Source: Shigella phage Tf. From it: a stretch of 64,000 nucleotides of DNA. The stretch lies in sequence record OR980947; one strand, given 5' to 3'. The notes below the pieces were generated by a model. That model worked only from the letters and a program-made list of their open reading frames with translations, had not been told where the DNA came from and searched no databases. The position numbers were made by a program, and so were the translations under genes. This document shows, piece after piece, positions 1-64,000 of this stretch; position 1 is the first letter of the stretch, and the number at the start of each line of letters is the position of its first letter.

Positions 1-74
1 GGGCTTATAGTTCGATAAAGTAAGCCCCAGATAAAGAGCTTTACCACTAAATCCTTAAACTAGGAGATTCAAAA
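1..74 (+). repeat. early-gene upstream module copy a (hairpin + ccactaaat + ccttaaactaggagattcaaa)
   Basis: shares ccactaaat-ccttaaactaggagattcaaa with copies at 931, 1699 and 2288. Confidence 0.6.
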
Positions 75-617
75 ATGAAATGCTTTCACGGTACTACTCA
101 AGAAAACTTCACCAACCTGATTAATAACGGTGATAAGCCATCAGGTGCATGGAATTGTTCGGATATGGATGGGAATTTTTACGTTTATCCGGAAAATAAA
201 ATCTATGGCAACGATGCGGAAGAGATAGCATCTGAAGGTATCCAGCAAGCGTTAGGCAATGCCGCTATCACCGCAGCTTTCCAGATGAAAACTCAAAACA
301 TTGTTATCTTGGAACTTGATATTCCAGAAGATGACCTAAATGATGATTATTCTTGTGATAATATGGCTGGCGTAGCAAGTTTTACAGAATACTTCGATTT
401 AAATTGGATTAAAAAGGTTTACATCACTGAATTTAATGCTATGTTTTCACCATTTTGTCTGCCTTCACTGGATAACCCGAATTTGAACTATCTTGATGAG
501 TCTCTGGAACTTCTCGCTAAAAGTGTTCAACAGGTGGACAGTATTCAGGTTTTTTGTGACATCATGGACACACTGACAGAAAACATTACAGAAGAGGATT
601 TAAAGAGCTTTTTCTAA
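75..617 (+). CDS. hypothetical early protein (180 aa)
   Basis: ORF-track ORF; AGGAGA RBS 8 nt upstream; preceded by repeated early module; no motif recognised. Confidence 0.5.
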   Translation: MKCFHGTTQENFTNLINNGDKPSGAWNCSDMDGNFYVYPENKIYGNDAEEIASEGIQQALGNAAITAAFQMKTQNIVILELDIPEDDLNDDYSCDNMAGVASFTEYFDLNWIKKVYITEFNAMFSPFCLPSLDNPNLNYLDESLELLAKSVQQVDSIQVFCDIMDTLTENITEEDLKSFF

Positions 618-649
618 AAACCTATGCAATCACCTTATAAACACTGATT

Positions 650-670
650 AGCCCCTTCTAGGGGCTTTTA
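650..670 (+). terminator. rho-independent terminator-like hairpin
   Basis: agccccttctaggggct followed by ttt. Confidence 0.45.
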
Positions 671-683
671 GGAGGCTTAAATC

Positions 684-917
684 ATGCTTACAACCGTTTA
701 CCTCATCCTTTCCATTTGTAACGGTCATTCATGTGATTTTAAAGGGCTTGAGGAGTTTACAGGGAGTAAAGAAAACGCTATTCAGGTTTGTCAGATAGCA
801 AGACAAGACTACCCCGCCAGTGATGATATAAAATGTTACTTTAAGACAGAAGACAGCGACGGCGTTTATTTTGACAGTGTTGACGGGCAAGATGAAATTA
901 TCATAGAAAAAGACTAG
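684..917 (+). CDS. hypothetical protein (77 aa)
   Basis: ORF with AGGAGG RBS directly after terminator-like hairpin. Confidence 0.45.
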   Translation: MLTTVYLILSICNGHSCDFKGLEEFTGSKENAIQVCQIARQDYPASDDIKCYFKTEDSDGVYFDSVDGQDEIIIEKD

Positions 918-930
918 ACAAGCCTGATAG

Positions 931-1006
931 AAATCTGTAAATTGTCAATTAACGGGGAGGGAATGACCTTCCCCACTAAGTAAAGTCCTAAACTGGAGTT
1001 TTCACA
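931..1006 (+). repeat. early-gene upstream module copy b
   Basis: aaatctgtaaattgtcaattaacggggagggaatgaccttccccactaagtaaagtcctaaactggag; near-identical to copy at 2288. Confidence 0.65.
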
Positions 1007-1153
1007 ATGTCAAATGCAGTTGAAACGGTTTTTAACAATCCGGTATTTTCAGAGATGACTTTCTCGTTTATCATGATGTTACTTGTTAAAACCATGAAAA
1101 AGGCCGAAAAATTACACTCAAAGAAAAAAGCTATTGCAAACCGTTTTAAGTAA
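1007..1153 (+). CDS. small hydrophobic protein (48 aa), not in ORF track
   Basis: ATG at 1007 preceded by the same conserved taaactggag module as neighbouring genes; translation MSNAVETVFNNPVFSEMTFSFIMMLLVKTMKK... has a hydrophobic core. Confidence 0.35.
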   Translation: MSNAVETVFNNPVFSEMTFSFIMMLLVKTMKKAEKLHSKKKAIANRFK

Positions 1154-1168
1154 AGCTATAGTATCAAT

Positions 1169-1203
1169 CAAGCCCACTTCCTAAACTGGAGATTCAAAAA
1201 AAA
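1169..1203 (+). repeat. early-gene upstream module copy c (3' part only)
   Basis: cccacttcctaaactggagattcaaaaa immediately before ATG 1204. Confidence 0.55.
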
Positions 1204-1545
1204 ATGGCTTATGTAACCGTAGTAACCGATAAGGTGGATTCATCTTGGTCAACTCAAGTAAGTGACAAGATGTCACCTATGCAGTGCCTAAAATACTTTG
1301 AACAGTGGAATAAAGGCGAGGACACAAGCCCCTTTCAAGTGATGCAGATTATCCATGTAAGTAAGGAAGGGACTAAAACGGTTTTAAATAGTGAGTACTA
1401 TGCAACCAGATTTGAGACGAGATGTAAAACGATGAAACTATTACGTGAATCCGGCTATACTCATATTGCCGCGCTAATCTGGGATGATTTGCTAAAAAGT
1501 CAGCGTATCAGTTACGTAAAACCTGAAAAAATATTCATCAGTTAA
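1204..1545 (+). CDS. hypothetical early protein (113 aa)
   Basis: ORF; conserved upstream module ctaaactggagattcaaa then ATG. Confidence 0.5.
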   Translation: MAYVTVVTDKVDSSWSTQVSDKMSPMQCLKYFEQWNKGEDTSPFQVMQIIHVSKEGTKTVLNSEYYATRFETRCKTMKLLRESGYTHIAALIWDDLLKSQRISYVKPEKIFIS

Positions 1546-1577
1546 TCAATAACTTACAAAAAACTTTCAAAAAAGTG

Positions 1578-1606
1578 TTGACAATGCCCCTTGACATTGG
1601 TAATGT
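1578..1606 (+). promoter_or_regulatory. sigma70-like promoter (TTGACA-17-TAATGT)
   Basis: aaaagtgTTGACAatgccccttgacattggTAATGT; consensus -35 with second TTGACA inside spacer. Confidence 0.5.
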
Positions 1607-1698
1607 TGTTCGAGGGGGTTTATCTTAAAGGGATTCACTTAAAAGATTCTTTATAGATAAGCTTAAAAAATTGCTTGCAATCAGATATCAAAACAAGT

Positions 1699-1766
1699 AA
1701 ATTACTAATCAACGGGAGGTCATTACCTCCCCACTAAATAAAAGCCCTTAAACTAGGAGATTCAAA
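1699..1766 (+). repeat. early-gene upstream module copy d
   Basis: aatcaacgggaggtcattacctccccactaaataaaagcccttaaactaggagattcaaa; hairpin arms changed in a compensatory way. Confidence 0.65.
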
Positions 1767-2297
1767 GTGAACAAGTTCAAAGCCATCAATTACATTCGTT
1801 CAAATGCTGTAATGTCTAAGCCTGTTAAAGATACCTATGAATTTCGTTGTAATGGGGTACACTTTGCAACCATTACCAAATCAGAAAACGGGGTTTATTA
1901 CGTCCATCGTCGTAATGTTGCAACCGTTGTAGTCCGTCACTTTATGCAAGCTGTAGCGGAACTATTACCGCTATTCTTAGAAATTTACTTGGATGAGTGT
2001 AAAAACGTTCACAATCACGTTAAAAACCTTTTAAATAGTTATAAAATGGCTTATGAGCGTTCTATCAAGTCATTGAACAAGTTTTATAAAGCCCCTGTAA
2101 ACACTGTTTCAATGGCTTACAATGTAAGCGGTGAGTTGGTTAGTCTCTTCGAAGTGGAAGAAATCGAACTATATAACTCACGTCCTAGCGGTTACTCTAA
2201 GACACTGGGAGAAGGCTTATCTTTCAATATCAAGAACTTAGAAAAAACTTTAAAAGATATTGAAAAAGATATTGACGAGACAATAAAAAATCTGTAA
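1767..2297 (+). CDS. hypothetical early protein (176 aa, GTG start)
   Basis: ORF; conserved upstream module with AGGAGA RBS; sigma70-like promoter at 1578. Confidence 0.5.
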   Translation: MNKFKAINYIRSNAVMSKPVKDTYEFRCNGVHFATITKSENGVYYVHRRNVATVVVRHFMQAVAELLPLFLEIYLDECKNVHNHVKNLLNSYKMAYERSIKSLNKFYKAPVNTVSMAYNVSGELVSLFEVEEIELYNSRPSGYSKTLGEGLSFNIKNLEKTLKDIEKDIDETIKNL

Positions 2298-2377
2298 ATT
2301 GTCAATCAACGGGGAGGGAATGACCTTCCCCACTAAATAAAACCCTTAAACTACTTCCTAAACTGGAGATTCAAAAA
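2288..2377 (+). repeat. early-gene upstream module copy e
   Basis: aaatctgtaaattgtcaatcaacggggagggaatgaccttccccactaaataaaacccttaaactacttcctaaactggagattcaaa. Confidence 0.65.
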
Positions 2378-2626
2378 ATGGCAACTATCCGCGCAATTGT
2401 AAATTCTTATGGCTGCTACACTCTGGACGTTAAATTTGATATAGGCGGGACTGATGAGTGTTTCGAACTGGTGAAGACGGTCATTAAACAAGTTATCCCA
2501 GATTATAACCCTACTGATGACTTCTGGAAAGATGCTGTAAAAGAGGCATTAAACGACGAGCATCACTATCATTACTGGGGTGACTTGATTGTTTCCCTGT
2601 ACTACAATAAACAAGGTTACAACTAA
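2378..2626 (+). CDS. hypothetical early protein (82 aa)
   Basis: ORF; conserved upstream module; followed by two hairpins and a T-run. Confidence 0.5.
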   Translation: MATIRAIVNSYGCYTLDVKFDIGGTDECFELVKTVIKQVIPDYNPTDDFWKDAVKEALNDEHHYHYWGDLIVSLYYNKQGYN

Positions 2627-2666
2627 TCGACGCAACGGGGCTAAATAGCCCCAGATACCTTTATAC

Positions 2667-2693
2667 AGCCCCTTTCCCATAGGGGCTTTTTTA
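2667..2693 (+). terminator. rho-independent terminator ending the rightward early block
   Basis: agcccctttcccataggggc + tttttt; preceded by second hairpin ggggctaaatagcccc at 2637-2652. Confidence 0.65.
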
Positions 2694-2699
2694 CGTCTT

Positions 2700-3400
2700 A
2701 TCAAATCCTATACAATCCTTTTCCTTTCCTTTCCAGAATCTATCCCACTGATTCGATAGAATCTATCTCGTACCTTAAAAGCAATAACTCTATAGCTTAC
2801 TCTATAGCCCCTTATCAAATCAACTTAAATAAAAGCCAATAACCCCAGAAAGGGGATGGCCCATTAATTGGTATTGTTACCAATCCCTAAAACGCTCTAT
2901 AAAGCTCTATAACAGCCTTATCAACCTAACTTAAGGGATTGCATTACCTCACCCTTAAAAGCCCTTTATAAAGCTTCTGAGAGCCTTAAAAGAATCTTAT
3001 AAGGGTGTAAGCTTATAGGCTGATTAGTATCTTGTGAATGGTTAAACAATCCCTTGATAGTCACTAAAAAGTATGTTATAGGGGCTTAAAAGTTGCTTAA
3101 AAGTAGCTTAAAAGTTACTTCAAAGTTACGTAAATGCTAGCCCCCTTAACATTTTCTTAACAATTTCTTAACAAACCCTACATAGTTATGCTTGTTAGGA
3201 ACTTGTCAGCACCTTGTTAAATCTTTGTTAAAACCATGTAAAAACCTTGTAAGAACCTTCGACATAGCCTTAAAAGCTCCTGTAAAGCCCTATAAAGAGC
3301 TATCCATACAGTTGAGGGGTAAATACTAGGGAGAGCCTTAAAAGAGCTTACAAGGGGCTATAGAGAGCTTTTAAGAGGTATGTTTAAGAAGTCACTAAGA
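2700..3400. repeat. array of CTTAAAAG / CTATAAAG / CTTATAAG-type short repeats in ORF-free region
   Basis: many copies, e.g. ttgcttaaaagtagcttaaaagttacttcaaag (11-bp phasing), gccttaaaagctcctgtaaagccctataaagagc. Confidence 0.7.
2865..2888. promoter_or_regulatory. palindrome-containing site taattggtattgttaccaatccct (copy 1), operator-like
   Basis: inverted repeat ttggta..taccaa; exact 24-nt duplicate at 3516-3539. Confidence 0.45.
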
Positions 3401-4260
3401 AGCAAAGGGAACGATAAGACCAGAGATAGTGACCATGTTAATAGCTTGTTAAAAAGATTAAACACTTGTTAGAGACTTGTTAATTATCTTAACAAAATAA
3501 CTCCTAAAAATTAACTAATTGGTATTGTTACCAATCCCTGTTAGCTCTTGTTAGTCATCTGTTAAGAAACTATAAAGACCATGTATCGACTGTTAAGAAC
3601 TTGTTACACCCTTGTTAGTTCTGTTAAGAATCTGTTAAGACCTTTGGAGAGATGTTAAGAGCTTGTGAGAACTGTTAAGAGATTGTTAAGGATATTTTAA
3701 AATTTTGCAAAGGGGATGTTAAGGAGCTGTTAAGGGCTACCAAGCAGATATACATCCTAATCAGATATTTTCAGTTCCTTCAAAGACCCTAAAAAATGAC
3801 TTGACAGTCCTATTTTATAAAAATTTTAAGATTCTGAATAATTACCTATACAGCCTTTTAAAAATACAGGTAGAAACAGGCTTATAAGATACCTTGTTAG
3901 TACCGTGTTAGACCTTGTGAGATAAGGTCTGTAAAGATATTCCTGTTAAGTTTGTTAAAACAGTCTATATAGAGGCTTAGTAAACCTAGTGAACACCTAT
4001 AGAGAGTGTCATAGGTAACATAATGGGTTACTGTTAAGTAACACAGTTAACCTAGAGATTAAGAGGTGTATAGAGGCTTCTAAGAGCGTATAGAGGGATG
4101 GTTAAGGTGATTGTATAGGTTGTTAAGAAGGCTTGTTAGAAGAGTGTTTAGAAGGGCTATACAGAGGGGGCTATTAAGACCACTAGATAGTTACTAAGAT
4201 ACTATATAGTACTATATAACTATATAGAGAGTAAGATTAAGAAGGTTGTTAAGAAGGATA
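3130..4260. repeat. array of (C)TTGTTA / TGTTAAG(A) repeats at about one helical turn spacing
   Basis: roughly 35-40 copies, e.g. cttgttacacccttgttagttctgttaagaatctgttaagacc and gatgttaagagcttgtgagaactgttaagagattgttaagg. Confidence 0.75.
3516..3539. promoter_or_regulatory. palindrome-containing site taattggtattgttaccaatccct (copy 2)
   Basis: exact duplicate of 2865-2888. Confidence 0.45.
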
Positions 4261-4344
4261 GATATTTTATTCACATATGATGGTGACCCAGAGGTTGGGA
4301 CAACCGATAAAATTTTATAAAAATATAAATTTCGTAAATTTTAC

Positions 4345-4374
4345 TCAATAAAAAGCCCCCGATTAAGGAGGCTC
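4345..4374 (-). terminator. rho-independent terminator (minus strand)
   Basis: minus-strand agcctccttaatcgggggct followed by ttttt. Confidence 0.5.
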
Positions 4375-4384
4375 TTAAGATATT

Positions 4385-5062
4385 TTAAATCAGTGTTTCC
4401 AGAACTGTTTTTAGGGATGACTTGGTTGTCTGATAAAAATGAGTAAATCCATTATTGTTATCAAATACCTGCATCATGATATCATCTCCCTTGATTGGGT
4501 AAACTCGGATATCATAGTGAAAACCATTAAAGACACAAGAACCACTACAGAATGCTCTAAAGTCACTTGCTGAGATATACTCTTCATGACCTGTGATTTT
4601 TATACAAACACCTTTACTCGGCCTCTTAGGGTTGATATCTTCCATCACAGACATACTTTGTCCACCAAGAGATACCATAGTGACCACTTTACGATTCTGC
4701 TGTTTAACATACATCTCAAGTTTCTTCAAAGTATCTTCATAGAACGGATAAGACTTCTTGACAAAGATACCATCAAGTGGTTCTTTACAATCTTCCATAC
4801 GTTCATTATAAAGCTTGCTAGTAATACTATTAAGAGAGAGCTTCTCATCATCTGTCAAATATGTGTTGATATCATCCAGACTAAGTACCAGATACTTTCT
4901 TTCAAGTTCAAACTTTTTCATATCTATTAAGTCCTGAAAACATTTCTTAGTAATTGCTTCCCATTCTTCGGAGTTCTTCTTCTTCCTCCTCTTCAGATGG
5001 GGAACCATATCTTTCAAGTTCATCCAATTCATCCTGCGAAGGTGTCCCGTAAGATTCTTCAT
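4385..5062 (-). CDS. hypothetical protein (start uncertain)
   Basis: ORF-track ORF; terminator-like hairpin just downstream on minus strand. Confidence 0.4.
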   Translation of the reverse strand: MKNLTGHLRRMNWMNLKDMVPHLKRRKKKNSEEWEAITKKCFQDLIDMKKFELERKYLVLSLDDINTYLTDDEKLSLNSITSKLYNERMEDCKEPLDGIFVKKSYPFYEDTLKKLEMYVKQQNRKVVTMVSLGGQSMSVMEDINPKRPSKGVCIKITGHEEYISASDFRAFCSGSCVFNGFHYDIRVYPIKGDDIMMQVFDNNNGFTHFYQTTKSSLKTVLETLI

Positions 5063-5227
5063 CGTACAATTTCATAGTGTGGTATAGAGTAAGTTTTATT
5101 TCCAGATGACATGGCTAAATCTTCTTTAGTAGAGTTATCCAGTATTGCTTTACGAACAATTTCTTTAAGTTTCATTTTCACTACCTTGTTTGGTTAAGAG
5201 GGGCTATCAAGTAACCCCTTCAAGATT

Positions 5228-5455
5228 TTACTCAGAATCCTCAGATTTCTTTTCAGTCTTCTTCGTTTTCTTTTCAGCTTTCTTCTCAACTTCTGGTTTT
5301 GATTCTACAGTAGCTTCAATAGCAATGTCCAGAAGTTTTGAAAGGTCAGCTTTAAGAACCGTTACAGGTTGTTCATTGTAGTAGTTCTTGTCAAGGTGCT
5401 CTTTCAGTTCGTTCAGAGAGCTAAAGCCGAATGGCTGGATAGGTGTCTTAATCAT
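5228..5455 (-). CDS. hypothetical protein with lysine-rich C-terminus (75 aa)
   Basis: ORF-track ORF. Confidence 0.4.
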   Translation of the reverse strand: MIKTPIQPFGFSSLNELKEHLDKNYYNEQPVTVLKADLSKLLDIAIEATVESKPEVEKKAEKKTKKTEKKSEDSE

Positions 5456-5531
5456 TACTTAGTCTCTCCATAGGCATCTTTTAAGATTGCCTTGTTAATC
5501 ATTTCAGAGATTGCAAAACGAACACATACAG

Positions 5532-6065
5532 CTATAATTGTAGGTTGCATTCTTTACTTACCTCTTCAAGTTTAACCTCAGAGTCCTTGAGTCGTTTCTT
5601 ATGAACTCTGAATCTCATTAGTGAGATGATGATACCAGCTAAAGGAACAGTATACAAGTACCAGATATCATGTACCTTTGCAGTAATCTGCGTAATGGTT
5701 AAGTCTTGAGCTATGGAACTGATTGCTGATACTGCCAGTAATGTTGCTAGGAAAAATGCCAGTACCATAACAATGCTTAGGCAGCCTCTGGCATGGTGTT
5801 CATGCTTAATACACTTGTTCTTTTCGTCAACAACCCTGTTGTAGTCATTTGTAAAGTCTCTGTAGAAGGCTTTCAAGTATTCTTGACTGTAGCCTTCAAA
5901 GCAACCTGTACCGTACCAATAATCACCACCAAAGTGTGCTATGATACCAGTATCTCCGTTTGGTTTAGTTACTCTTAGAGAGACGTGATGACCAGTCTTC
6001 TGATAATCTATCTTATATCTTTCTTCGTAAATCATTTTCCAACCCCTCTCAATCGTTTGTTCCAC
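5532..6065 (-). CDS. hypothetical membrane protein
   Basis: ORF; long hydrophobic segment (LSIVMVLAFFLATLLAVSAISSIA) and second hydrophobic stretch. Confidence 0.45.
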   Translation of the reverse strand: MEQTIERGWKMIYEERYKIDYQKTGHHVSLRVTKPNGDTGIIAHFGGDYWYGTGCFEGYSQEYLKAFYRDFTNDYNRVVDEKNKCIKHEHHARGCLSIVMVLAFFLATLLAVSAISSIAQDLTITQITAKVHDIWYLYTVPLAGIIISLMRFRVHKKRLKDSEVKLEEVSKECNLQL

Positions 6066-6250
6066 TCAAGGTCAACAAGTCTTTGCAGGACTTTCCCTCT
6101 AGGTGTTACACCTTTTAAATCTGCATCGTAACAATGGTAAAAGTCACCTTCAGCATGTTTACCATAGCATTTTCTGATATTCTGGCTTCTGCGATACTGT
6201 TCTAACAAGGACAGTTTGTAGTAATCTTCAACTGTAGTTAGTTTTTTCAT
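6032..6250 (-). CDS. hypothetical protein (72 aa)
   Basis: ORF-track ORF overlapping neighbours by a few codons. Confidence 0.35.
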   Translation of the reverse strand: MKKLTTVEDYYKLSLLEQYRRSQNIRKCYGKHAEGDFYHCYDADLKGVTPRGKVLQRLVDLEWNKRLRGVGK

Positions 6251-6792
6251 TCTTTCACCATAGCGTTTCTGAACTGACGTTGAGTCTCTCTTGTAATTTC
6301 GTTTGGAGTAAAGCCAGCTTTTAACATATGTCTGAAAAGATGCTCTAAGTGATTCTCTTCAATAATATAAGTAGTCTTTGTAACTGATGTTTTAAGTTCA
6401 TCTAAGTTGCTATGTAGCTCCTTACACTTACTGGTAAGTTCTGTATCAACTCTCTTAAATACTGGCATCAGATGTGTATGACCACCTTTAGCAGCATCCA
6501 TGAAAAATTTAAAAGATTCTTCAGAGTCCTTTAAAGCAATCCCTATAAAGTTCTTGTAAACACCTGTGAAAGCTAAAGACTCAATCTCAGCAGTTGAGTA
6601 TACAGTCCCTGCGCACAGTCTTGCAGAGGTACTAAATGTGTGGTTTGGTGTTGTGTCAAAGTCTAAGTTCTTCAGTGGTCGAAAATAAACTGTACCATTG
6701 TGTGATATGTGTGTTACAACAGCCTCAACACTCTTCGAAGGGTTCTGTTTCACATACAAAATAATTTTATCGTGCTCTTTCACTTTAGCCAT
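6247..6792 (-). CDS. hypothetical protein (181 aa)
   Basis: ORF-track ORF, tightly packed with neighbours. Confidence 0.45.
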   Translation of the reverse strand: MAKVKEHDKIILYVKQNPSKSVEAVVTHISHNGTVYFRPLKNLDFDTTPNHTFSTSARLCAGTVYSTAEIESLAFTGVYKNFIGIALKDSEESFKFFMDAAKGGHTHLMPVFKRVDTELTSKCKELHSNLDELKTSVTKTTYIIEENHLEHLFRHMLKAGFTPNEITRETQRQFRNAMVKE

Positions 6793-6864
6793 ATCTACTC
6801 TCCAGAAACTAAAAAGGGAACTACCTCTCGATAGCTCCCATCATAGTCAATATTGTATACTCGG

Positions 6865-7446
6865 TCAAGAGTATTTTTTAGGCAGTAATGCACTGCGCTT
6901 GTTACTCTCTTCACTCAATAGTGCGATAAATTCATCACCTTTACCCTTCCACGGGCTGAATGTCGGAATGTGCTCTCTGATAGCATCAATCACTGTTTTA
7001 AGGGCGTTGTTCTTTAACCACCAATCAGATACCGCTGAAGCTACAATGTAATAAGCACCGTCATCTGTGAAGATTGGCTCAGAGATACATGGTGAAATCA
7101 TAGTGGTAATGATAGAACCATTATTCATGTAGTATGTTCTTTTTTCAACCTTATCAAGAAGTTTATGAAGGTCTGCAAAGAGACTTACCACATCTTTATG
7201 GTCAATATCTTTTTCAAGATTTGCTCTGTATTTCAGTAGTGCAGCATCAACCTCTTTATCATTGAATTTGAAGTATTGGACTTCTTCATTCACGCATACA
7301 CTGATGTTGTTAGTGTTTATCGTCAATTTGCACAGTTTGACTGGAGAATTGATGTTGGTCTGAAAAAGTGCTACACAGCCTTCTACATTTCCAAAATGTT
7401 TGACTAATGTAACTTCTGGTTGGATATGCTCATGTTCTTCTGACAT
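6865..7446 (-). CDS. hypothetical protein (193 aa)
   Basis: ORF-track ORF. Confidence 0.45.
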   Translation of the reverse strand: MSEEHEHIQPEVTLVKHFGNVEGCVALFQTNINSPVKLCKLTINTNNISVCVNEEVQYFKFNDKEVDAALLKYRANLEKDIDHKDVVSLFADLHKLLDKVEKRTYYMNNGSIITTMISPCISEPIFTDDGAYYIVASAVSDWWLKNNALKTVIDAIREHIPTFSPWKGKGDEFIALLSEESNKRSALLPKKYS

Positions 7447-7790
7447 TACAGTTTCCTCATTAAATACTTTTTAAGTTGTGTGTTAGGTTTCTCAAAAACT
7501 TCTATAGAAGATATCTTAACAGATTCACCACGCATACCTGTATGTTTGAATATATAGTACTCTAACATACCTATATACTTTGCTGGTAAGTCATACTTGA
7601 CATACACCGTTACAGAATCTTCAAATTCAACAACCTTTGTACCATCTTTGTAGTTAAACTCTTTAGGATGGTCGTAGTTGTCGATATCGTACATTAAAAA
7701 GAGTCTTTTCCGTTGCATATCAAGCTTATTTGTTAAAGACTCTTTTATATCTGAGAAGTTTTTGTACACTGTGACATGGAGCTTACTCAT
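7446..7790 (-). CDS. hypothetical protein (114 aa)
   Basis: ORF-track ORF; stop/start overlap with neighbours. Confidence 0.45.
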   Translation of the reverse strand: MSKLHVTVYKNFSDIKESLTNKLDMQRKRLFLMYDIDNYDHPKEFNYKDGTKVVEFEDSVTVYVKYDLPAKYIGMLEYYIFKHTGMRGESVKISSIEVFEKPNTQLKKYLMRKL

Positions 7791-8076
7791 CGTTAAACTC
7801 TCTGACGAAGAAATAGTTGACTTTATTATTACCTACCATAAGGTCAAAGCAGGTATTCTCAAAAGGCTTGTTGTAGGCATCGTATGAAACATATGGGTCA
7901 GCCACTTGCTTAGTGCTTAACTTCTTACTTGATGGATTTAAGAGGCCACCATACAGATTCTTGATAGCCTCTTCTACAACAGACCAGATGATTTCGTCAG
8001 TAATTTCTTCGTACAGGTCAAGTTCACGCTCTAGTGAGAAGTCACAAATAGGGAAAATAACCTGTACTTTACTCAT
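7783..8076 (-). CDS. hypothetical protein (97 aa)
   Basis: ORF-track ORF. Confidence 0.4.
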   Translation of the reverse strand: MSKVQVIFPICDFSLERELDLYEEITDEIIWSVVEEAIKNLYGGLLNPSSKKLSTKQVADPYVSYDAYNKPFENTCFDLMVGNNKVNYFFVREFNDE

Positions 8077-8477
8077 TAGCGAATAACCTGTGTTACCTGA
8101 ATAGCTTCAGTTACGGACAAGTCACCCACTTTCTCTTCTTTGATAAAAGTGAAGGTGAGTTCAACAGGTTCTTCTTCTTCTTCTTCTTGCTCAACTGGAA
8201 CACCATTAAGCTCATCAAAGATTGATTGGGTTGTCCAGTCTTCACCACCATCTGGGTAGTGGATTGCATACAGAGGTAACTCTAAATTATACCAAGCAAA
8301 AACAGGACAACCATCTACATCATCTCGACATCTGTGTAGATATGAGTTTGCACCTTCAAAATGTAAATACAGATTACCACTCTTCTCATAGATAATCGCA
8401 TCTCGCAGGTCTAATTCTTCATCTCCACTATAACGGCTAACATCGACTTTAACTTTAATCTGATTGATATTATTCAT
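8076..8477 (-). CDS. hypothetical protein with poly-Glu stretch (133 aa)
   Basis: ORF-track ORF; EEEEEEE run. Confidence 0.45.
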   Translation of the reverse strand: MNNINQIKVKVDVSRYSGDEELDLRDAIIYEKSGNLYLHFEGANSYLHRCRDDVDGCPVFAWYNLELPLYAIHYPDGGEDWTTQSIFDELNGVPVEQEEEEEEPVELTFTFIKEEKVGDLSVTEAIQVTQVIR

Positions 8478-8868
8478 AAAAACCTCTCTCTGCTAGTTTT
8501 ATCTTTTCTTTGAGAGTTTCACAACGCTCTATGTGGTATTTTGCTTCACACTCATGGGTTGCTAACTCTCTTTCAAGTAGAGTTTTATAATAACCTGACA
8601 ATTGCTCTGCTGTCAATGGGTGTTCAGAAATAATATCTAATCCACTCTCTCCAAGAGGGTTGAACCGACCGTACTCATCTACTTTGTAAATCTCGAACCT
8701 GAAAAACCCATTCTTAGCACGGGTAATAGGTGATAGTTCAGATAACTCTACAGTGAACTTTGTAGAAACCTCATCACCGCTTACTACAATCTGGCTGCCA
8801 ATAATCCTCACCATTGAGCCATCACGAGTGTACTTAAAAGTTCCAAAGTCACTAGCCCAAAGCTTCAT
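8470..8868 (-). CDS. hypothetical protein (132 aa)
   Basis: ORF-track ORF. Confidence 0.45.
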   Translation of the reverse strand: MKLWASDFGTFKYTRDGSMVRIIGSQIVVSGDEVSTKFTVELSELSPITRAKNGFFRFEIYKVDEYGRFNPLGESGLDIISEHPLTAEQLSGYYKTLLERELATHECEAKYHIERCETLKEKIKLAERGFYE

Positions 8869-8880
8869 AGTTTTCTCCTT

Positions 8881-15697: not shown

Positions 15698-15855
15698 CCT
15701 AATAAGATTTAAAGCCAAGCTTCATTCGGATGTTGCTTTGGTATACCGCGTGTATTGTTGTACACATTGATAAAACACCTAGTAGGTGTCACGGAGAAGA
15801 GATAATATCAAGCTCTCCAAAGGTTCTAGTCACCGGATTAAACAAGACTATGCAA

Positions 15856-15876
15856 AGACCTAAATAGGTCTTTTTA
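15856..15876 (+). terminator. terminator-like hairpin inside tRNA cluster
   Basis: agacctaaataggtct + ttttt. Confidence 0.45.
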
Positions 15877-15954
15877 GAGGGCTTCTAAGGTTATTACAGC
15901 TTGTTGTGGAACCTTGTTGCTTAGGTTCTTAGAAGTTCTCTAAAAAGATTTAAT

Positions 15955-16029
15955 GGGAGATTGATGGTAATTGGTAAACCTATCTCGCTTAGAACGAGAT
16001 GTTTGAGGGTTCGAATCCCTTGTCTCCTA
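15955..16029 (+). tRNA. tRNA with Leu-type anticodon TAG but short variable region
   Basis: acceptor gggagat/gtctcct, anticodon stem tctcg/cgaga loop ctTAGaa, T-loop GGTTCGAATCC, A73, CCA encoded; only 5 nt between anticodon and T arms. Confidence 0.5.
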
Positions 16030-16039
16030 CCAAATTAAT

Positions 16040-16112
16040 GCAGGTGTAGCAAAATGGTTATGCGGCTGACTCTTAATCAGTAAGACGATGGGTTCAATTC
16101 CCTCCACCTGTA
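16040..16112 (+). tRNA. tRNA-Lys (anticodon CTT)
   Basis: paralogue of the TTT tRNA at 14806; anticodon stem ctga/tcag loop ctCTTaa; T-loop GGTTCAATTCC; CCA encoded. Confidence 0.6.
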
Positions 16113-16121
16113 CCAGACATT

Positions 16122-16194
16122 GGGGATGTAGTTTACATGGTTAAAACATAAGTTTTGCAAACTTAAGTACAGGGTTCAATTCCCTGCTTCTCCA
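16122..16194 (+). tRNA. tRNA-Ala (anticodon TGC)
   Basis: D-stem gttt/aaac, anticodon stem taagt/actta loop ttTGCaa, T-stem cagg/cctg, CCA encoded. Confidence 0.7.
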
Positions 16195-16203
16195 CCAATT
16201 AGT

Positions 16204-16275
16204 GCATCCATAGTTTAAACGGGAAAATTACAGTCTTCCAAACTGAGGTTGAGGGTTCGATTCCCTCTGGATGCT
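16204..16275 (+). tRNA. tRNA-Gly (anticodon TCC)
   Basis: perfect acceptor gcatcca/tggatgc, anticodon loop ctTCCaa, T-loop GGTTCGATTCC, CCA encoded. Confidence 0.75.
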
Positions 16276-16284
16276 CCAAACAAT

Positions 16285-16358
16285 GCTGCTTTCGTATAAT
16301 TGGCTATTACACATCCCTTGTAAGGATGGAAATGCAGGTTCGAGTCCTGTGAGCAGCA
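16285..16358 (+). tRNA. tRNA-Thr (anticodon TGT)
   Basis: acceptor gctgctt/gagcagc, anticodon stem catcc/ggatg loop ctTGTaa, T-loop GGTTCGAGTCC, CCA encoded. Confidence 0.75.
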
Positions 16359-16456
16359 CCAATTCAGAGGTCAAGTGAAAGACCGCTGGTGTCAACTGAA
16401 GACCGTAACAAATTCCACGGAGTTGAGTTAGCGGCACAACTTCAGACCTCTTTCAC

Positions 16457-16528
16457 ACTCGCTTAGTTTATATGGTAAAACATCACCCTTACAAGATGAA
16501 GAAAAAGGTTCAAGTCCTTTAGTGAGTA
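16457..16528 (+). tRNA. tRNA-Val (anticodon TAC)
   Basis: acceptor actcgct/agtgagt, anticodon loop ctTACaa, T-loop GGTTCAAGTCC, CCA encoded. Confidence 0.7.
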
Positions 16529-16532
16529 CCAT

Positions 16533-16607
16533 GTTCCAGTATCCCAATTGGCAGAGGATGCAAGCTCAAACCTTGTATTAGTGACGGTTCGAATCCGTCT
16601 TGGAACA
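16533..16607 (+). tRNA. tRNA with Leu-type anticodon CAA but short variable region
   Basis: acceptor gttccag/ttggaac, Leu-like D-loop aattggcaga, anticodon stem gcaag/cttgt loop ctCAAac, T-loop GGTTCGAATCC, A73, CCA encoded. Confidence 0.55.
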
Positions 16608-16629
16608 CCAATTTTAAGAGGCTATTTAG

Positions 16630-17187
16630 ATGAGATACTTAAAGTATGCTTCATGGATTTTCTTAGCTTTGTTAGAGCCATTCGCAGCAATCTTAGCAGT
16701 TATCTTAGCACCTTTTGTAGTTCCATTCTATAGTGAGAAGAAAGGACATCTACCTTTCGGATTCAGATGGATGGAGACATATGACAACCCAATTGATGGT
16801 GATGAAGGTCACGTTAAAAGATGGGCTAAGATTAGAAAGATTGGTAATCTTGGTGTCTATTTGCAGAGAGTTGGATGGCTCTGGAGAAACAAAGCTTATA
16901 ACTTCTCTTACCATGTGTTAGGAAGAGACGTAAAAGATGTTACTAAGTGGAAAGGTAATATCAACGTGAGTTCTGACCCTGAAGATAATCAGACAGGTTA
17001 TCTCCTAATGTGGAACAGTAATGCTTGGGGATTATTCGCTTTTGTCCCATCAATTAAAATCTTTGGTAAACAATTCTACTGGAGAATTTATGTTGGATGG
17101 AAACTAAAAAGTGTTGTCCCAGAAGAAAGAGCATTCTCAAGGGAAAGAGTTATGTTGGCATTCTTTATTCATCCACTGAGAAAGTAA
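16630..17187 (+). CDS. hypothetical membrane protein encoded inside the tRNA cluster
   Basis: ORF 185 aa; N-terminal hydrophobic segment (IFLALLEPFAAILAVILAPFVVPF); Trp/Tyr-rich. Confidence 0.45.
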   Translation: MRYLKYASWIFLALLEPFAAILAVILAPFVVPFYSEKKGHLPFGFRWMETYDNPIDGDEGHVKRWAKIRKIGNLGVYLQRVGWLWRNKAYNFSYHVLGRDVKDVTKWKGNINVSSDPEDNQTGYLLMWNSNAWGLFAFVPSIKIFGKQFYWRIYVGWKLKSVVPEERAFSRERVMLAFFIHPLRK

Positions 17188-17195
17188 AGATTTAA

Positions 17196-17268
17196 AGGGG
17201 ATTAGTTTACAAGGTTAAAACCTCGGTCTTTGAAATCGAAGAAGTTGGTTCAATTCCAACATCCCCCG
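17196..17268 (+). tRNA. tRNA-Gln (anticodon TTG)
   Basis: anticodon stem tcggt/atcga loop ctTTGaa, T-stem gttgg/ccaac, CCA encoded. Confidence 0.7.
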
Positions 17269-17273
17269 CCAAT

Positions 17274-17349
17274 GCTCCATTACTCCAATTGGCAGAGAGG
17301 CCAGACTTAAAATCTGTGTTATGTATCGGTTCGAATCCGATATGGAGTA
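17274..17349 (+). tRNA. tRNA with Leu-type anticodon TAA but short variable region
   Basis: paralogue of 16533-16607 (shared aattggcaga D-loop); anticodon stem caga/tctg loop ctTAAaa; T-loop GGTTCGAATCC; A73; CCA encoded. Confidence 0.5.
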
Positions 17350-17357
17350 CCAAATTT

Positions 17358-17430
17358 AGCGGTATAGCATAACTGGCAATGCAGCAGTCTCTGAAGCTGT
17401 CTTATTAAGGTTCAAATCCTTATGCCGCTG
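17358..17430 (+). tRNA. tRNA-Gln (anticodon CTG)
   Basis: D-stem gcat/atgc, anticodon stem gcagt/gctgt loop ctCTGaa, T-loop GGTTCAAATCC, CCA encoded. Confidence 0.7.
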
Positions 17431-17434
17431 CCAC

Positions 17435-17464
17435 TTCTAAGGGTTCTTACGAGAGTCTTTAAAT
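17435..17464 (+). promoter_or_regulatory. conserved motif cttctaagGGTTCTTACGAGagTCTTTAAAtg (copy 3)
   Basis: just upstream of tRNA-His. Confidence 0.35.
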
Positions 17465-17537
17465 GTGGCCTTATCATAAATGGTAATGACCCATGCTGTG
17501 AACATGGTCTATACGGGTTCAAATCCCGTAGGTCACC
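17465..17537 (+). tRNA. tRNA-His (anticodon GTG)
   Basis: D-stem tcat/atga, anticodon stem ccatg/catgg loop ctGTGaa, T-loop GGTTCAAATCC, C73, CCA encoded. Confidence 0.75.
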
Positions 17538-17545
17538 CCAATTTA

Positions 17546-17620
17546 TAGTCCAAGTAGCTTATATGGTTAAAGCGCGTGTCTGAAAAACATGAGAAGAGGG
17601 TTCAAATCCCACTGGACTAC
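17546..17620 (+). tRNA. tRNA-Phe (anticodon GAA)
   Basis: perfect acceptor tagtcca/tggacta, anticodon stem cgtgt/acatg loop ctGAAaa, T-loop GGTTCAAATCC; D region slightly irregular. Confidence 0.6.
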
Positions 17621-17638
17621 CAATTTCAAAGGTGCTTA

Positions 17639-18373
17639 ATGAAAGAGATGACAGGACAAGGTAAGGAGATTTTTAATCTCTTAAAAACCGGTAAAGGGTT
17701 CTCTAACCCGCTTATTACTGGTGCAGCAGTTCTCGGTGGAACCGTAGCTGCTTCTACATCACTTGTAAGCTCTATTAGTTCTGTAACAGACCCTACAATG
17801 AAGGAGAAACTTGTTGCTGCTGGACTTACAACAGCCCTTCTAAACAGCTTTACAACAAGCCTGACAAGTACTACAGCAACTACTAAGACCCTAACAGACT
17901 ATGGTCAAAAGTCTATTGATGAGTTTTCATCACGTATGCAGGTAGCAAAGGGATACTCCAATGTTATGGGTGCAGCAGGAGAACAAGTTGGTTGTACACC
18001 ATTCAGTGGTATCATGGGTGTTGCTACAGAGTATGGTCAAAAAGCTATTGACATGATGAACAGTGCACTAGATAGTGTTAACGATGTATTAAGTGACTTA
18101 CAAGACGCTATTGACAAGGGTCTTGATACTGTTTCTGATTTAGCTAACCAAGCTGTCAGTAAGATTAATGAAGGTATCTCGAAGATTACAGCTTATGCAG
18201 ATGAAGTTGTGCAGATGATTGAAGAAGAAGCTGCCCTTATTGCAGAGTACCTTAAAACGAATATCAATGGGTTCTTAGCAGGTATCTTACCAGACTGGTT
18301 TGATGATGCTTGTAAAACTGGTGTAATTGACACTATTGCAACACCAGAAATGAAGAACGCATTACAGAAATAA
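17639..18373 (+). CDS. hypothetical protein, Ser/Thr/Ala-rich (start trimmed to avoid tRNA-Phe)
   Basis: ORF-track ORF 17576-18373 overlaps tRNA-Phe; in-frame ATG at 17639 preceded by aaaggtg. Confidence 0.5.
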   Translation: MKEMTGQGKEIFNLLKTGKGFSNPLITGAAVLGGTVAASTSLVSSISSVTDPTMKEKLVAAGLTTALLNSFTTSLTSTTATTKTLTDYGQKSIDEFSSRMQVAKGYSNVMGAAGEQVGCTPFSGIMGVATEYGQKAIDMMNSALDSVNDVLSDLQDAIDKGLDTVSDLANQAVSKINEGISKITAYADEVVQMIEEEAALIAEYLKTNINGFLAGILPDWFDDACKTGVIDTIATPEMKNALQK

Positions 18374-18375
18374 AT

Positions 18376-18465
18376 GGAAGATTAACCCTAAAAGGTAAGG
18401 GAGCAGTTTGCTAAACTGCCAGTAGCTGAGAAATCGGTGTACCAGTTCAAGTCTGGTATCTTCCT
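18376..18465 (+). tRNA. tRNA-Ser (anticodon GCT), long variable arm
   Basis: 90 nt; acceptor ggaagat/atcttcc, anticodon stem gcagt/actgc loop ttGCTaa, long variable arm, T-arm accag-TTCAAGT-ctggt, CCA encoded. Confidence 0.7.
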
Positions 18466-18472
18466 CCAATTT

Positions 18473-18545
18473 GAATCCGTGACAGAAACGGCTATGTGCC
18501 TGTCTGCAAAACAGGTTTATAAGGGTTCGAGTCCCTTCGGATTCT
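18473..18545 (+). tRNA. tRNA-Cys (anticodon GCA)
   Basis: acceptor gaatccg/cggattc, anticodon stem cctgt/acagg loop ctGCAaa, T-arm aaggg-TTCGAGT-ccctt, CCA encoded. Confidence 0.7.
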
Positions 18546-18593
18546 CCAAGTTATTTTACTCTCTCTCAATTAAAATAATAATAATGCCCTGCT

Positions 18594-18655
18594 ATAAGTA
18601 TTCTTCCTTTCGCTACCGAAGAGTATTTTTAGACAGGGCTTTTTTACAGAGTTAT
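18594..18655 (+). terminator. terminator ending the tRNA cluster
   Basis: long hairpin gccctg...cagggc followed by ttttttac, directly after tRNA-Cys. Confidence 0.5.
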
Positions 18656-18770
18656 ACTTTATAGGAAGACTTATACAGTATGTCTCTGACGTACATTGTG
18701 GTTTCTCCTTGACGGTCTCTGTGCCGTCTTTTTTAAGGGGAAACAGTATTAATTATTTGGAGAAAACATA

Positions 18771-18971
18771 ATGAGTGAGAACGTTTATAAAGAACTTTAT
18801 GAAGCTAACAAGAAGTTAGAGTTTATGCAGAATACTATCATGGCAATTGCAGACAGATTATCTGTAGCAACAGGTATTGATATTAAAGAAGCATCTATGG
18901 ATGCACTTCTTGATGCTGTTGATGCAAAGTTCGAAGTTAAGAAAGAAGAGACTGCTACAGACTCTGAATAA
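18771..18971 (+). CDS. hypothetical small protein upstream of terminase (66 aa)
   Basis: ORF with GGAGAA RBS; position immediately before terL. Confidence 0.4.
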   Translation: MSENVYKELYEANKKLEFMQNTIMAIADRLSVATGIDIKEASMDALLDAVDAKFEVKKEETATDSE

Positions 18972-18977
18972 TTCTAT

Positions 18978-20594
18978 TTGCGGAGGTGCTTAATGGACTT
19001 AAATGCTATTAAGCAGAAGCGAGTGGAAGATGTTAGGAAAGTCCTAGCTGGAGAGTTGGGGCTTTCTGATGAAGTAAAAGAAATTATTAAATCATTCGGT
19101 AAAGACCCCTCTAAATTCCTTCCAACTCAAATTCTGACTTTATTAAGATACACACCAGACCAAGTTCGCCTCATCTTTAAATTGATGACTGATAAGAACT
19201 ATGTAGCCCCTCAACCGGGTTCTCAAGAGGTCTTTTTAAATACTAATGCTGACTTGGTTCTCTATGGTGGTGCTGCTGGTGCTGGTAAGACTGCCGCATT
19301 GTTAATGGACTCTTTAAGATTTATTGAAGACCCTAACTATAATGCTGTATATTTCCGTCGAAATACAACACAGTTACAAGGTGGTTTATGGCCTGCTGCA
19401 AAGAAACTATTTGGTAAGTTTGGTGGGGTTCCTCACGAGCAGAAGATGACTATCACATTCCCTTCTGGGGCAACTATCAAGTTTACCTACCTAGAACTTG
19501 AAAAGCACGCTGAAGGTCATCAGGGTATTGAATACTCAGCTATCTACTTTGACGAAGGTACACACTTCTCTGCTTCACAGATTTCATACCTACAAACCCG
19601 TCTGCGTTCTGGTGCTGAAGGTGATTCATACATGAAGATTTCTATGAACCCAGATAGAGACCACTTTATTTACGATTGGGTAGAACCATTCTTAGATGAA
19701 GAAGGTTACCCAGACCCTGAAAAGTGTGGTCGTATTCGTTGGTATGTTATGAATGATGGTGTGATGGTTTCTGATTGGGAGAGAGACAAGATTCTTGAAA
19801 TGTTCCCTCTTGAGATTCCTCAGACATACACCTTCATCTCTGGTACGATTGATGATAACCCAATTCTTGACTTCTTAGAACCTAAATATCGTGGTAAGTT
19901 GGAAAACAACACACCTGTAAACGTTGCAAGACTTCGTTTCGGTAACTGGAAGGCTCGCGCAGAAGGTTCAAACTATTGGCAAAGACAATGGTGTGAGATT
20001 GTTGATTCACTCCCAGAAGATGTGTTTGATGTCAGAGCATGGGACTTAGCAGCAACTTTACCATCTGAGGTTAACCCTAATCCAGACTGGACAGCAGGTG
20101 TTAAGATGGGTAAATCTAAAAAAGACGGTTGCTATTATATCATTGATGTAGTAAGATTTAGAGATAGACCCTCTGGAGTCGAAACACAAATTAATTTGAC
20201 TGCTGAAAGTGACGGTAAGCGAACTGGTATTTTTATCCCTCAAGACCCAGGCGCTGCTGGTAAATCCTACGCGACATCCCTCATCAGGAAACTTGCCGAG
20301 AAAGGCTATCGTGCAAGAGCTAAACCAACAAATAAAGACAAAGTTACCCGCTTTGCGGGATTTTCTGCTGCTTCTGAGGCTGGACTTGTAAAAGTCTTGA
20401 GAGGTAGTTGGAATGAAGCTTACTTTCAAGAACTTGAAGGCTTTTGTGGTGACGGTAAAACTAAAGATGACCAAGTGGATGCTACCAGTGATGCTTTCAA
20501 CAGTCTTAACGAAGTTAAATTATTCAAGCCACCATCAATGGGTGCTCACACAGACTTAGTGAGAGGAAACCCATATGAGGGGCTTAGACGTTGA
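18978..20594 (+). CDS. terL: terminase large subunit
   Basis: Walker A-like LYGGAAGAGKTAAL, size 538 aa, followed by portal-sized gene. Confidence 0.85.
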   Translation: MRRCLMDLNAIKQKRVEDVRKVLAGELGLSDEVKEIIKSFGKDPSKFLPTQILTLLRYTPDQVRLIFKLMTDKNYVAPQPGSQEVFLNTNADLVLYGGAAGAGKTAALLMDSLRFIEDPNYNAVYFRRNTTQLQGGLWPAAKKLFGKFGGVPHEQKMTITFPSGATIKFTYLELEKHAEGHQGIEYSAIYFDEGTHFSASQISYLQTRLRSGAEGDSYMKISMNPDRDHFIYDWVEPFLDEEGYPDPEKCGRIRWYVMNDGVMVSDWERDKILEMFPLEIPQTYTFISGTIDDNPILDFLEPKYRGKLENNTPVNVARLRFGNWKARAEGSNYWQRQWCEIVDSLPEDVFDVRAWDLAATLPSEVNPNPDWTAGVKMGKSKKDGCYYIIDVVRFRDRPSGVETQINLTAESDGKRTGIFIPQDPGAAGKSYATSLIRKLAEKGYRARAKPTNKDKVTRFAGFSAASEAGLVKVLRGSWNEAYFQELEGFCGDGKTKDDQVDATSDAFNSLNEVKLFKPPSMGAHTDLVRGNPYEGLRR

Positions 20595-20611
20595 TAGCTA
20601 GGTGAAGAAGA

Positions 20612-22078
20612 ATGGCAGATATTACAGAAACACAAGAAAGCTTACCACCATTTAGAATGGGTGAAGTAGGTTCTTTGGGTCTGAAGGTTAAGAATGGTAG
20701 AATCTATGAAGAACCTCGTCAGGCACTAAGGTTCCCTGAAAGTATTAAAACTTTCCAATTAATGATGCGTGACCCTGCTGTAGCAGCATCTGTAAATATT
20801 ATTAAGATGTTTGTCAGAAAAGTCAACTGGAGATTCGTACCTCCAAAGGGAAAAGAGCAAGACCCTAAAATGCTTGAAAGAGCAGACTTCTTTAATTCTT
20901 TAATGGATGACATGGAGCATGATTGGTCAGATTTTATTAACTCTGTAATGTCATTCTGCACTTATGGGTTCTGTGTTAACGAAAAGGTTTATAAGAAACG
21001 TCATGGTAAAAAAGGAAAGTACCAGTCAAAATTTGATGATGGTCTAATTGGGTGGGCTAAATTACCAATCAGAAACCAGTCAACACTTGATAAGTGGTAT
21101 TTTGACGAAGACTTTAGAAAAGTTACTGGTGTTAGACAGAATCTGAGAAATGTTTCACATATTGCTGGAGCAATTAATCTTGGAGAAAGACCTCTAACAA
21201 GAAAACTTCCACGAGCTAAATTCATGCTATTTAAGTATGATGATGAATATGGAAACCCAGAAGGTCGTTCACCATTACTTAATGCTTATGTACCGTGGAA
21301 ATATAAAGTACAGATTGAAGAGTATGAAGCTGTTGGTGTTTCAAGAGACTTAGTAGGTATGCCAAAGATTGGTTTACCACCAGACTATCTGGATGAAAAT
21401 GCAGAGCCTGAAAAGAAAGCTTTCGTACAATACTGCAAAACTGTTGTTAATGACATGATTGCTAATGACAGAGCAGGTTTAATCTGGCCTAGATATATCG
21501 ACCCAGAAACTAAAGAGGATATTTTCGAGTTCTCATTAGTTTCTAGACAGGGTGCTAAAGCATATGACACAGGCTCTATTATTGACAGATATTCCAAGCA
21601 AATTATGATGGCATTTATGTCAGATGTTCTTGCTATGGGTCAGTCAAAATACGGTTCATTCTCTCTTGCAGATTCTAAGACAAGCTTATTAGCAATGTCA
21701 GTAGATATTCTGCTGAAGCAAATTAAGAACGTAATTAACCGTGATTTAGTTGCACAGACTTATGCTCTTAATATGTGGGATGATGAAGAACATGTACAAA
21801 TCACATATGATGATATCGAAACTCCAGACCTTGAAGCAATTGGTTCTTATATTCAGAAGACTGTTGCAGTAGGTGCTTTGGAAGTTGACAAAGAGCTATC
21901 TAACAAGCTTAGAGAGCATATTGGTCTTCCTCCTGCTGATGAGTCTCAGCCAGTATCTGAAAAGCTTTCTCCAAATAGTCAAAGCCGCTCAGGAGATGGT
22001 TATAAGACCGCTGGAGAAGGTACTGCAAAGACACCTTCAGCGAAAGACCCAAGCACAGCAAATAAGGCAAATAAATAA
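20612..22078 (+). CDS. portal protein (putative)
   Basis: 488 aa ORF directly downstream of terL; call rests on size and synteny. Confidence 0.6.
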   Translation: MADITETQESLPPFRMGEVGSLGLKVKNGRIYEEPRQALRFPESIKTFQLMMRDPAVAASVNIIKMFVRKVNWRFVPPKGKEQDPKMLERADFFNSLMDDMEHDWSDFINSVMSFCTYGFCVNEKVYKKRHGKKGKYQSKFDDGLIGWAKLPIRNQSTLDKWYFDEDFRKVTGVRQNLRNVSHIAGAINLGERPLTRKLPRAKFMLFKYDDEYGNPEGRSPLLNAYVPWKYKVQIEEYEAVGVSRDLVGMPKIGLPPDYLDENAEPEKKAFVQYCKTVVNDMIANDRAGLIWPRYIDPETKEDIFEFSLVSRQGAKAYDTGSIIDRYSKQIMMAFMSDVLAMGQSKYGSFSLADSKTSLLAMSVDILLKQIKNVINRDLVAQTYALNMWDDEEHVQITYDDIETPDLEAIGSYIQKTVAVGALEVDKELSNKLREHIGLPPADESQPVSEKLSPNSQSRSGDGYKTAGEGTAKTPSAKDPSTANKANK

Positions 22079-22578
22079 TGGCTGAAGTTATCTCTATTTC
22101 AAATGCTACACGAGTGCATTCGTATAGGGGTGTTCTTATTATCACTGACAAATTATCTGTAGAGGCTGGCTCAAGGGTCAGCCTTTCAGGTTATGTAAGT
22201 GATGGTGGAATCTCTGACGTTTTCACTATTTGTAGGTTACTTGATGCACCAATGAGTGGAAAACCGTTTATTTCAGGAAATTGTAGTGAAATTGTTAAAA
22301 TTCCATTTGACAGTTCATGCCTTTTGGGTGTAAAGTTATATAACTGCGAGAATAAACGTATCAATGTTAATAGCATTGAAGCCGCTTTCATTACCCTCGA
22401 CACTGCATTTCAATCCCCAATGACAGTTAACAAAGAAACAAACAGACTTGAATACATTTTTTCACAAAATGATTACAAAGTACTTGTCAAAGGTAAAGTA
22501 TATGATATGATTGTAAATGTGGTAGATGAATCTGGTAACCATTCAACAGTCCTTAAACAAAAAGTAAGGTTTAATTAA
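22078..22578 (+). CDS. hypothetical head-module protein
   Basis: ORF with stop/start overlap to portal gene. Confidence 0.45.
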   Translation: MAEVISISNATRVHSYRGVLIITDKLSVEAGSRVSLSGYVSDGGISDVFTICRLLDAPMSGKPFISGNCSEIVKIPFDSSCLLGVKLYNCENKRINVNSIEAAFITLDTAFQSPMTVNKETNRLEYIFSQNDYKVLVKGKVYDMIVNVVDESGNHSTVLKQKVRFN

Positions 22579-22910
22579 TGGGAACATTAACTATTGATGG
22601 TAAGAATAAAATCCTCGCCACGCTAACCCCAACGACTATTATTTTACACAATGTAGACCCAACGGCAGACCCTACAGCAAATAAGGTTACTCAGCCAGTG
22701 GCTATTTATTTTTCTGAACCGGATAATGGCTTACTTGCCTCAGAAGATACAGTTAATATTACTGTTCCAGCTTCTGCAACGGTCTCACACTATAGCTTGT
22801 GGGATGCTAACGGTAAATGCGTGGCAACTGGTGCTCTTAGCAAACCTCAATTCTTCGCTGAAGAAGGTATCTATGTTATCTCTTCAGTCTCTGTAGATTT
22901 AAACAAATAG
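22578..22910 (+). CDS. hypothetical head-module protein
   Basis: ORF in operon context. Confidence 0.45.
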   Translation: MGTLTIDGKNKILATLTPTTIILHNVDPTADPTANKVTQPVAIYFSEPDNGLLASEDTVNITVPASATVSHYSLWDANGKCVATGALSKPQFFAEEGIYVISSVSVDLNK

Positions 22911-22921
22911 GGTGAGTAAAA

Positions 22922-24268
22922 ATGAGTTCGAATATCTTCAGACTTGCTGATAGATTATTCAACCAACCTTTACTAGCCACTGAATCATTAGCTCACTCAG
23001 CAGCAACTTATGTGAATAACAGATTGCTGGGTGATGTCCAAGCAGCAGTAAACTTTGATAAACCCAAAGGTGAAGCAAGAAGTCTTTTAAAAGTGAAAGA
23101 TGACATTGCTATTATCCCTATTATGGGTGGTTTAACCCATCGTATGACATTCATTGATGCAATGTGTACAGGTGGATTAAGCTCTTATGAAGGTTTGCGT
23201 AGAGGCTTTGACGAAGCTTTAGCAGATGAGTCAATCAAGACTATTGTTCTGCATATTGATTCTGGTGGTGGTGAAGCTTCAGGTTGCTTTGAATTAGCAC
23301 GTCACATTATGGCTTCAAGAGGCCAAAAGAAAATTATTGCTTATGTAGATGAGTTCGCTTGTTCCGCTGCATACGCTCTTGCATCTTCTGCTGAAGAAAT
23401 TATTGCATCACCAGATGCAGATGTTGGTTCTATTGGTGTAATTATGGTTCATCAGGAATTAACTAAGGCATTTGAAAAGAATGGCGTAACAATTAACGTC
23501 ATCAAAGCTGGTGAGTTTAAAGGTATGGGTTCACCATTCCAAGCACTCTCAGAAGAAAGCAAAGAAAGACTTCAAAAGAGAATTAATGATACCTACGCAA
23601 CCTTTACAGGTTTTGTAGCCGAATCTCGTAATCTCTCTGAAGAAGCTGTAAAGAATACTGAGGCGAATGTTTATTCTGCTCAGGAAGCTCTTGAACTTGG
23701 TTTAATTAACTCAATCATGTCTCAAGATGATTTCTTAAATTACTTACAAGGTTCTGAAGAGGCTCCTGTAAGTTTAAACGTTAACAATTCAGGTGAAGAA
23801 ATGACTGAACAAGAAAAGCAAGAACTAGAAGCTTTGCGTCTTCAGGTTGCTCAAATGAAAGCTAAAGAACAGGAAGCTGCTTTGTCAGATTTGACTAATA
23901 AGATTTCTGCTTCTGCTGAAGCTTTTGGATTTGATGCAAAAGAATCTGCAACGACTATTTTAGGTGCTGGTCTTGATAACCCTCTGAGTGTTCTGTTTAT
24001 GAATGCTATGGAAGGTGCTAACCAGAAACTTAATGAAACTATCGCGTCCCATGCTTCTGCAATGGAAGAAAAAGAATCAGAAATTACCAAGCTGAAAGAA
24101 ACTGCTGGTGCTGTTCTTGAACATTCCAACGCTATGGAAGAAGTGGGTAATGACGGCGAAGCTGATTTGGTTGAAGAAGAAAAAGAACCAGCTAAGAATG
24201 CTTCCGAAGACACCGCTGAACAACGCAAACTGGCTCTCCAGAATGCTCTAAAATCTCTTATCAAATAA
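22922..24268 (+). CDS. prohead protease / scaffold fusion (S49/ClpP-like, lambda gpC-Nu3-like)
   Basis: peptidase-like region (GGGEASGCF...SAAYALAS) followed by Glu/Ala/Lys-rich coiled-coil C-terminus; sits between portal and capsid genes. Confidence 0.55.
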   Translation: MSSNIFRLADRLFNQPLLATESLAHSAATYVNNRLLGDVQAAVNFDKPKGEARSLLKVKDDIAIIPIMGGLTHRMTFIDAMCTGGLSSYEGLRRGFDEALADESIKTIVLHIDSGGGEASGCFELARHIMASRGQKKIIAYVDEFACSAAYALASSAEEIIASPDADVGSIGVIMVHQELTKAFEKNGVTINVIKAGEFKGMGSPFQALSEESKERLQKRINDTYATFTGFVAESRNLSEEAVKNTEANVYSAQEALELGLINSIMSQDDFLNYLQGSEEAPVSLNVNNSGEEMTEQEKQELEALRLQVAQMKAKEQEAALSDLTNKISASAEAFGFDAKESATTILGAGLDNPLSVLFMNAMEGANQKLNETIASHASAMEEKESEITKLKETAGAVLEHSNAMEEVGNDGEADLVEEEKEPAKNASEDTAEQRKLALQNALKSLIK

Positions 24269-24279
24269 GGAACACAATA

Positions 24280-24657
24280 ATGGCATATCAAGGTTTTACT
24301 AAGTTAGGTAACAGAGAACCTCTGAATGATATCATTCTTTGGGAACAGATTACCCCAACAGGCCACTCTCGCAAAGAGTACACTCCGGTTGCTTCAACAG
24401 AATACCGTGTAGGTGAAGTTCTGAAAGCAGATGGTACTAAGGTTACAGCAGGGCAAGAAGCTCAGGCTGACTCTGTATGTATCGTTAACTTTTATGCAGA
24501 CTCACAACTGTCTTATCACGGTCAGTTGAAAGTGGTAGGTATCTACCGCGATGCAGAACTGAAAGACATGCTGACTCTTGAATCAAGCGTTAATGCTGAT
24601 GAAGTCAAGAAGGCTCTGGCTGCTAAAGGTATTGATTTCGTACCAACTGGCCTGTAA
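24280..24657 (+). CDS. head decoration protein (lambda gpD-like, putative)
   Basis: 125 aa ORF immediately upstream of major capsid gene; synteny only. Confidence 0.4.
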   Translation: MAYQGFTKLGNREPLNDIILWEQITPTGHSRKEYTPVASTEYRVGEVLKADGTKVTAGQEAQADSVCIVNFYADSQLSYHGQLKVVGIYRDAELKDMLTLESSVNADEVKKALAAKGIDFVPTGL

Positions 24658-24690
24658 TAACAATAATAAGACATTCTGGAGAATTTTACA

Positions 24691-25794
24691 ATGTTGACTA
24701 ATTCTGAAAAAAGCAGATTTTTCCTTGCTGACCTGACTGGTGAAGTCCAGTCTATCCCAAATACTTATGGGTATATTTCCAACTTAGGTCTGTTCCGTTC
24801 AGCACCAATCACCCAAACTACTTTCCTGATGGACTTGACTGATTGGGATGTTAGCTTGCTTGATGCGGTAGACCGTGATAGCCGTAAAGCAGAGACTAGC
24901 GCACCTGAGCGTGTTCGTCAAATCAGCTTCCCAATGATGTACTTCAAAGAAGTTGAAAGCATTACTCCTGATGAGATTCAGGGTGTACGTCAGCCAGGCA
25001 CTGCAAACGAACTGACTACTGAAGCTGTAGTACGTGCTAAGAAGCTGATGAAGATTCGTACCAAGTTCGATATTACTCGTGAGTTCCTGTTTATGCAAGC
25101 TCTGAAGGGTAAAGTTGTTGATGCTCGTGGTACTCTGTATGCTGACCTGTACAAACAGTTCGACGTTGAGAAGAAGACTATTTACTTCGACCTTGACAAC
25201 CCTAATGCTGATATCGACGCTTCTATTGAAGAACTGCGTATGCACATGGAAGACGAAGCTAAGACTGGCACTGTAATCAACGGTGAAGAAATTCACGTAG
25301 TTGTTGACCGCTTATTCTTCAGCAAACTGGTTAAACACCCTAAGATTCGTGACGCTTATCTTGCACAGCAGACTCCGCTGGCTTGGCAACAGATTACTGG
25401 TTCTCTGAGAACTGGTGGTACTGACGGCGTTCAGGCTCACATGAACACTTTCTACTACGGTGGTGTTAAGTTTGTCCAGTACAACGGTAAGTTCAAAGAC
25501 AAGCGTGGTAAGGTTCACACTCTGGTGAGTATTGATAGTGTAGCAGCAACTGTTGGTGTTGGTCATGCCTTCCCTAACGTATCTATGCTGGGTGAAGCTA
25601 ACAACATCTTCGAAGTGGCATATGGCCCATGTCCTAAGATGGGTTATGCAAATACACTTGGTCAGGAACTGTACGTATTCGAATACGAAAAAGACCGTGA
25701 CGAAGGTATTGACTTCGAAGCTCACTCTTACATGCTGCCATACTGTACTCGTCCTCAGTTGCTGGTAGATGTTCGTGCTGACGCCAAAGACTAA
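24691..25794 (+). CDS. major capsid protein (lambda gpE-like, putative)
   Basis: 367 aa ORF after protease/scaffold and decoration genes; strong RBS; codon usage typical of highly expressed genes. Confidence 0.6.
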   Translation: MLTNSEKSRFFLADLTGEVQSIPNTYGYISNLGLFRSAPITQTTFLMDLTDWDVSLLDAVDRDSRKAETSAPERVRQISFPMMYFKEVESITPDEIQGVRQPGTANELTTEAVVRAKKLMKIRTKFDITREFLFMQALKGKVVDARGTLYADLYKQFDVEKKTIYFDLDNPNADIDASIEELRMHMEDEAKTGTVINGEEIHVVVDRLFFSKLVKHPKIRDAYLAQQTPLAWQQITGSLRTGGTDGVQAHMNTFYYGGVKFVQYNGKFKDKRGKVHTLVSIDSVAATVGVGHAFPNVSMLGEANNIFEVAYGPCPKMGYANTLGQELYVFEYEKDRDEGIDFEAHSYMLPYCTRPQLLVDVRADAKD

Positions 25795-25815
25795 TATTCT
25801 TAAGGAGGGTTATGA

Positions 25816-26265
25816 ATGTGTTATACAGGCGACCCAGCCAATAACCCTCTTGATAGAGTAAGAATCCTCTGCACAGACACCAATAATGATGAAATTCTTA
25901 TTGAACAGTCTGTGCTAGAGTGGTTCTATCTAGAATCTGGAAAGGATGAAAAGAAAGCAGCCATCAAAGCTCTTAAATATTTACTCTTTCAAGTAGCCAA
26001 GATGGGAGATGAGAAGGTTGGTGGTGTTTATTTACGTAACTCTTCCAGATTCAAATCTCTGAAAGCTGTTTATGACGACCTTGTTAAAAGCTCTGTTTCA
26101 GGACTACCTTATGCAGGTGGTATTAATCAGTGTGAAATTGATATGCGTCGTCAGAATCCTTGCTCTGTCAAGAAATACACAGAATATGGTGATGCTGCCA
26201 GATACGAAGGCAGAGATTACTGCAACCGTGTTAATGGCGTATTTATTATCGAGCGAGATGAATAA
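25816..26265 (+). CDS. hypothetical head-tail joining protein
   Basis: ORF between capsid and tail genes. Confidence 0.4.
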   Translation: MCYTGDPANNPLDRVRILCTDTNNDEILIEQSVLEWFYLESGKDEKKAAIKALKYLLFQVAKMGDEKVGGVYLRNSSRFKSLKAVYDDLVKSSVSGLPYAGGINQCEIDMRRQNPCSVKKYTEYGDAARYEGRDYCNRVNGVFIIERDE

Positions 26266-26747
26266 TGGTTAAAAGGGTTATTCACCCCGCTAGAGCAAAA
26301 TTAGTCGGGGCTATGAAGAACTTGCAGACGGCTAATGCTCAAGTTGGGTATTTTCAAGAACAAGGTCAACATAGCTCTGGTTTTTCTTATCCTGCTTTAA
26401 TGTATTTACAAGAAGTTATTGGGGTTCCTTCAGCTTCTGGTAAAGTATATCGTAGGTTGTTTGAAATCACTATGATGCTAAACAAACAGACCTTGTTAGA
26501 GCAGACTAAGAAGAATCTATATAAGCAACTTAGTAGTCTCAACACAGACCCTTCAGATACCTTAGAAGCATTTGCAAAGAATGCTCAAAAGGCAATTAAA
26601 AGGGGCTTTGGTAATTCTGCTATCCTCCCTCCTAACGCACCTTCCACAGTCAAGAAAAAAGGCTTTAATGCACCTCTTGTTGAGACAGGTGACTTAAGGG
26701 ATAACCTTGCTTATAAAATTTCTACTAAGAAGGGTATTAAGAAATGA
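26265..26747 (+). CDS. hypothetical head completion protein
   Basis: ORF; translational coupling with neighbours. Confidence 0.4.
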   Translation: MVKRVIHPARAKLVGAMKNLQTANAQVGYFQEQGQHSSGFSYPALMYLQEVIGVPSASGKVYRRLFEITMMLNKQTLLEQTKKNLYKQLSSLNTDPSDTLEAFAKNAQKAIKRGFGNSAILPPNAPSTVKKKGFNAPLVETGDLRDNLAYKISTKKGIKK

Positions 26748-27145
26748 GACTCTTAAACAGACACAGCTTTGTAGTAAAGCGTAAAGTCTCTGAAGACGGT
26801 TATTATAACGATGATGGTGATTGGGTAGCTTCACAAGATGTTGTAGAGGTTAACTGTAAAGGTAATATCCAGCCATATATCAAAGGTTCTGTAAAGAACG
26901 GTACACAGATTGCTTTACCGGAAGGTATTAGACTTACTGATACAAGAATCCTGTATACCACATATAAACTTAGAACTTCAGATGATGTAGAGTGGAATGA
27001 GTCTGACATTGTTATGATTGATGGTCATGAGTATGAAGTATTTATGACTATGGATTGGTCACAGCAATTAGCCCATACGTCCCATTATGAATATATCATT
27101 ATTAGAAGGGATAAAATGAATGCAGTTAGAAACAGCAGAACTTGA
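26744..27145 (+). CDS. hypothetical neck protein
   Basis: ORF; overlapping stop/start. Confidence 0.4.
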   Translation: MRLLNRHSFVVKRKVSEDGYYNDDGDWVASQDVVEVNCKGNIQPYIKGSVKNGTQIALPEGIRLTDTRILYTTYKLRTSDDVEWNESDIVMIDGHEYEVFMTMDWSQQLAHTSHYEYIIIRRDKMNAVRNSRT

Positions 27146-27719
27146 AAAAGGTCTAGTTAGAACCTTAGTGGATGTTATTGGTCACAGACTAGCTCGTGAT
27201 AAGAATAATAGACCAAACGTAATTAGAGCTTACCCTTCTGATAACTCAAATGACAAAGGTTTAAAACCTGACCAGCCATTTATTACCGTATATTGTCAAG
27301 ATGCTGCAACACCTTATGGTTGGGTTCTTGATAAGTTTGTTGAGGATGATGTAGTTTGCTACAGAATTGCTTTTCAGATTCCAGTATTAATTACGGTGAA
27401 TGGTAAAGGTGCTCACAGTATTATGCTTGAGCTTAAACAACGATTAGAGATGAGTTCAGTCAGGGATTTAATTCTTGAAGAGACAGGAGCTACAGTTTTA
27501 GACACTGGAGCTATTCCAAATGACTATACTTATCTTAATACAGATTTCGAAAATTCTGCGCCTCTTGTTGTAACTCTTGTAAAAAATTCAGTCCTGAAAG
27601 ATGAACGTGGAAGTATTATTGAGCGTGTCATTGTTGATGGTGAATTAGTTTACGAAGAAGGACAAGAGCCACCAGAATATACTATCCATCTAGATGTAGA
27701 CTCCAAAGGGGTAAAATAA
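27120..27719 (+). CDS. hypothetical tail completion protein
   Basis: ORF; overlapping stop/start. Confidence 0.4.
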   Translation: MQLETAELEKGLVRTLVDVIGHRLARDKNNRPNVIRAYPSDNSNDKGLKPDQPFITVYCQDAATPYGWVLDKFVEDDVVCYRIAFQIPVLITVNGKGAHSIMLELKQRLEMSSVRDLILEETGATVLDTGAIPNDYTYLNTDFENSAPLVVTLVKNSVLKDERGSIIERVIVDGELVYEEGQEPPEYTIHLDVDSKGVK

Positions 27720-29072
27720 ATGTGGAATCCAATTGTTAATGTAGATATTACATTGAACACCGCAGGAACTACAAGAGAAGGTTTTGGGCTACCACTATTT
27801 TTAGCTTCAACAGATAACTTTGAAGAAAGAGTCCGTGGTTACACTTCCTTAACTGAAGTTGCTGAAGATTTCGATGAGAGGTCTGCTGCATATAAGGCTG
27901 CTAAACAACTTTGGAGTCAGACTCCTAAAGTAACTCAGCTTTATATTGGTAGACGTGCTATGCAGTACACTGTATCAATTCCTGATGCCGTTACTGAGAG
28001 CACTGATTATTCTTTAACTGTAGCTGTGAGCGGTGGAATCTCTCAGCCATTCCAGTACACTTCACAGGCATCAGATACCGCTGAGAAGGTGTTACAGCAG
28101 ATTAAAACACAGATTGAAGCAGAACCTTCTGTAAAAGACCTTGTTACTGTCAATGTAACTGGTACTGGTGGTTCAGCGACAATGGTAATCACCAAAGCTG
28201 GTGTGAACGACTTCGTGAAGGTTACTACTACAGCACAAACAGTGTCAATTGCAAGTACAACTGCTGACACAGCATCGACTGCTCTGGCAGCTATTGAAGC
28301 TTATTCAACTGACTGGTATTTCATTGCAGCGGAAGACAGAACTCAACAGTTTGTCTTAGCAATGGCTTCTGAGATTCAAGCTCGTAAGAAGATTTTCTTT
28401 ACAGCTAACTCTGATGTAACAGCCCTACAAGGTACAGAATTAGCCAGTGCAAATGATGTTCCAGCACAGCTTGCTAAGAATATGTACACTCGTACAGTTT
28501 GCTTGTGGCATCACACAGCAGCAGAGGATTATCCAGAAATGGCATACATTGCTTATGGTGCTCCATATGATGCAGGTTCGATTGCTTGGGGTAATGCACA
28601 GTTAACTGGTGTAGCTGCTTCTCTACAGCCAGCTAATAAGAGACCTCTGACAAGTATTCAGAAGTCAGCTTTAGATGCACGTCACTGTAACTTTATTGAC
28701 CTTGATGGTGGTGTTCCAGTGGTTCGTAGAGGGATTACTTCTGGTGGGGAATGGATTGATATCATCCGTGGTGTTGACTGGTTAGAATCAGACCTGAAAA
28801 CTTCTCTGAGAGACTTGCTAATTAACCAGAAGGGTGGTAAGATTACTTATGATGATACTGGTATTACCCGTATTCGTCAAGTCATTGAAACCTCTCTGCA
28901 AAGAGCAGTCAACAGAAACTTCCTGTCATCTTACACAGTTAATGTTCCTAAAGCCTCTCAAGTTGCTTTGGCAGACAAGAAAGCACGTATCCTGAAAGAC
29001 GTTACCTTCGCAGGTGTCTTAGCAGGGGCTATCTTGGATGTTGACTTGAAAGGTACAGTGGCTTACGAATAA
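27720..29072 (+). CDS. tail sheath protein (putative)
   Basis: 450 aa ORF immediately upstream of a ~150 aa tube-sized ORF and the tape measure gene; Mu/P2-like order. Confidence 0.5.
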   Translation: MWNPIVNVDITLNTAGTTREGFGLPLFLASTDNFEERVRGYTSLTEVAEDFDERSAAYKAAKQLWSQTPKVTQLYIGRRAMQYTVSIPDAVTESTDYSLTVAVSGGISQPFQYTSQASDTAEKVLQQIKTQIEAEPSVKDLVTVNVTGTGGSATMVITKAGVNDFVKVTTTAQTVSIASTTADTASTALAAIEAYSTDWYFIAAEDRTQQFVLAMASEIQARKKIFFTANSDVTALQGTELASANDVPAQLAKNMYTRTVCLWHHTAAEDYPEMAYIAYGAPYDAGSIAWGNAQLTGVAASLQPANKRPLTSIQKSALDARHCNFIDLDGGVPVVRRGITSGGEWIDIIRGVDWLESDLKTSLRDLLINQKGGKITYDDTGITRIRQVIETSLQRAVNRNFLSSYTVNVPKASQVALADKKARILKDVTFAGVLAGAILDVDLKGTVAYE

Positions 29073-29087
29073 TAGAGGTAAATTGGA

Positions 29088-29534
29088 ATGGCTATGTATC
29101 AGCAATATTCCCCTAAAGACGTTGTATGTAGCTGGAATGGTATTGCCATTGAAGGCTTTGCCCCAGACTCATTCTTGCGTCTACAGAGAACATCACCACT
29201 TATCACACCAGTTGTAGGTGCAGGTGGTCAAGTTGCTCTGACAAGAAATGCAGACAAGACAGGTACTATTGAGATTGAGCTAATGCAGACTTCTCTCTCT
29301 AACCAGATGCTTTCTGCAATTCAAGCTAAACAAGACAATATGGAACTTGAAGAAGATATCTCTTCTAACTTCGTAATCTACGACCCATCAGGCTCTGTTC
29401 TGGCAACTGGTATTAATGCTTGGTTGCAGGAATTACCACAGATTGAACTTGGTCGTGACCAGAACTCTAAAACTTGGATTTTTGGTTGTGAGAAGTTAGA
29501 CTACACTTCTACAATTCCAGCGTCAAGTGTTTAA
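29088..29534 (+). CDS. tail tube protein (putative)
   Basis: 148 aa ORF after sheath candidate; strong terminator follows. Confidence 0.5.
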   Translation: MAMYQQYSPKDVVCSWNGIAIEGFAPDSFLRLQRTSPLITPVVGAGGQVALTRNADKTGTIEIELMQTSLSNQMLSAIQAKQDNMELEEDISSNFVIYDPSGSVLATGINAWLQELPQIELGRDQNSKTWIFGCEKLDYTSTIPASSV

Positions 29535-29546
29535 TAAATCCTATAA

Positions 29547-29578
29547 GGGGGAGACTTTAAAAGGTCTTCCCCTTTTTT
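29547..29578 (+). terminator. rho-independent terminator after tail tube gene
   Basis: gggggagactttaaaaggtcttcccc + tttttt. Confidence 0.75.
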
Positions 29579-29607
29579 GTTTCTTTTAAAAGTATTAAGG
29601 AATCACA

Positions 29608-30006
29608 ATGAAAACAGAATCTAGAGTAATTAATGGTAAGAAAGTAAATATCGTTCTGCTTGGGGCGAGAGATGGTATTAAGATGTCTATGAAGTTGGGT
29701 AAAATTGTTGTTCCAACCTTTGCACAGATGCTGTCAAGTCTGACTGATAAAGATAAGAAAGAAGCTCCAATGGTTCCATTTAAAGAACTTGTTGAAGCTT
29801 GTTTTGACAGAATTGAAGAAATTAACCTTGAAGAAATGGCTACACTATTATTTCAAGGGGCAACTGTTGATGACTTCCCACTTAATATTGATACATACTT
29901 CCAAGCAAACTACGGTGAATTTATTGATTACTTAGCATTTGCGCTGGAGGCAAACTTCGGAAGTTTTTTCGAAGCAAGCATTTTCAAAAGCCTAACTTCT
30001 CAGTAA
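29608..30006 (+). CDS. tail assembly chaperone (putative)
   Basis: 132 aa ORF immediately upstream of tape measure gene. Confidence 0.4.
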   Translation: MKTESRVINGKKVNIVLLGARDGIKMSMKLGKIVVPTFAQMLSSLTDKDKKEAPMVPFKELVEACFDRIEEINLEEMATLLFQGATVDDFPLNIDTYFQANYGEFIDYLAFALEANFGSFFEASIFKSLTSQ

Positions 30007-30008
30007 AC

Positions 30009-30246
30009 ATGGGTAATACTCTACAGACACCACTGACTGATGCTGCTGTAGAGGCAACCTATGAAGAAGCAGACGAGATGAAATTTGTGCTTGCTATTTA
30101 TGGTATGGAAGGGTGTAAAGAAACACTTGACCAACTCTTTGCTATGACATTCTCTGATTTATTATCATTGAGACAATTTCTTGAAATTCAGAGGTCGTAT
30201 AAAGAGGAAATTGCTTACAACGAACTTAGAAGAGCAGGAAAATGTA

Positions 30247-30266
<20 letters not shown>
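30009..30266 (+). CDS. tail assembly protein (putative, second chaperone ORF)
   Basis: 85 aa ORF overlapping the tape measure start. Confidence 0.35.
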
Positions 30267-35610
<5,344 letters not shown>

Positions 35611-35611
<1 letters not shown>

Positions 35612-37080
35612 TGGCAGGACTAACTACAACAGGATTACAAACTCTAAGATATCAGGAGATTTTTGATAATATCAAATCAAGGCTTCTTAGAGATATTTCA
35701 CCCAACCTTGACGTGTCTGAAGATAGTCAATTAGGACTCTTCCTAGCTTCAATTGCAAGGTCTTTAGCAGATACTCATGAGATTCTATCAGAAATCTACG
35801 ATGGGGGTACAATTGATAAGGCTGAAGGCTTTAACCTTGATGATATTACCGCTTTAAACGCTGTATATAGGTATGTTGCACAGGCAACAAGAGGTCAGGT
35901 GGAGTTTACTGGAACCACTGGTGCTACTATTCCTTCAACAACAAGATTAAGAAGTACTGCCGGAAACATCTTTTACCCAGTTAACAACATTACCCTTACC
36001 CCATCATATTGTGTTGAAGCTGTCCTTGAAGTTAACTCTTTACGAACTGATGCAGATTATGTTATTATTATTGATAACGTCATTTTCTCATATAAACCAA
36101 CCTCATCAGACACAATCACCATACTTCTAACAAAATTAGCAGAAGCTATTAATGGTGGTATTGTAGCAAAGGCAGAAGTAATTAATGACGGAGCCTCATT
36201 AAGAATCTATAAAGATGAGGGTGATATCATTGCAAGAACAAACCCTATGGTTGTCACTGCGACAACGTTTCTTACCTTTACAAAAATTACAACTATTTCA
36301 GATGTAGTAGCTGAAGAGGTGGGTGCTACCCCTGCTTTAGCTGGTACGCTTATTGAGATTGAGACAACTGTTGATGGTCTTGACAGTATTTATAACAGGT
36401 ATGATTTAACAACTGGTAGAAACGAAGAAACTGACACAGAACTCAGACAGAGATATTTAGAGTCTTTAGCAGTTACTGGTGTAGGTACTTTGGATGCAAT
36501 TGTAGCTGCTGTTAAAAGAGTTCAAGGGGTCTCAGATGCTTCAGGTGTTGAAAATGATACTGAAGAGACAAACTCAGAAGGTCTTCCACCAAAATCTTTT
36601 AAGATTGTTGTAGTTGGTGGTCAAAATGATAATGTTGCTCAAGCAATCTGGGATACAAAACCTGCTGGTATCAGGGCTTATGGCTCAATTTTTGGTACAG
36701 CCTATGATTTAGGTGGTCTGGCACATAATATCTATTTTAGCAGACCAACACCAAAATACGCATTTGTTAAGGTGTCTTACTCATTATATGACGAAGAAAG
36801 TTTGACAATCCCTGAAGAGGATATCAGAGACAGCATTGTACAAGGTATTAATGCTTATGGGAGAACTCTTAAGGTTGGTAATGATGTTATCCCTAACAGA
36901 ATCTATGGATATATCTATGACGTAATTAAAGGTATTGAGATTAATGAGGTTAAAGTAGCCTTATCAAACAGCCAATCAGTTCCACCTAGTGACGGGCAGT
37001 ATACTACAGCAAGAATTACTGTTGACGGTGACCAATATACTGTATGGGAAAGTAGTCAGTACACCATTGCTAAGGAGTAA
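35611..37080 (+). CDS. baseplate J-like protein (putative)
   Basis: 489 aa ORF following W-like gene. Confidence 0.45.
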
Positions 37081-37082
37081 TA

Positions 37083-37937
37083 ATGTTTCAGAAAATTGAT
37101 GATGTCTACTATAAGACTCTTGACGAAAGAACTGTAACACAGTTTAAAGATAAATTTATCTATACAAGTATCTTGAAAGCAATCACTGATGAATTACAAA
37201 CTCTAGAAGATGTTTGCTGGCAGATGCACACAGAGAGAAATATCAGGACGTCAGTAGGCCAACAACTTGATAACATTGGCTCACTGATTAAAGTTCCTAG
37301 ACCTTTAGGTGCAGATGATGAAACATATAGGGCTATGCTTTATATTCAAATCTTCCTAAGACGCTCTGACACTACTCCAACATTCTTGCAAAAAGCAATT
37401 ATGACACTATATGGTGCAACTTTCTCTCAGATTTTTGAGCATATTACTCCTAAGACTGGTGGTATCGTTATCCGTATTAACACCAGAAAGAGCGTTCTTG
37501 ATGCTGCATATACACTGTCAAAGATTTCTGCAACAACTACTGGTTCTGCTGTTATCTTAAGAGATGTTACTTTAAATGGAACTGCTTGGACACCTGTAGA
37601 GGTTGCTGATTCAGCACTTGCCATTGTTGATGATAAAGAGAACTGGTTTGTAACTGATGCTAACAGAGGTCTGGTAACAAATAACACTGGTGGCTCTCTG
37701 GAGTCCAACCTAGTAGGGAGTCTTACAGATGCTGGTGTTATTGATGGTTACTTTAAGGTTGACAGAACAGCAAACTCACAGAGTGATGATTATATGACTG
37801 TAGATAGGTCCAATAATAGTGGCTATTTCATCGTTGGTAAAGAAGCTATTGCAGGTGGTGCATATGGAATCATGGCTGAGGTTGCACAAATTGTCAAAGG
37901 CAGAAAAGATAAATCACAACAAGAAGGAAATTCTTAA
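37083..37937 (+). CDS. baseplate/tail fibre attachment protein (putative)
   Basis: 284 aa ORF between J-like gene and tail fibres. Confidence 0.4.
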
Positions 37938-38239
37938 TGGCAGTTTTAAATTGGTCTACAAATGAAGTAGATACTGATGGTAACCAGTTAAAAGTTTTAC
38001 CACCACCGGAAGTTCAAGAGACAGGTCTTTTAAAGGGTGAACCTATGGGTAGACAGTGGTTCAACTATATTATCAACTACCTGCTTAATAAAGTAAACGG
38101 CACTGTTGGTGAAGTTCGCTCATATGCAACTCAGCAACCAGATTTAGTAGCCAATGGCTGGAAACTAATTAAGTCTGAGACAGGGACTGCAACAACAAGT
38201 ACAAAGAACCTTTACACATATGAATATGTAGGAGCTTAA
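37937..38239 (+). CDS. hypothetical tail protein (100 aa)
   Basis: ORF with overlapping stop/start. Confidence 0.4.
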
Positions 38240-38241
38240 TA

Positions 38242-39417
38242 ATGGCAGTCGGTGAAATTCAAATTAGTGCCTTGCCACAAGCGGCATTACCAGTTGATTT
38301 AAGTGATATCTTCCATCTTAAGCAAGGTGTTGAAGATAAAAGATGTACACTTGAACATTTGTTAGCACCTCACGCATCTTTAAGGAATAACCCCCATGGC
38401 GTAACCAAATCGCAAGTGGGTCTTGATAATGTTATTAACTCTCTTCAATTAGTTGCAGATAATAACTTGTCAGATATTGTAAATGTTGCTGAGGCAAGAG
38501 CAAATCTACAAATTATGTCGTCAGAAGAAGTGAATAGTTTAATTCAGCGACATATTGACGACAAAAGTAACCCACACAATACAACGAAAGCACAGGTCGG
38601 TTTAAGTAATGTTCAGAACTGGACAACATCCAATCTGTACAATGAAGATGCTGATAAATATGCTACCGCGAAAGCAGTTAATAATTTATACAAAGCTATC
38701 CAAGCGTCATATCCAGTAGGGACTATTCATCTATCTGTTAACTCTGCTAACCCATCCACTTACTTACTTTGTGGAGGTACTTGGGAGTTAGTCTCTAAAG
38801 GTAGAGCACTAGTTGGTTATGATACAGATTCTAGACCTGTTGGTTCAACGTTTGGTTCTCAGACTGTAGCATTAACAAATAATAATTTACCAGCACATAC
38901 ACACTCTATCTATTTAACAGGTGGTGGTCACACACACTCTGCAAGCGTATCTATCTCTAGTTTTGATTATGGTTCAAAAAGTACATCAACTTTTGATTAC
39001 GGTACAAAAACGACTAATAGTGCTGGTGCTCATACTCACACGTTTAGTGGCACAACAAGTAATGCTGGTAACCACAACCACAGAGTACCTATGAGGGGTA
39101 ATGATAGAGGTGGTACAAATGCTATTACTGCATCTGCTGATGCTGGTGTTGGTAATGCTATGTATACTGATTTAGCTGGTGCTCACACCCATAGCTTCTC
39201 AGGCACAACTGCATCATCTGGTGCTCATAGTCATACTGTTGCAATTGGTGCTCATAGTCACACTGTCAATATTGGTTCACACAGTCATACTGGCACTGTT
39301 ACTGTTTCTAGCTCTGAGCATACACACTCAGGGACATCTGGTTCTGTTGGTGGTGGTCAAGCTTTCAGTGTTGAGCAACCATCTTTTGTAGTATATGTAT
39401 GGCAGAGAACAGCTTAA
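38242..39417 (+). CDS. tail fibre protein with collar-like domain and His-x-His repeats
   Basis: collar-like segment (CGGTWELVSKGRALVGY...NNNLPAHTHS) and repeated HTH/HSH/HNH motifs; C-terminus ...AFSVEQ...VWQRTA shared with next gene. Confidence 0.65.
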   Translation: MAVGEIQISALPQAALPVDLSDIFHLKQGVEDKRCTLEHLLAPHASLRNNPHGVTKSQVGLDNVINSLQLVADNNLSDIVNVAEARANLQIMSSEEVNSLIQRHIDDKSNPHNTTKAQVGLSNVQNWTTSNLYNEDADKYATAKAVNNLYKAIQASYPVGTIHLSVNSANPSTYLLCGGTWELVSKGRALVGYDTDSRPVGSTFGSQTVALTNNNLPAHTHSIYLTGGGHTHSASVSISSFDYGSKSTSTFDYGTKTTNSAGAHTHTFSGTTSNAGNHNHRVPMRGNDRGGTNAITASADAGVGNAMYTDLAGAHTHSFSGTTASSGAHSHTVAIGAHSHTVNIGSHSHTGTVTVSSSEHTHSGTSGSVGGGQAFSVEQPSFVVYVWQRTA

Positions 39418-39427
39418 TTTCTTTACA

Positions 39428-39447
39428 GGGGCTTTGTAGCCCCTTTT
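39428..39447 (+). terminator. rho-independent terminator between the two tail fibre genes
   Basis: ggggctttgtagcccc + tttt. Confidence 0.65.
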
Positions 39448-39463
39448 AAGAGGAAAATTTATA

Positions 39464-41824
39464 ATGGCAGATTACAAATTGAGTCAATTAAACTCAATCG
39501 ACACAATTCGTTCAGAAGACCTATTGCACATCAGAGTTAAGAAAAGACCTGAAATGTTGGGTGACGAAGACCGTCGAATGACCTATCAAGACTTCTTAGC
39601 ATCTTTTAAACTAGAAAGATTTGTTCAGATTGCTGGTAGCACTATGACGGGTGACTTAGGAATTGTTAAGTTACTTTATGGTGGTAAGGCAGTCTTTGAC
39701 CCAACAGGCTCTTCTGAGATTAATATTGGTGATGTTTTAAAGACTTTTAAAATCAACGCAAATGGTCTTAAGTTAACCGTTGCAGATGCTTCAAGGTCTG
39801 CAACTGTTTATCATACTCTTAATAAACCAAGCCCTAATGAACTTGGGATGAGAACCAATGAAGAGAACGATGCAAGGTATGCAAAACTATCTGCAAATAA
39901 CATCTTTACATCCCAACAAACTATCCAAGCAAATGGTGAAGCTATTAGGTTAAAAAACTCTTCTGAGAACTCACCGTTGTATATCAGAGGTCAGGATAGT
40001 GCTGGTGAGAATAGATGGTATATCGGTAATGGTTCAGGGGGTGATAATGTTACTATCCGCAACCACAAGACAGACTGTGAAGTTATTCTATCTAGTGTCG
40101 TGGCTATCAATAAAACATTAAGCATCACGGGTCAAGTCAAACCTTCTGACTTCTCTAACTTAGATGCTAGATATTTCACTCAGACAGTCGCTAATCAGAG
40201 ATTTGCACAGTTAGCTGGCAATAACACCTTTACAGGTGCTAACACATTTAGGACTATGAGTGTTATTTCAAATGCTGCTGCCATCACACTGCAATGTGCA
40301 TCAGCAAACGAATCCCTGTATCTACTTGCAAAAGATTATGAAGGTGGAAACTTATGGTATCTTGGTAAAGATAGTTCAGGTGCTGGTGTAACTATCTACA
40401 ACTATACCACTAACACCTCTTTGTTCTTAGATGCTGCTGGGGTATCAGCAAATAAAAATGTCAGAATCACTGGACAAGTTCAACCTTCAGATTGGACTAA
40501 CATTGACTCTAGATACATTCCAGTAGCTACTTTGAGCAATCTTGCTAAAATTAATGTGTCTAACACTTTCACAAATGTGCAGACTATTGTATCAAATAAT
40601 GAAGGTGTAGTATTAAAGAACTTAACACAGGGACAGCCGCAATATATCCGTGGTGTTGATACTGCGAACGTATCTAGGTGGTGGGTAGGTGTAGGTGATG
40701 CAAATTCTACTGATGTAGCCTTAAACAACAGCTTCTCTGGGACTCAAATTACTCTTATGACTTCAGCGATTAAGGCTAATAAGAATCTAACCATTACTGG
40801 TCAAGTACAACCTTCTGATTGGTCTAACTTAGATGCTAGATATTTCTTGAAAACAAAACTATTAAACCAATCTTTAATGACAAGGACAGCTAATAGACTG
40901 GATGACCCATCATCATTCAACAAAGATTATTCAGGGTTTGTAAGAAATAATAACATAGAGCAGGGTCTGAAAGATTTAGCCATCCATGTAGCACATGCTG
41001 CTGGTATTGCTCATGCCAGAGGTATTGCTTTTGAATATGGGTCTACAGGTCTTAATGTCTTCACATATGCCTATGGCAAAAATGGTGACTATGCCGGAGA
41101 AGCACAGATTTATACAACTGCTTTTAAACCAACCCCTTCAGAAATTGGTGCATACACTAAAGCTGAAACTGACCAGAAGATTGCAGAAGCGATTAGTGAC
41201 TCTACAGACCTTAATAAAATCTATCCAGTAGGTATTGTAACGTGGTTTAACAGTAATGTTAACCCTAATACAGCACTTCCTGGTCTAACTTGGACGTACC
41301 TGAATAATGGTGTTGGTAGAACTATTAGAATTGCAGCAGCAAACGGTTCAGATGTTGCTACAACTGGTGGTTCAGACTCTGTAACGTTGTCTGTTGGTAA
41401 CTTACCTTCACACACGCATAGTTTCTCTGGAACGACTTCTTGGTTTGACTATGGAACTAAGTACACAGACGGTCAGGGTGCTCACGACCATGACAGAGGT
41501 AACATGGAAATCTCTGGTGACTTTGGTTTCTTCAGAAGTGATGCAAATAACTTTTATACAGCAAGTGGGGCATTCGCTATCTCAGGTTCACAAGCCTCTA
41601 GGGGTTTTACTGGCTCTAAGTTCACTTATGGTACACCTGTCAACTTCTACGCATCAAGAACTTGGACAGGGAGAACAAGCTGGGTAGGTGCTCATGCACA
41701 TGGTGTAGGTATTGGTGCTCACAACCATACGGTAAGTGGTAACACAGGTGTCACAGGTTCTGGTTCAGCATTTAGTGTCACTAACCAATTCTATAAGTTA
41801 ATGGCTTGGGTAAGAACTGCTTAA
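39464..41824 (+). CDS. long tail fibre protein with internal repeats and His-x-His motifs
   Basis: 786 aa; three copies of ...ITGQV(K/Q)PSD(F/W)(S/T)N(L/I)D(A/S)RY...; C-terminal HTHS, HDHD, HAHG, HNHT motifs; conserved C-terminal ...AFSV...WVRTA. Confidence 0.7.
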   Translation: MADYKLSQLNSIDTIRSEDLLHIRVKKRPEMLGDEDRRMTYQDFLASFKLERFVQIAGSTMTGDLGIVKLLYGGKAVFDPTGSSEINIGDVLKTFKINANGLKLTVADASRSATVYHTLNKPSPNELGMRTNEENDARYAKLSANNIFTSQQTIQANGEAIRLKNSSENSPLYIRGQDSAGENRWYIGNGSGGDNVTIRNHKTDCEVILSSVVAINKTLSITGQVKPSDFSNLDARYFTQTVANQRFAQLAGNNTFTGANTFRTMSVISNAAAITLQCASANESLYLLAKDYEGGNLWYLGKDSSGAGVTIYNYTTNTSLFLDAAGVSANKNVRITGQVQPSDWTNIDSRYIPVATLSNLAKINVSNTFTNVQTIVSNNEGVVLKNLTQGQPQYIRGVDTANVSRWWVGVGDANSTDVALNNSFSGTQITLMTSAIKANKNLTITGQVQPSDWSNLDARYFLKTKLLNQSLMTRTANRLDDPSSFNKDYSGFVRNNNIEQGLKDLAIHVAHAAGIAHARGIAFEYGSTGLNVFTYAYGKNGDYAGEAQIYTTAFKPTPSEIGAYTKAETDQKIAEAISDSTDLNKIYPVGIVTWFNSNVNPNTALPGLTWTYLNNGVGRTIRIAAANGSDVATTGGSDSVTLSVGNLPSHTHSFSGTTSWFDYGTKYTDGQGAHDHDRGNMEISGDFGFFRSDANNFYTASGAFAISGSQASRGFTGSKFTYGTPVNFYASRTWTGRTSWVGAHAHGVGIGAHNHTVSGNTGVTGSGSAFSVTNQFYKLMAWVRTA

Positions 41825-41903
41825 TCCCTTGTTGACTGATTGTTAAGATGGTGTTAATATTCTTTATGGGTATTCTCACCATCTTGGCTGATGAGGTGAT
41901 TAA

Positions 41904-42098
41904 ATGCCTACAATCCTAGCAATTCTTCTAAAAAATCTAGGTAGCTTCTTCTGGAAACTCATTTTATCCCTTCTAAGTGAATACATGATTGAGAAAGTGT
42001 TCTTTAAGCTTGCAAGATATCTTGCGAGTAAAACAGACACACCTATTGATGATGAGTTCGTAGATAACTTAGAAAAAGCTTTTAAGGGGGAGAAATAA
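41904..42098 (+). CDS. small membrane protein (holin-like, putative)
   Basis: 64 aa with hydrophobic N-terminal segment and charged C-terminus. Confidence 0.35.
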   Translation: MPTILAILLKNLGSFFWKLILSLLSEYMIEKVFFKLARYLASKTDTPIDDEFVDNLEKAFKGEK

Positions 42099-42470
42099 AT
42101 GAAGTGGCTAGAGGAAGCTTTTAAAAATAATATTGGTGCAATTGTAGTTGGTATTTTTAGTGTTATCGGAATGTATACCACGATGCAAGTGTCAAGTGGT
42201 AAACAAGAGGTGTCTGTCAAAACAAAGTTACAACAGTTGGATAATTACACAAGTAGTAACTATTCAGCTATTCGTGATTTACAGTCTGACATTAGACTTA
42301 TTCAGTTAGGGATGGAGAACCAGAAAGTTCAGTTAGAGAATGTTAAGGGTGAGAACGCAAAACTTACTAAAACCCTTGATAAATTTTCTGATAGTGTGAA
42401 CAATCTGGCTCAATCAGTATCAGCCCTCCAAGCTATTACTGAAAAGAACACAAAGAATACTGAAAAATAA
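42099..42470 (+). CDS. membrane-anchored coiled-coil protein (spanin-like or lysis-associated, putative)
   Basis: N-terminal TM (IGAIVVGIFSVIGMY) followed by Gln/Leu-rich coiled coil; start abuts previous stop. Confidence 0.35.
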   Translation: MKWLEEAFKNNIGAIVVGIFSVIGMYTTMQVSSGKQEVSVKTKLQQLDNYTSSNYSAIRDLQSDIRLIQLGMENQKVQLENVKGENAKLTKTLDKFSDSVNNLAQSVSALQAITEKNTKNTEK

Positions 42471-42478
42471 AATTTTAA

Positions 42479-42510
42479 GGCTCCCGTAAAAAGGAGCCTT
42501 TTTTGTTTTT
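42479..42510. terminator. bidirectional terminator at convergence of structural (+) and metabolism (-) blocks
   Basis: ggctcccgtaaaaaggagcc flanked by T-run on plus strand and A-run upstream. Confidence 0.7.
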
Positions 42511-43409
42511 TACTTACCTACTGATAAAGGTGCTTCAATCTTCCCTGCATGTTGGTAGTTGTTAATGCCACCAATAAAATCACTTGCAGTAAGATGTTTA
42601 AGGTCACTTAGAGTGTTAAGCTGTACACCAATCTCAAAAGTTGGTGCATGGAACTCTTCGTTGTTCAGTAGTTCATAAACCTGTTTCATGTGGTTCTGAT
42701 AAATCTGAGTATCTCCAAAGACACCTATCAAGTACCGTGGAGTGTATCCAGTCATCTTACAAAGAACTTCCAGAATAAAACCGTAAGATGCAATATTAAA
42801 CGGAAGTCCTAAAAAGGTATCTACTGAACGTTGATACCATTGTAAGTCAACTTCACCTTCGTTGGTGATATAAATCTGAAACAGAACATGACAAGGTGCT
42901 AAAGCCATTGAGTTAGTTGCAATATCTGCTGCATTCCAAGCATTAACAAGCATGTAACGGTCTGTGATATCACCTTTCATCTTCGTTACTAAGGTTTCTA
43001 ACTGGTCTACAACACAACCATTATGACCTTCAAAGTTTCTCCACTGAACCCCGTAGATTCTCCCACCTGCATCTTCTAACCAGTCTTGTTCAGAAGAATA
43101 GTTAGAGCTTAACCATCGTTTAAAATCATCTGACCAGATAGTCCAGCGTTCTCCATCATTTTCACCCCAAGTACGGTAACGAAGTTCACCAAGCTTATTC
43201 TCACCGTTCAGGAACCATAAAGCTTCACCAATAACTTGCCGTGTAAACACCTGTTTAGATGTTAAGAGCGGGAAACCAGTACGCATATCAAAACGAAACT
43301 GTGGTGGAGCAAATGCAGAGATAACATCTCCAGTTCGTGTAGTACGCAGTTCACCAACGGATAAAACATGGTTCAGGATATTTTTGTAACTTGAATCTGC
43401 TTGTGACAT
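42510..43409 (-). CDS. thyA: thymidylate synthase
   Basis: active-site region MALAPCHVLFQ and LPFNIASY motif; N-terminal TRTGxxxxS fold-binding region. Confidence 0.9.
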   Translation of the reverse strand: MSQADSSYKNILNHVLSVGELRTTRTGDVISAFAPPQFRFDMRTGFPLLTSKQVFTRQVIGEALWFLNGENKLGELRYRTWGENDGERWTIWSDDFKRWLSSNYSSEQDWLEDAGGRIYGVQWRNFEGHNGCVVDQLETLVTKMKGDITDRYMLVNAWNAADIATNSMALAPCHVLFQIYITNEGEVDLQWYQRSVDTFLGLPFNIASYGFILEVLCKMTGYTPRYLIGVFGDTQIYQNHMKQVYELLNNEEFHAPTFEIGVQLNTLSDLKHLTASDFIGGINNYQHAGKIEAPLSVGK

Positions 43410-43410
43410 A

Positions 43411-43956
43411 TCAAAAGTGTCCTTTTACTTGTGGAACATAAATTTCAAAAGTTGCTTTACCATCCTCTGATGGTTTTGACTGTACCTTTGTAAATACACG
43501 GTTATCATACAACTTCTCAAAAAAGTTTTCAAAAGGTAAATGCACAGTGGCCTCTTCAGTAACTTTATGGAAAACAGTATGGAACACCACACTAGCATAC
43601 GGTAAAGCATTGACAAGGACACCTACACCACCAATTACAAAGACATCTTCATCAATAGAGCTATCAAGATACTTTAAAAATGCTCCAAAGGACTCTTTAC
43701 TAGCCTTAGCATACATTACATTGTCTTTGCCAAAGTCTATGCCTAAGTATGGTACAGAATTTGTTAAGATTAGGTTTGCACGTTCTGGTAGAGGTTTACT
43801 ACCCAGAGTCTTAAAAGTCTCATTACCCATGACTACTAAGTTATTTTTAGTGAGTCTCTTAAACTCTTGCATATCCTGTTTATGTCGAGGCCACGGCATA
43901 CCAGTTGGAGTACCAAACTCCCCATTTTCACCACTTGCAAAGATTAATTTAATCAT
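43411..43956 (-). CDS. frd: dihydrofolate reductase
   Basis: N-terminal MIKLIFA...GMPW and VVMG..TF.S motifs; adjacent to thyA as in T4 frd-td. Confidence 0.8.
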   Translation of the reverse strand: MIKLIFASGENGEFGTPTGMPWPRHKQDMQEFKRLTKNNLVVMGNETFKTLGSKPLPERANLILTNSVPYLGIDFGKDNVMYAKASKESFGAFLKYLDSSIDEDVFVIGGVGVLVNALPYASVVFHTVFHKVTEEATVHLPFENFFEKLYDNRVFTKVQSKPSEDGKATFEIYVPQVKGHF

Positions 43957-44213
43957 TTTGTAAATCCTTTCTTAATGAACCAGTTGATAACATTCTTCAC
44001 AGCTTTATTGCTATAGTAGATAAAATGTGGAGATGGTTGGTATGAACCATAAGCCCAGAAAGCGATAATTTCATTACACCCTGTACACCTTGTACTCTCT
44101 TCAGCAATATGACCGTTGACTATTTCACTTACCTCACCTTGCAAGTCTGTACACCCACAATGTGGACATCGGATAGGTGTTCCATCAGACTCGTAGCAGT
44201 GTTCAATTTTCAT
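43953..44213 (-). CDS. zinc-ribbon protein (86 aa)
   Basis: CPHCGC ... CTGCN cysteine pairs. Confidence 0.45.
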   Translation of the reverse strand: MKIEHCYESDGTPIRCPHCGCTDLQGEVSEIVNGHIAEESTRCTGCNEIIAFWAYGSYQPSPHFIYYSNKAVKNVINWFIKKGFTK

Positions 44214-44735
44214 CTATTTAACCTCAAAAACTGGCTCAAGAACCAATATAAAGTCTACACAGTCATCTTCTTCATCCAGAATACCATCAAAGTTCTTAGG
44301 AACGAAGTCGAAGAGGCTCATAACAAAACAGTCAGAAGTAACCCTGATAGCTCCTCCCATGTTCTCTACAGTTAACACTGTACGACTTTCTTTTACCTCC
44401 CTCAGAAGATTACCCACAAAGTCATCTAAGAAGTACTTCATCAGTGACTTAAAACCTTTAGGGTAATCTGTACCAGAGTATGTTTCAATCTGAGGCACAA
44501 GCTTAACATTTATACTAGTCTTTGTTAAGAATGCACTAGAGAACATACTATCAGGTAGCTTACAAACAGTCTTTCCAGTACCTTCATGTTCAATCTCAAC
44601 AAAACCAGCTTCATCGCCACATGTAACTATTTTAAAAGATGCTTCATTCTCATACTGTGAAGCCATAAACTTTTTAAGCATCACTTTAAGGAAGTCTGCA
44701 TGAGCATCTTGTAAGTAGATATCAATCATAATCAA
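44214..44735 (-). CDS. hypothetical protein (173 aa)
   Basis: ORF-track ORF. Confidence 0.45.
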   Translation of the reverse strand: MIMIDIYLQDAHADFLKVMLKKFMASQYENEASFKIVTCGDEAGFVEIEHEGTGKTVCKLPDSMFSSAFLTKTSINVKLVPQIETYSGTDYPKGFKSLMKYFLDDFVGNLLREVKESRTVLTVENMGGAIRVTSDCFVMSLFDFVPKNFDGILDEEDDCVDFILVLEPVFEVK

Positions 44736-44742
44736 TCACCTA

Positions 44743-45102
44743 TTATGGGAACAAGCACTTAATGTCATCGTTTTTGAAAACGAAACTTGTGTAGTTGTGA
44801 CCATCAACATCCAACCAGACAGCCTGAACATCTACACCATCAAGGTTGTGGTAAAGCTCTTTGATGAAGTGGTCTTTTACAATCTGGCTGCTAGTTGTTT
44901 CCAGCTTAATGTTTGAGATTGCTGAACCTACAGCCATATAGCCCATGACACGTTTCTTCTCAGTATGCTTAATCTTACCATCTTTGTAAGCCATAATGAG
45001 ATTGGAGAGAATCTTCACACCATAATGCTTTTCAAGGTGAGTAGGTACACCATAAAAGCCTAATGCAAAGTTTTCAGAGTGGATAATGTTTTCACGTTTC
45101 AT
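44743..45102 (-). CDS. hypothetical protein (119 aa)
   Basis: ORF-track ORF. Confidence 0.45.
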   Translation of the reverse strand: MKRENIIHSENFALGFYGVPTHLEKHYGVKILSNLIMAYKDGKIKHTEKKRVMGYMAVGSAISNIKLETTSSQIVKDHFIKELYHNLDGVDVQAVWLDVDGHNYTSFVFKNDDIKCLFP

Positions 45103-45103
45103 A

Positions 45104-45403
45104 TTAATCTGCCAACCTTAAATTAAAATTAACACCAAATTTTTCACATACTTCCAACATATACTCAAGGGAGACATTACCAGTGAGATGGATTATGTTG
45201 GATACACGAGCTTGAGAGATACCACAAATTTTAGCGACTTGCTCTTGAGAAAGACCTCTGGATTTAATCTCTCTCTTAAAACGATGTGCAACGAAGTCTC
45301 TCATTTCGTCTACATCCATTGGACAAATATAACTCTCCATTTCAGCCTCTCTGTCAGCCTCCCAATCATCTTGTGGAGCATAAGGGTCAAAGAACTCATT
45401 CAT
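45104..45403 (-). CDS. helix-turn-helix DNA-binding protein (XRE-like, putative)
   Basis: LSQEQVAKICGISQARVSNI HTH signature; start trimmed to internal Met (MNEFF). Confidence 0.5.
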   Translation of the reverse strand: MNEFFDPYAPQDDWEADREAEMESYICPMDVDEMRDFVAHRFKREIKSRGLSQEQVAKICGISQARVSNIIHLTGNVSLEYMLEVCEKFGVNFNLRLAD

Positions 45404-45608
45404 CTTTCTTCTTCCGTTTGCGTGGAGTATCAATCAATGAATCTATGTTTGTAGCCCTAACCTTTTCACGTTCATCATTAAGATAATCATCAAGAGCCTT
45501 CTCAATCTGTGAATCATCTTGACAGATAACTGTAAAGACTGTAAAGCCATCTGTATCGTCAATTATCTTACCATAACCGCTTCTGGGATGTAACTTTTTA
45601 AGAGCCAT
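45396..45608 (-). CDS. hypothetical protein (70 aa)
   Basis: ORF-track ORF. Confidence 0.35.
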   Translation of the reverse strand: MALKKLHPRSGYGKIIDDTDGFTVFTVICQDDSQIEKALDDYLNDEREKVRATNIDSLIDTPRKRKKKDE

Positions 45609-45609
45609 A

Positions 45610-45993
45610 TCAAATACCTGTGCAGCTTCTGTTTTCTAAGAAATACTCAACACCATACATAGCTTTTTGCATCAAATCTTCTTTAAACTGGATACGATGA
45701 TTGAGCATAGCTTGTACATCAATATCGTCATGGTGTTTCTCTTTGATATTTGCAGATTGTAAGAAATACTCTGCAAGGACACGATACTGATAGTCAGTTA
45801 CCTTATCAGTCATCTCTGTTAAAGACTCTTCAGAGATTGGTTTAAGTAGCTCGCCATTAGCTAGAGCAACACCTTTAACAATCTGACAAGTGTCTTCTGG
45901 AACACCTGATAAGTTCACATTTGGAAGTTCTGTTGCATTGACTGGTAAATTCATTGCCATAACCATTGCAGCAGATAATAAAATCTTTTTCAT
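45610..45993 (-). CDS. secreted/periplasmic protein with signal peptide (putative)
   Basis: N-terminus MKKILLSAAMVMAMNLPVNA resembles a Sec signal peptide. Confidence 0.45.
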   Translation of the reverse strand: MKKILLSAAMVMAMNLPVNATELPNVNLSGVPEDTCQIVKGVALANGELLKPISEESLTEMTDKVTDYQYRVLAEYFLQSANIKEKHHDDIDVQAMLNHRIQFKEDLMQKAMYGVEYFLENRSCTGI

Positions 45994-46281
45994 AATGACC
46001 TCAAAGTTATATTAAATTTTGTATTACGTTGAGTATAAAAATAAGCTATAACACCTGACTTGTCAACAGACTTTATAGCTTATTTGGCAGATTTTTTATA
46101 AGGCTACTGCCATCCTTCCATACATTACCATACCTCACCGGACCCTACCCGACCGGGCCTCACCCTGCCTTGCCAAACATCACTTAAAAATCCTCTTAGA
46201 AGACTCTTAAGTGATGCTGGTGAGTACCCGTTGGTTTATGCTGCTCAGTATACTCACCAAATTTTCTATGTCAACAACTTT

Positions 46282-47421
46282 TTATTCGTAATCTCGAATA
46301 ACTAACCCAACAGGGAACTGTAAAGACCCCTTACGAGTCATCTTCTGGAACTGTACCGTCAAAGGTTTCCCGATAAACTCTTCAGGATGTTCAGCAAGAT
46401 ACTGTTTTTTCTCGTGTGTAGTTTTCCATGAAACATCTACAAAGACGTTAGGAAGAGTCTCTACAACGAACTTGCCATGACCACGTTTATCAGTCTTTAC
46501 ACCAGTCACTTTAAACTCTTCAGTGTGCATCTTCTTGTGCTTAATCAAGAAGTATGAACGGTGACAACACTCATAGAAGGAGTCTTCAGAGATTGAACGG
46601 TACATTGCACCTTCAAACTGAGCTTCAACCCACTTATCATGGGCTTCATCAAACTCTTCCCAAGAATTTACACGACGAGACTTAACAGGAACAACTTTAC
46701 AGCCGTCTCTGAAGTCATTCAATGGTGAAGTCTCGATAATATCTCTACGCTCAGGCCACGTCTTAGTGCTGTCACAGATATCGTACCAGTAGAACTTAAG
46801 TAAGTGTCTGTCAGGATTGTCTTCATTTTTAATCATGGAGACAATATCTTCTAAGTCCCACCCATGAGCATAAATCTCTCCATCAAATTCATCAACATCT
46901 TTGTGGAGCCTTAACATTGCCATAATGTCGGGTATTAGTTCAGTAGGGATTTTATAAACAGTATTCTCACGAGAGTATGCTGTGAATACACTACCAATGC
47001 TTAAGTGTCTTGAAATTCTACAACGTACACCATCAAGCTTCGGTTGGGCATCAGCAGGAAATTTCAAATACTTTGCATGGCTAACCTTTGCAGCATCATG
47101 AGCAAGCTGTACACCTACCTTTTCAGTATTCTGTGCAGACTCTTTTGTGTAAGCATAACCTTTGCGGTCAACCTGCTTTTTATACTTAGCAGCAACTTCA
47201 AAGAGAGCTTGCTGTTCAGCGTTACGCTCATTCTTTTTACCGATGTTTTTAGGTTCTGCTGTATACTCTTCAAACATCATCTTGCCATTTTCTTTACCGT
47301 AGGTTGTAATAACTTTGTCACCTACAGCAACGCATGACCAGACGTTAAAAGAGCCATCTTTATTTTGTTTGTACAGAATTGTCATTTTTAACCTCTGAGT
47401 GATACCAAGTGTAACAAGCAT
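46282..47421 (-). CDS. ATP-dependent DNA ligase
   Basis: motif I KLDGVR (adenylation lysine), ~380 aa as in T7/T4-type ligases. Confidence 0.8.
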   Translation of the reverse strand: MLVTLGITQRLKMTILYKQNKDGSFNVWSCVAVGDKVITTYGKENGKMMFEEYTAEPKNIGKKNERNAEQQALFEVAAKYKKQVDRKGYAYTKESAQNTEKVGVQLAHDAAKVSHAKYLKFPADAQPKLDGVRCRISRHLSIGSVFTAYSRENTVYKIPTELIPDIMAMLRLHKDVDEFDGEIYAHGWDLEDIVSMIKNEDNPDRHLLKFYWYDICDSTKTWPERRDIIETSPLNDFRDGCKVVPVKSRRVNSWEEFDEAHDKWVEAQFEGAMYRSISEDSFYECCHRSYFLIKHKKMHTEEFKVTGVKTDKRGHGKFVVETLPNVFVDVSWKTTHEKKQYLAEHPEEFIGKPLTVQFQKMTRKGSLQFPVGLVIRDYE

Positions 47422-47578
47422 TACATGCGTAAAGCTCTAAGTCATTTTTATCTGGTTTATGGAAACAGTTTGACCCACAACGACACCGGAATAGTTTACC
47501 ATCAACACGAAGAATGAATGTTTCAAGCTCACCATCTTCTGTAAGAACTGCGTTCTTAAATTTATCTTCTACAGTCAT
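47360..47578 (-). CDS. zinc-ribbon protein (72 aa)
   Basis: CRCGSNC ... CNAC cysteine pairs. Confidence 0.4.
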   Translation of the reverse strand: MTVEDKFKNAVLTEDGELETFILRVDGKLFRCRCGSNCFHKPDKNDLELYACNACYTWYHSEVKNDNSVQTK

Positions 47579-47781
47579 TTTCTCTTACCACCAATCTCTA
47601 CGTCAATCACTTGAACATCACCAGCAACATCAAACTTATGAATGATGCTTTCCACAGTGTAAGTCCAACCCTCGATTCGAACCAACTCACCTTCTCGTGG
47701 GACGATTGGGTTACGTTGAGCTACGGTTGTAGTGGAGTGAACAACATCATAACAGTAGATATAGTTTACTAGGACTTCCAT
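47575..47781 (-). CDS. hypothetical protein (68 aa)
   Basis: ORF-track ORF. Confidence 0.35.
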   Translation of the reverse strand: MEVLVNYIYCYDVVHSTTTVAQRNPIVPREGELVRIEGWTYTVESIIHKFDVAGDVQVIDVEIGGKRK

Positions 47782-47790
47782 ATCTTCACC

Positions 47791-48045
47791 TTAAAAGAAT
47801 AAGTCAGATGCTTTTGGGTTGATTAAACTCATGCAGTTTTGAAGCATGGCTTCATTGTACCCATCTTGGCAAACTACGTAGAGTTTATCGAAAGTTTCTT
47901 TTGATACTGGGTAGACTGATAACTCTTGGCATACACTAAGATACCATTCGTAATCTAAGCCTCTGCTCCAAGCGTCAGCGATTAGGGCTGTAGCTTTGTC
48001 TTTGCTTCTGATAACTTCATCAGACTTTTCAATTTTACTGTTCAC
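47791..48045 (-). CDS. hypothetical protein (84 aa)
   Basis: ORF-track ORF. Confidence 0.4.
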   Translation of the reverse strand: MNSKIEKSDEVIRSKDKATALIADAWSRGLDYEWYLSVCQELSVYPVSKETFDKLYVVCQDGYNEAMLQNCMSLINPKASDLFF

Positions 48046-48207
48046 GATGTTCTACCTCTCTGTACGTTCGTCGATAGTATATGATAAGCTGTGCTAACTC
48101 GTTGCTTTTAACATCTGAACGTAGCAGTTGCCAATCAAAACCTTTACCGACTCTTCCATATAAGCTAAATAATTTTACTTTGCGTTTCATTTTGGTACTC
48201 CCAATAC

Positions 48208-48435
48208 TCAGAGACCAATACTAATACGTTCACCCTTAAGAACTCCAGTACGGTCTTTTGCAATCTTCCCTTCAACAATAAGAATGTGTGCAGACCTTAA
48301 AGTGTCACTGTTAAAACCTTTTACGAACTTACTAGGCATCACTACAATAGACATCTCCTGAATCAAATCTGGAGTGTAGCAATTGTCGTGAAGTTGCTGA
48401 ATAACGTCTGCAAGTGTCATTTTTGATGTCTCCAA
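48208..48435 (-). CDS. hypothetical protein (75 aa)
   Basis: ORF-track ORF. Confidence 0.35.
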   Translation of the reverse strand: METSKMTLADVIQQLHDNCYTPDLIQEMSIVVMPSKFVKGFNSDTLRSAHILIVEGKIAKDRTGVLKGERISIGL

Positions 48436-48626
48436 TACTCAATGTCAATAAGTTCTTGTGCAATGCTTTTCAGATTACCTTTCAAGAAAACCTTCTCAGA
48501 ACCTGAAAGAGATGAATTGTCAATTAACCTGTTCATTCTCTCAAACAACTTCTGCTTACGATTCTTGATAGTTTCCTTTGAAGCACCTTTCATCATCGCT
48601 GCATGGGTTCTTCCACGGTGGCTCAT
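48417..48626 (-). CDS. hypothetical protein (69 aa)
   Basis: ORF-track ORF. Confidence 0.35.
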   Translation of the reverse strand: MSHRGRTHAAMMKGASKETIKNRKQKLFERMNRLIDNSSLSGSEKVFLKGNLKSIAQELIDIEYWRHQK

Positions 48627-48677
48627 AAGCCCTCCTATACAAGATATAGTATAAGGTACTCTTCCATGAGCACCTTG

Positions 48678-49229
48678 TCAAATTAGTTTTGCAAACTCTC
48701 CGTGGAGTTTAATAGCAGCTTCACAGTAAGCTTTATGGGCTTCTTCAGGCGTGTCAAACATACCAAGATGATAGTTTTTACCTTGTAAACGTATCATTGC
48801 TCGAAACCTTTTATTTATCTTCTGTACACCTTTTGGCAACCCAGATAGGGACTTTCTTGACCGATTGCAAGAGTTTTGTGAAGCTGTACAAACCCTTAAA
48901 TTCAAGTACCTATTGTCCCAACCATCCCCATTCTTATGGTCAACCTGTAAGGTTTTATCAGGCAGATATCCATCAATATACAAGATAACTAAACGATTTG
49001 CTTGGTAACTCCTTCCATCAATCAGCAACTGAACTGACTTGTGTCCATCAGTATTTGTTCTGTAGTTTCCAGCCCTCTTACCTCCAAATCTAGAGTTAAA
49101 ATTTGCATTACCTTCTCTAAACTTCCAAGTAAAGACCCCTGTTTCGGGGTCGTAGTCCAATAGCTCCTTAAGACGAATTTCTGTAATCATTTCAACACCA
49201 TCAATGTACCTCATACCAGCTCTTACCAA
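48678..49229 (-). CDS. HNH homing endonuclease with AP2 DNA-binding domain (free-standing)
   Basis: HNH core QVDHKNGDGWDNRYLNLRVCTASQNSCN and AP2-like LPKGVQKINKRFRAMIRLQGKNYHLGMFDTPEEAHKAY; overlaps 3' end of DNA polymerase exon 2. Confidence 0.8.
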   Translation of the reverse strand: MVRAGMRYIDGVEMITEIRLKELLDYDPETGVFTWKFREGNANFNSRFGGKRAGNYRTNTDGHKSVQLLIDGRSYQANRLVILYIDGYLPDKTLQVDHKNGDGWDNRYLNLRVCTASQNSCNRSRKSLSGLPKGVQKINKRFRAMIRLQGKNYHLGMFDTPEEAHKAYCEAAIKLHGEFAKLI

Positions 49230-49757
49230 CCTTACCTGTGCCAGTTACAAGCGTCTCACTCTTCAAACCTAAATTCTTAGATGCCTGACCATACATCCAG
49301 TCAGTTATGGCTTTAACTTCTTGAGTCATACTTTCTGGGCATTCCCAACTGTTCTCATCGTGGTATGCCAGCAAAAGTCTAGCACCAATTGCTGGTTTCC
49401 GTCCATTTAATTTTGTCAACCCTTCTTCACATGCTCTTCTACAAGCAAGGTTAATTGCCTCGTTCTGAATCTGACTTTCCGAACCCATGAGCAAATAATT
49501 CAACAACTTATGTGGAGATTTACACCACAACCAAGCTCCAGCAACCTTTACAAAACCCCCTTTAGAGATTGCAGCAGTCTTACCAAACACCTCTTCAAGA
49601 GCCTTTTTAGTTGCTTTGTAGTCAGCTTCCAAGTCATCTAGCAGCTTCTTAATCTTTGGCAAACGCACAAAGTAAGTCTGTTTAGTTAATGCACCTTCCT
49701 GAGTAGTGGCTGCCTTAATAGTTTTAGCAAACTTTTCATCACCTGCACCGAACAATA
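49201..49757 (-). CDS. DNA polymerase (family A), exon 2: C-terminal part from motif B second half through motif C
   Basis: starts ..LFGAGDEK (T7 pol LYGAGDEK), contains motif C LLAYHDE and ends ...WYEVH like T7 DNA polymerase. Confidence 0.8.
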
Positions 49758-50068
49758 CATCTGGTCAATACACTCGCAAGGTGTACCAGTTCTCTTATGA
49801 ACTTCTCCGCATTTCTACGGAGTGTCGGACTATATCACGTAGTAGTAATACTACCGTTGCACTTGGGAATGGTCATTAGCTTACCACCCTACTCTACTCA
49901 GTTCATACATTAAGTATGCTTTTCGATAGTCTCTGAACGTTTCTCTGTTAGGAATCTCTATAGTTATGTTATTTGCTTTAGGAGTCCTAACAGAGACTTC
50001 GCTGCTGATTACCATATCTTTACAGACTTAGGCTTCCAGCAATTCACAACGTTTTACATGCGCCACTG
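49758..50068 (-). ncRNA. group I self-splicing intron interrupting the DNA polymerase gene
   Basis: on the minus strand: exon 1 ends in U pairing with G of internal guide gcgcat (P1), terminal G before exon 2, and P/Q/R/S-like core elements aattgctggaagcc, aatcagcagc, gttcagagacta, gatatagtcc in canonical order; no long ORF inside. Confidence 0.75.
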
Positions 50069-52244
50069 ACGCATAGATACCATTCTTAGCCTTCTTGCGG
50101 CCTTTACTAATCTCATGAAGAAGATTCTCATCCTGAGTAGCTCGACAAGTCAAGATGTCCTGCTCATCATTCAAGCTAAAGTAAATACTGTTCAGTGTAT
50201 GTGCATCAGTCCCTGAATAGACAACGTACAGGTCATTCTCAGAGTCATAGCGCAGGTACTTATCAATCTCTGGGTTGAGGTACTCATCAAAATGTTTACA
50301 GTAATAACGTCCATCTTCTTGACGAATAAACTCAATCTCTTCTTTACCTTGCGTTACCGCTTTGGTGAACTCTTTATCACCCATAAAGTTACAAAGTAGA
50401 ACTAACTGGGCTGAGTTCATATCAACAGAGACTACGTTGGTTCCCTCTTCACAAATCCACACCTCCCTCATAGGTGCTCCATAGACAGCAGCACCAGACG
50501 GTACGTTTACAATACCATATTGTGTCATTCGTCCAGTTGAAGTACCAAACACCATTGCACCAGCACTAAGGCGACCATCAGGACGAATCTGGTTCAACCA
50601 ACCTTTTTCACCATCCTTTGAGTTCTCAATAGTTCTGCGTCGGTGCATCAAAGTATAGTACTTAGCAATCTTCTGTCCAAGCTCACCTTCAATCGTATCA
50701 TAAGAAGACTCAGTAAGTTTTGGTGAAGTACGGATTAAGCAAGGTTCAAGCAAATCTGTGTACTTCTTCACAGACCAGTTATGCTCAATGTACTGTACAC
50801 CTTCATGTTCAACATAGCTCAAACCACACCGCTCAACCATTTCCTGCCACTTAGGATGTTTTGTAATCATCTTTTTATTGTCTTTGAAACGACAAACTTT
50901 GACAGGGCGACCGTCTGAGTCTTTCTTGTAGTTCCAGTCATCTGGAATCCAACCAACTGATTTCAAGTAGTCTTTAACAACTGCTACCTGAGTCATACGA
51001 GAAACTTCAAAATCAATTGGTGTATATGGTGCATCAATCAAACCTGTGTAGCGACTTGACTCAAGTTCAAAGTGGTTAACAACGTGACTGTTATAGTACT
51101 TCACAGTTTTAACTGTTTTTACTGGCTTCCAGTCTTTGCATTTCTTACCAATCTTTGCATTCAACTCATTGCAAATTGCACGAGCATCCTTCATTGCTAC
51201 AAAGCCTTCCTTGTACTCTTCACCAGTTACAGAGTTGGTTGGTGTATAGCAATTTCTCTTTTCAATGTTAAAAATCTTTGTAGTTGGCTTACCAAATGGC
51301 TTGATTTCATATGTCTGCATCTCACCGTTACGTACCTGCTGACGATACTTTGTCTTAGGGTACTTGGTAATTCTTTTCAGTCCATCTGCATGACCAAATG
51401 TTTCAACATACTCATTCCAAGCTTTTGCAAACTCTTCTCCAGTGACTTTACCTTTGGTCTTAATAGTTGGAGGAAGATGTGGTTCAACTTCTGAAGCAAG
51501 CTCATTAGTCAACTTGTCAAGTTCCTTTACATGGAACTCCATAAGTTCTTTATCAGCTTTCCAACCATTGATAGCCTGTTGACTCATCCAGAAAGATGTT
51601 TCTTTAGCTCGCATGTAGGTTTCATAAGTGTCTATGCCACACTTCTTAAGCTTGAGATACTCATTATCAAGTGCCCGTTTAGTTTTGGCGTTAATACGGA
51701 TATCTTCTACAACACGAGTGAAGATTTCTGCATTCCACACACCCCAATGCTCAATCTCTGGTTTACGAACACCAACACGAGCACCCCATGCAGCCAAACC
51801 ATGAGCACCTTTATAACCCTTTGGAGTTGGTCTATCCATCCACTGAACACGAGACTGGATAAGAGAGTCCTGAAAGAAATTACTCCACGGTTTACACTTT
51901 GGGTTATCAAAGTTCCATAAATCAGGTGCAATGTGATTGAAAACCCACCAGTCATAACCGAGACCGTTATGGATGCAAAGACGTTTTGCCTTTAACGCAA
52001 ATTCAACGCCTTCACGCAAACCACCTTTAATGTACTTGGTATACTTGTGACCGAGGATAGGCTCATCTGTAAAGACCCATACAGGCGGCTCTTCATCGTC
52101 AGATTTATAGTCTGCGAAAGCCATTACGTGCACTTTAGTGAACTCAAGGAGTAAACCATCAGTTTCTGTATCACCAACCAAATGTAAGTTTTTAAAATCT
52201 ACGTTTTCCATTTCTACTCCCTCTAAATCATTAACCTCATACAT
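50069..52244 (-). CDS. DNA polymerase (family A), exon 1: 3'-5' exonuclease and polymerase domains up to first half of motif B
   Basis: Exo I motif VGDTETDGL; motif A-like VSVDMNSAQL; ORF-track ORF ends RKKAKNGIYAS... with stop 12 codons into the intron. Confidence 0.85.
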
Positions 52245-52270
52245 TACTGCAAAAAATTATAAAAAGCAAG

Positions 52271-52299
52271 TTGACAATGCACTTGACAAGGTGTTAATC
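52271..52299 (+). promoter_or_regulatory. sigma70-like promoter for rightward replication operon
   Basis: aaaaagcaagTTGACAatgcacttgacaaggtgTTAATC. Confidence 0.45.
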
Positions 52300-52467
52300 T
52301 TTGCGAAGTGGGTTTTTACTTAAAAGGTTACTTAACAGTTTAACTATACAGATACTTTAAAACTCTTAAAAGATTATTTAAAAGCTTTTAAAAAGCTTTA
52401 AAGTATAACGTATAGAATACGTTAAGATAAAAGATTAAAACTTAATAGTTACTTAAAAGAGGCTTAC

Positions 52468-52890
52468 ATGCAGAAAATGTTTGTTCACCCAGACATAGCT
52501 GACTTTGTTAGAGCTTTGCAGAAGTTGGAAGAACTTGACATTGCTGCTCAACGGGAATATGCTCACCATCACAGGAGAATGGTTGATATACAACATGAAA
52601 TAGAGTTGTCTGAAAACTATGAAGATGACTTAAAATGCTCTGTATTTGAGCATATGAAAGATGTTGCTACAGCTAGACGTAAAGCCAAAGACACAGTTGC
52701 TTTACTAGATTCTCTTAAAAAGAGGTTGCAAAGTGGTACAGACCTGTGTAATCTAGCGTCACTGATTAACGATGTTGAAACTTCTTGGGATAGACATTAC
52801 TATCCACGTTCTGAAAAGACACTTGACTTTTCTTCATCCGAAAACTTAAAATGTTCTAGAAAGAAACTTAACCAACTGAGAGAGAAATAA
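52468..52890 (+). CDS. hypothetical protein (140 aa)
   Basis: first ORF of rightward replication operon. Confidence 0.45.
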   Translation: MQKMFVHPDIADFVRALQKLEELDIAAQREYAHHHRRMVDIQHEIELSENYEDDLKCSVFEHMKDVATARRKAKDTVALLDSLKKRLQSGTDLCNLASLINDVETSWDRHYYPRSEKTLDFSSSENLKCSRKKLNQLREK

Positions 52891-52891
52891 T

Positions 52892-53692
52892 ATGAATATC
52901 GATGTAGAAAAGATGCTTGAAGAAAAAGGTGTTGATGAAGCATTCTTAATCAATGCTGTAGAAAGCATGGCTATGATTCTTCGTGGTAACAACTACACAG
53001 AGCAGTTTATGCCTGCAAGCTATAACTTGCCTGAAGACAAGTCTGATAACGGTGCTTTTGCAGAACAGGTCAACATGATGCTGTGTGACAAAAAACTTGC
53101 TTTAGCATCTATCGTTGTAGGTGTTGATGCTCTTGCAGAGTTCATTTTTTATGAGATGCAGAAAAATGACTATATTGCCATGACCTCTGAAGAAAAAGAC
53201 TCGCTACTACTCGCAGGTAATGATGAGCTAATTGACCTGTTAATTTCATCAACGAGTGCTGTTATGGCTGTTCTTGAGAAGCGCATGGAAGAGAAACTTT
53301 CACGATATGAAAAACTTGATTGGGGTGTAGAAGAACTAAACCCACGAATCAAGGAGATTATCCAGCAAACTAAAGAGTCTTTGGAAGAAGCTGTTGAAAA
53401 TGACTCTGTAGCTGACATCGAACCACTTCAGGTGAAAGTTGCACTGATGATTCCAGCTATCTCTACGATGATGAATATCGTTGCACTAATCCAACTGTCA
53501 CAGATGATGGATGTGAGTATTGAGTTCATTGAAGAGATGACTGGTGGTGTCAGTATGCAAGCAATCAATGATGTTTTGGTGAACATTGGTGCTTCAATCA
53601 TTGAAGAGAAACTACGCATTAACTTCGGTGATGATTTTGTGAAGCAAATCTCAGCTATGGCTGAAAAAGAGTATGCTGACCAACTGCACTAA
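52892..53692 (+). CDS. hypothetical acidic protein (266 aa)
   Basis: ORF-track ORF with adjacent start to previous gene. Confidence 0.45.
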   Translation: MNIDVEKMLEEKGVDEAFLINAVESMAMILRGNNYTEQFMPASYNLPEDKSDNGAFAEQVNMMLCDKKLALASIVVGVDALAEFIFYEMQKNDYIAMTSEEKDSLLLAGNDELIDLLISSTSAVMAVLEKRMEEKLSRYEKLDWGVEELNPRIKEIIQQTKESLEEAVENDSVADIEPLQVKVALMIPAISTMMNIVALIQLSQMMDVSIEFIEEMTGGVSMQAINDVLVNIGASIIEEKLRINFGDDFVKQISAMAEKEYADQLH

Positions 53693-53710
53693 GTCTTTAT
53701 AAATCTTACA

Positions 53711-53735
53711 AGCCTCCTTAGTTGGGGGCTTTTTA
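53711..53735 (+). terminator. terminator-like hairpin
   Basis: agcctccttagttgggggct (imperfect stem) + ttttt. Confidence 0.4.
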
Positions 53736-53753
53736 GCAATTAATGGAGATAAA

Positions 53754-54497
53754 ATGAGTAGTATTATTGCATTTACTGGAAAGGCACGTTCTGGAAAAGA
53801 CACCTCGTGTTCTATTGTGAAGAACATCTTAGAGGATGAGTATGGCTACAATGTTGCTGTAATGGCCTTTGCAGACAACCTTAAGCTATCTGCATCAAAG
53901 ATATTTGACCTGACTTGGAATGACCTGTATGGTGAAACTAAAGAGACTCCACAGGTTTTTGACTTATCATATCCTGAACTGATGTTCAAAGTTACAGAAG
54001 CTATGGAGTTCACCTTCAAAGGTGAGCGTTACCATATGGATTTTAAGCTTATGTCAGAACTAACCGGACGATTAATTATGGAATTGAAGAAGGTTGCTAA
54101 ACCGACTCTATTGACACGTCTGGGATTTAGCAATAAGTATAAATTCTCATCAAGACAAATTCAACAGATTTGGGGTACTGAAGTCATCCGTAAAGTTATG
54201 GGTGACAAATTCTGGGCTAAAGACCTTGAAAAACGAATGGCTCGCTTCTTTGAATCTTGTTCACTTATGAATCAAGAAGGTGTTGTTTTAATCAGTGATT
54301 TAAGATTTGATTCTGAAGCTGAGTGGCTGAGTAGATTTGCACACCAAACCATTGAAGTAAAAAGAGACAATGTGGACAAAGTTTCGTCACATGTTTCAGA
54401 AAATGGGATTTCTACAAAATATGAGCGTGACATTATCCATAATAATGGTACTCTTGCAGACCTTGAAAGTAAGCTAAGAGCTATCCTGAAGATTTAA
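53754..54497 (+). CDS. deoxynucleoside monophosphate kinase (T4 gp1-like, putative)
   Basis: N-terminus IIAFTGKARSGKDT resembles T4 dNMP kinase P-loop. Confidence 0.55.
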   Translation: MSSIIAFTGKARSGKDTSCSIVKNILEDEYGYNVAVMAFADNLKLSASKIFDLTWNDLYGETKETPQVFDLSYPELMFKVTEAMEFTFKGERYHMDFKLMSELTGRLIMELKKVAKPTLLTRLGFSNKYKFSSRQIQQIWGTEVIRKVMGDKFWAKDLEKRMARFFESCSLMNQEGVVLISDLRFDSEAEWLSRFAHQTIEVKRDNVDKVSSHVSENGISTKYERDIIHNNGTLADLESKLRAILKI

Positions 54498-54505
54498 AAG
54501 AGAGA

Positions 54506-54706
54506 ATGAAGATGAGAGTAAAAGACAATTTTAAAGTTATTGACCACCGTTTAGTGGAACTCTCATCTCTTTCCAATGAGGTAATGATTGAACGTCTTAA
54601 GAGAGTTGAATCACGAAGGAAAGAGATTGCAGATGAAATTCATGAACTGGACAAGATTGAAAATGGATTGAAGGCAGAACTACAACGAAGAGGTGCTAAT
54701 GTCTAA
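54506..54706 (+). CDS. hypothetical coiled-coil protein (66 aa)
   Basis: ORF-track ORF overlapping primase start. Confidence 0.35.
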   Translation: MKMRVKDNFKVIDHRLVELSSLSNEVMIERLKRVESRRKEIADEIHELDKIENGLKAELQRRGANV

Positions 54707-56684
54707 AGGTCGTAAATTGAAAGAGGCTGGTCAGTTTATTGGTCATTGTGCATGTCCACGTTGTGGTTCATCAGATGCTGGTTCAATCTATCATCATGAC
54801 GATGATTCTTATTCGATGACTTGCTTTAGCTGTAACAAAGGTTTCCCAGAGTGGGATTTTGATAAAGGACAAATCGTGAGCACTTATTCTACTGGTTCAG
54901 ATAACAAAAACCGTACTTTCCGTGGAATGGATTTAGACGATGTAAAAGAAAACCTTGAAGCAATGGACTTAAAAGACAGGAAAATCCCTGCAAAAGTCCT
55001 TGAACGCTTAGGTATCAAGGTTGACATTGACAGTGATGGTGAAATTGACGCACATTTCTATCCAACTTACAAACGTAATGAAGATGGCAAGCTAGAACAT
55101 GTTGGCTACCGTGTTCGTCACCGTTACCCAGAAGACCATCCAAAAGAGCACCTACGTGGTAAGTTAAAGGACTTTTCTGGTGGTGTTGGAGACATTAAAG
55201 GTGAACTGGCAATGTTCGGTTCATGGATTGCTCCAGAAGGTGGTAACCGTCTATTCATCTGGGAAGGTGAGATGGAATGTGCGACAGCAATCTACATGAC
55301 TTCTCTGGCAATTAAGGACAAATCTCGTCGTAAGAATTACTGTCACGTATCTGTTCCATCAGGTGCAAACATCAAGTCTATCAAAGATAACTATCAGTAC
55401 ATTACATCATTTGATGAGATTTACTTGTGCTTTGATAACGATGAAGCAGGTGCTAAAGCCACTAAAGAGGCTGCTGGCATTCTCCCTATCGAGAAGGTTC
55501 GTTTATTCCAGTATCCAGAGGGTGTGAAAGACCTTAACGAGTGGTGGACAAAGTTCTATAAAGAGAAAGACACAGTTCTGGAAGGATTTAAGCAGCGTAT
55601 CTACAACGCACCTCGTTACTGTCCTGCTGGTATCAAGAACTTTGCAGATGGTTTTGAGGCAATGAAGAATCGTGGTCAGATTCCATTGATTCCTTTCCCA
55701 GAATCTTTCGGGGATTTGAACAGACTGACTTATGGTGGTTACGGTTTAGGTGAGATTACAACTCTGGCAGCACCATCTTCAGTGGGTAAATCTGCATACA
55801 CTCGTGAAATGATTTACACTGCTTGGAAAGATACCGATTACAATATTGGTGTAATTCCAGTTGAAGATACCTATGAAGAGTTGATGGAGATGCTCTGTGC
55901 AATTCACCTGAGCAAGCAGATTTCTGAGATTCCTTATGACGAACGTGATTGGGATGAATTGAAGGAAGCACATGCAGAACTGTCTAAAGGTCGTCGTATC
56001 CATATCGTTGACCATCAAGGGGCAATTGACCAAGATAACCTGCTGGAATTTGTTGACTATCTTGTTAACAGTTTAGACTGTAAGATTATCATTCTTGACC
56101 CTATCACGTTAGCTCTGTCACGTTCTGATACGGATGAAGAAGAAGTTTTGTCTGAGCTATTGCGTCGTTGCAAACGCTACCAGTATGCGCAGGTAAACGT
56201 ATGTCACGTTCGTAAGAGTGCAGGTGGCCAGAAAGCTAACTCTGAAGGTGGGGATATCTCTGAAGAGGATATCAAGGGTTCTGGTGCGTATTTCCAGATT
56301 TCCATGAATAATATTTTGTTAATGCGTAACAAGGTTGACCCAGACCCTGTTAAGAAAAACTTGACAAAAATCAAGTTAACTAAATGTCGTCGTCACGGTA
56401 AGTCAACGGGTATTGCTGGTCATACTTGGTACAATCCAGATACAGGACGTCTTATCAAAGCTTCTGGATGTGGTGTTGATATTGATGGTGCAGCAGAAAA
56501 TATCCGTCAACAGTTTGGTATTGGTGAAGCTGAAGACCATTACGATGACTCTTTGCCACATTATGAGGATGAAGTGTTTGACCGTGAGACTGGTGAAGTC
56601 TATACTGAAGAGCAGCGTCAAAGCTCAACGATTCCACCTGTATTAAGTGAGGATGCAGATGACTGCCCGTTCGAAACTGAGTGA
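54693..56684 (+). CDS. bifunctional primase-helicase (T7 gp4-like)
   Basis: N-terminal Cys4 zinc ribbon (CPRCGS...CFSCNKGF), central TOPRIM-like region, C-terminal DnaB-family helicase with Walker A APSSVGKSA. Confidence 0.85.
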   Translation: MLMSKGRKLKEAGQFIGHCACPRCGSSDAGSIYHHDDDSYSMTCFSCNKGFPEWDFDKGQIVSTYSTGSDNKNRTFRGMDLDDVKENLEAMDLKDRKIPAKVLERLGIKVDIDSDGEIDAHFYPTYKRNEDGKLEHVGYRVRHRYPEDHPKEHLRGKLKDFSGGVGDIKGELAMFGSWIAPEGGNRLFIWEGEMECATAIYMTSLAIKDKSRRKNYCHVSVPSGANIKSIKDNYQYITSFDEIYLCFDNDEAGAKATKEAAGILPIEKVRLFQYPEGVKDLNEWWTKFYKEKDTVLEGFKQRIYNAPRYCPAGIKNFADGFEAMKNRGQIPLIPFPESFGDLNRLTYGGYGLGEITTLAAPSSVGKSAYTREMIYTAWKDTDYNIGVIPVEDTYEELMEMLCAIHLSKQISEIPYDERDWDELKEAHAELSKGRRIHIVDHQGAIDQDNLLEFVDYLVNSLDCKIIILDPITLALSRSDTDEEEVLSELLRRCKRYQYAQVNVCHVRKSAGGQKANSEGGDISEEDIKGSGAYFQISMNNILLMRNKVDPDPVKKNLTKIKLTKCRRHGKSTGIAGHTWYNPDTGRLIKASGCGVDIDGAAENIRQQFGIGEAEDHYDDSLPHYEDEVFDRETGEVYTEEQRQSSTIPPVLSEDADDCPFETE

Positions 56685-56754
56685 TAGCTATAAAAGGGAG
56701 GGGTTCACACCCTTCTTTGAAGAAAAAAGTTTAAATAAATTTCAGGAAGAGTGT

Positions 56755-56783
56755 TTGACAAAGGTTGATAGGTTCTATAGAAT
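56755..56783 (+). promoter_or_regulatory. sigma70-like promoter (TTGACA-17-TAGAAT)
   Basis: gagtgtTTGACAaaggttgataggttctaTAGAAT. Confidence 0.5.
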
Positions 56784-56937
56784 GCTCTACATGAAATGTG
56801 ATGGATGCGTTGAGGCAGAAGAAAAGTTCCATCACAGCATAATCACAGTCACCATTACTATACCTAAACATAATATTGGTTGGCTCTTTATAATTAAAGA
56901 AAATGTGTTTGAATATCAAGTATATCGGAGAATATCA

Positions 56938-57084
56938 TGAAACACTCTAAAGCATTTGAAAAAGTTTTTGGGGATTCCTTAAAAGCCACTGCTGGTAAAC
57001 CAGCAAAATACTATGAAGAAAAACGTGTAAGAACTGGAAAAACTGCACGTAAAGCAGCTTCTAAAGATAAGCACAACTTCCAGT
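56938..57084 (+). CDS. small basic protein (48 aa), not in ORF track
   Basis: ATG at 56938; MKHSKAFEKVF...; downstream of promoter at 56755. Confidence 0.3.
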
Positions 57085-57093
57085 AATTAGTGT

Positions 57094-57122
57094 TTGACAA
57101 TAGAGTATCAACAAACTAGAAT
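57094..57122 (+). promoter_or_regulatory. sigma70-like promoter (TTGACA-17-TAGAAT) upstream of SSB-like gene
   Basis: agtgtTTGACAatagagtatcaacaaacTAGAAT. Confidence 0.55.
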
Positions 57123-57158
57123 TGGTACTCTTCATAAATTGAGATAGAGGTTTAAATA

Positions 57159-58016
57159 ATGTCTAAAGTTGTTAAAATGAAAGCTCCGGTAGAGAAGTAC
57201 AACGGTACTGAACGTCAAACTCTGCGTTACCTGCTGAAAGATGTCTGGTTTTATTACCTGAATACTTCACCACGTCCGGGAAAAGGTAAGTCTATTGATA
57301 AGAAATTCCCAGGAAAAGATTGTAACTACAGCGTATCAATTCTGGCAGAAGACGGTAACAAGCTCTTTAAAGAGTTTACTAAGTCTAAGAAAAATCCAGA
57401 AGGCTGGGATAAAGTCACTACTGAAGCAGTTGATGCAGACGACTTTGAAGAGAAGTTTGGTTGTAAACCACCTTTTGAAGCAGACACTTACTACATCTTG
57501 AAAGTAAGTCGTGCAGCAGCTTATAAAGATGGTGCTGTGTGGACAGCTAAACAGTCATTCCCTGTAATGCTGATTGAAGAAGTAAATGGTAAGCGTGTAG
57601 CTGTTAAGCAGCCGATGAAGAAAATCAAAGCTCAAGCATCTGACAAACATGAAGATGATAAGAACTATGATGTAATTCATCCAGATATTGCAGTTGGTAA
57701 CGGTTCTTTTGGTAGTGTGATTCTTTCTACTCACTTCTACACTTTTGAGAACAATGTCTTGACAAAGCCTATTCAGGAACAGTTTATCATTGATACTCTT
57801 GTACCTTACACTGGTGGTAACGGTGCTAACGGTGAACCTGAACTGGATGAAGATGAACTGGCTATGCTTGGTCTTGATGGTGTTGAAGATAACGGTGAAA
57901 TCACTGAAGAAGATGCAAAAGACCACAAACCTTCGAATGATTCTGATGATGGTGACGATGAAGACTTGCCAGACCCAGATGACGAAGGAGATGAAGGCTT
58001 CGATACAGAAGACTAA
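57159..58016 (+). CDS. single-stranded DNA-binding protein (T7 gp2.5-like, putative)
   Basis: 285 aa with highly acidic C-terminal tail ending ...EGDEGFDTED; strong promoter upstream and terminator downstream. Confidence 0.5.
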   Translation: MSKVVKMKAPVEKYNGTERQTLRYLLKDVWFYYLNTSPRPGKGKSIDKKFPGKDCNYSVSILAEDGNKLFKEFTKSKKNPEGWDKVTTEAVDADDFEEKFGCKPPFEADTYYILKVSRAAAYKDGAVWTAKQSFPVMLIEEVNGKRVAVKQPMKKIKAQASDKHEDDKNYDVIHPDIAVGNGSFGSVILSTHFYTFENNVLTKPIQEQFIIDTLVPYTGGNGANGEPELDEDELAMLGLDGVEDNGEITEEDAKDHKPSNDSDDGDDEDLPDPDDEGDEGFDTED

Positions 58017-58035
58017 TCTCTAAAAGTTACTTTAA

Positions 58036-58062
58036 AGCCCTGTACTTAGTATGGGGCTTTTT
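58036..58062 (+). terminator. rho-independent terminator after SSB-like gene
   Basis: aagccctgtacttagtatggggctt + tttt. Confidence 0.6.
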
Positions 58063-58078
58063 CATATGGAGAGTCACA

Positions 58079-59119
58079 ATGGAGAAGTATACGTTAACAA
58101 AACTTCCCGATTCAGTTACACATGTCTTTATTGACTCTGACAGTATTGCCTATAAAGGTGCTTGTGTAGTTGAGAAAGCAAAATATAAATACGTCAATAA
58201 ACTCACAGCAGAAGAATCTGAATCATTTGATAATGCGAAAGATGCTGCAAGATGGTTAGCAGACCAGAGAATCCTTGTGGAAGAACTTGGCCTGACATTT
58301 GATGAAGATGAATGGGAAAGACAGACTTGGAAAGAAGCTAAGAGTGAAAAAGAAGCTATCATGGCTACTCAACAGGTGCTTCAGGAATGGCTTAAGGTTG
58401 TTGGTAAAGAGAGAACTTGGGTAGGTTATTTAACAGAGAAAGGTGTGCATAAACATAAAGACATTAAAGGTCTTGAGCACCAATATCAAGGGAACCGTAA
58501 AGATGCTGTCACACCAACACACTTAGTCGCTTGTCGTGAATACCTTCTGTCAAGACCAGAGTTCAAGCTCTTAAGGGGCGGCTTCGAAGCCGATTCAATC
58601 GTAATTGCTAAAGCTGAAAAGATGGGTAAGAAAGCTGCTCTGATGAGTATTGACAAAGACCTTCGACAAGCTGAAGGAACTTATTGCATTGATATGACTT
58701 ATGAAAAGTCACCACTAATTTTTATCGCTGATAATAATGTTGGTGATATCTGGGATTGCCCTATCAAGTCAAAACCAAAAGCTGCAAAAACAGTTGGTGT
58801 AGGTTTTAAATTCTTGTGCTATCAGGCTGTTGCTGGAGATAATGCAGACAACTACTTCGGCCTTAAAGGTGCTGGAAAAGTAGCTGTGATGAATGCTTTA
58901 GATGGTAAAGAGACCTATAAAGAGTGTCTTGACGCTATCTATGAACTCTATGCTAAAAAAGACTCTTACACCTATGTATCATGGGATGGACAGACTGTTA
59001 CAAAGACACCGTTAGAGCTAATGGAACAGCATTTCTTCCTAGCTTATCAAGAAAGAAATCCAAAAGATAATTTCTCTTTTAAGAAATATAATTGGGAGCC
59101 GTGTATGAATGAAGATTAA
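58079..59119 (+). CDS. 5'-3' exonuclease / flap endonuclease (FEN family)
   Basis: PIN-like N-terminus VFIDSDSIAYKG and H3TH motif GDNADNYFGLKGAGKVA. Confidence 0.7.
   Translation: MEKYTLTKLPDSVTHVFIDSDSIAYKGACVVEKAKYKYVNKLTAEESESFDNAKDAARWLADQRILVEELGLTFDEDEWERQTWKEAKSEKEAIMATQQVLQEWLKVVGKERTWVGYLTEKGVHKHKDIKGLEHQYQGNRKDAVTPTHLVACREYLLSRPEFKLLRGGFEADSIVIAKAEKMGKKAALMSIDKDLRQAEGTYCIDMTYEKSPLIFIADNNVGDIWDCPIKSKPKAAKTVGVGFKFLCYQAVAGDNADNYFGLKGAGKVAVMNALDGKETYKECLDAIYELYAKKDSYTYVSWDGQTVTKTPLELMEQHFFLAYQERNPKDNFSFKKYNWEPCMNED

Positions 59120-64000: not shown

What the first reader, a model, noticed from the sequence alone, without database searches (positions are those of the whole stretch)
16630..17187. 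Membrane-protein gene embedded within the tRNA cluster
A 185 aa ORF with an N-terminal hydrophobic segment and Trp/Tyr-rich body is flanked on both sides by tRNA genes and has its own Shine-Dalgarno-like sequence. Proteins encoded inside phage tRNA clusters are rarely characterised; this one could act in superinfection exclusion, lysis timing or as a cargo gene.
Basis: partly seen in the sequence, partly recalled or inferred. Interest (0 to 1): 0.4.

Follow-up and report, generated by a model that had tools for sequence, protein, structure and literature searches.

The report
Conserved membrane-protein gene among phage tRNAs
A real, strongly conserved but laboratory-dispensable membrane-protein gene (family DUF7338) sits between tRNA genes of this Felix O1-like phage; in smaller phages the same gene travels with the cell-bursting (lysis) genes, so it is most likely an accessory lysis protein rather than the phage's main holin.

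Summary
ORF 16630-17187 (185 aa) has an AAGAGG ribosome site and one N-terminal membrane helix, and lies 19 nt after tRNA-Leu and 8 nt before tRNA-Gln. The window is a Felixounavirus and the ORF is Felix O1 ORF48 / Bas63 gp153 (97% identical), Pfam DUF7338 and phrog_2143. It is under strong purifying selection (dN/dS 0.04-0.09) and gives a confident AlphaFold model (pLDDT 93.5) with no fold match in PDB or BFVD.

Some GenBank records call it a "class III holin" from topology alone. Three results argue against it being the main holin. It is unrelated to T4 holin T. It coexists with genuine holins of at least five families. A published genome-wide knockout screen of Bas63 finds it dispensable (fitness +0.5 to +1.9), while the endolysin and another membrane protein (gene 29; window 42099-42470) are needed.

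In eight distant lineages DUF7338 is contiguous with a lysis cassette, usually as its first gene and once with its stop codon overlapping the endolysin start. In large virulent myoviruses it lies within 1.1 kb of tRNA genes on the same strand.

Best reading: a non-essential, envelope-acting lysis accessory, co-transcribed with the tRNAs. The family is already catalogued; its function is untested. Interest is modest.

The parts
16630..17187 (+). DUF7338 gene (185 aa). Orthologue of Felix O1 ORF48, Bas63 gp153 and CPT_Mushroom87.
   Evidence: 97% identical to Bas63 gp153; dN/dS 0.04-0.09
16616..16621 (+). Shine-Dalgarno-like AAGAGG, 8 nt before the ATG, within a 19-nt spacer that begins right after the CCA end of tRNA-Leu
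   Evidence: sequence read
16648..16731 (+). Codons 7-34: the N-terminal hydrophobic signal-anchor / transmembrane helix, with invariant Pro28 and a conserved acidic residue at position 16
   Evidence: hydropathy; alignment A1; helix 2-33 in the AF2 model; family statistics
16777..16803 (+). Conserved motif 1, T50-Y-D52-N53-P-I-D-G57-D58 (T50, D52, G57 invariant)
   Evidence: alignment A1
16876..16899 (+). Conserved motif 2, W83-L-W85-R86-N87-K-A-Y90 (W83, W85, R86, N87, Y90 invariant)
   Evidence: alignment A1; used as a search pattern
17083..17109 (+). Conserved motif 3, R152-I-Y-V-G156-W157-K158-L-K160, in the beta-sheet part of the model
   Evidence: alignment A1; AF2 strands 147-157
16533..16610 (+). 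Upstream tRNA-Leu(caa). Its 3' end defines the start of the ORF's leader.
17196..17271 (+). Downstream tRNA-Gln(ttg), 8 nt after the stop codon. A tRNA-Gln(ttg) is also the neighbour of the gene in Vequintavirinae TH18 and Otagovirus phiPsa315.
15056..15084 (+). Best sigma-70-like promoter inside the tRNA block (TTGACA-17-TATAGT, 11 of 12), equivalent to Felix O1 'P45'. It is the likely source of the transcript that carries the ORF (inferred).
   Evidence: PMC3185647
18711..18728 (+). Terminator-like hairpin plus T-run after the last tRNA; the likely end of the tRNA/ORF transcription unit (inferred)
42099..42470 (+). Not part of the ORF but relevant to its role: 123-aa protein with one TM segment and a coiled coil (phrog_4038; Felix O1 gp79 position; matched to Bas63 gene 29 by gene order only). 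Its knockout is deleterious, so it is the better candidate for the essential membrane lysis factor.
8920..9384 (-). The phage's endolysin (Phage_lysozyme, E 8e-40), 7.2 kb away on the opposite strand. The lysis genes are scattered in this phage.

Best explanation
The ORF is a genuine, translated gene for a single-pass inner-membrane protein of family DUF7338. It has no room for a promoter of its own, so it is made from the polycistronic tRNA transcript. tRNA-processing enzymes that trim tRNA-Leu and cut at the 5' end of tRNA-Gln would release a roughly 580-nt mRNA with a 19-nt leader that carries the ribosome site (inferred from geometry). The N-terminal helix anchors the protein in the cytoplasmic membrane, probably N-in/C-out. 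This exposes a basic, Trp/Tyr-rich alpha+beta domain of about 150 aa with three invariant motifs on the periplasmic side (predicted). There it acts as a non-essential accessory of the lysis system, either a holin partner or a timing regulator (antiholin-like or auxiliary holin). It is not the phage's main holin. SHOWN: the coding status, family membership, conservation and membrane segment; the linkage to lysis cassettes and tRNA genes in other phages; the lack of relation to T4 holin T; and dispensability in Bas63. INFERRED: the topology, co-transcription and processing, and the lysis-accessory role itself.
For: Coding and conservation. Membrane anchor and topology bias: (single TM segment in 98% of members; N-flank more positive than C-flank in 84%). 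Geometry that forces co-transcription with the tRNAs. Lysis-cassette linkage, always on the same strand and contiguous, in eight lineages that differ by more than 30% in DUF7338 sequence: (1) phiAS5: DUF7338 abuts the lysozyme, then an Rz-like i-spanin. (2) L074: DUF7338, 3-nt gap, 3-TM holin, GH108 endolysin. (3) L075 group: Phage_holin_4_1 lies 120-138 bp downstream in all 15 loci. (4) L065: DUF7338, small TM protein, lysozyme, Rz/Rz1. (5) L066: DUF7338, Phage_holin_8, Phage_holin_3_7, M23 peptidase. (6) L077/L078: the DUF7338 stop overlaps the start (ATGA) of a SAR-like lysozyme. (7) L097: tail fibre, DUF7338, 96 aa, GH108, Rz. (8) L099, a lambdoid phage: holin, lysozyme, i-spanin, o-spanin, then DUF7338 abutting. 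In the T4-like STML-198 the order is tRNA-Arg, DUF7338, e lysozyme within about 2.5 kb. Accessory rather than principal: it coexists with T-type holins in PMBT1, Margaery and LF82-5 and with four other holin families (above). Bas63 gp153 knockouts have fitness +0.79 to +0.91 on BW25113, +0.84 to +1.85 on S17, and +0.46 to +0.60 on the first sheet of the defence-strain data. By contrast the endolysin scores about -0.95 to -1.2 and gene 29 about -1.2 to -1.9.
Against: In this phage the gene is not next to any lysis gene; the endolysin is 7.2 kb away on the other strand. Regions beside lysis cassettes and inside tRNA clusters are also common sites for unrelated accessory genes, so linkage alone does not prove function. 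Sigma-70-like promoters and the coarse Felix O1 RT-PCR (ORF48 maximal at 5 min) suggest early expression, which is unusual for a lysis effector. A partner-specific antiholin would not be expected to stay conserved while the holin family changes. No fold or sequence similarity to any known lysis protein was found. In about five lineages the neighbours are neither lysis genes nor tRNAs. The knockout screen shows only dispensability and reveals no lysis phenotype.
Confidence: 0.45

Rival explanations
1. It is the phage's holin: a class III holin like T4 T, with one transmembrane domain, N-in/C-out topology and a large periplasmic domain. This is how phage Mushroom and a few other records annotate it.
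For: The topology matches class III. The Texas A&M annotation of CPT_Mushroom87 as holin and the statement in PMC4392139 agree. In phiAS5 and L077/L078 it is the only membrane-protein ORF in the classical holin slot directly upstream of the endolysin, with an ATGA stop/start overlap in L078. None of the 42 listed Aeromonas phages with a T holin is of the phiAS5/Ah1 type.
Against: The Bas63 gp153 knockout is fully fit, while knockouts of the endolysin and gene 29 are deleterious. With a soluble lysozyme, loss of the sole holin should be at least as harmful as loss of the endolysin. The family coexists with T-type holins and with Phage_holin_2, 4_1, 8, 3_7 and GTA_holin_3TM. It shows no relation to Phage_holin_T (hhalign probability 0.1%; no Pfam hit). 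Transcription with the tRNAs is probably early.
Confidence: 0.12
2. It is an accessory envelope-protection or superinfection-exclusion protein, functionally like T4 Imm/Sp or T5 Llp. It would be useful only against competing phages or in particular hosts, and would be unrelated to lysis.
For: It is dispensable in pure laboratory culture yet under strong purifying selection. It is probably expressed early with the tRNAs. It is a membrane anchor with an exposed domain. In several small phages it sits at the junction of tail-fibre and lysis genes, where exclusion genes are often found (the last point is my own knowledge).
Against: In the lambdoid L099 it abuts the o-spanin gene inside the Q-dependent late operon, so it would not be expressed in a lysogen. 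It is translationally coupled to the endolysin in L078. The ectodomain motifs are invariant across phages with very different receptors and hosts, including a Bacillus phage. There is no hit to defence or exclusion models.
Confidence: 0.2
3. Its function is tied to the tRNAs themselves, for example a membrane-tethered, basic, RNA-binding domain facing the cytoplasm that helps phage tRNAs or counters tRNA-targeting host defences.
For: The gene lies within 1.1 kb of tRNA genes, on the same strand, in at least five phage groups. These include RB43/KP27-type phages, which show only 1-2 tRNAs in the 20 kb scanned, and 34-35%-identical relatives where it starts 17-267 bp after a tRNA. The domain is basic (median net charge +7) and rich in Trp, Tyr, Arg and Lys. 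The neighbouring Ro60-like gene counters a defence system in Bas63.
Against: About as many lineages have no tRNA nearby and carry lysis genes instead. Flanking-charge bias predicts the domain is outside the cytoplasm in 84% of members. No RNA-binding fold or family was detected. tRNA genes and lysis genes are themselves often neighbours: T4 e lies beside the tRNA region and lambdoid tRNAs lie upstream of S (own knowledge), and STML-198 shows the link directly. That could explain the linkage indirectly.
Confidence: 0.08
4. It is a chance or decaying ORF, and its conservation reflects RNA-level constraints of the tRNA cluster.
For: None beyond its unusual location.
Against: dN/dS is 0.04-0.09 with saturated synonymous sites. 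Protein-level homologues reach down to 26-35% identity in unrelated phages. The structure model is confident.
Confidence: 0.01

Closest known systems
Pfam DUF7338 (PF24027) / PHROG phrog_2143: uncharacterised phage protein family
   Same: Full-length match far above threshold (208 bits against a cut-off of 27; E 1e-80 to the PHROG). Same length and the same N-terminal hydrophobic helix.
   Different: Nothing differs; this ORF is a typical member. The family has no assigned function, and the library search for 'DUF7338' found no paper.
T4 holin T (class III holin, Pfam Phage_holin_T)
   Same: One N-terminal transmembrane segment followed by a large globular domain predicted to be periplasmic, and a similar size (185 against 218 aa). 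This resemblance is the basis of the 'holin' label in phage Mushroom.
   Different: No sequence or profile similarity. It coexists with T in several T4-like phages. It has only about 6 residues before the membrane segment, whereas T has about 34 (own knowledge). It is dispensable in Bas63. It is probably transcribed with early tRNAs rather than late.
Antiholins and lysis-timing accessories (T4 RI; P1 LydB; lambda S107)
   Same: They are non-essential, linked to lysis genes, and membrane-associated. T4 RI also has an N-terminal membrane segment plus a periplasmic domain, and is expressed both early and late (own knowledge).
   Different: RI is about 97 aa with a releasable SAR anchor and is specific for holin T (own knowledge). 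DUF7338 has a strongly hydrophobic anchor and accompanies at least five unrelated holin families. No binding or timing data exist for it.
Mu gp25 'releasin' (DUF2730) and Shewanella LambdaSo Lcc6
   Same: These are precedents for a 'DUF' membrane protein with an N-terminal TM segment that maps next to endolysins of several enzymatic classes and proved to be a new lysis factor (PMC9239132; doi 10.1101/2024.01.23.576932). In L077/L078 DUF7338 directly precedes a SAR-like endolysin, and no pinholin-like ORF is seen on that strand nearby.
   Different: Releasin is 99 aa, predicted N-out/C-in, and has an acidic cytoplasmic domain. DUF7338 is about 185 aa, predicted N-in/C-out, and has a basic domain. 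There is no Pfam cross-hit. Lcc6 is only 65 aa.
mRNAs co-transcribed with tRNAs (E. coli thrU-tyrU-glyT-thrT-tufB operon; ORFs and small stable RNAs in the T4 tRNA cluster); own knowledge
   Same: A protein-coding gene packed between tRNA genes with spacers too short for a promoter or terminator, so expression must depend on the tRNA transcript and its processing.
   Different: Here the ORF is internal to the cluster, with tRNAs on both sides at 19 and 8 nt. Processing has not been mapped experimentally.

Membership tests
Pfam DUF7338 / phrog_2143 | Full-length profile match above the curated threshold | tested here: met
   PF24027: E 8.7e-62, 208.4 bits (cut-off 27), residues 1-184. phrog_2143: E 1.4e-80.
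Pfam DUF7338 / phrog_2143 | Shared architecture: about 165-200 aa, a single N-terminal hydrophobic helix, and the invariant T-x-D-N / W-x-W-R-N / G-W-K motifs | tested here: met
   Alignment A1; 169 members analysed; 873 clusters, all single-domain.
Class III holin (T4 T, Phage_holin_T) | Sequence or profile homology to T | tested here: not met
   hhalign probability 0.1%; no Phage_holin_T hit at E<=1, whereas T4 T itself scores 1.5e-118.
Class III holin (T4 T, Phage_holin_T) | One TM segment, N-in/C-out, large periplasmic domain | tested here: inconclusive
   The single TM segment is clear. Orientation rests only on flanking-charge bias (84% of members); there is no experimental topology.
Holin (functional class, any family) | Required for lysis when the endolysin is soluble | tested here: not met
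   Published Bas63 knockout data: gp153 fitness +0.46 to +1.85 on three backgrounds, against about -1 for the endolysin and -1.2 to -1.9 for gene 29. gp153 is 97% identical to this ORF.
Holin (functional class, any family) | Forms lethal membrane lesions at a programmed time | not testable with these tools
   Needs expression and membrane-potential assays.
Holin (functional class, any family) | Encoded next to the endolysin and transcribed late | tested here: not met
   In this phage the endolysin is 7.2 kb away on the opposite strand. The tRNA block has sigma-70-like promoters, and Felix O1 ORF48 RT-PCR peaks at 5 min. The feature is met in eight other lineages.
Antiholin / lysis-timing regulator | Non-essential and genetically linked to holin and endolysin genes | tested here: met
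   Dispensable in Bas63. Directly upstream of recognised holins in L066, L074 and the L075 group.
Antiholin / lysis-timing regulator | Binds or inhibits the holin; loss causes early lysis | not testable with these tools
   No lysis-timing data exist. Pooled fitness scores cannot distinguish early lysis from neutrality.
Mu releasin (DUF2730) | DUF2730 profile match; N-out/C-in topology; acidic cytoplasmic domain | tested here: not met
   No DUF2730 hit. Predicted orientation is the opposite and the domain is basic. Features of gp25 are taken from PMC9239132.
i-spanin (Rz-like) | N-terminal TM segment plus a periplasmic coiled coil, paired with an o-spanin lipoprotein | tested here: not met
   The model shows a globular alpha+beta domain with a five-stranded sheet, not a coiled coil. 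The family coexists with Rz-like genes in phiAS5, L065, L097 and L099.
Known anti-phage defence or exclusion proteins (PADLOC models) | Profile match | tested here: not met
   0 families at E<=1; NCBIfam also 0.

The most novel reading that the evidence does not exclude
DUF7338 is an unrecognised, widespread component of phage lysis systems. In this reading it is a single-pass membrane protein with a new fold that works with any holin or endolysin type, as a general timing regulator, a co-holin, or a release factor for SAR endolysins. In large virulent myoviruses it has moved into tRNA clusters and is expressed from the tRNA precursor. Bas63 gp153 would be the immediately tractable model.
Probability: 0.3. 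Interest if true: 0.6.

Novelty: already known. Interest (0 to 1): 0.33.

Why it matters
The gene itself is ordinary in that it is present and annotated in hundreds of sequenced phages, has a Pfam entry and has knockout data. The value lies in correcting and sharpening its annotation. The 'holin' label that is spreading through GenBank rests on topology alone and conflicts with published knockout data and with coexistence with true holins. The comparative pattern found here gives phage-lysis researchers a concrete candidate. The gene is the first gene of lysis cassettes in small phages and is tRNA-linked in large ones, it is under strong purifying selection, and it has no known fold. That makes it a candidate fifth cassette component, following recent finds such as Mu releasin and LambdaSo Lcc6. 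It is also a clean example of a protein gene whose expression must depend on tRNA processing.

Tried and rejected
2. NCBIfam and PADLOC: no hits.
3. Literature: a search for 'DUF7338' found no paper.
4. Domain fusions: the longer family members carry no second Pfam domain. The apparent 333-aa fusion in L066 was my own ORF-calling artefact; two genes in different frames had been merged.
5. Homology to T4 T: rejected.
6. Whether the gene upstream of e in IME13 is a DUF7338 relative: rejected (hhalign probability 0.4%).
7. Whether phiAS5-type phages lack a T holin: only partly answered. phiAS5 and Ah1 are absent from the 42 listed Aeromonas phages with T, but 2 of the 44 records were not shown.
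8. Three annotated-region runs were wasted, two on wrong regions of Mushroom and Moogle and one on a misremembered Bas63 accession.
9. Covariation in the conserved spacer 16362-16456: uninformative with three distinct sequences.
10. Felix O1 RT-PCR timing: judged too coarse to rely on, because capsid genes fall in the same '5 min' class.

Full report
OBSERVATION. It lies between tRNA-Leu(caa) 16533-16610 and tRNA-Gln(ttg) 17196-17271, inside a block of 23 tRNA genes at 13703-18548. Rfam adds one more tRNA at 14289-14371. The spacer between the encoded CCA end of tRNA-Leu and the ATG is only 19 nt. It holds AAGAGG at 16616-16621, 8 nt from the start codon. Eight nucleotides separate the stop codon from tRNA-Gln. 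Residues about 7-34 are strongly hydrophobic, Trp and Tyr are 5.4% each, and the pI is 9.9. The description is confirmed.

IDENTITY. The window is a Felix O1-like myovirus (Felixounavirus). The protein is 95-98% identical to proteins of about 200 Escherichia and Salmonella phages of that genus. It is Felix O1 ORF48, Bas63 gp153 (97% identical) and CPT_Mushroom87. It is a full-length member of Pfam DUF7338 (E 9e-62) and of phrog_2143, both of unknown function.

Homologues occur in 567 phage records. Besides the Felixounaviruses these include a Vequintavirinae phage, many T4-like Straboviridae (RB43, KP27, GAP161, VR20, STML-198 and others), and Aeromonas, Vibrio, Pseudomonas and Bacillus phages. 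A profile search of 1.84 billion representatives finds 873 clusters, essentially all single-domain proteins of 165-200 aa.

THE 'HOLIN' LABEL. A few GenBank records call this gene a holin. [quoted passage not shown] That is a topology argument only. The original Felix O1 paper listed other holin candidates and not this ORF (PMC3185647).

I tested the label in three ways. First, T4 holin T is unrelated to the family (hhalign probability 0.1%). Second, T-type holins coexist with DUF7338 in T4-like phages: PMBT1, Margaery and LF82-5 appear in both hit lists.

Third, a published genome-wide knockout screen of Bas63 (PhageMaP, doi 10.1101/2024.10.10.617714) gives direct data.
- gp153 knockouts score +0.84 to +1.85 on strain S17, +0.79 to +0.91 on BW25113, and +0.46 to +0.60 on the first sheet of the defence-strain data. 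These are the values of a dispensable gene.
- The endolysin (gene 123) scores about -0.95 to -1.2.
- A second 'holin*', gene 29, scores -1.2 to -1.9 on MG1655, BW25113 and DH10B.

By gene order, gene 29 corresponds to window ORF 42099-42470. This is a 123-aa protein with one membrane segment and a coiled coil, lying between the tail fibres and thymidylate synthase. With a soluble lysozyme, loss of the only holin should be at least as harmful as loss of the endolysin. This ORF is therefore not the phage's principal holin.

CONTEXT IN OTHER PHAGES. Two regularities emerged from 78 IMG/VR loci, annotated GenBank records and metagenomic contigs.

(a) tRNA linkage. With one exception, wherever tRNA genes lie within the roughly 20 kb examined, the DUF7338 gene is within 1.1 kb of them on the same strand. 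The exception is L068/L069, which have a single opposite-strand tRNA about 8.6 kb away.

| Phage group | Position relative to tRNAs |
|---|---|
| Felixounaviruses, an 88%-identical relative, Vequintavirinae-type phages | Embedded in the cluster |
| Otagovirus phiPsa315 (26% identity) | Embedded in the cluster |
| Two Straboviridae groups with 18-24 tRNAs | Embedded in the cluster |
| RB43/KP27-type phages, with only one or two tRNAs in the 20 kb scanned | 0.2-1.1 kb downstream |
| Gaprivervirus/Gelderlandvirus-type phages, with 2-3 tRNAs in the 20 kb scanned | 0.2-1.1 kb downstream |
| A 34-35%-identical lineage (L071, L073, L084) | Starts 17-267 bp after a tRNA |

Between Felixounaviruses and the Vequintavirinae-type loci, nucleotide similarity covers the ORF (74-76%), tRNA-Gly (88%), tRNA-Ser (79-80%) and an unannotated spacer (81-83%). 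This is consistent with a shared block of tRNAs and ORF. Even if each taxon is counted once, the chance of such proximity is very small.

(b) Lysis-cassette linkage. Eight lineages without nearby tRNAs have the gene contiguous with lysis genes on the same strand, usually as the first gene of the cassette.
- phiAS5: DUF7338 abuts a soluble lysozyme, followed by an Rz-like i-spanin.
- L074: DUF7338, a 3-nt gap, a 3-TM holin, then a GH108 endolysin.
- L075 group: Phage_holin_4_1 lies 120-138 bp downstream in all 15 loci, followed by an endolysin.
- L065: DUF7338, a small TM protein, lysozyme, another small TM protein, then Rz/Rz1.
- L066: DUF7338, Phage_holin_8, Phage_holin_3_7, then an M23 peptidase.
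- L077/L078: the DUF7338 stop codon overlaps (ATGA) the start of a lysozyme with a Gly/Ala/Ser-rich SAR-like N-terminus, followed by a coiled-coil ORF. No other membrane-protein ORF is seen on that strand nearby.
- L097: tail fibre, DUF7338, a 96-aa TM protein, GH108, then Rz.
- L099, a lambdoid phage: holin, lysozyme, i-spanin, o-spanin, then DUF7338 abutting, upstream of terminase.

The companion holins belong to at least five families and the endolysins to three enzyme classes. In the T4-like STML-198 the order is tRNA-Arg, 922 bp, DUF7338, 946 bp, e-type lysozyme. This is the T4 'tRNA-e' neighbourhood and a possible bridge between the two patterns. About five lineages show neither association: the Vibrio phage MS31 locus L004, L059-61, the jumbo-phage locus L064 next to an RNA polymerase subunit, L094, and L079.

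HOW IT PROBABLY WORKS. The following is shown:
- It is a real, constrained protein with one N-terminal membrane segment. 98% of 169 members have one and 4% have a second.
- The 19-nt and 8-nt spacers leave no room for an independent promoter or terminator.
- The tRNA block carries sigma-70-like promoters at 13556, 13647 and 15056 (11 of 12 matches for the last, the Felix O1 'P45').
- A terminator-like hairpin lies at 18711.
- The Felix O1 orthologue is transcribed, with its maximum at 5 min, although that table is coarse.

The following is inferred. The ORF is transcribed as part of the tRNA precursor and is freed by the enzymes that mature the flanking tRNAs. The N-flank is more positive than the C-flank in 84% of members. 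This predicts N-in/C-out, with the basic domain (median net charge +7, 12% Trp+Tyr) exposed to the periplasm. Its recurrent position at the head of lysis cassettes, its independence of holin and endolysin type, its coexistence with complete holin-endolysin-spanin sets and its dispensability all fit an accessory that tunes lysis. It could be a timing regulator (antiholin-like) or an auxiliary holin, acting on something generic such as the membrane, the cell wall, or a common feature of holins.

I put 0.45 on this lysis-accessory reading. The alternatives are the principal class III holin (0.12), an exclusion or envelope-protection accessory (0.20) and a tRNA/RNA-linked function (0.08). A chance ORF is excluded.

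COMPARISON WITH KNOWN SYSTEMS. The ORF is a member of DUF7338/phrog_2143. It resembles T4 T only in topology. It fails the holin membership tests for homology, essentiality and, in this phage, late expression next to the endolysin. It resembles antiholins in being non-essential and cassette-linked, but there are no binding or timing data.

The best conceptual precedents are Mu gp25 'releasin' and LambdaSo Lcc6. Releasin was a DUF protein with an N-terminal membrane segment, found near endolysins of several classes, which proved to be a new lysis function (PMC9239132). Lcc6 is reported in doi 10.1101/2024.01.23.576932. DUF7338 shares neither sequence nor predicted orientation with either. The packing between tRNAs recalls the E. 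coli tRNA-tufB operon and the ORFs and small RNAs of the T4 tRNA cluster (own knowledge).

VERDICT. The gene and its family are already catalogued, and the orthologue has knockout data, so as a feature it is already known. Three things are worth recording: the 'holin' annotation is unsupported as a principal holin; the family shows a dual linkage to lysis cassettes and tRNA genes across many lineages; and the fold is unmatched. Interest is 0.33. The most novel reading still open is a general, previously unrecognised lysis-cassette component, at a probability of about 0.3, and it would merit about 0.6 if true.

Noticed in passing
window 17639-18373 (+); the mechanical ORF listing starts it at a GTG at 17576, overlapping tRNA-Phe 17547-17622: A second protein gene is embedded in the tRNA cluster, between tRNA-Phe and tRNA-Ser(gct). 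It is 244 aa and matches Pfam DUF7217 (E 5e-89) and phrog_2114, with a weaker match to the C-terminal part of phrog_289. It is Felix O1 ORF49 and Bas63 gp159 ('membrane protein*'), whose knockout is roughly neutral. Some records, such as ESCO45, leave it unannotated.
   Followed up: partly
window 42099-42470 (+): A 123-aa protein with one N-terminal TM segment and a coiled-coil, charged C-terminal part (phrog_4038), lying between the tail-fibre genes and thymidylate synthase (the Felix O1 gp79 position). By gene order it corresponds to Bas63 gene 29; I did not compare the sequences. The gene 29 knockout is as deleterious as, or more deleterious than, loss of the endolysin (-1.2 to -1.9). It is therefore the better candidate for the essential holin or membrane lysis factor of Felixounaviruses. 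phiAS5 ORF118, an Rz-like i-spanin next to the lysozyme, weakly matches the same PHROG (E 4.5e-6).
   Followed up: partly
window 12122-13537 (+): A 471-aa protein (DUF2828 + DUF7788; labelled 'vWFA protein' or 'RNA-binding protein' in relatives) lies directly upstream of the tRNA cluster. The PhageMaP preprint reports that its Bas63 orthologue gp130 is Ro60-like and counters the Ppl defence system, and speculates that some 'tRNAs' may be Y-RNA-like partners.
   Followed up: no
window 16362-16456 (+), between tRNA-Thr and tRNA-Val: A 95-nt spacer is 100% identical in Felix O1 and Bas63 and 81-83% identical in Vequintavirinae-type loci. It is predicted to fold into an extended hairpin (-30.7 kcal/mol, z = -2.96). 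There is no Rfam hit and no covariation support (only 3 distinct sequences). It could be a small stable RNA like those in the T4 tRNA cluster, or a tRNA remnant.
   Followed up: partly
window 14289-14371 (+): Rfam's tRNA model finds a 24th tRNA (44 bits, above the gathering score) that ARAGORN missed. It is directly after tRNA-Tyr, where Felix O1 and Bas63 have tRNA-Asp.
   Followed up: no
window 15098-15287 (+): There is a weak tmRNA-like match (16 bits, far below the gathering score of 47) just downstream of the strong sigma-70-like promoter at 15056-15084. Announcements for Felix O1-like phages report an ARAGORN 'ssrA' in Felix O1 and Moogle but not in Mushroom. This is probably not a functional tmRNA.
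   Followed up: no
window 18376-18468 (+); L104 6707-6799: The long-arm tRNA called Ser(gct) by ARAGORN here is annotated tRNA-Arg (AGA) in the Bas63 record. In the Mushroom record the tRNAs are annotated on the strand opposite to the ORFs they are interleaved with. Both look like annotation inconsistencies in public records.
   Followed up: no
L102 (Felix O1) 4031-4516, 5004-5396, 6314-6727, compared with the window tRNA block: Felix O1 carries three HNH endonuclease genes and an extra tRNA-Arg(acg) inside the tRNA cluster that this window lacks. Many relatives have tRNA-Arg(acg) rather than tRNA-Leu(caa) as the immediate upstream neighbour of the ORF. The cluster is evidently a hot-spot for insertions, while the DUF7338 gene and its downstream tRNA-Gln stay fixed.
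   Followed up: partly

What the first reader, a model, noticed from the sequence alone, without database searches (positions are those of the whole stretch)
38242..41824. Tail fibres with His-x-His motif clusters, internal domain triplication and a shared C-terminal module
Both fibre genes end with clusters of HTH/HSH/HAH/HNH motifs in Gly/Ser/Thr-rich context and the same C-terminal ...AFSV...W(Q/V)RTA tail. His-x-His repeats are known to coordinate metal ions in the receptor-binding tips of T4-type long tail fibres. The larger gene also contains three copies of an ITGQV(K/Q)PSD(F/W)xN(L/I)DxRY segment. The shared 3' module and internal repeats are likely recombination substrates for host-range switching.
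Basis: partly seen in the sequence, partly recalled or inferred. Interest (0 to 1): 0.5.

Follow-up and report, generated by a model that had tools for sequence, protein, structure and literature searches.

The report
Felix O1-type phage short and long tail fibres
These are the short and long tail-fibre genes of a Felix O1-like phage, both ending in a T4 gp37-type needle tip that is probably held together by metal ions bound to His-x-His motifs; this architecture was already published for the genus, so the finding is correct but ordinary.

Summary
Two + strand genes, 38242-39417 (391 aa) and 39464-41824 (786 aa), carry 9 and 4 His-x-His motifs; shuffled sequences give about 1.5 and 0.2. The larger gene has three ~110-aa repeats, and both end in ...AFSV...W(Q/V)RTA.

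The window is a Felixounavirus. The 786-aa protein is 100% identical to the tail fibre of Shigella phage Tf. The genes are the orthologues of Bas63 gp26 (short fibre) and gp27 (long fibre), whose T4 gp37-like tips with HxH motifs were described by cryo-EM in 2025.

The short fibre matches the crystal structure of the T4 gp37 tip (2XGF, E 2e-26). All seven iron-binding HxH motifs of T4 are in register. The shared C-terminal tail corresponds to the segment that closes the collar domain, and it does not overlap the intergenic hairpin.

The two genes are old paralogues: 32% amino-acid identity and a longest shared DNA word of 12 nt. They are therefore not recombination substrates for each other. 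The long-fibre gene is nevertheless a clear mosaic across phages. Variable cassettes are bounded by the conserved ITGQV..PSD..N.D.RY linkers, the collar and the tail.

Local variants: 9 HxH motifs in the short fibre against 7 in Bas63, and 4 in the long fibre against 6. Metal binding is inferred, not shown. Interest is low.

The parts
37937..38239 (+). 100-aa baseplate protein, orthologue of Bas63 gp25 (long-fibre platform, T4 gp9-like according to the paper). This is context, not part of the finding.
   Evidence: 85% identical to Bas63 gp25 and in the same gene order. The role is taken from PMC12609058.
38242..38670 (+). Short tail fibre (STF, gene A) aa 1-143: N-terminal baseplate-binding part and shaft, with two NPHxxTKxQVGLxNVxN motifs at aa 50-66 and 110-126
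   Evidence: ORF. 75% identical overall to Bas63 gp26. N-terminal bins are 80-97% conserved among 48 homologues.
38671..38895 (+). STF aa 144-218: first part of the collar domain (fold of T4 gp10/gp12/gp37 D10)
   Evidence: Pfam Gp10_C E 2.9e-18. The family profile hits the T4 gp10 C-terminal domain 2FKK at E 1.2e-12. AF2 pLDDT is 83-92. Foldseek hits 2FKK with prob 1.00, 33% identity.
38896..39081 (+). STF aa 219-280: outbound strand of the needle, with HxH at 219, 230, 264 and 278 plus two (F)DYGxK decapeptide units
   Evidence: The direct repeat at 38956/38986 is.
39082..39183 (+). STF aa 281-314: head (distal tip) domain, the hypervariable presumed receptor-contact region
   Evidence: It aligns with the T4 gp37 head, between H929-H931 and H966. 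Median identity among 48 homologues falls to 7-40% here. AF2 pLDDT is below 50.
39184..39327 (+). STF aa 315-362: return strand of the needle, with HxH at 315, 329, 338, 347 and 360. It includes a 27-nt x 3.2 tandem array (GxHxHTVxI) at 39208-39292.
   Evidence: In the AF2 monomer, strands 222-241 and 347-365 form a long hairpin.
39328..39417 (+). STF aa 363-391 plus stop: Gly/Ser linker and the collar-closing tail ...AFSVEQPSFVVYVWQRTA
   Evidence: It aligns with the end of T4 gp37; residues 1010-1026 of gp37 belong to collar domain D10 (PMC6957217; alignment). W387 and R389 are invariant in 66 homologues. AF2 pLDDT is 89.
39428..39447 (+). Intergenic hairpin GGGGCT-ttgt-AGCCCC followed by TTTT, with a ribosome-binding site for gene B just downstream
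   Evidence: Sequence. The homologous position in phage wV8 is annotated as a Rho-independent terminator. It lies 11 nt after the stop of gene A, so the coding tail does not overlap it.
39464..39880 (+). Long tail fibre (LTF, gene B) aa 1-139: conserved N-terminal baseplate-binding part and first shaft segment, ending in ...KPSPNELGMRTNEENDARY
   Evidence: Median identity of 95% over 119 homologue clusters. 61% identical overall to Bas63 gp27.
39881..40174 (+). LTF repeat R1 (aa 140-237): variable beta-domain cassette plus conserved linker ITGQVKPSDFSNLDARY (aa 221-237, nt 40124-40174)
   Evidence: Pfam gp37_trimer. AF2 pLDDT is 69-87 and the domain is all-beta. Core identity to homologues is multimodal, 34-96%.
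40175..40516 (+). LTF repeat R2 (aa 238-351) with linker ITGQVQPSDWTNIDSRY (aa 335-351, nt 40466-40516)
   Evidence: The family profile hits the T7 gp17 C-terminal fragment 4A0U/4A0T at E about 3e-6 over aa 278-345.
40517..40843 (+). LTF repeat R3 (aa 352-460) with linker ITGQVQPSDWSNLDARY (aa 444-460, nt 40793-40843)
   Evidence: The best Pfam gp37_trimer stretch covers aa 381-465. Also.
40844..41131 (+). LTF aa 461-556: a different, highly variable domain related to part of the phage Mu tail fibre S
   Evidence: The family profile hits 8JU3 (Mu tail fibre S) at E 6e-12 over aa 477-577. Identity to homologues ranges from 16 to 89%.
41132..41410 (+). LTF aa 557-649: conserved linker (KPTPSEIGAYTKAETDQKI) and first part of the collar domain
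   Evidence: Pfam Gp10_C over aa 584-677 scores 25.7 bits, E 2.5e-5, just under the curated cut-off of 27. 92-99% identical in all 119 clusters. 90-100% nucleotide identity in 5 phages.
41411..41734 (+). LTF aa 650-757: short needle (HxH at 650 and 674 outbound, 744 and 753 returning) enclosing an enlarged head-like insert at aa 677-741 (nt 41492-41686)
   Evidence: The family profile hits 2XGF at E 7.7e-21. Alignment. Tip-type survey. AF2 pLDDT is below 50 here, so there is no structural support.
41735..41824 (+). LTF aa 758-786 plus stop: Gly/Ser linker and collar-closing tail ...AFSVTNQFYKLMAWVRTA
   Evidence: aa 764-786 are invariant in 48 aligned homologues.

Best explanation
The two genes encode the short (391 aa) and long (786 aa) tail fibres of a Felixounavirus, that is, a Felix O1-like myophage close to Shigella phage Tf.

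Both fibres are predicted homotrimers that end in the same type of receptor-binding tip as the T4 long-fibre protein gp37. The tip has three elements:
- a collar domain;
- a long needle inserted into the collar. The chain runs out to a small distal head domain and comes back, which gives a six-stranded beta barrel in the trimer;
- a last ~20-residue tail (...AFSV...W(Q/V)RTA) that returns to the collar and closes it.

Each HxH motif from the three chains would supply six histidines to one octahedral metal ion on the fibre axis. The metal is iron in T4. That predicts up to 9 such sites in the short fibre and 4 in the long fibre. The sites staple the needle together. The variable head between them contacts the receptor, which is lipopolysaccharide for this genus.

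The long fibre also has a shaft of three gp34/gp37-like beta domains. Each closes with a conserved ITGQV..PSD..N.D.RY linker.

Across related phages the conserved segments (N-terminus, linkers, collar, tail) flank cassettes that have been exchanged by recombination. This is how specificity diversifies.

Shown here: homology, motif register, repeat structure and mosaicism. Inferred: trimer state, metal binding and receptor.
For: Identity of the genes:
- 238 phage records match the region, nearly all of them Felixounavirus phages of Escherichia, Salmonella and Shigella.
- B is 100% identical to 'tail fiber protein [Shigella phage Tf]'.
- A is 97-99% identical to the fibres of wV8, HY02 and E9.
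- Gene order and protein identities match Bas63 gp23-gp27: 95.5, 84.2, 85.0, 75.0 and 61.2%.
- The cryo-EM study of Bas63 describes gp26 as the short fibre and gp27 as the long fibre. Each has a gp37-like collar, needle and head tip with HxH motifs. It also describes gp34-like beta-helix repeats in the long fibre (PMC12609058).

Homology to the solved T4 tip:
- A aa 145-362 matches 2XGF at E 1.8e-26, and the STF family profile at E 4e-28.
- B matches at E 7.9e-5, and the LTF family profile at E 7.7e-21.

Register of the motifs:
- T4 spacings are 883/915/929 outbound and 966/980/989/998 returning, that is, gaps of 32 and 14, then 14, 9 and 9.
- A has gaps of 34 and 14, then 14, 9 and 9, plus one extra motif on each strand at the collar end.

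T4 background:
- In T4 these motifs bind seven iron atoms, and H929A and H931A abolish plaque formation.
- D10 (the collar) is residues 811-881 plus 1010-1026, with D11 (the needle) inserted into it (PMC6957217).

Collar: Pfam Gp10_C E 2.9e-18. Foldseek hits 2FKK with prob 1.00.

Out-and-back topology:
- The AF2 monomer of A pairs strands 222-241 with 347-365.
- The number of outbound FDYGxK units plus one equals the number of return-strand HxH motifs spaced 9 aa apart in 182 of 193 homologues. The classes seen are (0,1), (1,2), (2,3), (3,4) and (4,5).

Shaft: Pfam gp37_trimer three times, E 4.8e-67. The best Foldseek hit of the B model is the T4 gp34 rod (4UXG/5NXH), E 1.2e-4.

Mosaicism:
- Sharp transitions from about 45% to 100% nucleotide identity occur at the linkers.
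- The nearest relative differs from block to block.
Against: - No trimer model could be built and no metal can be seen with these tools.
- AF2 monomer models are mediocre: A has mean pLDDT 69.6 and B 49.5. The tip of B is below 50 throughout.
- Foldseek with the monomer models did not retrieve 2XGF. Only the gp10 collar and generic long beta-hairpin proteins were found.
- B lacks the head-proximal HxH pair that is essential in T4 (the equivalents of H929/H931 and H966/H968 read GDFGFF and YASRTW). Its tip may therefore differ structurally from the T4 model.
- No gp38- or Tfa-like chaperone gene lies next to the fibre genes. The downstream ORFs fall in PHROGs of unknown function.
Confidence: 0.88

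Rival explanations
1. The shared C-terminal module is a recently shared or converted DNA segment, and the two fibre genes of one genome recombine through it to swap tips.
For: - Both genes end in the same domain order and the same ...AFSV...W.RTA tail.
- The same tip types occur on either fibre in different phages. T4-like heads are found in the STF-type protein P0024 and in the LTF-type protein P0132. The 'RGxMEI...ASRTW' tip of the window's LTF also occurs in the STF-type protein P0048.
Against: - Only 32% amino-acid identity over 243 aligned positions.
- The longest exact DNA word shared by the two genes is 12 nt, and the best extended DNA match is 47 nt at 72%. That is far below what homologous recombination needs.
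- The tails differ at 9 of the last 20 residues, while each is almost invariant within its own orthologue group.
Confidence: 0.05
2. The HxH clusters are a by-product of a low-complexity Gly/Ser/Thr/His-rich repeat (short tandem duplications). They have no metal-binding role and only the beta-strand periodicity matters.
For: - The region is compositionally biased.
- It contains a 27-nt tandem array of 3.2 copies.
- HxH number varies from 6 to 11 among STF homologues and is 4 or 6 among LTF homologues.
- B has lost two positions that are essential in T4.
Against: - All seven T4 motifs, which are crystallographically iron-bound, are conserved in register in A.
- H219, H278, H280, H315, H317, H347 and H349 are at least 90% conserved across 66 diverse homologues, although the flanking residues vary.
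- Mutating the histidines in T4 is lethal (PMC6957217).
Confidence: 0.05
3. The 391-aa fibre is not a host-range determinant. It would be a secondary fibre analogous to T4 gp12, stowed against the sheath, whose needle serves irreversible anchoring or triggering. Host range would be set by the long fibre alone.
For: - In Bas63 the orthologue is the short fibre. It is bound to wedge 2A, and in the virion its head sits between sheath domains.
- Its collar is the gp10/gp12-type domain.
Against: - Its head region is hypervariable among close relatives, with median identity of 7-40%. That is the signature of a receptor-contact surface under diversifying selection.
- It is homologous to the T4 long-fibre tip and not to the gp12 receptor-binding domain.
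Confidence: 0.15

Closest known systems
Escherichia phage JohannRWettstein (Bas63) short tail fibre gp26 and long tail fibre gp27 (cryo-EM, Sci Adv 2025, PMC12609058)
   Same: - Same gene order: wedge 2, wedge 1, long-fibre platform, STF, LTF, two small ORFs, then td and frd on the other strand.
- 75% (STF) and 61% (LTF) identity.
- Same domain plan: N-terminal baseplate-binding domain, shaft, and a collar/needle/head tip with HxH motifs.
- The LTF has repeated beta domains separated by conserved linkers.
   Different: - The window's STF has 9 HxH motifs against 7. Bas63 lacks the two distal outbound motifs and has a third (Y)DYG unit instead.
- The window's LTF has 4 against 6. The head-proximal pair is replaced and the head is larger.
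- The R1, R3, R4 and tip cassettes are different alleles.
T4 gp37 receptor-binding tip, domains D10 (collar) and D11 (needle and head), PDB 2XGF
   Same: - Significant sequence homology.
- All seven iron-binding HxH motifs are in register in the STF.
- Same tandem GxHxHxVxI nonapeptides and FDYGTK units.
- The C-terminal tail corresponds to D10 residues 1010-1026.
   Different: - Here each whole fibre is one protein of 391 or 786 aa, not the four-protein gp34-gp37 assembly.
- The STF has two extra HxH motifs at the collar end.
- The LTF lacks the equivalents of H929/H931, H966/H968 and H998/H1000.
- No adjacent gp38-type chaperone gene is present (against for T4).
T4 gp34 rod region (PDB 4UXG/5NXH) and Pfam PF20744 gp37_trimer
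   Same: - The three LTF repeats match PF20744 three times, E 4.8e-67.
- The best Foldseek hit of the LTF model is gp34, E 1.2e-4, prob 0.85.
- The Bas63 paper makes the same comparison.
   Different: - Only 14% identity.
- TM-scores are low because a monomer model of a trimeric fibre was used.
T4 gp10/gp12 collar domain (PDB 2FKK; Pfam PF21939 Gp10_C)
   Same: The domain at STF aa 144-218 (Pfam E 2.9e-18; family profile to 2FKK E 1.2e-12; Foldseek prob 1.00, 33% identity).
   Different: In gp10 the domain carries no long needle insertion.
Lambda side tail fibre Stf, and phage Mu tail fibre S (8JU3)
   Same: - Lambda Stf shares 49% identity with STF aa 230-344, the needle.
- Mu S aligns with LTF aa 477-577, E 6e-12.
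   Different: These are local module sharing only. The rest of the proteins are unrelated.

Membership tests
T4 gp37-type receptor-binding tip (collar D10 with inserted needle/head D11) | Significant sequence similarity to the gp37 C-terminal fragment of known structure (2XGF) | tested here: met
   STF E 1.8e-26 and family profile E 4e-28. LTF E 7.9e-5 and family profile E 7.7e-21.
T4 gp37-type receptor-binding tip (collar D10 with inserted needle/head D11) | HxH motifs at the positions of the seven iron sites of gp37 | tested here: met
   STF: 7 of 7 aligned with identical spacing, plus 2 extra. LTF: only 4 motifs, aligning with T4 883, 915, 980 and 989; the equivalents of 929, 966 and 998 are absent. 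The feature is therefore fully met for the STF and partly met for the LTF.
T4 gp37-type receptor-binding tip (collar D10 with inserted needle/head D11) | Out-and-back chain topology, with the head at the turn and the C-terminus returning to the collar | tested here: inconclusive
   The STF AF2 monomer shows a long hairpin (222-241 with 347-365) and a confident C-terminal strand with pLDDT 89. The lengths of the outbound and return units co-vary in 182 of 193 homologues. Against that, Foldseek did not recover 2XGF, and the LTF tip model has pLDDT below 50.
T4 gp37-type receptor-binding tip (collar D10 with inserted needle/head D11) | Homotrimer with octahedral coordination of an axial metal ion by six histidines per site | not testable with these tools
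   Only monomer prediction was available and there are no experimental data. This rests on homology and on the Bas63 cryo-EM fit.
T4 gp37-type receptor-binding tip (collar D10 with inserted needle/head D11) | Dependence on dedicated chaperones (gp38 and gp57A in T4) | tested here: inconclusive
   The two ORFs downstream (41904-42098 and 42099-42470) match only PHROGs of unknown function. One is annotated as holin in phage HMD-P10. The rest of the genome was not searched for a gp57A-like gene.
Felixounavirus STF/LTF pair (Bas63 gp26/gp27 orthologues) | Orthology by sequence and conserved position after wedge 2, wedge 1 and the long-fibre platform | tested here: met
   Identities of 95.5, 84.2, 85.0, 75.0 and 61.2% for gp23 to gp27, in identical order. 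PHROG 2097 and 4277 tail-fibre families.
Felixounavirus STF/LTF pair (Bas63 gp26/gp27 orthologues) | The LTF shaft is built of repeated beta domains separated by conserved linker motifs | tested here: met
   Three significant repeats, Pfam gp37_trimer three times, and three confident all-beta domains in the AF2 model. The paper counts five beta-helix domains. Only three are detectable as sequence repeats here. The segments at aa 55-139 and 461-570 share only a linker-like motif (z = 8.3).
T4 gp10/gp12 collar domain (Pfam Gp10_C) | Score above the Pfam gathering threshold | tested here: met
   STF scores 67.6 bits against a cut-off of 27. LTF scores 25.7 bits, just below the cut-off, but is rescued by its homology to the STF.

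The most novel reading that the evidence does not exclude
The window's long-fibre tip belongs to a minority allele class, 20 of 120 homologue clusters. In this class the two head-proximal metal sites, whose histidines are essential in T4, are replaced by aromatic-rich sequence (GDFGFF...YASRTW), and the head grows to about 65 aa. This could be a structurally distinct, metal-poor head fold with its own receptor specificity. In addition, the cassette-like and independently exchangeable shaft domains could themselves be secondary carbohydrate-binding sites rather than inert spacers. That would explain why they vary as sharply as the tip does.
Probability: 0.2. Interest if true: 0.4.

Novelty: already known. 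Interest (0 to 1): 0.15.

Why it matters
Tail-fibre tips decide which bacteria a phage can attack. Felix O1-type phages are used in Salmonella and E. coli diagnostics and biocontrol.

This window adds no new principle. The gp37-like HxH needle tips and the repeated shaft domains of Felixounavirus fibres were published in 2025, and the proteins here are 97-100% identical to database entries.

The useful by-products are practical:
- a residue-level map of which segments are conserved joints (N-terminus, three ITGQV...RY linkers, collar, tail) and which are exchangeable cassettes. This is the information needed to design chimeric fibres;
- the observation that needle length, counted as the number of HxH sites, varies in matched steps on the two strands.

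Tried and rejected
- Foldseek of the AF2 monomer of the STF against the PDB did not find 2XGF. It found only the gp10 collar and generic long beta-hairpin proteins such as the lysenin and aerolysin-type pores. This was rejected as uninformative, because an intertwined trimer cannot be matched from a monomer model.
- The AF2 model of the full LTF has mean pLDDT 49.5, and its tip is below 50. It was not used for the tip. Only the three shaft domains (pLDDT 70-90) and the gp34 match were used.
- A PDB sequence search with the LTF tip alone gave only 2XGF at E 0.14, so nothing else known resembles the enlarged head.
- The 'terminator-overlap artefact' was rejected. The hairpin starts 11 nt after the stop codon, and the tail is conserved as protein.
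- Intragenomic recombination between the two genes was rejected (12-nt longest shared word). Between the internal repeats the longest exact matches are 21 nt (R1/R3) and 10 nt, and no copy-number variants were seen.
- The look-up of encoding contigs for the 100%-identical protein found nothing.
- A guessed accession for Bas63 (MZ501111) turned out to be an unrelated Vequintavirus. The correct one, MZ501086, came from the BASEL supplement.
- The original T4 gp37 structure paper (PMC2996694) and the Hyman and van Raaij review (PMC5899708) are not held. The T4 facts are cited from PMC6957217 instead.
- My recollection that 'His boxes' act as recombination or duplication junctions in T4 gene 37 (Tetart et al., 1996) could not be verified in the library. 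It is not used as evidence.

Full report
**What is there**

The interval holds two + strand ORFs at exactly the stated coordinates: gene A, 38242-39417 (391 aa), and gene B, 39464-41824 (786 aa). The small ORFs on other frames or on the opposite strand within them are short (53-97 aa) and show no sign of being genes.

1. HxH motifs.
   - A has nine, at aa 219, 230, 264, 278, 315, 329, 338, 347 and 360. B has four, at aa 650, 674, 744 and 753.
   - Residue shuffles give means of 1.5 and 0.23, and never reached the observed counts in 5000 trials.
2. Triplication.
   - ITGQV(K/Q)PSD(F/W)xN(L/I)DxRY occurs at B aa 221, 335 and 444.
   - It closes three repeats of 98-114 aa that are 36-46% identical, z = 29-40.
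3. Shared tail.
   - Both proteins end in ...AFSV...W(Q/V)RTA.
   - This is the end of a longer similarity covering the last ~240 aa: 32% identity, E 6e-19.

**Where the window comes from**

The region matches 238 phage records, nearly all of them Felixounavirus phages of Escherichia, Salmonella and Shigella.
- B is 100% identical to the 'tail fiber protein' of Shigella phage Tf.
- A is 97-99% identical to the fibres of wV8, HY02 and E9.
- In wV8 and Felix O1 the A orthologue has long been annotated 'putative tail fiber protein GP37'.
- The neighbourhood is the Felixounavirus baseplate and fibre module. It runs: wedge 2 (489 aa), wedge 1 (284 aa), a 100-aa protein, A, B, two small membrane-type ORFs, then td and frd on the other strand.

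**Published knowledge**

The cryo-EM study of Bas63 (Sci Adv 2025, PMC12609058) describes exactly this pair.
- gp26 is a 430-Å short tail fibre (STF) and gp27 a 630-Å long tail fibre (LTF).
[quoted passage not shown] - The same paper notes that the tips and, unexpectedly, the LTF repeat domains are highly variable in the genus, without changes in repeat number.

I fetched Bas63 (MZ501086). The window's proteins are its orthologues in identical order. Identities are 95.5% (gp23), 84.2% (gp24), 85.0% (gp25), 75.0% (gp26 against A) and 61.2% (gp27 against B). So A is the STF and B is the LTF, and the finding re-discovers a described architecture.

**Independent test of the metal-tip interpretation**

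Homology to the solved T4 tip:
- A aa 145-362 matches the crystal structure of the T4 gp37 tip (2XGF) with E 1.8e-26.
- A profile of 66 STF homologues gives E 4e-28, and E 1.2e-12 to the gp10 collar domain.
- B alone gives E 7.9e-5. A profile of 48 LTF homologues gives E 7.7e-21.

Register of the motifs:
- T4 gp37 has HxH at 883, 915 and 929 on the outbound strand and at 966, 980, 989 and 998 on the return strand.
- A reproduces the spacings: gaps of 34 and 14 outbound, then 14, 9 and 9 returning, against 32 and 14, then 14, 9 and 9 in T4.
- A adds one motif on each strand at the collar end (219 and 360). It therefore predicts a needle two sites longer than that of T4.

T4 background (PMC6957217):
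- These motifs coordinate seven iron atoms, and H929A and H931A abolish plaque formation.
- The needle (D11, residues 882-1009) is an insertion into the collar (D10, residues 811-881 plus 1010-1026).

That last point explains the shared tail. It is the segment that returns to the collar and closes it.
- W387 and R389 of A are invariant across 66 homologues, as are collar residues P171, W181 and G205.
- The last 23 residues of B are invariant in 48 homologues.
- The AF2 model of A is confident there, with pLDDT 89.

The tail is not a terminator artefact. The intergenic hairpin GGGGCT-ttgt-AGCCCC-TTTT (39428-39447) begins 11 nt after the stop of A. The homologous position in wV8 is annotated as a terminator.

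**Structure prediction**

Only monomers could be predicted.
- For A (mean pLDDT 69.6) the collar is confident. The needle appears as a long hairpin pairing 222-241 with 347-365, and the head (284-307) is unmodelled.
- Foldseek then finds only the gp10 collar (2FKK, prob 1.00) and generic long beta-hairpins, not 2XGF. I treat this as uninformative rather than negative.
- For B (mean pLDDT 49.5) only the three shaft repeats are confident. They are all-beta with pLDDT 70-90. The best PDB match of the model is the T4 gp34 rod (E 1.2e-4, prob 0.85), in agreement with the Bas63 paper.

A sequence-only check of the out-and-back register was possible.
- I counted the (F/Y)DYGxK decapeptide units on the outbound strand and the HxH motifs spaced 9 aa apart on the return strand.
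- The second number equals the first plus one in T4 gp37, both Bas63 fibres, both window fibres, and 182 of 193 homologues. The classes are (0,1), (1,2), (2,3), (3,4) and (4,5).
- This is what two antiparallel strands of matched length require. The sequences are related, so it is supportive and not decisive.

**Recombination claim**

Within this genome the claim fails.
- A and B share no DNA word longer than 12 nt, and their best extended match is 47 nt at 72%.
- The three internal repeats share at most 21 nt (R1/R3), and no repeat-number variants occur among 120 homologue clusters.

Between phages the idea holds well. Codon-aligned comparison with five relatives shows blocks of 96-100% nucleotide identity abutting blocks of about 45%. 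The switches fall at the conserved motifs: DARY at aa 135-139, the three ITGQV...RY linkers, the KPTPSEIGAY linker before the collar, and the tail. Different relatives are nearest in different blocks:

| Block of B (aa) | Nearest relative | Identity |
|---|---|---|
| 141-220 | HMD-P10 | mostly 96-100% nt |
| 260-345 | ECOH1, SP22 | ~100% nt |
| 350-556 | NBEco004 | ~90% nt |

Across 119 LTF clusters the pattern is the same.
- The N-terminus, linkers, collar and tail almost all stay at 80% identity or higher.
- The cores of R1, R2 and R4 and the tip are multimodal. For R2, 85 clusters are at 40% or below and 13 are at 80% or above.
- Single proteins switch between classes block by block.

Tips also move between fibre types and between phage families.
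- A Felixounavirus-type LTF (P0132) carries a needle and head 91% identical to T4 gp37.
- An STF-type protein (P0024) has a T4-like head.
- An STF-type protein (P0048) has the tip type that sits on the LTF in this window.

**Local peculiarities**

- The STF here has 9 HxH motifs, as do 57 of 74 full-length homologues. Bas63 has 7.
- The LTF has 4, as do 20 of 120 clusters; the other 100 have 6.
- In the 4-motif class the head-proximal pair is replaced by GDFGFF and YASRTW, and the segment between the remaining motifs is about 65 aa.
- Nothing in the PDB resembles this insert by sequence, and it could not be modelled.
- B aa 477-577, just before the collar, is related to part of the phage Mu tail fibre S (8JU3, E 6e-12). 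B aa 278-345 is weakly related to the T7 gp17 C-terminal fragment.

**Verdict**

The exception is the intragenomic recombination idea.

The feature is a well-understood, already published kind of structure, in a phage whose fibre proteins are already in the databases. Metal binding, trimerisation and the LPS receptor are inferred from homology and the literature and were not shown here. Interest is low.

Noticed in passing
protein P0132 (783-aa Felixounavirus-type long fibre from public assemblies) against L007 (T4 gene 37): Its needle and head segment is 91% identical (88 of 97 aa) to T4 gp37 residues ~898-994, while the rest of the protein is Felixounavirus-type. This looks like a recent exchange of the receptor-binding tip between two phage families. 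The STF-type protein P0024 also has a T4-like head.
   Followed up: partly
protein P0048 (415-aa STF-type homologue) against window 41381-41821: A short-fibre-type protein carries the 'RGxMEIxGxF...ASRTWxGxTS' tip type that in this window sits on the long fibre (34% identity over 207 columns). So the same tip architecture occurs on either fibre gene in different phages.
   Followed up: partly
window 40892-41194 (LTF aa 477-577) and 40295-40498 (aa 278-345): With the LTF family profile, the domain before the collar matches the phage Mu tail fibre S (PDB 8JU3, E 6e-12). Part of repeat R2 matches the T7 gp17 C-terminal fragment (4A0U/4A0T, E about 3e-6).
   Followed up: no
window 41904-42098 and 42099-42470: Two small + strand ORFs lie directly after the fibre genes: 64 aa, hydrophobic, and 123 aa with an N-terminal membrane segment and a coiled-coil-like tail. 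They match only PHROGs of unknown function. The second is annotated as holin in phage HMD-P10. No gp38/Tfa-like fibre chaperone gene is adjacent.
   Followed up: partly
window 42477-42500: A GC-rich hairpin flanked by A-runs and T-runs reads as a terminator on both strands. It lies between the convergent fibre/small-ORF block and the td-frd genes.
   Followed up: no
window 13703-18548: A cluster of 23 tRNA genes on the + strand, including tRNA-His(GTG) at 17465-17540. This is typical of Felix O1-like genomes.
   Followed up: no
window 39208-39292: A 27-nt tandem array (3.2 copies, 73% matches) encodes the GxHxHTVxI nonapeptides. T4 gp37 has the same three units, so the array is ancient rather than a recent duplication. 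The number of such units nevertheless varies (1 to 5) among homologues, in step with the FDYGxK units on the other strand.
   Followed up: yes

What the first reader, a model, noticed from the sequence alone, without database searches (positions are those of the whole stretch)
49201..52244. Group I intron splits the family A DNA polymerase inside motif B
Two adjacent minus-strand ORFs together make one T7-like DNA polymerase. Exon 1 ends ...RKKAKNGIYA and exon 2 begins LFGAGDEK...LLAYHDE...WYEVH, so the break falls in the middle of motif B (T7: RDNAKTFIYGFLYGAGDEK). The 311-nt intervening sequence (49758-50068) has stops in all frames and, read on the minus strand, carries the hallmarks of a group I intron: exon 1 ends in U, which can pair with the G of a guide sequence gcgcat six nt into the intron (P1, atgcgu/gcgcat); the intron ends in G before exon 2; and P, Q, R and S-like core elements (aattgctggaagcc, aatcagcagc, gttcagagacta, gatatagtcc) occur in canonical order. 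Splicing would yield ...IYA-L-LFGAGDEK.
Basis: partly seen in the sequence, partly recalled or inferred. Interest (0 to 1): 0.8.

Follow-up and report, generated by a model that had tools for sequence, protein, structure and literature searches.

The report
Known group I intron in phage polymerase

Summary
Confirmed. The window comes from a Felixounavirus, about 97% identical to Salmonella phages Mushroom and GEC_vB_NS7. Its family A DNA polymerase gene (minus strand, 49201-52244) is interrupted by a 311-nt group I intron at 50068-49758.

- **RNA family:** Rfam RF00028 scores 62.9 bits against a threshold of 50, E = 1.4e-13.
- **Boundaries:** Intronless relatives are exactly 311 nt shorter at this point. 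The spliced 910-aa product aligns without gaps to them and reads ...IYA-L-LFGAG.
- **Structure:** All core helices are present (P1, P3-P9, P7.1/P7.2, no P2). They pair in 100% of cells across ten natural variants, with two compensatory changes.
- **Position:** The split codon corresponds to T7 F528, in motif B (the O-helix).

About 96 of 224-260 sequenced relatives carry the intron, in three forms: a 268-nt minimal form, a 780-811-nt form with an Endo VII-type homing endonuclease gene in P6a, and this 311-nt form. The window's form is a deletion derivative that still keeps the endonuclease gene's last two codons and stop.

It is already known. Phage Meda's record joins the exons and its paper mentions the intron. 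Fang et al. 2018 call the JH2, EC6 and SP-010 endonucleases intron-encoded. LUZ24 (splicing validated) and Yersinia phage Berlin have polymerase introns 6 and 10 nt away. Splicing was not tested here.

The parts
50069..52244 (-). DNA polymerase exon 1 (exonuclease domain, thumb, motif A and the first half of motif B, ending ...RKKAKNGIYA plus the first base of a Leu codon). The start is ATG 52244, or the better-placed ATG 52211 that follows GAGGGAG.
   Evidence: ORF. PHROG 17 profile positions 655-1072. 98% identical, with no gaps, to the uninterrupted polymerase of phage dune. Mushroom's annotation uses the second ATG.
49758..50068 (-). Group I intron, 311 nt (intron nt i = 50069 - window coordinate). 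It has no endonuclease ORF. The exon 1 frame runs 13 codons into it and stops at UAA (nt 39-41).
   Evidence: RF00028 at 62.9 bits, E = 1.4e-13. Exactly 311 nt are absent from intronless relatives. The 88-pair structure is 100% paired across 10 variants.
50057..50075 (-). P1: exon nt -7..-1 (UAUGCGU, 50075-50069) pair with the internal guide sequence at intron nt 6-12 (GCGCAUG, 50063-50057). U50069 forms the splice-site wobble with G6. Intron nt 1-5 (CAGUG) could form a 5-bp P10 with the exon 2 start UAUUG.
   Evidence: Covariance-model alignment and pair list. All intron-bearing alleles read GCGT|TATTG, whereas intronless alleles read GCACT(A/G)(C/T)TG and could not form the U.G pair. P10 is an inference.
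49937..50041 (-). P4-P5-P5a-P6-P6a domain (intron nt 28-132), containing the P and Q elements and a GUAA tetraloop on P5a.
   Evidence: The P5a loop varies GUAA/GAGA/UAAA among relatives. The first P6a pair shows the compensatory change U-A <-> C-G.
49954..49984 (-). P6a terminal loop, the scar of a deleted homing-endonuclease gene. It keeps the sequence upstream of the HEG ribosome-binding site (GACTCCTAAA) fused to the HEG's last two codons and stop (AGC AAA TAA) plus its 3' flank.
   Evidence: Alignment with VpaE1, Si3, EC6 and SP-107, which carry a 160-161-aa ORF here. A 469-nt deletion lies between the imperfect direct repeats GACTCCTAAAACAAA and GACTACCTAAGCAAA. The ORF matches Pfam Endonuclease_7, E = 5.9e-20.
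49927..49933 (-). P7 5' strand (R element, GAGACUA with a bulged A137). It pairs with 49832-49827 (S element, UAGUCC) and is the presumed guanosine-binding helix.
   Evidence: Near-perfect match to the R and S consensus. Six pairs are invariant across the variants. The G-binding function is inferred from general knowledge of group I introns.
49865..49918 (-). P7.1 and P7.2 hairpins (intron nt 151-204), inserted between the P7 5' strand and the P3 3' strand. This extension is a subgroup IA trait.
   Evidence: An 83-nt insertion relative to the Rfam consensus at this point. Both hairpins are recovered by energy-only folding. Pairs are maintained, with one A-U to G.U change.
49763..49861 (-). P3 3' strand (49861-49855, pairing with 50051-50045), P8 (49854-49839), J8/7, P7 3' strand, P9 (49822-49805), P9.1 and P9.2 (49803-49763).
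   Evidence: The last P8 pair shows the compensatory change U-A <-> C-G, and the last P3 pair changes G.U to G-C in Si3.
49758..49758 (-). Terminal (omega) G of the intron, at the 3' splice site.
   Evidence: Read directly from the sequence. It is the only boundary that gives both a U-ending exon 1 and a G-ending intron and also reproduces the amino acids of intronless alleles.
49201..49757 (-). DNA polymerase exon 2 (TA of the split Leu codon, then LFGAGDEK..., motif C LLAYHDE, C-terminus ...WYEVH, stop TGA 49203-49201).
   Evidence: ORF. PHROG 17 positions 1073-1232. Pfam DNA_pol_A positions 218-381. Motif C aligns to Taq LLQVHDE.

Best explanation
The polymerase gene of this Felixounavirus is one gene interrupted by a subgroup IA-type group I intron. 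The whole region is transcribed as one pre-mRNA. The intron RNA folds into the standard ribozyme and an external guanosine attacks after U50069. The freed exon 1 end then attacks after G49758. This joins GCG-U to UA-UUG and yields a 910-aa family A polymerase with an intact motif B (O-helix).

This copy has lost its homing endonuclease gene by a 469-nt deletion in the P6a loop. It can therefore no longer promote its own spread. It persists because it splices, and it can move only by ordinary recombination or with an endonuclease supplied by a co-infecting relative.

Shown here: the RNA-family match, the boundaries, reading-frame restoration, conservation of pairing, and the deletion scar. Inferred: the catalytic activity itself and the mode of mobility.
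For: - **RNA family:** RF00028 at 62.9 bits (gathering 50), E = 1.4e-13, full-length model match. The sister 268-nt form scores 64.2 bits.
- **Boundaries:** The intronless phage dune is exactly 311 nt shorter, and five intronless relatives encode IYALLFGAG continuously.
- **Product:** The spliced CDS is 2733 nt and gives 910 aa, 98% identical with 0 gaps to dune's polymerase. That is the size of the uninterrupted UAB_Phi87 polymerase, which is 99% identical to wV8's (PMC4837284). Pfam DNA_pol_A gives 57.3 bits for the spliced product but falls below the cut-off for each half. PHROG 17 profile positions abut at 1072/1073.
- **Structure:** 88 proposed pairs are 100% canonical in 845 cells over 10 variants, against 28-47% when partners are slid. 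There are two compensatory pairs (P6a, P8), and four one-sided changes all keep pairing.
- **Conservation:** The intron is 97-100% identical between phages whose flanking exons are 76-96% identical.
- **Exon context:** Bases needed for P1 (G-2, U-1) occur only in intron-bearing alleles.
- **Deletion scar:** The HEG-deletion scar is visible in the alignments.
- **Outside support:** Meda's GenBank CDS is joined across the same intron, and its paper states that an intron without an HNH endonuclease lies in a DNA polymerase gene (PMC6486253). Fang et al. 2018 list the JH2, EC6 and FSL SP-010 Endo VII-motif proteins as intron-encoded (PMC6083498).
Against: - No RNA or protein data were examined, so splicing in vivo or in vitro is untested for any Felixounavirus intron as far as the searched literature shows.
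- Sequence diversity among the ten variants is low (a handful of substitutions). The structure was drawn from the window sequence, so the covariation support is modest and the 100% pairing figure is partly circular.
- The P1 loop is only 5 nt and there is no P2, which is unusual though not disqualifying.
- Most GenBank records annotate two separate polymerase proteins.
Confidence: 0.93

Rival explanations
1. A genuinely split polymerase: the two ORFs are translated separately and assemble into a two-subunit enzyme, and the intervening sequence is an inert or decayed relic. This is how most database records annotate it.
For: GenBank records for Mushroom, VpaE1, JLBYU28 and many others list two polymerase CDSs, or a 'DNA polymerase subunit'. 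A TTG codon opens the exon 2 ORF at 49755.
Against: - The break falls inside one helix (the O-helix of motif B), between the counterparts of T7 Y526 and Y530.
- Read directly from the sequence, no Shine-Dalgarno sequence precedes the TTG.
- The TTG is simply Leu727 of the continuous protein in intronless relatives.
- The intervening RNA is more conserved than the coding exons and keeps every ribozyme helix, which an inert spacer would not.
- About 60% of close relatives have an uninterrupted gene.
Confidence: 0.03
2. The intron is an active mobile element in this genome, mobilised in trans by the free-standing HNH-AP2 endonuclease gene immediately downstream (48678-49229). This would be 'collaborative homing', as described for the cyanophage S-PM2 psbA intron with F-CphI.
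For: An ORF-less intron sits ~560 nt from a free-standing homing-endonuclease-type gene (HNH_3 E = 2.6e-11, AP2 E = 9.6e-6). About ten records hold a near-full-length match to the HNH-plus-311-nt-intron query. The collaborative-homing concept is reviewed in PMC3984707.
Against: In a 60-record sample, all four combinations occur: intron+HNH 13, intron only 5, HNH only 17, neither 15 (my count). Near-identical HNH genes (96%) sit beside intronless polymerase genes (GE_vB_7A, LMP33). Those genomes would cut themselves if the intron insertion site were the target. The intron family also has its own, different endonuclease (Endo VII type) in sister copies.
Confidence: 0.07
3. The ribozyme is present but crippled by loss of the endonuclease gene or by mutation, so the polymerase gene is a pseudogene in this phage.
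For: The P6a loop carries a deletion scar. One related record (GEC_vB_BS, MW006475) even lacks exon 2.
Against: The deletion is confined to a terminal loop and leaves the 12-bp P6a stem intact. The natural minimal 268-nt form shows that this region is dispensable. Identical or near-identical 311-nt introns occur in about ten independently isolated, plaque-forming phages. The polymerase is the only replicative polymerase seen in the region.
Confidence: 0.02

Closest known systems
The same intron in other Felixounavirus genomes (Salmonella phage Meda MH586731, JLBYU28, Mushroom, and EC6/JH2/FSL SP-010/VpaE1 with an Endo VII-type endonuclease gene)
   Same: Same insertion site (GCGT|TATTG) and 97-100% identical ribozyme. 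Meda's CDS is joined and its paper mentions the intron. Fang et al. 2018 list the JH2, EC6 and SP-010 endonucleases as intron-encoded.
   Different: The window has the 311-nt endonuclease-deleted form, seen in about ten records. Meda and JLBYU28 have a 268-nt form with a minimal P6a hairpin, and EC6 and JH2 have 780-811 nt with an intact or frameshifted ORF. No publication found in the library describes the ribozyme structure, its type, or the deletion scar.
Pseudomonas phage LUZ24 DNA polymerase group I intron (669 nt; Ceyssens et al. 2008; splicing confirmed by RT-PCR and ONT-cappable-seq, PMC10914365)
   Same: A group I intron in a family A polymerase, inside motif B (...AKTFI-Y|AFIYGAG), flanked by U and G. 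It carries an Endo VII-type endonuclease 52% identical to the one in the Felixounavirus sister introns.
   Different: The insertion point is 6 nt upstream (in the codon matching T7 Y526, against F528 here). The ribozyme sequences do not align. It comes from a different phage family (Bruynoghevirus podovirus), and it still has its endonuclease gene.
Yersinia phage Berlin (T7-like) polymerase intron with an endonuclease VII gene
   Same: Interrupts motif B of a T7-type polymerase (...RDNAKTF | IYGFLYGAG). The CDS is annotated as joined, and the endonuclease is of the same Endo VII-motif clade according to PMC6083498.
   Different: The site is about 10 nt upstream of the window's. Its boundaries were read only from the ORFs and not checked with a covariance model. 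The ribozyme gave no blastn match to the window's intron.
T7-like PhiI/W31/K1F polymerase introns (Bonocora & Shub 2004; subgroup IA2, HNH gene in P6a, self-splicing shown; details from my own knowledge, as the paper is not in the library)
   Same: A group I intron in a T7-type family A polymerase of an enterobacterial phage, with the endonuclease ORF located in P6a.
   Different: In K1F the site is in motif C (...AYMAWVH | DE...), not motif B. The endonuclease is a different HNH type. K1F's ORF-bearing intron is not detected by Rfam at the gathering threshold.
Bacillus phage SPO1/SP82/Bastille and Staphylococcus phage K/Twort polymerase introns; T4 td, nrdB and nrdD introns
   Same: Self-splicing phage group I introns of subgroup IA in conserved nucleotide-metabolism or replication genes, with optional homing endonuclease ORFs (PMC3984707; PMC3185647).
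   Different: Different hosts, genes or sites. No sequence similarity beyond the universal core. The Staphylococcus phage 6ec endolysin intron and the Erwinia MIF8 RNAP2-like gene intron share only ~80% identity over 65-70 nt of the 5' part (roughly P3-P5).

Membership tests
Group I catalytic intron (Rfam RF00028) | Covariance-model score at or above the curated gathering threshold | tested here: met
   62.9 bits against 50, E = 1.4e-13, model positions 1-253 of 253, not truncated.
Group I catalytic intron (Rfam RF00028) | Conserved core helices P3-P9 with P, Q, R and S elements in order, including the P3/P7 pseudoknot | tested here: met
   All helices can be drawn with canonical pairs. Pairing is 100% over 10 variants, against 28-47% for slid controls, with 2 compensatory pairs. 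Diversity is low, so the covariation support is modest.
Group I catalytic intron (Rfam RF00028) | 5' splice site after a U that forms a U.G wobble in P1 with the internal guide sequence; the intron ends in G | tested here: met
   U50069 pairs with G6 within a 7-bp P1, and the terminal G is at 49758. Intronless alleles have C at the -1 position.
Group I catalytic intron (Rfam RF00028) | Removal restores an open reading frame colinear with uninterrupted homologues | tested here: met
   910-aa product, 0 gaps and 98% identity to dune's polymerase. Profile positions are contiguous.
Group I catalytic intron (Rfam RF00028) | Guanosine-dependent self-splicing, in vitro or in vivo | not testable with these tools
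   No RNA data were available. No paper in the searched library reports splicing for a Felixounavirus.
Subgroup IA (IA2-like) group I introns | P7.1/P7.2 extension between the P7 5' strand and the P3 3' strand | tested here: met
   An 83-nt insertion at that position forms two hairpins. Formal subgroup assignment (GISSD-type comparison) was not done. P2 is absent.
Mobile (homing) group I intron | Intron-encoded homing endonuclease gene | tested here: not met
   There is no ORF with a family match in the window's intron, only a 3' remnant of the gene. Sister introns do carry an Endonuclease_7 ORF.
Mobile (homing) group I intron | Patchy distribution among close relatives, with the intron more conserved than its flanks | tested here: met
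   About 96 of 224 records with the junction region carry it. The intron is 97-100% identical while the exons are 76-96% identical.
Family A (Pol I/T7-type) DNA polymerase | Pfam DNA_pol_A above threshold, with motifs A, B (RxxxKxxxYxxxF/YG) and C (HDE) | tested here: met
   The spliced product scores 57.3 bits against 34.3. It matches Taq and T7 polymerase chains (E about 3e-5 to 1e-4), with HMMER's T7 gp5 match starting at G715 against gp5 residue 517, and LLAYHDE aligned to Taq's LLQVHDE. The motif B residue numbering is from my own knowledge of T7 gp5.

The most novel reading that the evidence does not exclude
Felixounaviruses preserve every stage of a homing-endonuclease life cycle at one site: empty site, minimal intron, intron with endonuclease gene, frameshifted gene, and the deletion scar seen in this window. 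In addition, homologous Endo VII-type endonuclease genes sit in unrelated ribozymes within a 10-nt stretch of polymerase motif B in three phage families (Felixounavirus, LUZ24, Berlin). This implies that the endonuclease gene, and not the ribozyme, is the unit that hops and that it repeatedly targets the O-helix coding sequence.
Probability: 0.45. Interest if true: 0.4.

Novelty: already known. Interest (0 to 1): 0.2.

Why it matters
The practical value is for annotation. Most of the roughly 100 intron-bearing Felixounavirus records (phages used for Salmonella and E. coli biocontrol) list two polymerase fragments, a 'polymerase subunit', or a spurious 44-aa protein in place of one spliced gene. 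The precise boundaries given here (exon 1 ...GCGT | intron | TATTG... exon 2) allow these to be corrected. Biologically it adds one more documented example to a well-known class, phage group I introns in polymerase genes. It also offers a tidy natural series of endonuclease gain and loss that could serve as a model for homing dynamics. It does not open a new question.

Tried and rejected
- **Same site as the classic T7-like (K1F/PhiI) intron?** No. K1F's intron is in motif C.
- **Do the partial blastn matches mark the same gene?** No. The Staphylococcus phage 6ec hit lies in a split endolysin and the Erwinia MIF8 hit after an RNAP2-like gene, so only the ribozyme core is shared.
- **Collaborative homing with the downstream HNH-AP2 gene?** Not supported. 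All four presence/absence combinations occur, and the HNH gene coexists with intronless sites.
- **A second group I intron in the window?** None at E <= 0.05. The SPJ41 paper reports two introns genome-wide.
- **Is the 44-aa ORF inside the intron a real gene?** It has no Pfam or PHROG match and spans the ribozyme core.
- **Promoter and terminator scan:** counts equal the shuffled expectation and nothing lies inside the intron.
- **Alignment of the LUZ24 ribozyme to this one:** no meaningful similarity.
- **Papers not held:** the Bonocora & Shub 2004 and 2009 papers were not in the library, so statements about PhiI/W31 rest on my own knowledge.
- **Rfam at the gathering threshold** misses the ORF-containing forms in VpaE1 and K1F.
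Full report
**What is there**

The window is from a Felixounavirus (Felix O1-like myovirus). The 3044-nt region is 97% identical to Salmonella phages GEC_vB_NS7 and Mushroom, and 260 phage records match it. On the minus strand, ORF 50028..52244 (738 aa) and ORF 49201..49755 (184 aa) are separated by sequence with stops in all frames.

The two ORFs are consecutive pieces of one family A polymerase:
- PHROG 17 matches them at profile positions 655-1072 and 1073-1232.
- Pfam DNA_pol_A scores 17.8 and 27.9 bits for the pieces, below the 34.3 cut-off, but 57.3 bits for the joined protein.

**Is it a group I intron?**

An Rfam scan of the whole window gives one RF00028 hit, at 50080..49805 on the minus strand: 62.9 bits (gathering 50), E = 1.4e-13, spanning the whole model. 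No other intron hit appears even at E <= 0.05.

I drew the full structure (intron nt i = 50069 - coordinate):
- P1: exon UAUGCGU with GCGCAUG at nt 6-12, with U50069.G6 at the splice site.
- No P2.
- P3 (nt 18-24 with 208-214), P4, P5, and P5a capped by a GUAA tetraloop.
- P6 and a 12-bp P6a.
- P7 (nt 136-142 with 237-242, with a bulged A).
- P7.1 and P7.2, then P8, P9, P9.1 and P9.2, ending in the terminal G at 49758.
- Intron nt 1-5 could also pair with the first five exon 2 bases to form P10. This is an inference.

The P7.1/P7.2 extension marks it as subgroup IA-like. Energy-only folding recovers most of these helices, with z = -3.4.

**Boundaries**

Intronless relatives settle them. Phage dune matches the flanks of a 551-nt query over exactly 240 nt, which is 311 nt fewer. 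Dune, GE_vB_7A, wV8, Citrobacter phage HP1 and Erwinia phage Ep030 read ...TATGC-ACT(A/G)(C/T)TG-TTCGG..., encoding IYALLFGAG in the first four (Erwinia Ep030 differs slightly before the junction). Five intron-bearing phages tabulated, and all twelve checked, read ...TATGCGT | intron | TATTGTTCGG....

Joining after U50069 and after G49758 gives a 2733-nt CDS and a 910-aa protein. That protein aligns to dune's uninterrupted polymerase at 98% identity with no gaps. It is the same length as the uninterrupted UAB_Phi87 enzyme (PMC4837284). No other pair of boundaries satisfies both the U/G rule and the amino-acid match.

The exon differences at -2, -1 and +3 are synonymous. G-2 and U-1 are exactly what P1 needs, so intron-bearing alleles carry a matching exon context.

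**Position in the enzyme**

HMMER starts its T7 gp5 match with G715 of the spliced protein against gp5 residue 517. Counting on ungapped, R716, K720, Y724 and F728 correspond to R518, K522, Y526 and Y530, and the split codon L726 corresponds to F528. The residue roles are from my own knowledge of T7 gp5.

**Comparative support**

About 96 records carry the intron, out of 224 with the junction region. I aligned ten distinct variants, removing endonuclease ORFs where present, and scored the 88-pair structure:
- 845 of 845 cells are canonical pairs, against 28-47% when the partners are slid.
- Two pairs change on both sides: P6a U-A/C-G in 5 against 5 sequences, and P8 U-A/C-G in 4 against 6.
- Four one-sided changes all preserve pairing.

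Caveats: diversity is low and the structure was drawn from one of these sequences. The intron is 97-100% identical between phages whose exons are only 76-96% identical. This fits selection on the RNA, recent lateral spread, or both.

**Three forms and a scar**

The intron exists in three forms:
- A 267-268-nt form with a 4-5-bp P6a hairpin (Meda, JLBYU28, REP6, fKMPT1, SUT_S820).
- A 780-811-nt form with a 160-161-aa ORF in the P6a loop (EC6, SP-107, Si3; frameshifted in VpaE1).
- The window's 311-nt form.

The ORF belongs to Pfam Endonuclease_7, E = 5.9e-20. The window's P6a loop reads GACTCCTAAA-GCAAATAACATAAC.... This is the sequence upstream of the endonuclease gene's ribosome-binding site, fused to the gene's last two codons and stop (AGC AAA TAA) and its 3' flank. 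It corresponds to a 469-nt deletion between the imperfect direct repeats GACTCCTAAAACAAA and GACTACCTAAGCAAA. The window therefore holds an endonuclease-deleted derivative, seen in about ten records.

**The neighbour**

ORF 48678..49229 overlaps the polymerase stop codon and is a free-standing HNH_3 + AP2 endonuclease. In a 60-record spread sample I counted intron+HNH 13, intron only 5, HNH only 17 and neither 15. Near-identical HNH genes lie beside intronless polymerase genes. The two elements therefore appear independent, and collaborative homing is unlikely.

**What is already known**

- The Felix O1 genome paper reported no introns, and Felix O1, wV8 and UAB_Phi87 are indeed intronless (PMC3185647).
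- Fang et al. [quoted passage not shown]
- An Rfam-type scan of phage SPJ41 reported two introns (PMC9951933).

I checked the two outside cases:
- **LUZ24:** its experimentally validated 669-nt intron (PMC10914365) splits ...AKTFI-Y|AFIYGAG, 6 nt upstream of the window's site. Its endonuclease is 52% identical to the Felixounavirus one, but the ribozymes do not align.
- **Berlin:** its intron splits ...AKTF|IYGFLYGAG, about 10 nt upstream.
- **K1F, for contrast:** its intron is in motif C.

A group I intron inside motif B of a family A polymerase is thus a recurring, documented situation.

**Verdict**

Both the observation and the interpretation are correct in every particular I could test. 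Catalysis itself remains inferred. The finding is not new. This analysis adds exact boundaries, a full secondary structure, the endonuclease-deletion scar, and the clustering of three introns within 10 nt of motif B. Its main use is to correct the split-gene annotations in most related records.

Noticed in passing
window 48678-49229 (-): A free-standing HNH_3 + AP2 homing-endonuclease-type gene overlaps the polymerase stop codon. Across relatives it occurs with and without the polymerase intron, in several diverged alleles.
   Followed up: partly
window 49134-49151 (-): A terminator-like GC-rich hairpin (GACCCCGAAACAGGGGTC followed by a T-rich tail) lies ~50 nt after the polymerase stop, inside the 5' part of the HNH gene. 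It could limit expression of the endonuclease.
   Followed up: no
window 49881-50015 (-): A 44-aa ORF lies entirely inside the ribozyme (from the P5 3' strand through P6, P7 and P7.1 into the start of P7.2). Several GenBank relatives annotate it as a hypothetical protein. It has no Pfam or PHROG match and is most likely spurious.
   Followed up: yes
window 13703-18545 (+): A cluster of 22-23 tRNA genes, typical of Felix O1-like phages. Two further weak tRNA-like hits fall below threshold.
   Followed up: no
L019 (MW006475, Salmonella phage GEC_vB_BS) 1500-2100: This record has the 311-nt intron but lacks almost all of exon 2 and the HNH gene, going straight into downstream small ORFs. It is either a deletion that would remove motif C or an assembly error. 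An earlier record of the same-named phage (MG969407) has the endonuclease-bearing intron and a complete gene.
   Followed up: partly
L002 (VpaE1) 4786-5246; L017 (FSL SP-107) P8 region: There are signs of decay and drift in sister introns. VpaE1's endonuclease gene is frameshifted into two ORFs, and SP-107 has a 6-nt ACT-repeat expansion in P8.
   Followed up: partly
L020 (LUZ24) 2144-2812; L021 (Berlin) ~1700-2300: Three polymerase introns (Berlin, LUZ24, Felixounavirus) insert within ~10 nt of each other in the motif B codons. The LUZ24 and Felixounavirus endonucleases are 52% identical, and Berlin's is placed in the same Endo VII-motif clade by Fang et al. 2018. The LUZ24 and Felixounavirus ribozymes do not align, and blastn found no match to Berlin.
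   Followed up: partly
L011 (Staphylococcus phage 6ec) 3400-4330; L012 (Erwinia phage MIF8) 3466-3747: Roughly 80% identical 65-70-nt matches to the 5' part of the intron (roughly P3-P5) fall in a fragmented endolysin gene (6ec) and just after an RNAP2-like gene (MIF8). These are probably unannotated group I introns in those phages.
   Followed up: no

What the first reader, a model, noticed from the sequence alone, without database searches (positions are those of the whole stretch)
48678..49229. Free-standing HNH-AP2 homing endonuclease immediately downstream of the intron-containing polymerase
The ORF has an HNH nuclease core (VDHKNGDGWDNRYLNLRVCTASQNSCN) followed by an AP2-type DNA-binding domain, the architecture of phage homing endonucleases. 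It overlaps the last codons of polymerase exon 2 rather than sitting inside the intron. This matches the 'collaborative homing' arrangement, where a free-standing endonuclease and an ORF-less group I intron are separate but adjacent.
Basis: partly seen in the sequence, partly recalled or inferred. Interest (0 to 1): 0.6.

Follow-up and report, generated by a model that had tools for sequence, protein, structure and literature searches.

The report
Free-standing HNH-AP2 homing endonuclease gene

Summary
Window 48678..49229 (minus strand) is an intact ORF with an HNH_3 nuclease core and a C-terminal AP2 DNA-binding domain. It lies directly after a family A DNA polymerase gene that a 311-nt group I intron (49758..50068) splits in motif B. 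The window is a Felixounavirus.

The collaborative-homing reading is not supported.
- The slot after the polymerase stop codon is either empty or holds one of four HNH-AP2 lineages in relatives.
- All combinations with intron absent, minimal, ORF-less or nuclease-carrying occur.
- In GenBank phages, 10 of 27 records with this HNH lineage have the intron; independence predicts 10.0.
- HNH-positive, intron-free phages have the same 60 nt at the intron insertion site as HNH-free ones.
- In relatives the same intron carries its own endonuclease VII-type gene. The window's copy is a deletion derivative that keeps that gene's last codons.

Best reading: an independent free-standing homing endonuclease cassette under purifying selection (dN/dS about 0.1), next to an intron that lost its own nuclease. 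Its cleavage site is unknown. Occasional passive co-conversion of the intron cannot be excluded. This is a known kind and already annotated, so interest is low.

The parts
48678..49229 (-). Longest ORF of the HNH-AP2 endonuclease (183 aa, TTG start; stop TGA at 48678-48680). The probable real start is the ATG at 49190 (170 aa).
   Evidence: The ORF is intact in all lineage A copies, with dN/dS about 0.10.
48870..49004 (-). HNH_3 nuclease domain (aa 76-120). The catalytic-type residues D97, H98, N110 and N119 align with I-HmuI D74, H75, N87 and N96.
   Evidence: Pfam; alignment to 1u3e; D-H and N residues invariant across lineages.
48699..48821 (-). AP2-type DNA-binding domain (aa 137-177).
   Evidence: 26.3 bits, below cut-off; sister lineages 38-54 bits; profile against WRI1 AP2, 1.1e-11.
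49201..49757 (-). DNA polymerase A exon 2, containing motif C (YHDE); stop codon at 49201-49203.
49758..50068 (-). ORF-less group I intron (311 nt) in the motif B codons. Exon 1 ends ...TATGCGT and the intron runs CAGTGG...CAGATG.
   Evidence: Rfam 62.9 bits; boundaries from intron-less ekra; fold, z = -3.8.
49969..49986 (-). Deletion scar in the intron hairpin, GACTCCTAAAGCAAATAA. It joins the leader that precedes the Endonuclease_7 ORF in relatives to that ORF's last codons and stop.
   Evidence: alignment of the 311-, 268-, 780- and 801-nt intron forms; Endonuclease_7, E 9e-20.
50069..52244 (-). DNA polymerase A exon 1.
48627..48677 (-). Spacer after the HNH stop codon. It is the same sequence as the 3' part of the 61-nt spacer of empty-site phages and marks the right boundary of the cassette (|CAAGGTGCTCATGG...).
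48417..48626 (-). Conserved 69-aa downstream gene (PHROG 5180, function unknown). In empty-site phages it follows the polymerase directly.

Best explanation
The ORF is a free-standing homing endonuclease gene of the widespread phage HNH-AP2 family. It has an I-HmuI-like HNH nuclease core, probably a nickase, fused to an AP2 DNA-binding domain. It is a self-contained cassette of about 520 nt (a 9-nt leader, 170 codons and a stop) inserted 1 nt after the polymerase stop codon, where it replaces 9 nt of the spacer found in relatives that lack it. Inferred mechanism: in a mixed infection the enzyme nicks or cuts the allele that lacks the cassette, at or close to the polymerase-end/spacer junction that the cassette itself disrupts. 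Repair from the cassette-bearing genome then copies the gene in, together with a variable stretch of the polymerase 3' end (intronless homing). It is an element separate from the group I intron 530 nt upstream. That intron belongs to a family with its own Endonuclease_7-type homing endonuclease and has lost that gene by deletion in this phage. What is shown: domain architecture, intact catalytic-type residues, purifying selection, precise presence/absence at one site, four allelic lineages, and independence from the intron. What is inferred: nuclease activity, target position and the homing process itself.
For: Domains. Precise slot: the polymerase stop falls at the same position in all loci; the next gene starts 61 nt later in empty-site phages, or an HNH-AP2 gene of 167-187 aa lies in between. 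There are four lineages (A is at least 90% identical to the window; B about 43%; C about 50%; D about 40%). Mobility: the closest copy (HMD-P8, 99.4% aa) sits beside a polymerase exon 2 only 79% identical, and L008 carries lineage A in another background. Function: dN/dS is 0.08-0.13 at dS up to 0.7, and all ORFs are intact. Flank signature: close empty-site relatives are 95-100% identical to the window up to about +250 of exon 2, then only 70-80% to the stop, and 98.6% again in the downstream gene; lineage A and B phages stay at 95-100%. Independence from the intron: 10 of 27 lineage A GenBank records have an intron against 10.0 expected from 96/260. Sequence-verified examples exist of lineage A with no intron, with the 311-nt, the 268-nt and the nuclease-carrying intron, and of the identical 311-nt intron beside lineage B or a C-like HNH. 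The intron's own nuclease and the scar. The family is common, with relatives in 1592 phage records.
Against: No cleavage data exist, and the target site cannot be read from sequence. With 8 lineage A loci only three scattered exon 2 columns (323, 449, 553) separate them from empty-site phages, so there is no clear immunity haplotype and the target placement is a guess. The polymerase 3' haplotype is shared by lineages A and B and is not constant within lineage A, so the flank signature could reflect general recombination rather than homing. Purifying selection is also compatible with a domesticated function. AP2 for this one protein alone is below Pfam's cut-off.
Confidence: 0.8

Rival explanations
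1. Strict collaborative homing. [quoted passage not shown]
For: The geometry fits the published cases of a free-standing nuclease next to a gene with an ORF-less intron (PMC3984707; PMC10448857). The intron is in a highly conserved motif.
Against: Most lineage A phages lack the intron, and co-occurrence equals the chance expectation (10 of 27 against 10.0). The 60 nt around the insertion site are identical in HNH-positive/intron-free and HNH-free/intron-free phages, and no column from -1200 to +319 separates them. A break at the insertion site would carry the intron in every homing event, so HNH-positive/intron-free genomes should be rare. The same intron sits beside lineages B and C or an empty slot. 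The intron has its own nuclease in relatives. Caveat: I-HmuI-type nickases can nick their own DNA (from my own knowledge of the SPO1/SP82 work), so the self-cleavage argument alone is not airtight.
Confidence: 0.04
2. Trans homing by hitch-hiking. The enzyme nicks somewhere in the polymerase 3' end or the spacer, and repair tracts sometimes extend the 530 nt to the intron, so the nuclease-less intron is occasionally mobilised in trans, as T4 MobE does for the defunct I-TevIII intron.
For: The distance is well within the reported co-conversion range of up to 2 kb (PMC2790892). The intron has lost its own nuclease. Six of the 10 records with the 311-nt form carry lineage A.
Against: Those phages are each other's closest relatives, so the association may be by descent. 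Close lineage A phages with and without the intron differ only at 4 nt at the exon junction, so the intron gain or loss tract was under about 30-60 nt and did not reach the cassette. The identical intron is found with lineages B and C.
Confidence: 0.15
3. Domesticated or defensive nuclease. The protein is kept because it benefits the phage, for example by excluding markers of co-infecting relatives or acting as a DNA-binding regulator, rather than acting mainly as a selfish homing element.
For: Strong purifying selection. HNH-AP2 genes are very frequent near essential genes (PMC10448857).
Against: Presence/absence and lineage replacement at one site among near-identical phages is the pattern of a dispensable mobile gene. 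Many relatives do without it.
Confidence: 0.1
4. Decayed, inactive relic of a homing endonuclease.
For: Homing endonuclease genes commonly decay after fixation. A neighbouring example is the frameshifted intron nuclease in L010.
Against: The ORF is intact in every lineage A copy, the D-H...N...N residues are conserved, and dN/dS is about 0.1.
Confidence: 0.03

Closest known systems
HNH-AP2 homing endonucleases of phages, cyanobacteria and ciliates (Magnani, Sjolander and Hake 2004, as cited in PMC10448857; the six HNH genes of Felix O1, PMC3185647)
   Same: The architecture is the same: an N-terminal region, an HNH_3 core and a C-terminal AP2 domain. It is free-standing, lies next to an essential replication gene, and its orthologues are annotated in GenBank as HNH (homing) endonuclease.
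   Different: Nothing material. No member at this polymerase-downstream site has, to my knowledge, been characterised biochemically.
I-HmuI (PDB 1u3e), the intron-encoded HNH nicking endonuclease of Bacillus phage SPO1's DNA polymerase gene
   Same: It is the closest solved structure for the nuclease part (E 1e-3 for the single sequence, 1.5e-8 for the profile). The motif VDHK.G...N...NLR....N is shared, and both are associated with a family A polymerase gene that has a motif-region intron.
   Different: I-HmuI is encoded inside the intron and has a helix-turn-helix C-terminal domain, not AP2. Here the gene is outside the intron.
Collaborative homing: F-CphI with the psbA intron of cyanophage S-PM2, and the T3/T7-like polymerase case (Zeng et al. 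2009; Bonocora and Shub 2009, as summarised in PMC3984707)
   Same: [quoted passage not shown]
   Different: The nuclease and the intron assort independently. The insertion site is not distinguishable between carriers and non-carriers. The intron has its own nuclease in relatives.
T4 MobE with the I-TevIII nrdB intron, 'trans homing' (PMC2790892)
   Same: A free-standing HNH gene lies a few hundred nt from an intron whose own nuclease is defunct or deleted.
   Different: No evidence here of nuclease-dependent inheritance, and the conversion tracts at the intron are very short.
HEG islands and HEG turnover (Barth et al. 2023, PMC10448857)
   Same: Several nuclease genes cluster around an essential gene, cognate slots hold non-homologous or divergent nucleases, sequence identity breaks at the nuclease gene, and an intronic nuclease has been purged while the splice junctions stay intact.
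   Different: That study did not, as far as I could find, treat Felixounavirus. Here the intermediate stages are all present among sequenced relatives.

Membership tests
HNH (beta-beta-alpha-Me) endonuclease, HNH_3 / I-HmuI-like | Match to the HNH_3 profile above the curated cut-off | tested here: met
   43.4 bits against 24.8; PHROG 99 at 6e-61.
HNH (beta-beta-alpha-Me) endonuclease, HNH_3 / I-HmuI-like | Catalytic-type residues (Asp-His general base pair, structural Asn, metal-binding Asn) are present | tested here: met
   D97, H98, N110 and N119 align with I-HmuI D74, H75, N87 and N96. D-H and N-L-R are invariant across the four lineages.
HNH (beta-beta-alpha-Me) endonuclease, HNH_3 / I-HmuI-like | Metal-dependent DNA nicking or cleavage | not testable with these tools
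   Needs a biochemical assay.
AP2 DNA-binding domain | Match to the AP2 profile or to solved AP2 domains | tested here: met
   The single protein scores 26.3 bits, below the 33.3 cut-off. Lineages B-D at the same site score 38-54 bits. The family profile hits WRI1 AP2 at 1.1e-11 and ERF096 at 2e-6.
Free-standing homing endonuclease gene (intronless homing) | Not embedded in an intron or intein | tested here: met
   The ORF starts after the polymerase stop and is 530 nt from the intron.
Free-standing homing endonuclease gene (intronless homing) | Precise presence/absence polymorphism at one site among close relatives | tested here: met
   Empty sites have a 61-nt spacer; occupied sites have cassette boundaries defined to the nucleotide.
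Free-standing homing endonuclease gene (intronless homing) | Divergent flanking tract co-inherited with the gene | tested here: inconclusive
   Identity breaks sharply over the last 300 nt of the polymerase against close empty-site phages. However, the haplotype is shared with lineage B and is not constant within lineage A.
Free-standing homing endonuclease gene (intronless homing) | Cleaves the allele lacking it and is inherited at above-Mendelian frequency | not testable with these tools
   Needs cleavage assays and phage crosses.
Collaborative homing (free-standing nuclease plus ORF-less intron) | [quoted passage not shown] | tested here: met
Collaborative homing (free-standing nuclease plus ORF-less intron) | [quoted passage not shown] | tested here: not met
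   This is an indirect test. The insertion-site sequence is identical in HNH-positive and HNH-free intron-less phages, and no discriminating column exists from -1200 to +319. Direct cleavage was not testable.
Collaborative homing (free-standing nuclease plus ORF-less intron) | Nuclease gene and intron are inherited together | tested here: not met
   10 of 27 lineage A records have an intron, against 10.0 expected. All combinations are verified by sequence.
Trans homing (MobE / I-TevIII type) | A nuclease-less intron lies within co-conversion distance of a functional free-standing nuclease gene | tested here: met
   530 nt apart; the intron nuclease is deleted, leaving a scar.
Trans homing (MobE / I-TevIII type) | Nuclease-dependent inheritance of the intron | not testable with these tools
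   Needs crosses. The sequence hint is against it, because the conversion tract at the intron is under about 60 nt.
Group I intron (context feature) | Covariance-model match above the gathering score, U.G at the 5' splice site, terminal G, and an in-frame splice | tested here: met
   62.9 bits against 50. P1 is AUGCGU/GCGCAU with a U.G pair, the intron ends in G, and the spliced product equals the ekra protein.

The most novel reading that the evidence does not exclude
The polymerase region of Felix O1-like phages is a natural series of homing-endonuclease turnover. An intron that lost its Endonuclease_7 gene by deletion would now be kept in circulation in trans by the neighbouring HNH-AP2 nickase through co-conversion over 530 nt. 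The more than 250 sequenced relatives, which hold every intermediate state, would then let the collaborative-homing and turnover models be tested directly.
Probability: 0.15. Interest if true: 0.45.

Novelty: already known. Interest (0 to 1): 0.2.

Why it matters
It matters little as a discovery. The gene is a routine member of a very common phage nuclease family and is already annotated in near-identical GenBank genomes. The useful outcome is a correction: adjacency of a free-standing nuclease gene to an ORF-less intron is not evidence of collaborative homing. Here comparative data show two independent mobile elements, and an intron that once had its own nuclease. That pattern is what the 'HEG turnover' alternative of Barth et al. 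(2023) predicts. The Felixounavirus polymerase locus could serve as an experimentally tractable system (E. coli K-12 hosts, many natural variants) for measuring homing, co-conversion tract length and competition between nuclease lineages.

Tried and rejected
1. I looked for an 'immunity' haplotype that would point to the target site. Six lineage A loci gave 10 discriminating columns in the last 240 nt of the polymerase, including a cluster just before motif C. After adding HMD-P8 and PC79-13 only three scattered columns remained, so the motif C target idea was dropped.
2. No column separates lineage A from all other states, or intron-positive from intron-negative alleles.
3. The promoter and terminator scan gave nothing convincing for an own promoter or a terminator around the cassette. 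The one 'terminator' lies inside the ORF.
4. tblastn of the protein against the window found no convincing paralogue within these 64 kb.
5. The literature searches found no paper describing the Felixounavirus polymerase intron or this nuclease specifically. Whichard 2010 reports six HNH genes and no introns in Felix O1 itself.
6. Magnani et al. 2004 (PMC520932) is not held, so it is cited only through PMC10448857 and from memory.
7. Searches failed on a file name and on coordinates and were repeated.
8. I did not run structure prediction, fold search or the large protein-database searches, because sequence profiles already settled the domain question.

Full report
**What is there.** The window is a Felix O1-like myovirus (genus Felixounavirus). 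The 4.5 kb around the finding matches 260 GenBank phage records; warpig, garuso and Mushroom are the closest, at 96-97%. All genes here are on the minus strand.

The ORF at 48678..49229 (183 aa from a TTG start) contains the quoted motif at aa 96-122.
- Pfam gives HNH_3 (E 2.6e-11, above the cut-off) and AP2 (E 9.6e-6, below the cut-off).
- PHROG 99 'HNH endonuclease' matches at 6e-61.
- The nearest solved structure for the nuclease part is I-HmuI (1u3e), with D97-H98, N110 and N119 aligned to its catalytic-type residues.
- A profile of this protein and its allelic relatives hits the AP2 domain of WRI1 at 1.1e-11 and I-HmuI at 1.5e-8.

The HNH-AP2 architecture is therefore real.

**The polymerase and its intron.**
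- Upstream lie two pieces of a family A DNA polymerase, separated by a group I intron (Rfam 62.9 bits against a gathering score of 50).
- Comparison with the uninterrupted polymerase of phage ekra places the intron exactly at 49758..50068 (311 nt).
- Exon 1 ends in U, paired with G in P1. The intron ends in G. Splicing restores ...RKKAKNGIYA|LLFGAGDEK..., which is motif B.
- This is the only intron in the window.

**The overlap with the polymerase.**
- The 29-nt overlap exists only for the longest ORF.
- In lineage A relatives the first 13 codons change together with the polymerase C-terminal codons (MRY, WKC, WKY), while the rest of the protein is 91-99% conserved.
- The start common to all copies is the ATG at 49190, 10 nt after the polymerase stop, and HMD-P8 is annotated that way.

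**A nuclease slot.** I compared 40 related loci: 3 + 6 GenBank records and 31 IMG/VR contigs.
- The polymerase stop is at a fixed position in all of them.
- In 'empty' phages the next gene (69 aa, PHROG 5180) or another small gene starts 61 nt later.
- In the others an HNH_3 + AP2 gene of 167-187 aa lies in between.
- Four lineages occupy the slot: A (the window's type, at least 90% aa identity), B (about 43%), C (about 50%) and D (about 40%).
- The cassette begins 1 nt after the polymerase stop and ends at its own stop codon, just before CAAGGTGCTCATGG. It replaces 9 nt (TAGTATGGA) of the empty spacer.
- All four lineages share an almost identical last 70-105 nt (93-99% nt identity), so exchanges between lineages seem to use the gene's 3' end as a homologous flank.

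**The gene is functional and mobile.**
- Lineage A genes are intact everywhere and show dN/dS of 0.08-0.13 at dS up to 0.7.
- The closest copy (HMD-P8, 99.4% aa) sits next to a polymerase exon 2 only 79% identical to the window's. L008 carries lineage A in yet another background.
- Close empty-site relatives (L012, L014, L016) are 95-100% identical to the window from -1200 to about +250 of exon 2. They then drop to 70-80% up to the stop and return to 98.6% in the downstream gene. Lineage A and B phages stay at 95-100%.
- This asymmetric break is the kind of boundary seen next to homing endonuclease genes (PMC10448857).

[quoted passage not shown] Four results go against it.
1. *Distribution.* The intron is in 96 of 260 records and lineage A is in 27. 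Ten records have both, and independence predicts 10.0.
   - At least 14 lineage A records are intron-free. ekra and Alf5 were checked by sequence. The others were inferred from coverage arithmetic and single-polymerase annotation.
   - Lineage A occurs with the 311-nt intron (warpig, garuso, Mushroom, NS7), the 268-nt form (HMD-P8, LNA1) and the nuclease-carrying form (PC79-13).
   - The identical 311-nt intron occurs beside lineage B (EC106, NJ12) and a C-like gene (S19cd).
   - Nuclease-carrying introns occur beside empty slots (L009-L011, L026).
2. *Insertion site.* The 60 nt around the insertion site are identical in HNH-positive/intron-free phages (L002, L003, L005) and HNH-free/intron-free phages (L012, L013, L015, L016). 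No alignment column from -1200 to +319 separates lineage A from empty-site phages.
3. *Conversion tract.* Close lineage A phages with and without the intron differ only at 4 nt at the junction (GCGT|TATTG against GCAC|TGCTG). The intron was therefore gained or lost with a conversion tract far shorter than the 530 nt to the cassette.
4. *The intron's own nuclease.* The intron is not primitively ORF-less.
   - Relatives carry a 160-aa Endonuclease_7 gene (E 9e-20) in the long hairpin.
   - The window's form keeps the leader in front of that gene fused to its last codons and stop (GACTCCTAAA|GCAAATAA, 49969..49986).
   - A 268-nt form lacks the whole hairpin extension, and L010 shows a frameshifted nuclease gene.

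One caveat applies. I-HmuI-type nickases are known to nick their own phage's DNA (from my own knowledge), so the self-cleavage argument is not conclusive alone. The distribution argument does not depend on it.

**Where the enzyme cuts.** This is unknown. An apparent cluster of lineage A-specific substitutions just before motif C disappeared when two more lineage A loci were added. The only consistent difference next to the cassette is the polymerase end itself: CAT TGA against CAC TAA/TGA plus the replaced spacer. The simplest guess is a target at or near the junction that the insertion destroys. I hold this with modest confidence.

**What remains possible.** A nick in the polymerase 3' region could occasionally drag the nuclease-less intron along, as in trans homing by T4 MobE (PMC2790892). 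The geometry allows it. The short tracts and the intron's presence beside other lineages argue that this is not the main route.

**Comparison and novelty.**
- HNH-AP2 homing endonucleases in phages have been known since 2004 (cited in PMC10448857).
- Felix O1 was reported to have six HNH genes (PMC3185647).
- Near-identical genes are annotated as HNH homing endonuclease in GenBank.
- Relatives occur in 1592 phage records.
- I found no paper describing the Felixounavirus polymerase intron series, but it is visible in existing annotations.

The finding is a correct recognition of a known element with an unsupported mechanistic add-on. The picture fits the 'HEG turnover' alternative to collaborative homing.

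Noticed in passing
window 49969..49986 (-), within the intron 49758..50068: The 311-nt intron is a deletion derivative of a 780-805-nt form that carries a 160-aa Endonuclease_7-type gene in relatives. The leader before that gene is fused to its last codons and stop. A third, 268-nt form lacks the 43-nt hairpin extension altogether.
   Followed up: yes
window 49881..50015 (-): A 44-aa ORF lying wholly inside the intron is annotated as a hypothetical protein in warpig, EC106, NJ12 and others. It runs across the deletion scar in a frame different from the lost nuclease gene and has no family match, so it is probably not a gene.
   Followed up: partly
L010 (IMG/VR copy of an 88,403-nt phage), intron nuclease ORF from 3327: The intron-encoded Endonuclease_7 gene has a 22-nt deletion and is frameshifted. 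This is a decay stage between the intact nuclease and the deleted form seen in the window.
   Followed up: partly
window 48678..48785 (-) and the same part of loci L004-L034: The four HNH-AP2 lineages are 40-53% identical in protein overall but share the last 70-105 nt at 93-99% nucleotide identity. This suggests that partial gene conversion swaps the 5' four-fifths of the gene.
   Followed up: partly
window 49201..49500 (-): The last roughly 300 nt of the polymerase gene form a separate haplotype block. They are 70-80% identical to otherwise 95-100% identical empty-site relatives and include amino-acid changes around motif C (ACEEGLTKL/LLLAYHDENS against MIDEGLMKL/LLCAYHDETS).
   Followed up: partly
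L038 (MW006475.1, Salmonella phage GEC_vB_BS) 2021..2426: In this GenBank record the intron is followed by only 34 nt of exon 2 and then the last roughly 70 nt of an HNH gene. The essential polymerase exon 2 is missing, so this is probably an assembly error or a defective genome.
   Followed up: partly
one search hit list (not in the window): The intron query also matched 22 Staphylococcus phage records and a few Bacillus and Erwinia phage records at 60-80% identity, so related group I introns occur in distant phages. Records named Campylobacter phage A132/A126 and Staphylococcus phage SA1 contain Felixounavirus-like sequence, which suggests mislabelled or mixed records.
   Followed up: no
window 13703..18545 (+): There is a cluster of 22 tRNA genes, as expected for a Felix O1-like phage.
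   Followed up: no

What the first reader, a model, noticed from the sequence alone, without database searches (positions are those of the whole stretch)
52250..52467. AT-rich palindromic switch region between the DNA polymerase and the rightward replication operon
The 220-bp spacer between the divergently transcribed DNA polymerase gene and the first rightward replication-operon gene contains a TTGACA promoter plus nested palindromes (aaagcttttaaaaagcttt; aacgtatagaatacgtt) and CTTAAAAG motifs. Divergent promoters with palindromes in an A+T-rich segment flanked by replication genes make this a candidate origin of replication or operator.
Basis: inference. Interest (0 to 1): 0.45.

Follow-up and report, generated by a model that had tools for sequence, protein, structure and literature searches.

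The report
Early promoter and leader, Felix O1-like phage
The A+T-rich spacer between the DNA polymerase gene and the replication operon of this Felix O1-like phage holds a strongly conserved host-type early promoter and a 160-base leader full of short repeated boxes; it is a control region rather than a demonstrated replication origin, and the palindromes that drew attention are its least reliable feature.

Summary
The window is a Felixounavirus genome. The finding is the 256-bp spacer (52212-52467) between the DNA polymerase gene and the homologue of Felix O1 gene 97. The Felix O1 genome paper already assumed early divergent promoters here.

Their weight differs:
- The 9+9 palindrome is perfect only in this phage and arises in about 5% of shuffles.
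- The repeated CTTAAAAG-type boxes are the real signal: 6 on the + strand against 0.18 expected.
- The leader is the least stable 150 bp in the 64-kb window.

Across five genus-level lineages the promoter block is 89-98% identical and the leader 81-82%. Flanking third codon positions are 54-67% identical. This indicates purifying selection.

I read the region as a rightward sigma-70 early promoter (A-tract, TTGACA, 18-nt spacer, TGnTAATCT) followed by a regulatory leader. The leader has a box at about +13, further boxes, and a 7-8 bp hairpin with two compensatory changes. I found no convincing leftward promoter.

Two sister modules exist, at 11518 and 1578, and similar boxes flank the terminal repeat.

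An origin function of the T7 or T4 transcription-primed type is possible. It is untested, and the sister modules weaken it. The finding is ordinary to mildly interesting.

The parts
52209..52223 (-). Start codon (ATG at 52211-52209) and ribosome-binding site (GAGGGAG, 52223-52217) of the DNA polymerase gene
   Evidence: Read from the sequence. Invariant across genera. The start is annotated at this position in Mordin, Sf17 and EcSzw-2.
52224..52250 (.). Variable part of the spacer, apparently under little constraint
   Evidence: Together with the start-codon and ribosome-binding-site bases and most of the A-tract (52212-52262), it is 57-84% identical between genera. This is like third codon positions. 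Alignment.
52251..52270 (+). A-rich tract resembling an UP element. Its proximal part, AAAAAGCAAG (52261-52270), is invariant.
   Evidence: The same A-tract plus GT(T/G)TTGACA context occurs at about eight other strong promoter-like sites in the window. The link to UP elements rests on established knowledge of sigma-70 promoters.
52271..52276 (+). -35 hexamer TTGACA of the rightward early promoter
   Evidence: Position-weight scan score 11.4, among the top ~35 of all positions on both strands. Invariant in all lineages, including distant Yersinia and Erwinia relatives. Annotated as a promoter in ASO1A and AYO145A.
52283..52291 (+). Second TTGACAAGG box inside the promoter spacer, 12 bp after the first. 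CTTGACAAG is a 4+1+4 palindrome. Candidate regulator site; function unknown.
   Evidence: Invariant in Felixounavirus, Suspvirus, Mooglevirus and two further lineages. Absent from Yersinia P778 and Erwinia Fifi318. The 22-nt module occurs twice in the window against 0.01 expected. A looser third copy is at 1578.
52292..52300 (+). Extended -10 element TGtTAATCT: TG at 52292-93, hexamer at 52295-52300, 18-nt spacer
   Evidence: Between genera only the 'n' base and hexamer position 3 vary (TGtTAGTCT, TGgTAGTCT). T1, A2 and T6 are kept.
52303..52316 (+). Predicted transcription start (about 52306-52307) and conserved initial transcribed sequence GCGAAGTGGGTTTT
   Evidence: The start position is inferred from the usual 7-nt distance after the -10. 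Conservation. GAAG(T) is kept in Yersinia P778 and in the sister module at 11518.
52319..52459 (+). Leader array of seven CTDWWHAG boxes at 52319, 52331, 52344, 52365, 52396, 52441 and 52452, plus degenerate copies at 52355 and 52377. Local spacing is mostly 10-13 bp.
   Evidence: 6 strict boxes against 0.18 expected, 0 of 2000 shuffles. Window-wide 166 against 65 for the symmetric pattern. The first box lies 44-49 nt after the start of the -35 in every lineage examined and in the sister module at 11518. Substitutions fall on box positions 4 and 6; CTT..AG is kept.
52381..52399 (.). Palindrome AAAGCTTTT-A-AAAAGCTTT. It is perfect only in this phage; the consensus elsewhere is ATAGCTTTTAAAAAGCTTT.
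   Evidence: Its RNA fold is no better than shuffles (z -1.0).
52406..52424 (+). Hairpin TAACGTAT-AGA-ATACGTTA: 7-8 bp stem, -5.8 kcal/mol as RNA
   Evidence: Fold z -3.7. The 7-bp core is paired in all 7 distinct lineage sequences. Two pairs show compensatory double changes (A-T to T-A; C-G to T-A). 7 of 500 shuffles reach the score and the slid controls collapse. A hairpin in the corresponding leader position is at 11600-11619.
52452..52470 (+). Last box fused to the Shine-Dalgarno sequence (CTTAAAAGAGG), followed by the ATG of the 140-aa first gene of the rightward operon
   Evidence: The same arrangement (box or box-like plus AAGAGG) precedes the genes at 11668 and 39466.
11492..11667 (+). 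Sister control region (Felix O1 gene 40/41 spacer). It has TTGACAAAGGACTTGACAAGGT at 11518-39, a -10 TAGGCT, boxes at 11567, 11581, 11629, 11638 and 11650, and a hairpin at 11600-19. A leftward promoter, TTGACT-N17-TACCAT, starts at 11492 on the minus strand.
   Evidence: The Felix O1 paper lists P41 at this place.
1578..1766 (+). Third, looser member of the module: TTGACAATGCCCCTTGACATTGG-TAATGT, with boxes at 1638 and 1649

Best explanation
The region is the early transcription control region of the rightward replication operon (140-aa protein, 266-aa protein, dNMP kinase, primase/helicase).

**Promoter.** Host RNA polymerase with sigma-70 binds a strong promoter. It consists of an A-rich upstream tract (52251-70), a consensus -35 TTGACA (52271-76), an 18-nt spacer and an extended -10 TGtTAATCT (52292-52300). 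Transcription starts near 52307.

**Leader.** The transcript begins with a leader of about 160 nt and 21% G+C. The leader is conserved as a unit. It carries a CTTAAAAG-type box at about +13, a second box 12 nt later, more boxes at roughly one-helical-turn spacing, a short hairpin (52406-24), and two boxes that run into the Shine-Dalgarno sequence.

**Likely mechanism.** I infer that the boxes, and the second TTGACAAGG element inside the promoter spacer, are binding sites for a protein not yet identified, from the phage or the host. That protein would tune or shut off this promoter class during the early-to-late transition. The hairpin and A/U-rich leader would act on the mRNA, affecting stability or ribosome loading.

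**What is shown and what is inferred.**
- Shown: the sequence elements, their conservation, their non-randomness, and their recurrence at two other promoters.
- Inferred: the start site, protein binding, and the regulatory outcome.
For: 1. The phage is a Felixounavirus and the spacer is the Felix O1 gene 96/97 spacer. Gene 96 and other replication genes are transcribed within 5 min, the phage has no RNA polymerase of its own, and its temporal control is unknown (PMC3185647).
2. Promoter score is 11.4, in the top ~35 of the window. Between genera only non-critical promoter positions vary. Distant relatives keep TTGACA-N17-(TG)TAnnnT at the same place.
3. Selection: the promoter block is 89-98% identical and the leader 81-82%. 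Third codon positions of the two flanking genes are 54-67% identical. Codon positions 1+2 of gene 97 are 75-84% identical.
4. Boxes: 6 against 0.18 expected. The first box sits at a fixed distance from the -35 in 7 of the 8 promoter copies examined, including the sister at 11518; the looser 1578 copy has it 11-12 nt further downstream. Substitutions spare CTT..AG.
5. The same design occurs at 11518 and 1578, and nowhere else in the genome of a relative.
6. The hairpin is kept by compensatory changes, and a hairpin occupies the same position in the 11518 leader.
7. The spacer has no ORF, no Rfam family, no DnaA box, no GATC and no IHF site.
Against: - No transcription start, RNA-seq or footprint data exist for this phage group in the library I searched, so promoter use is inferred.
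- The -10 hexamer TAATCT is only moderate.
- The binding protein is unknown. The first gene product (140 aa) is a plain helical hairpin with no DNA-binding fold match.
- No leftward promoter for the early-expressed polymerase gene was found (best score 6.5). Part of the conservation may therefore serve an unrecognised leftward promoter.
- The extreme A+T-richness and helical phasing of the boxes would also suit an origin.
Confidence: 0.62

Rival explanations
1. **Origin of DNA replication of the transcription-primed type.** A transcript from the promoter at 52271 would invade or stay annealed in the easily melted leader. It would prime the T7-like polymerase, and the primase/helicase would load on the displaced strand. 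This is how the T7 primary origin (tandem promoters plus an A+T-rich segment) and T4 oriF/oriG (promoter plus unwinding element) work.
For: - The replisome is T7-like: a family A polymerase and a Toprim plus DnaB-type primase/helicase directly flank the spacer.
- A strong promoter is followed by the least stable 150 bp of the window.
- Direct repeats are phased at about one helical turn.
- The whole leader is under selection.
- The comparison with T7 and T4 origins rests on my own knowledge of those systems.
Against: - Nothing maps initiation here.
- The same promoter-and-leader design occurs at 11518, in front of non-replication genes, and at 1578.
- GC skew flips at every change of transcription direction (about 11.5, 43 and 52.3 kb), so it carries no separate replication signal.
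- There are no DnaA boxes and no recognisable initiator gene.
- The terminal-repeat region is an equally repeat-rich and A+T-rich candidate.
Confidence: 0.2
2. **Palindromic operator bound by a dimeric repressor**. The two palindromes would be the recognition sites that switch the divergent promoters.
For: - Both palindromes exist.
- The conserved frame of the boxes, CT....AG, is itself dyad-symmetric.
- CTTGACAAG is a small palindrome.
Against: - The 9+9 palindrome is imperfect in every relative and occurs by chance in 4.7% of shuffles.
- The second palindrome changes sequence symmetrically between genera. That is expected for base pairing, not for a fixed protein recognition sequence.
- Neither palindrome is present in Yersinia P778 or Erwinia Fifi318, although those phages keep the promoter and the boxes.
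- Both palindromes lie 75-120 nt downstream of the start site, away from the promoter.
Confidence: 0.08
3. **Face-to-face promoter switch.** The polymerase promoter would lie inside the leader on the minus strand, for example at the invariant TATAGT (52348 to 52343) or TATACT (52406 to 52401). The two transcripts would then overlap and interfere with each other.
For: - The spacer next to the polymerase gene is poorly conserved while the leader is conserved.
- ACTATACAG (52343-51) is invariant.
- ASO1A annotates a weak minus-strand promoter in this stretch.
- The polymerase gene is early in Felix O1.
Against: - The best minus-strand scores are only 6.2-6.5 and have poor -35 elements.
- The candidate -10 TATACT is not kept in other genera.
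- No data on transcript ends exist.
Confidence: 0.1

Closest known systems
Early sigma-70 promoters of virulent coliphages (T4 early, T5 early, T7 A1-A3), which have an A-rich upstream element and strong -35 and extended -10 elements
   Same: It is read by the host polymerase immediately after infection. It has an A-tract upstream of a consensus TTGACA and a TGn-type -10. It is one of a family of similar promoters in the same genome.
   Different: - A second TTGACAAGG box is conserved inside the spacer.
- A 160-nt conserved leader with repeated boxes follows the promoter.
- Activity has not been measured.
T7 primary origin (promoters phi1.1A/1.1B plus an A+T-rich segment) and T4 oriF/oriG (middle promoter plus a DNA unwinding element)
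   Same: A promoter is followed by an exceptionally A+T-rich non-coding stretch, next to genes for a T7-like polymerase and primase/helicase.
   Different: - The promoter is of the host type; this phage has no polymerase of its own and no MotA.
- The design is repeated at two other loci.
- There is no initiation mapping.
- The resemblance comes from my knowledge of T7 and T4 and was not tested.
Iteron-type origins (lambda ori, P4 ori/crr with 8-bp TGTTCACC repeats)
   Same: There are several short direct repeats at roughly helical spacing beside an A+T-rich stretch. Further repeat clusters lie elsewhere in the genome.
   Different: - The boxes are only 8 bp and degenerate (CTDWWHAG).
- No initiator protein was identified.
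- The boxes also fill the regions flanking the terminal repeat.
Felix O1 gene 96/97 and 40/41 spacers as described by Whichard et al. 2010 (PMC3185647)
   Same: It is the same locus. The authors assumed divergent early promoters between genes 96 and 97 and listed P41 in the 40/41 spacer.
   Different: They reported no promoter-like sequence in the 96/97 spacer. They did not describe the shared double-TTGACA module, the boxes or the hairpin.

Membership tests
Sigma-70 (host) promoter | -35 and -10 hexamers with a 16-18 nt spacer | tested here: met
   TTGACA-N18-TAATCT with TG at -15/-14. Score 11.4, top ~35 in the window.
Sigma-70 (host) promoter | Critical positions are conserved while non-critical positions are free to vary | tested here: met
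   Across genera only the 'n' base of TGn and hexamer position 3 vary. The -35 is invariant.
Sigma-70 (host) promoter | A mapped transcription start or measured activity | not testable with these tools
   I found no transcript-end data for this phage group. The only data are RT-PCR timing for Felix O1 genes.
Divergent (back-to-back) promoter pair | A second promoter on the opposite strand serving the polymerase gene | tested here: not met
   The best minus-strand scores in 52212-52560 are 6.2-6.5, near the 99.9th percentile of background. By contrast the 11.5-kb spacer has a good leftward promoter (11492, score 11.9).
Transcription-primed origin (T7 primary origin, T4 oriF/oriG type) | A promoter directly followed by an easily unwound A+T-rich element | tested here: met
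   52312-52461 is the least stable 150 bp of the window (z 4.5). It lies immediately downstream of the promoter.
Transcription-primed origin (T7 primary origin, T4 oriF/oriG type) | Replication initiates here (copy-number peak, nascent strands) | not testable with these tools
   No data are available. GC skew is uninformative because it follows transcription direction.
Iteron or DnaA-type origin | DnaA boxes or long (17-22 bp) iterons | tested here: not met
   No TTATNCACA with one mismatch or fewer in 52100-52600. The repeats are 8-11 bp boxes only.
Iteron or DnaA-type origin | An adjacent gene for an origin-binding initiator | tested here: not met
   - The 140-aa and 266-aa products have no Pfam domain.
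- Their PHROG families are of unknown function or labelled 'minor tail'.
- The 140-aa model is a helical hairpin with no significant fold match.
Palindromic repressor operator | A dyad-symmetric site whose sequence is conserved among relatives that share the regulator | tested here: not met
   One palindrome is perfect only in this phage. The other co-varies like a stem. Both are absent from distant relatives that keep the promoter and boxes.
Structured RNA family (riboswitch, leader, sRNA) | A match to a curated covariance model, or a well-supported overall fold | tested here: not met
   - No relevant Rfam match at E of 1 or less.
- The whole-leader fold has z -1.97.
- The consensus fold has little covariation apart from the one hairpin.

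The most novel reading that the evidence does not exclude
The CTDWWHAG boxes would be the recognition sites of one unidentified phage DNA-binding protein. They cluster in only three kinds of place in the genome: the leader of the replication operon, the leader at 11.5 kb, and both flanks of the direct terminal repeat. That protein would couple early transcription, initiation of replication at the promoter-plus-unwinding-element modules, and processing of the genome ends. On this reading the spacer at 52.3 kb would be the main origin of a T7-like replisome primed by host RNA polymerase.
Probability: 0.12. Interest if true: 0.6.

Novelty: new member of a known kind. Interest (0 to 1): 0.3.

Why it matters
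Felix O1-like phages are widely used for Salmonella typing, biocontrol and therapy. Their temporal gene control and their replication origin are nevertheless unknown, and the genome paper says so explicitly.

This analysis provides a defined three-member promoter class with a shared second -35-like box, a fixed box at about +13, and a genome-wide box motif shared with the terminal-repeat flanks. These are concrete, cheap targets for reporter fusions, pull-downs and marker-frequency sequencing.

If the region turns out to be only a strong early promoter with an A/U-rich leader, it is ordinary. It could then still serve as a compact strong promoter part.

Tried and rejected
- **Rfam scan** of 51900-52800 at E of 1 or less: nothing relevant.
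- **Whole-leader RNA fold:** weak (z -1.97). In the consensus fold, the 5' hairpin seen in Suspvirus and Mooglevirus is not kept in Felixounavirus. I rejected a structured RNA element apart from the one short hairpin.
- **Known binding sites and ORFs:** no DnaA boxes, GATC, IHF consensus or small ORFs.
- **GC skew as an origin signal:** the sign flips with every transcription block. The block values do not fit a single-origin model with an origin at either 52.3 or 11.5 kb; this is my own arithmetic. I rejected it as uninformative.
- **Leftward promoter search:** a weight-matrix scan found nothing above 6.5. The perfect TATAAT on the minus strand (52261 to 52256) has spacers of 10 or 22 nt to the TTGTCA boxes and is not conserved.
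- **IMG/VR scan for TTGACAANNNNCTTGACAAGG**: 96 hits. Apart from two per Ounavirinae genome, the hits are chance or coding. One group reads GTT GAC AAA GCA CTT GAC AAG GTG, which is VDKALDKV inside an ORF. Another group has the motif in the opposite orientation to its neighbouring genes. I rejected the idea of a module shared across phage families.
- **Comparison of the first genes downstream of the two sister modules:** no similarity.
- **The 140-aa first gene product:**
  - It has only 9 homologue clusters, all in this subfamily.
  - A profile search of solved structures found nothing.
  - The model is a helical hairpin, pLDDT 71.
  - No fold match at E of 0.001 or less.
  - So there is no support for an initiator or a repressor.
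- **Literature:** I found no transcriptome, origin mapping or intergenic fitness data for this phage group.

Full report
**Identity of the locus**

The 2-kb stretch around the finding is 96-98% identical to many Felixounavirus genomes (Felix O1-like myoviruses of Salmonella and E. coli). In the annotated relative ASO1A, the spacer lies between the DNA polymerase gene (minus strand) and a plus-strand operon. That operon encodes a hypothetical protein, a so-called minor tail protein, dNMP kinase and DNA primase/helicase. Two weak 'promoter' features are annotated in the spacer.

My own scans agree. The minus-strand ORF is a family A polymerase. The plus-strand ORFs include a DNMK kinase and a Toprim plus DnaB-type primase/helicase.

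This is the Felix O1 gene 96/97 spacer. [quoted passage not shown] It reported that it could find no promoter-like sequence there. It showed gene 96 to be transcribed within 5 min, and it stated that temporal control in this phage is unknown (PMC3185647).

**Check of the observation**

- The spacer is 256 bp rather than 220 bp. The polymerase start that has a ribosome-binding site is the ATG at 52211, and relatives annotate it there.
- The spacer has 26.6% G+C against 38.9% for the window.
- 52312-52461 is the least stable 150-bp stretch of the entire window by nearest-neighbour energy (z 4.5).

The palindromes are weaker than they look.
- In 2000 dinucleotide-preserving shuffles of 52250-52467, a perfect palindrome with arms of at least 9 appears 4.7% of the time.
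- The 9+9 palindrome AAAGCTTTT-A-AAAAGCTTT is perfect only in this phage. All 20 close relatives from IMG/VR, and the other genera, have AATAGCTTTT on the left.

The strong signal is the repeated box. CTT[AT]A[ACT]AG occurs 6 times on the plus strand of the region against 0.18 expected, and none of 2000 shuffles reaches 6.

**The promoter**

A weight-matrix scan of both strands of the window gives TTGACA(52271)-N18-TAATCT, preceded by TG at the extended -10 position. It scores 11.4, within the top ~35 of all positions.

Upstream lies an A-rich tract whose proximal part, AAAAAGCAAG, is invariant. The same A-tract plus GT(T/G)TTGACA context marks about eight other high-scoring promoter-like sites in the window.

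I compared Felixounavirus, Suspvirus, Mooglevirus and two further lineages whose gene-97 protein is only 62-67% identical.
- The -35 is invariant.
- The only changes in the -10 region fall on the 'n' of TGn and on hexamer position 3.
- T1, A2 and T6 are kept.

The distant relatives Yersinia phage P778 and Erwinia phage Fifi318 have TTGACA-N17-TGgTAATGT and TTGACA-N17-TACATT at the same place. This is the pattern expected of a working sigma-70 promoter. I place the start near 52306-52307 by the usual spacing; this position is inferred.

No comparable leftward promoter exists in the spacer. The best minus-strand scores are 6.2-6.5. The only perfect TATAAT on the minus strand is wrongly spaced and not conserved. 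'Divergent promoters' is therefore half confirmed.

**Selection**

I aligned the window with six relatives from other lineages.

| Segment | Identity |
|---|---|
| Third codon positions, polymerase | 58-67% |
| Third codon positions, gene 97 | 54-61% |
| Part of the spacer next to the polymerase gene (52212-52262) | 57-84% |
| Promoter block (52263-52315) | 89-98% |
| Leader (52316-52467) | 81-82% |
| Codon positions 1+2, gene 97 | 75-84% |

The promoter and the whole leader are under purifying selection. The polymerase-proximal part is not.

**The leader**

The symmetric form of the box, CTDWWHAG, occurs 166 times in the window against 65 expected. It occurs seven times in the 141 bp from 52319 to 52459.

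In every lineage the first box begins 44-49 nt after the start of the -35, that is at about +13. A second box usually follows 11-13 nt later. Substitutions between lineages fall on box positions 4 and 6 and spare CTT..AG.

A hairpin at 52406-52424 folds at -5.8 kcal/mol (z -3.7).
- Its 7-bp core is paired in all seven distinct lineage sequences.
- Two of its pairs show compensatory double changes.
- 7 of 500 shuffles reach the covariation score.
- Sliding the partner strand destroys pairing.

That behaviour fits base pairing in the mRNA or in single-stranded DNA, not a fixed protein recognition sequence.

Otherwise the leader is not a structured RNA. It has no Rfam match, an overall fold z of -1.97, and little covariation elsewhere. 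The spacer has no ORF, DnaA box, GATC or IHF site.

**Sister modules**

The 22-nt element TTGACAAnGnACTTGACAAGGT occurs exactly twice in the window against 0.01 expected. The second copy is at 11518, in the other divergent spacer. That spacer is Felix O1 gene 40/41, site of the published P41.

The two spacers align over the A-tract, both TTGACA boxes, the first ACTTAAAAGGTT box at the same 29-nt distance, and later boxes. The 11.5-kb leader also has an 8-bp hairpin in the corresponding position (-8.1 kcal/mol).

A looser third copy lies at 1578, with boxes at 1638 and 1649.

I scanned the ASO1A sequence that lies outside or overlaps the ends of the window (1-15000 and 72000-87613). It contains no further double-TTGACA promoter and no further box cluster apart from the start of the terminal-repeat region. 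A scan of IMG/VR found two exact copies per Ounavirinae genome. The other hits are chance or coding matches.

The second TTGACAAGG box is absent from the Yersinia and Erwinia relatives. It is therefore a clade-specific addition to an older design of promoter plus boxes.

**Interpretation**

The best-supported reading is a strong host-type early promoter driving the replication operon through a conserved regulatory leader. It belongs to a three-member promoter class.

The fixed box at +13, the phased boxes and the extra -35-like box are most simply sites for a regulator that has not been identified. This step is inferred.

The 140-aa first gene product has homologues only in this subfamily. It models as a helical hairpin (pLDDT 71) with no significant fold match. 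It gives no support for an initiator or a repressor.

**The origin hypothesis**

For it:
- The spacer sits between the genes of a T7-like replisome.
- A promoter followed by the most easily melted segment of the window is the design of the T7 primary origin and of T4 oriF/oriG. That comparison comes from my own knowledge and is not a test.

Against it:
- The design is repeated in front of unrelated genes.
- GC skew follows transcription direction at every block boundary.
- There are no DnaA boxes and no long iterons.
- No initiator gene is evident.
- The terminal-repeat region is an equally A+T-rich and far more repeat-rich candidate.

I put the origin reading at about 0.2. It needs marker-frequency or plasmid-amplification experiments.

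**Wider context of the boxes**

Outside the two leaders, the only dense box clusters are in the 1.76-kb non-coding region 2627-4384. GenBank records of relatives begin or end at window positions of about 3140/3160 and about 3741. This matches the published direct terminal repeats of 581 and 608 bp.

In that region, boxes of the CTTAAAAG orientation fill the left part and boxes of the opposite orientation (CTGTTAAG) fill the right part. I could not determine whether one protein reads the boxes at the ends and in the early leaders.

**Verdict**

- The locus was already flagged in the literature as the presumed early promoter region.
- As far as I could find, three things are new: the defined promoter, the three-member module, and the box motif shared with the genome ends.

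The finding is a new member of a known kind, of modest interest.

Noticed in passing
window 2627-4384: A 1.76-kb non-coding region that contains the direct terminal repeat. Relatives' GenBank records start or end at about 3140/3160 and about 3741, matching published 581- and 608-bp repeats. The region is packed with 8-bp CTDWWHAG boxes at about 10-11 bp spacing. CTTAAAAG-type boxes lie on the left (2774-3337) and the reverse type, CTGTTAAG, lies on the right (3280-4171). A perfect 24-nt repeat is at 2865-2888 and 3516-3539. From memory, this resembles the short-repeat arrays beside the T7 terminal repeat.
   Followed up: partly
window 49805-50080 (minus strand): A group I intron (Rfam RF00028, 62.9 bits, gathering score 50) interrupts the DNA polymerase gene. 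The gene is therefore read as two ORFs (50028-52211 and 49201-49752). An HNH endonuclease ORF follows at 48678-49226. ASO1A has an uninterrupted 906-aa polymerase.
   Followed up: partly
window 11440-11667: A second divergent control region (Felix O1 gene 40/41 spacer). It has the same double-TTGACA promoter, boxes and a leader hairpin (11600-11619). It also has a good leftward promoter, TTGACT-N17-TACCAT, starting at 11492 on the minus strand.
   Followed up: yes
window 1578-1766: A third, looser double-TTGACA promoter (TTGACAATGCCCCTTGACATTGG-TAATGT) with two boxes in its leader. It lies about 1 kb upstream of the terminal-repeat region.
   Followed up: partly
window 52535-52563: A promoter-like site, TTGACA-N17-TATGCT (score 12.9), lies inside the coding sequence of the 140-aa gene. 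Its -35 context (AACTTGACATTGC) resembles that of the main promoter (AAGTTGACAATGC). It is invariant among close relatives.
   Followed up: no
window 52892-53692: This 266-aa ORF is named 'minor tail protein' in GenBank records and in PHROG 4251. It is the second gene of the early replication operon and has no Pfam domain. The name looks like a propagated annotation with no evidence behind it.
   Followed up: no
window 13703-18548: 23 tRNA genes lie in clusters on the plus strand. Several strong promoter-like sites with A-tracts lie just upstream (13556, 13647, 15056).
   Followed up: no
L028 968-1444 (Erwinia phage Fifi318): In this Kolesnikvirus an HNH endonuclease gene is inserted between the polymerase gene and the conserved promoter. 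The polymerase-proximal, unconstrained part of the spacer therefore tolerates insertions.
   Followed up: no
L052, L061, L085 and related IMG/VR contigs: The 21-nt double-TTGACA pattern also hits unrelated A+T-rich viral contigs. There it is coding sequence (GTT GAC AAA GCA CTT GAC AAG GTG, which is VDKALDKV). This is a reminder that exact hits to this pattern outside the subfamily are not homologous promoters.
   Followed up: yes
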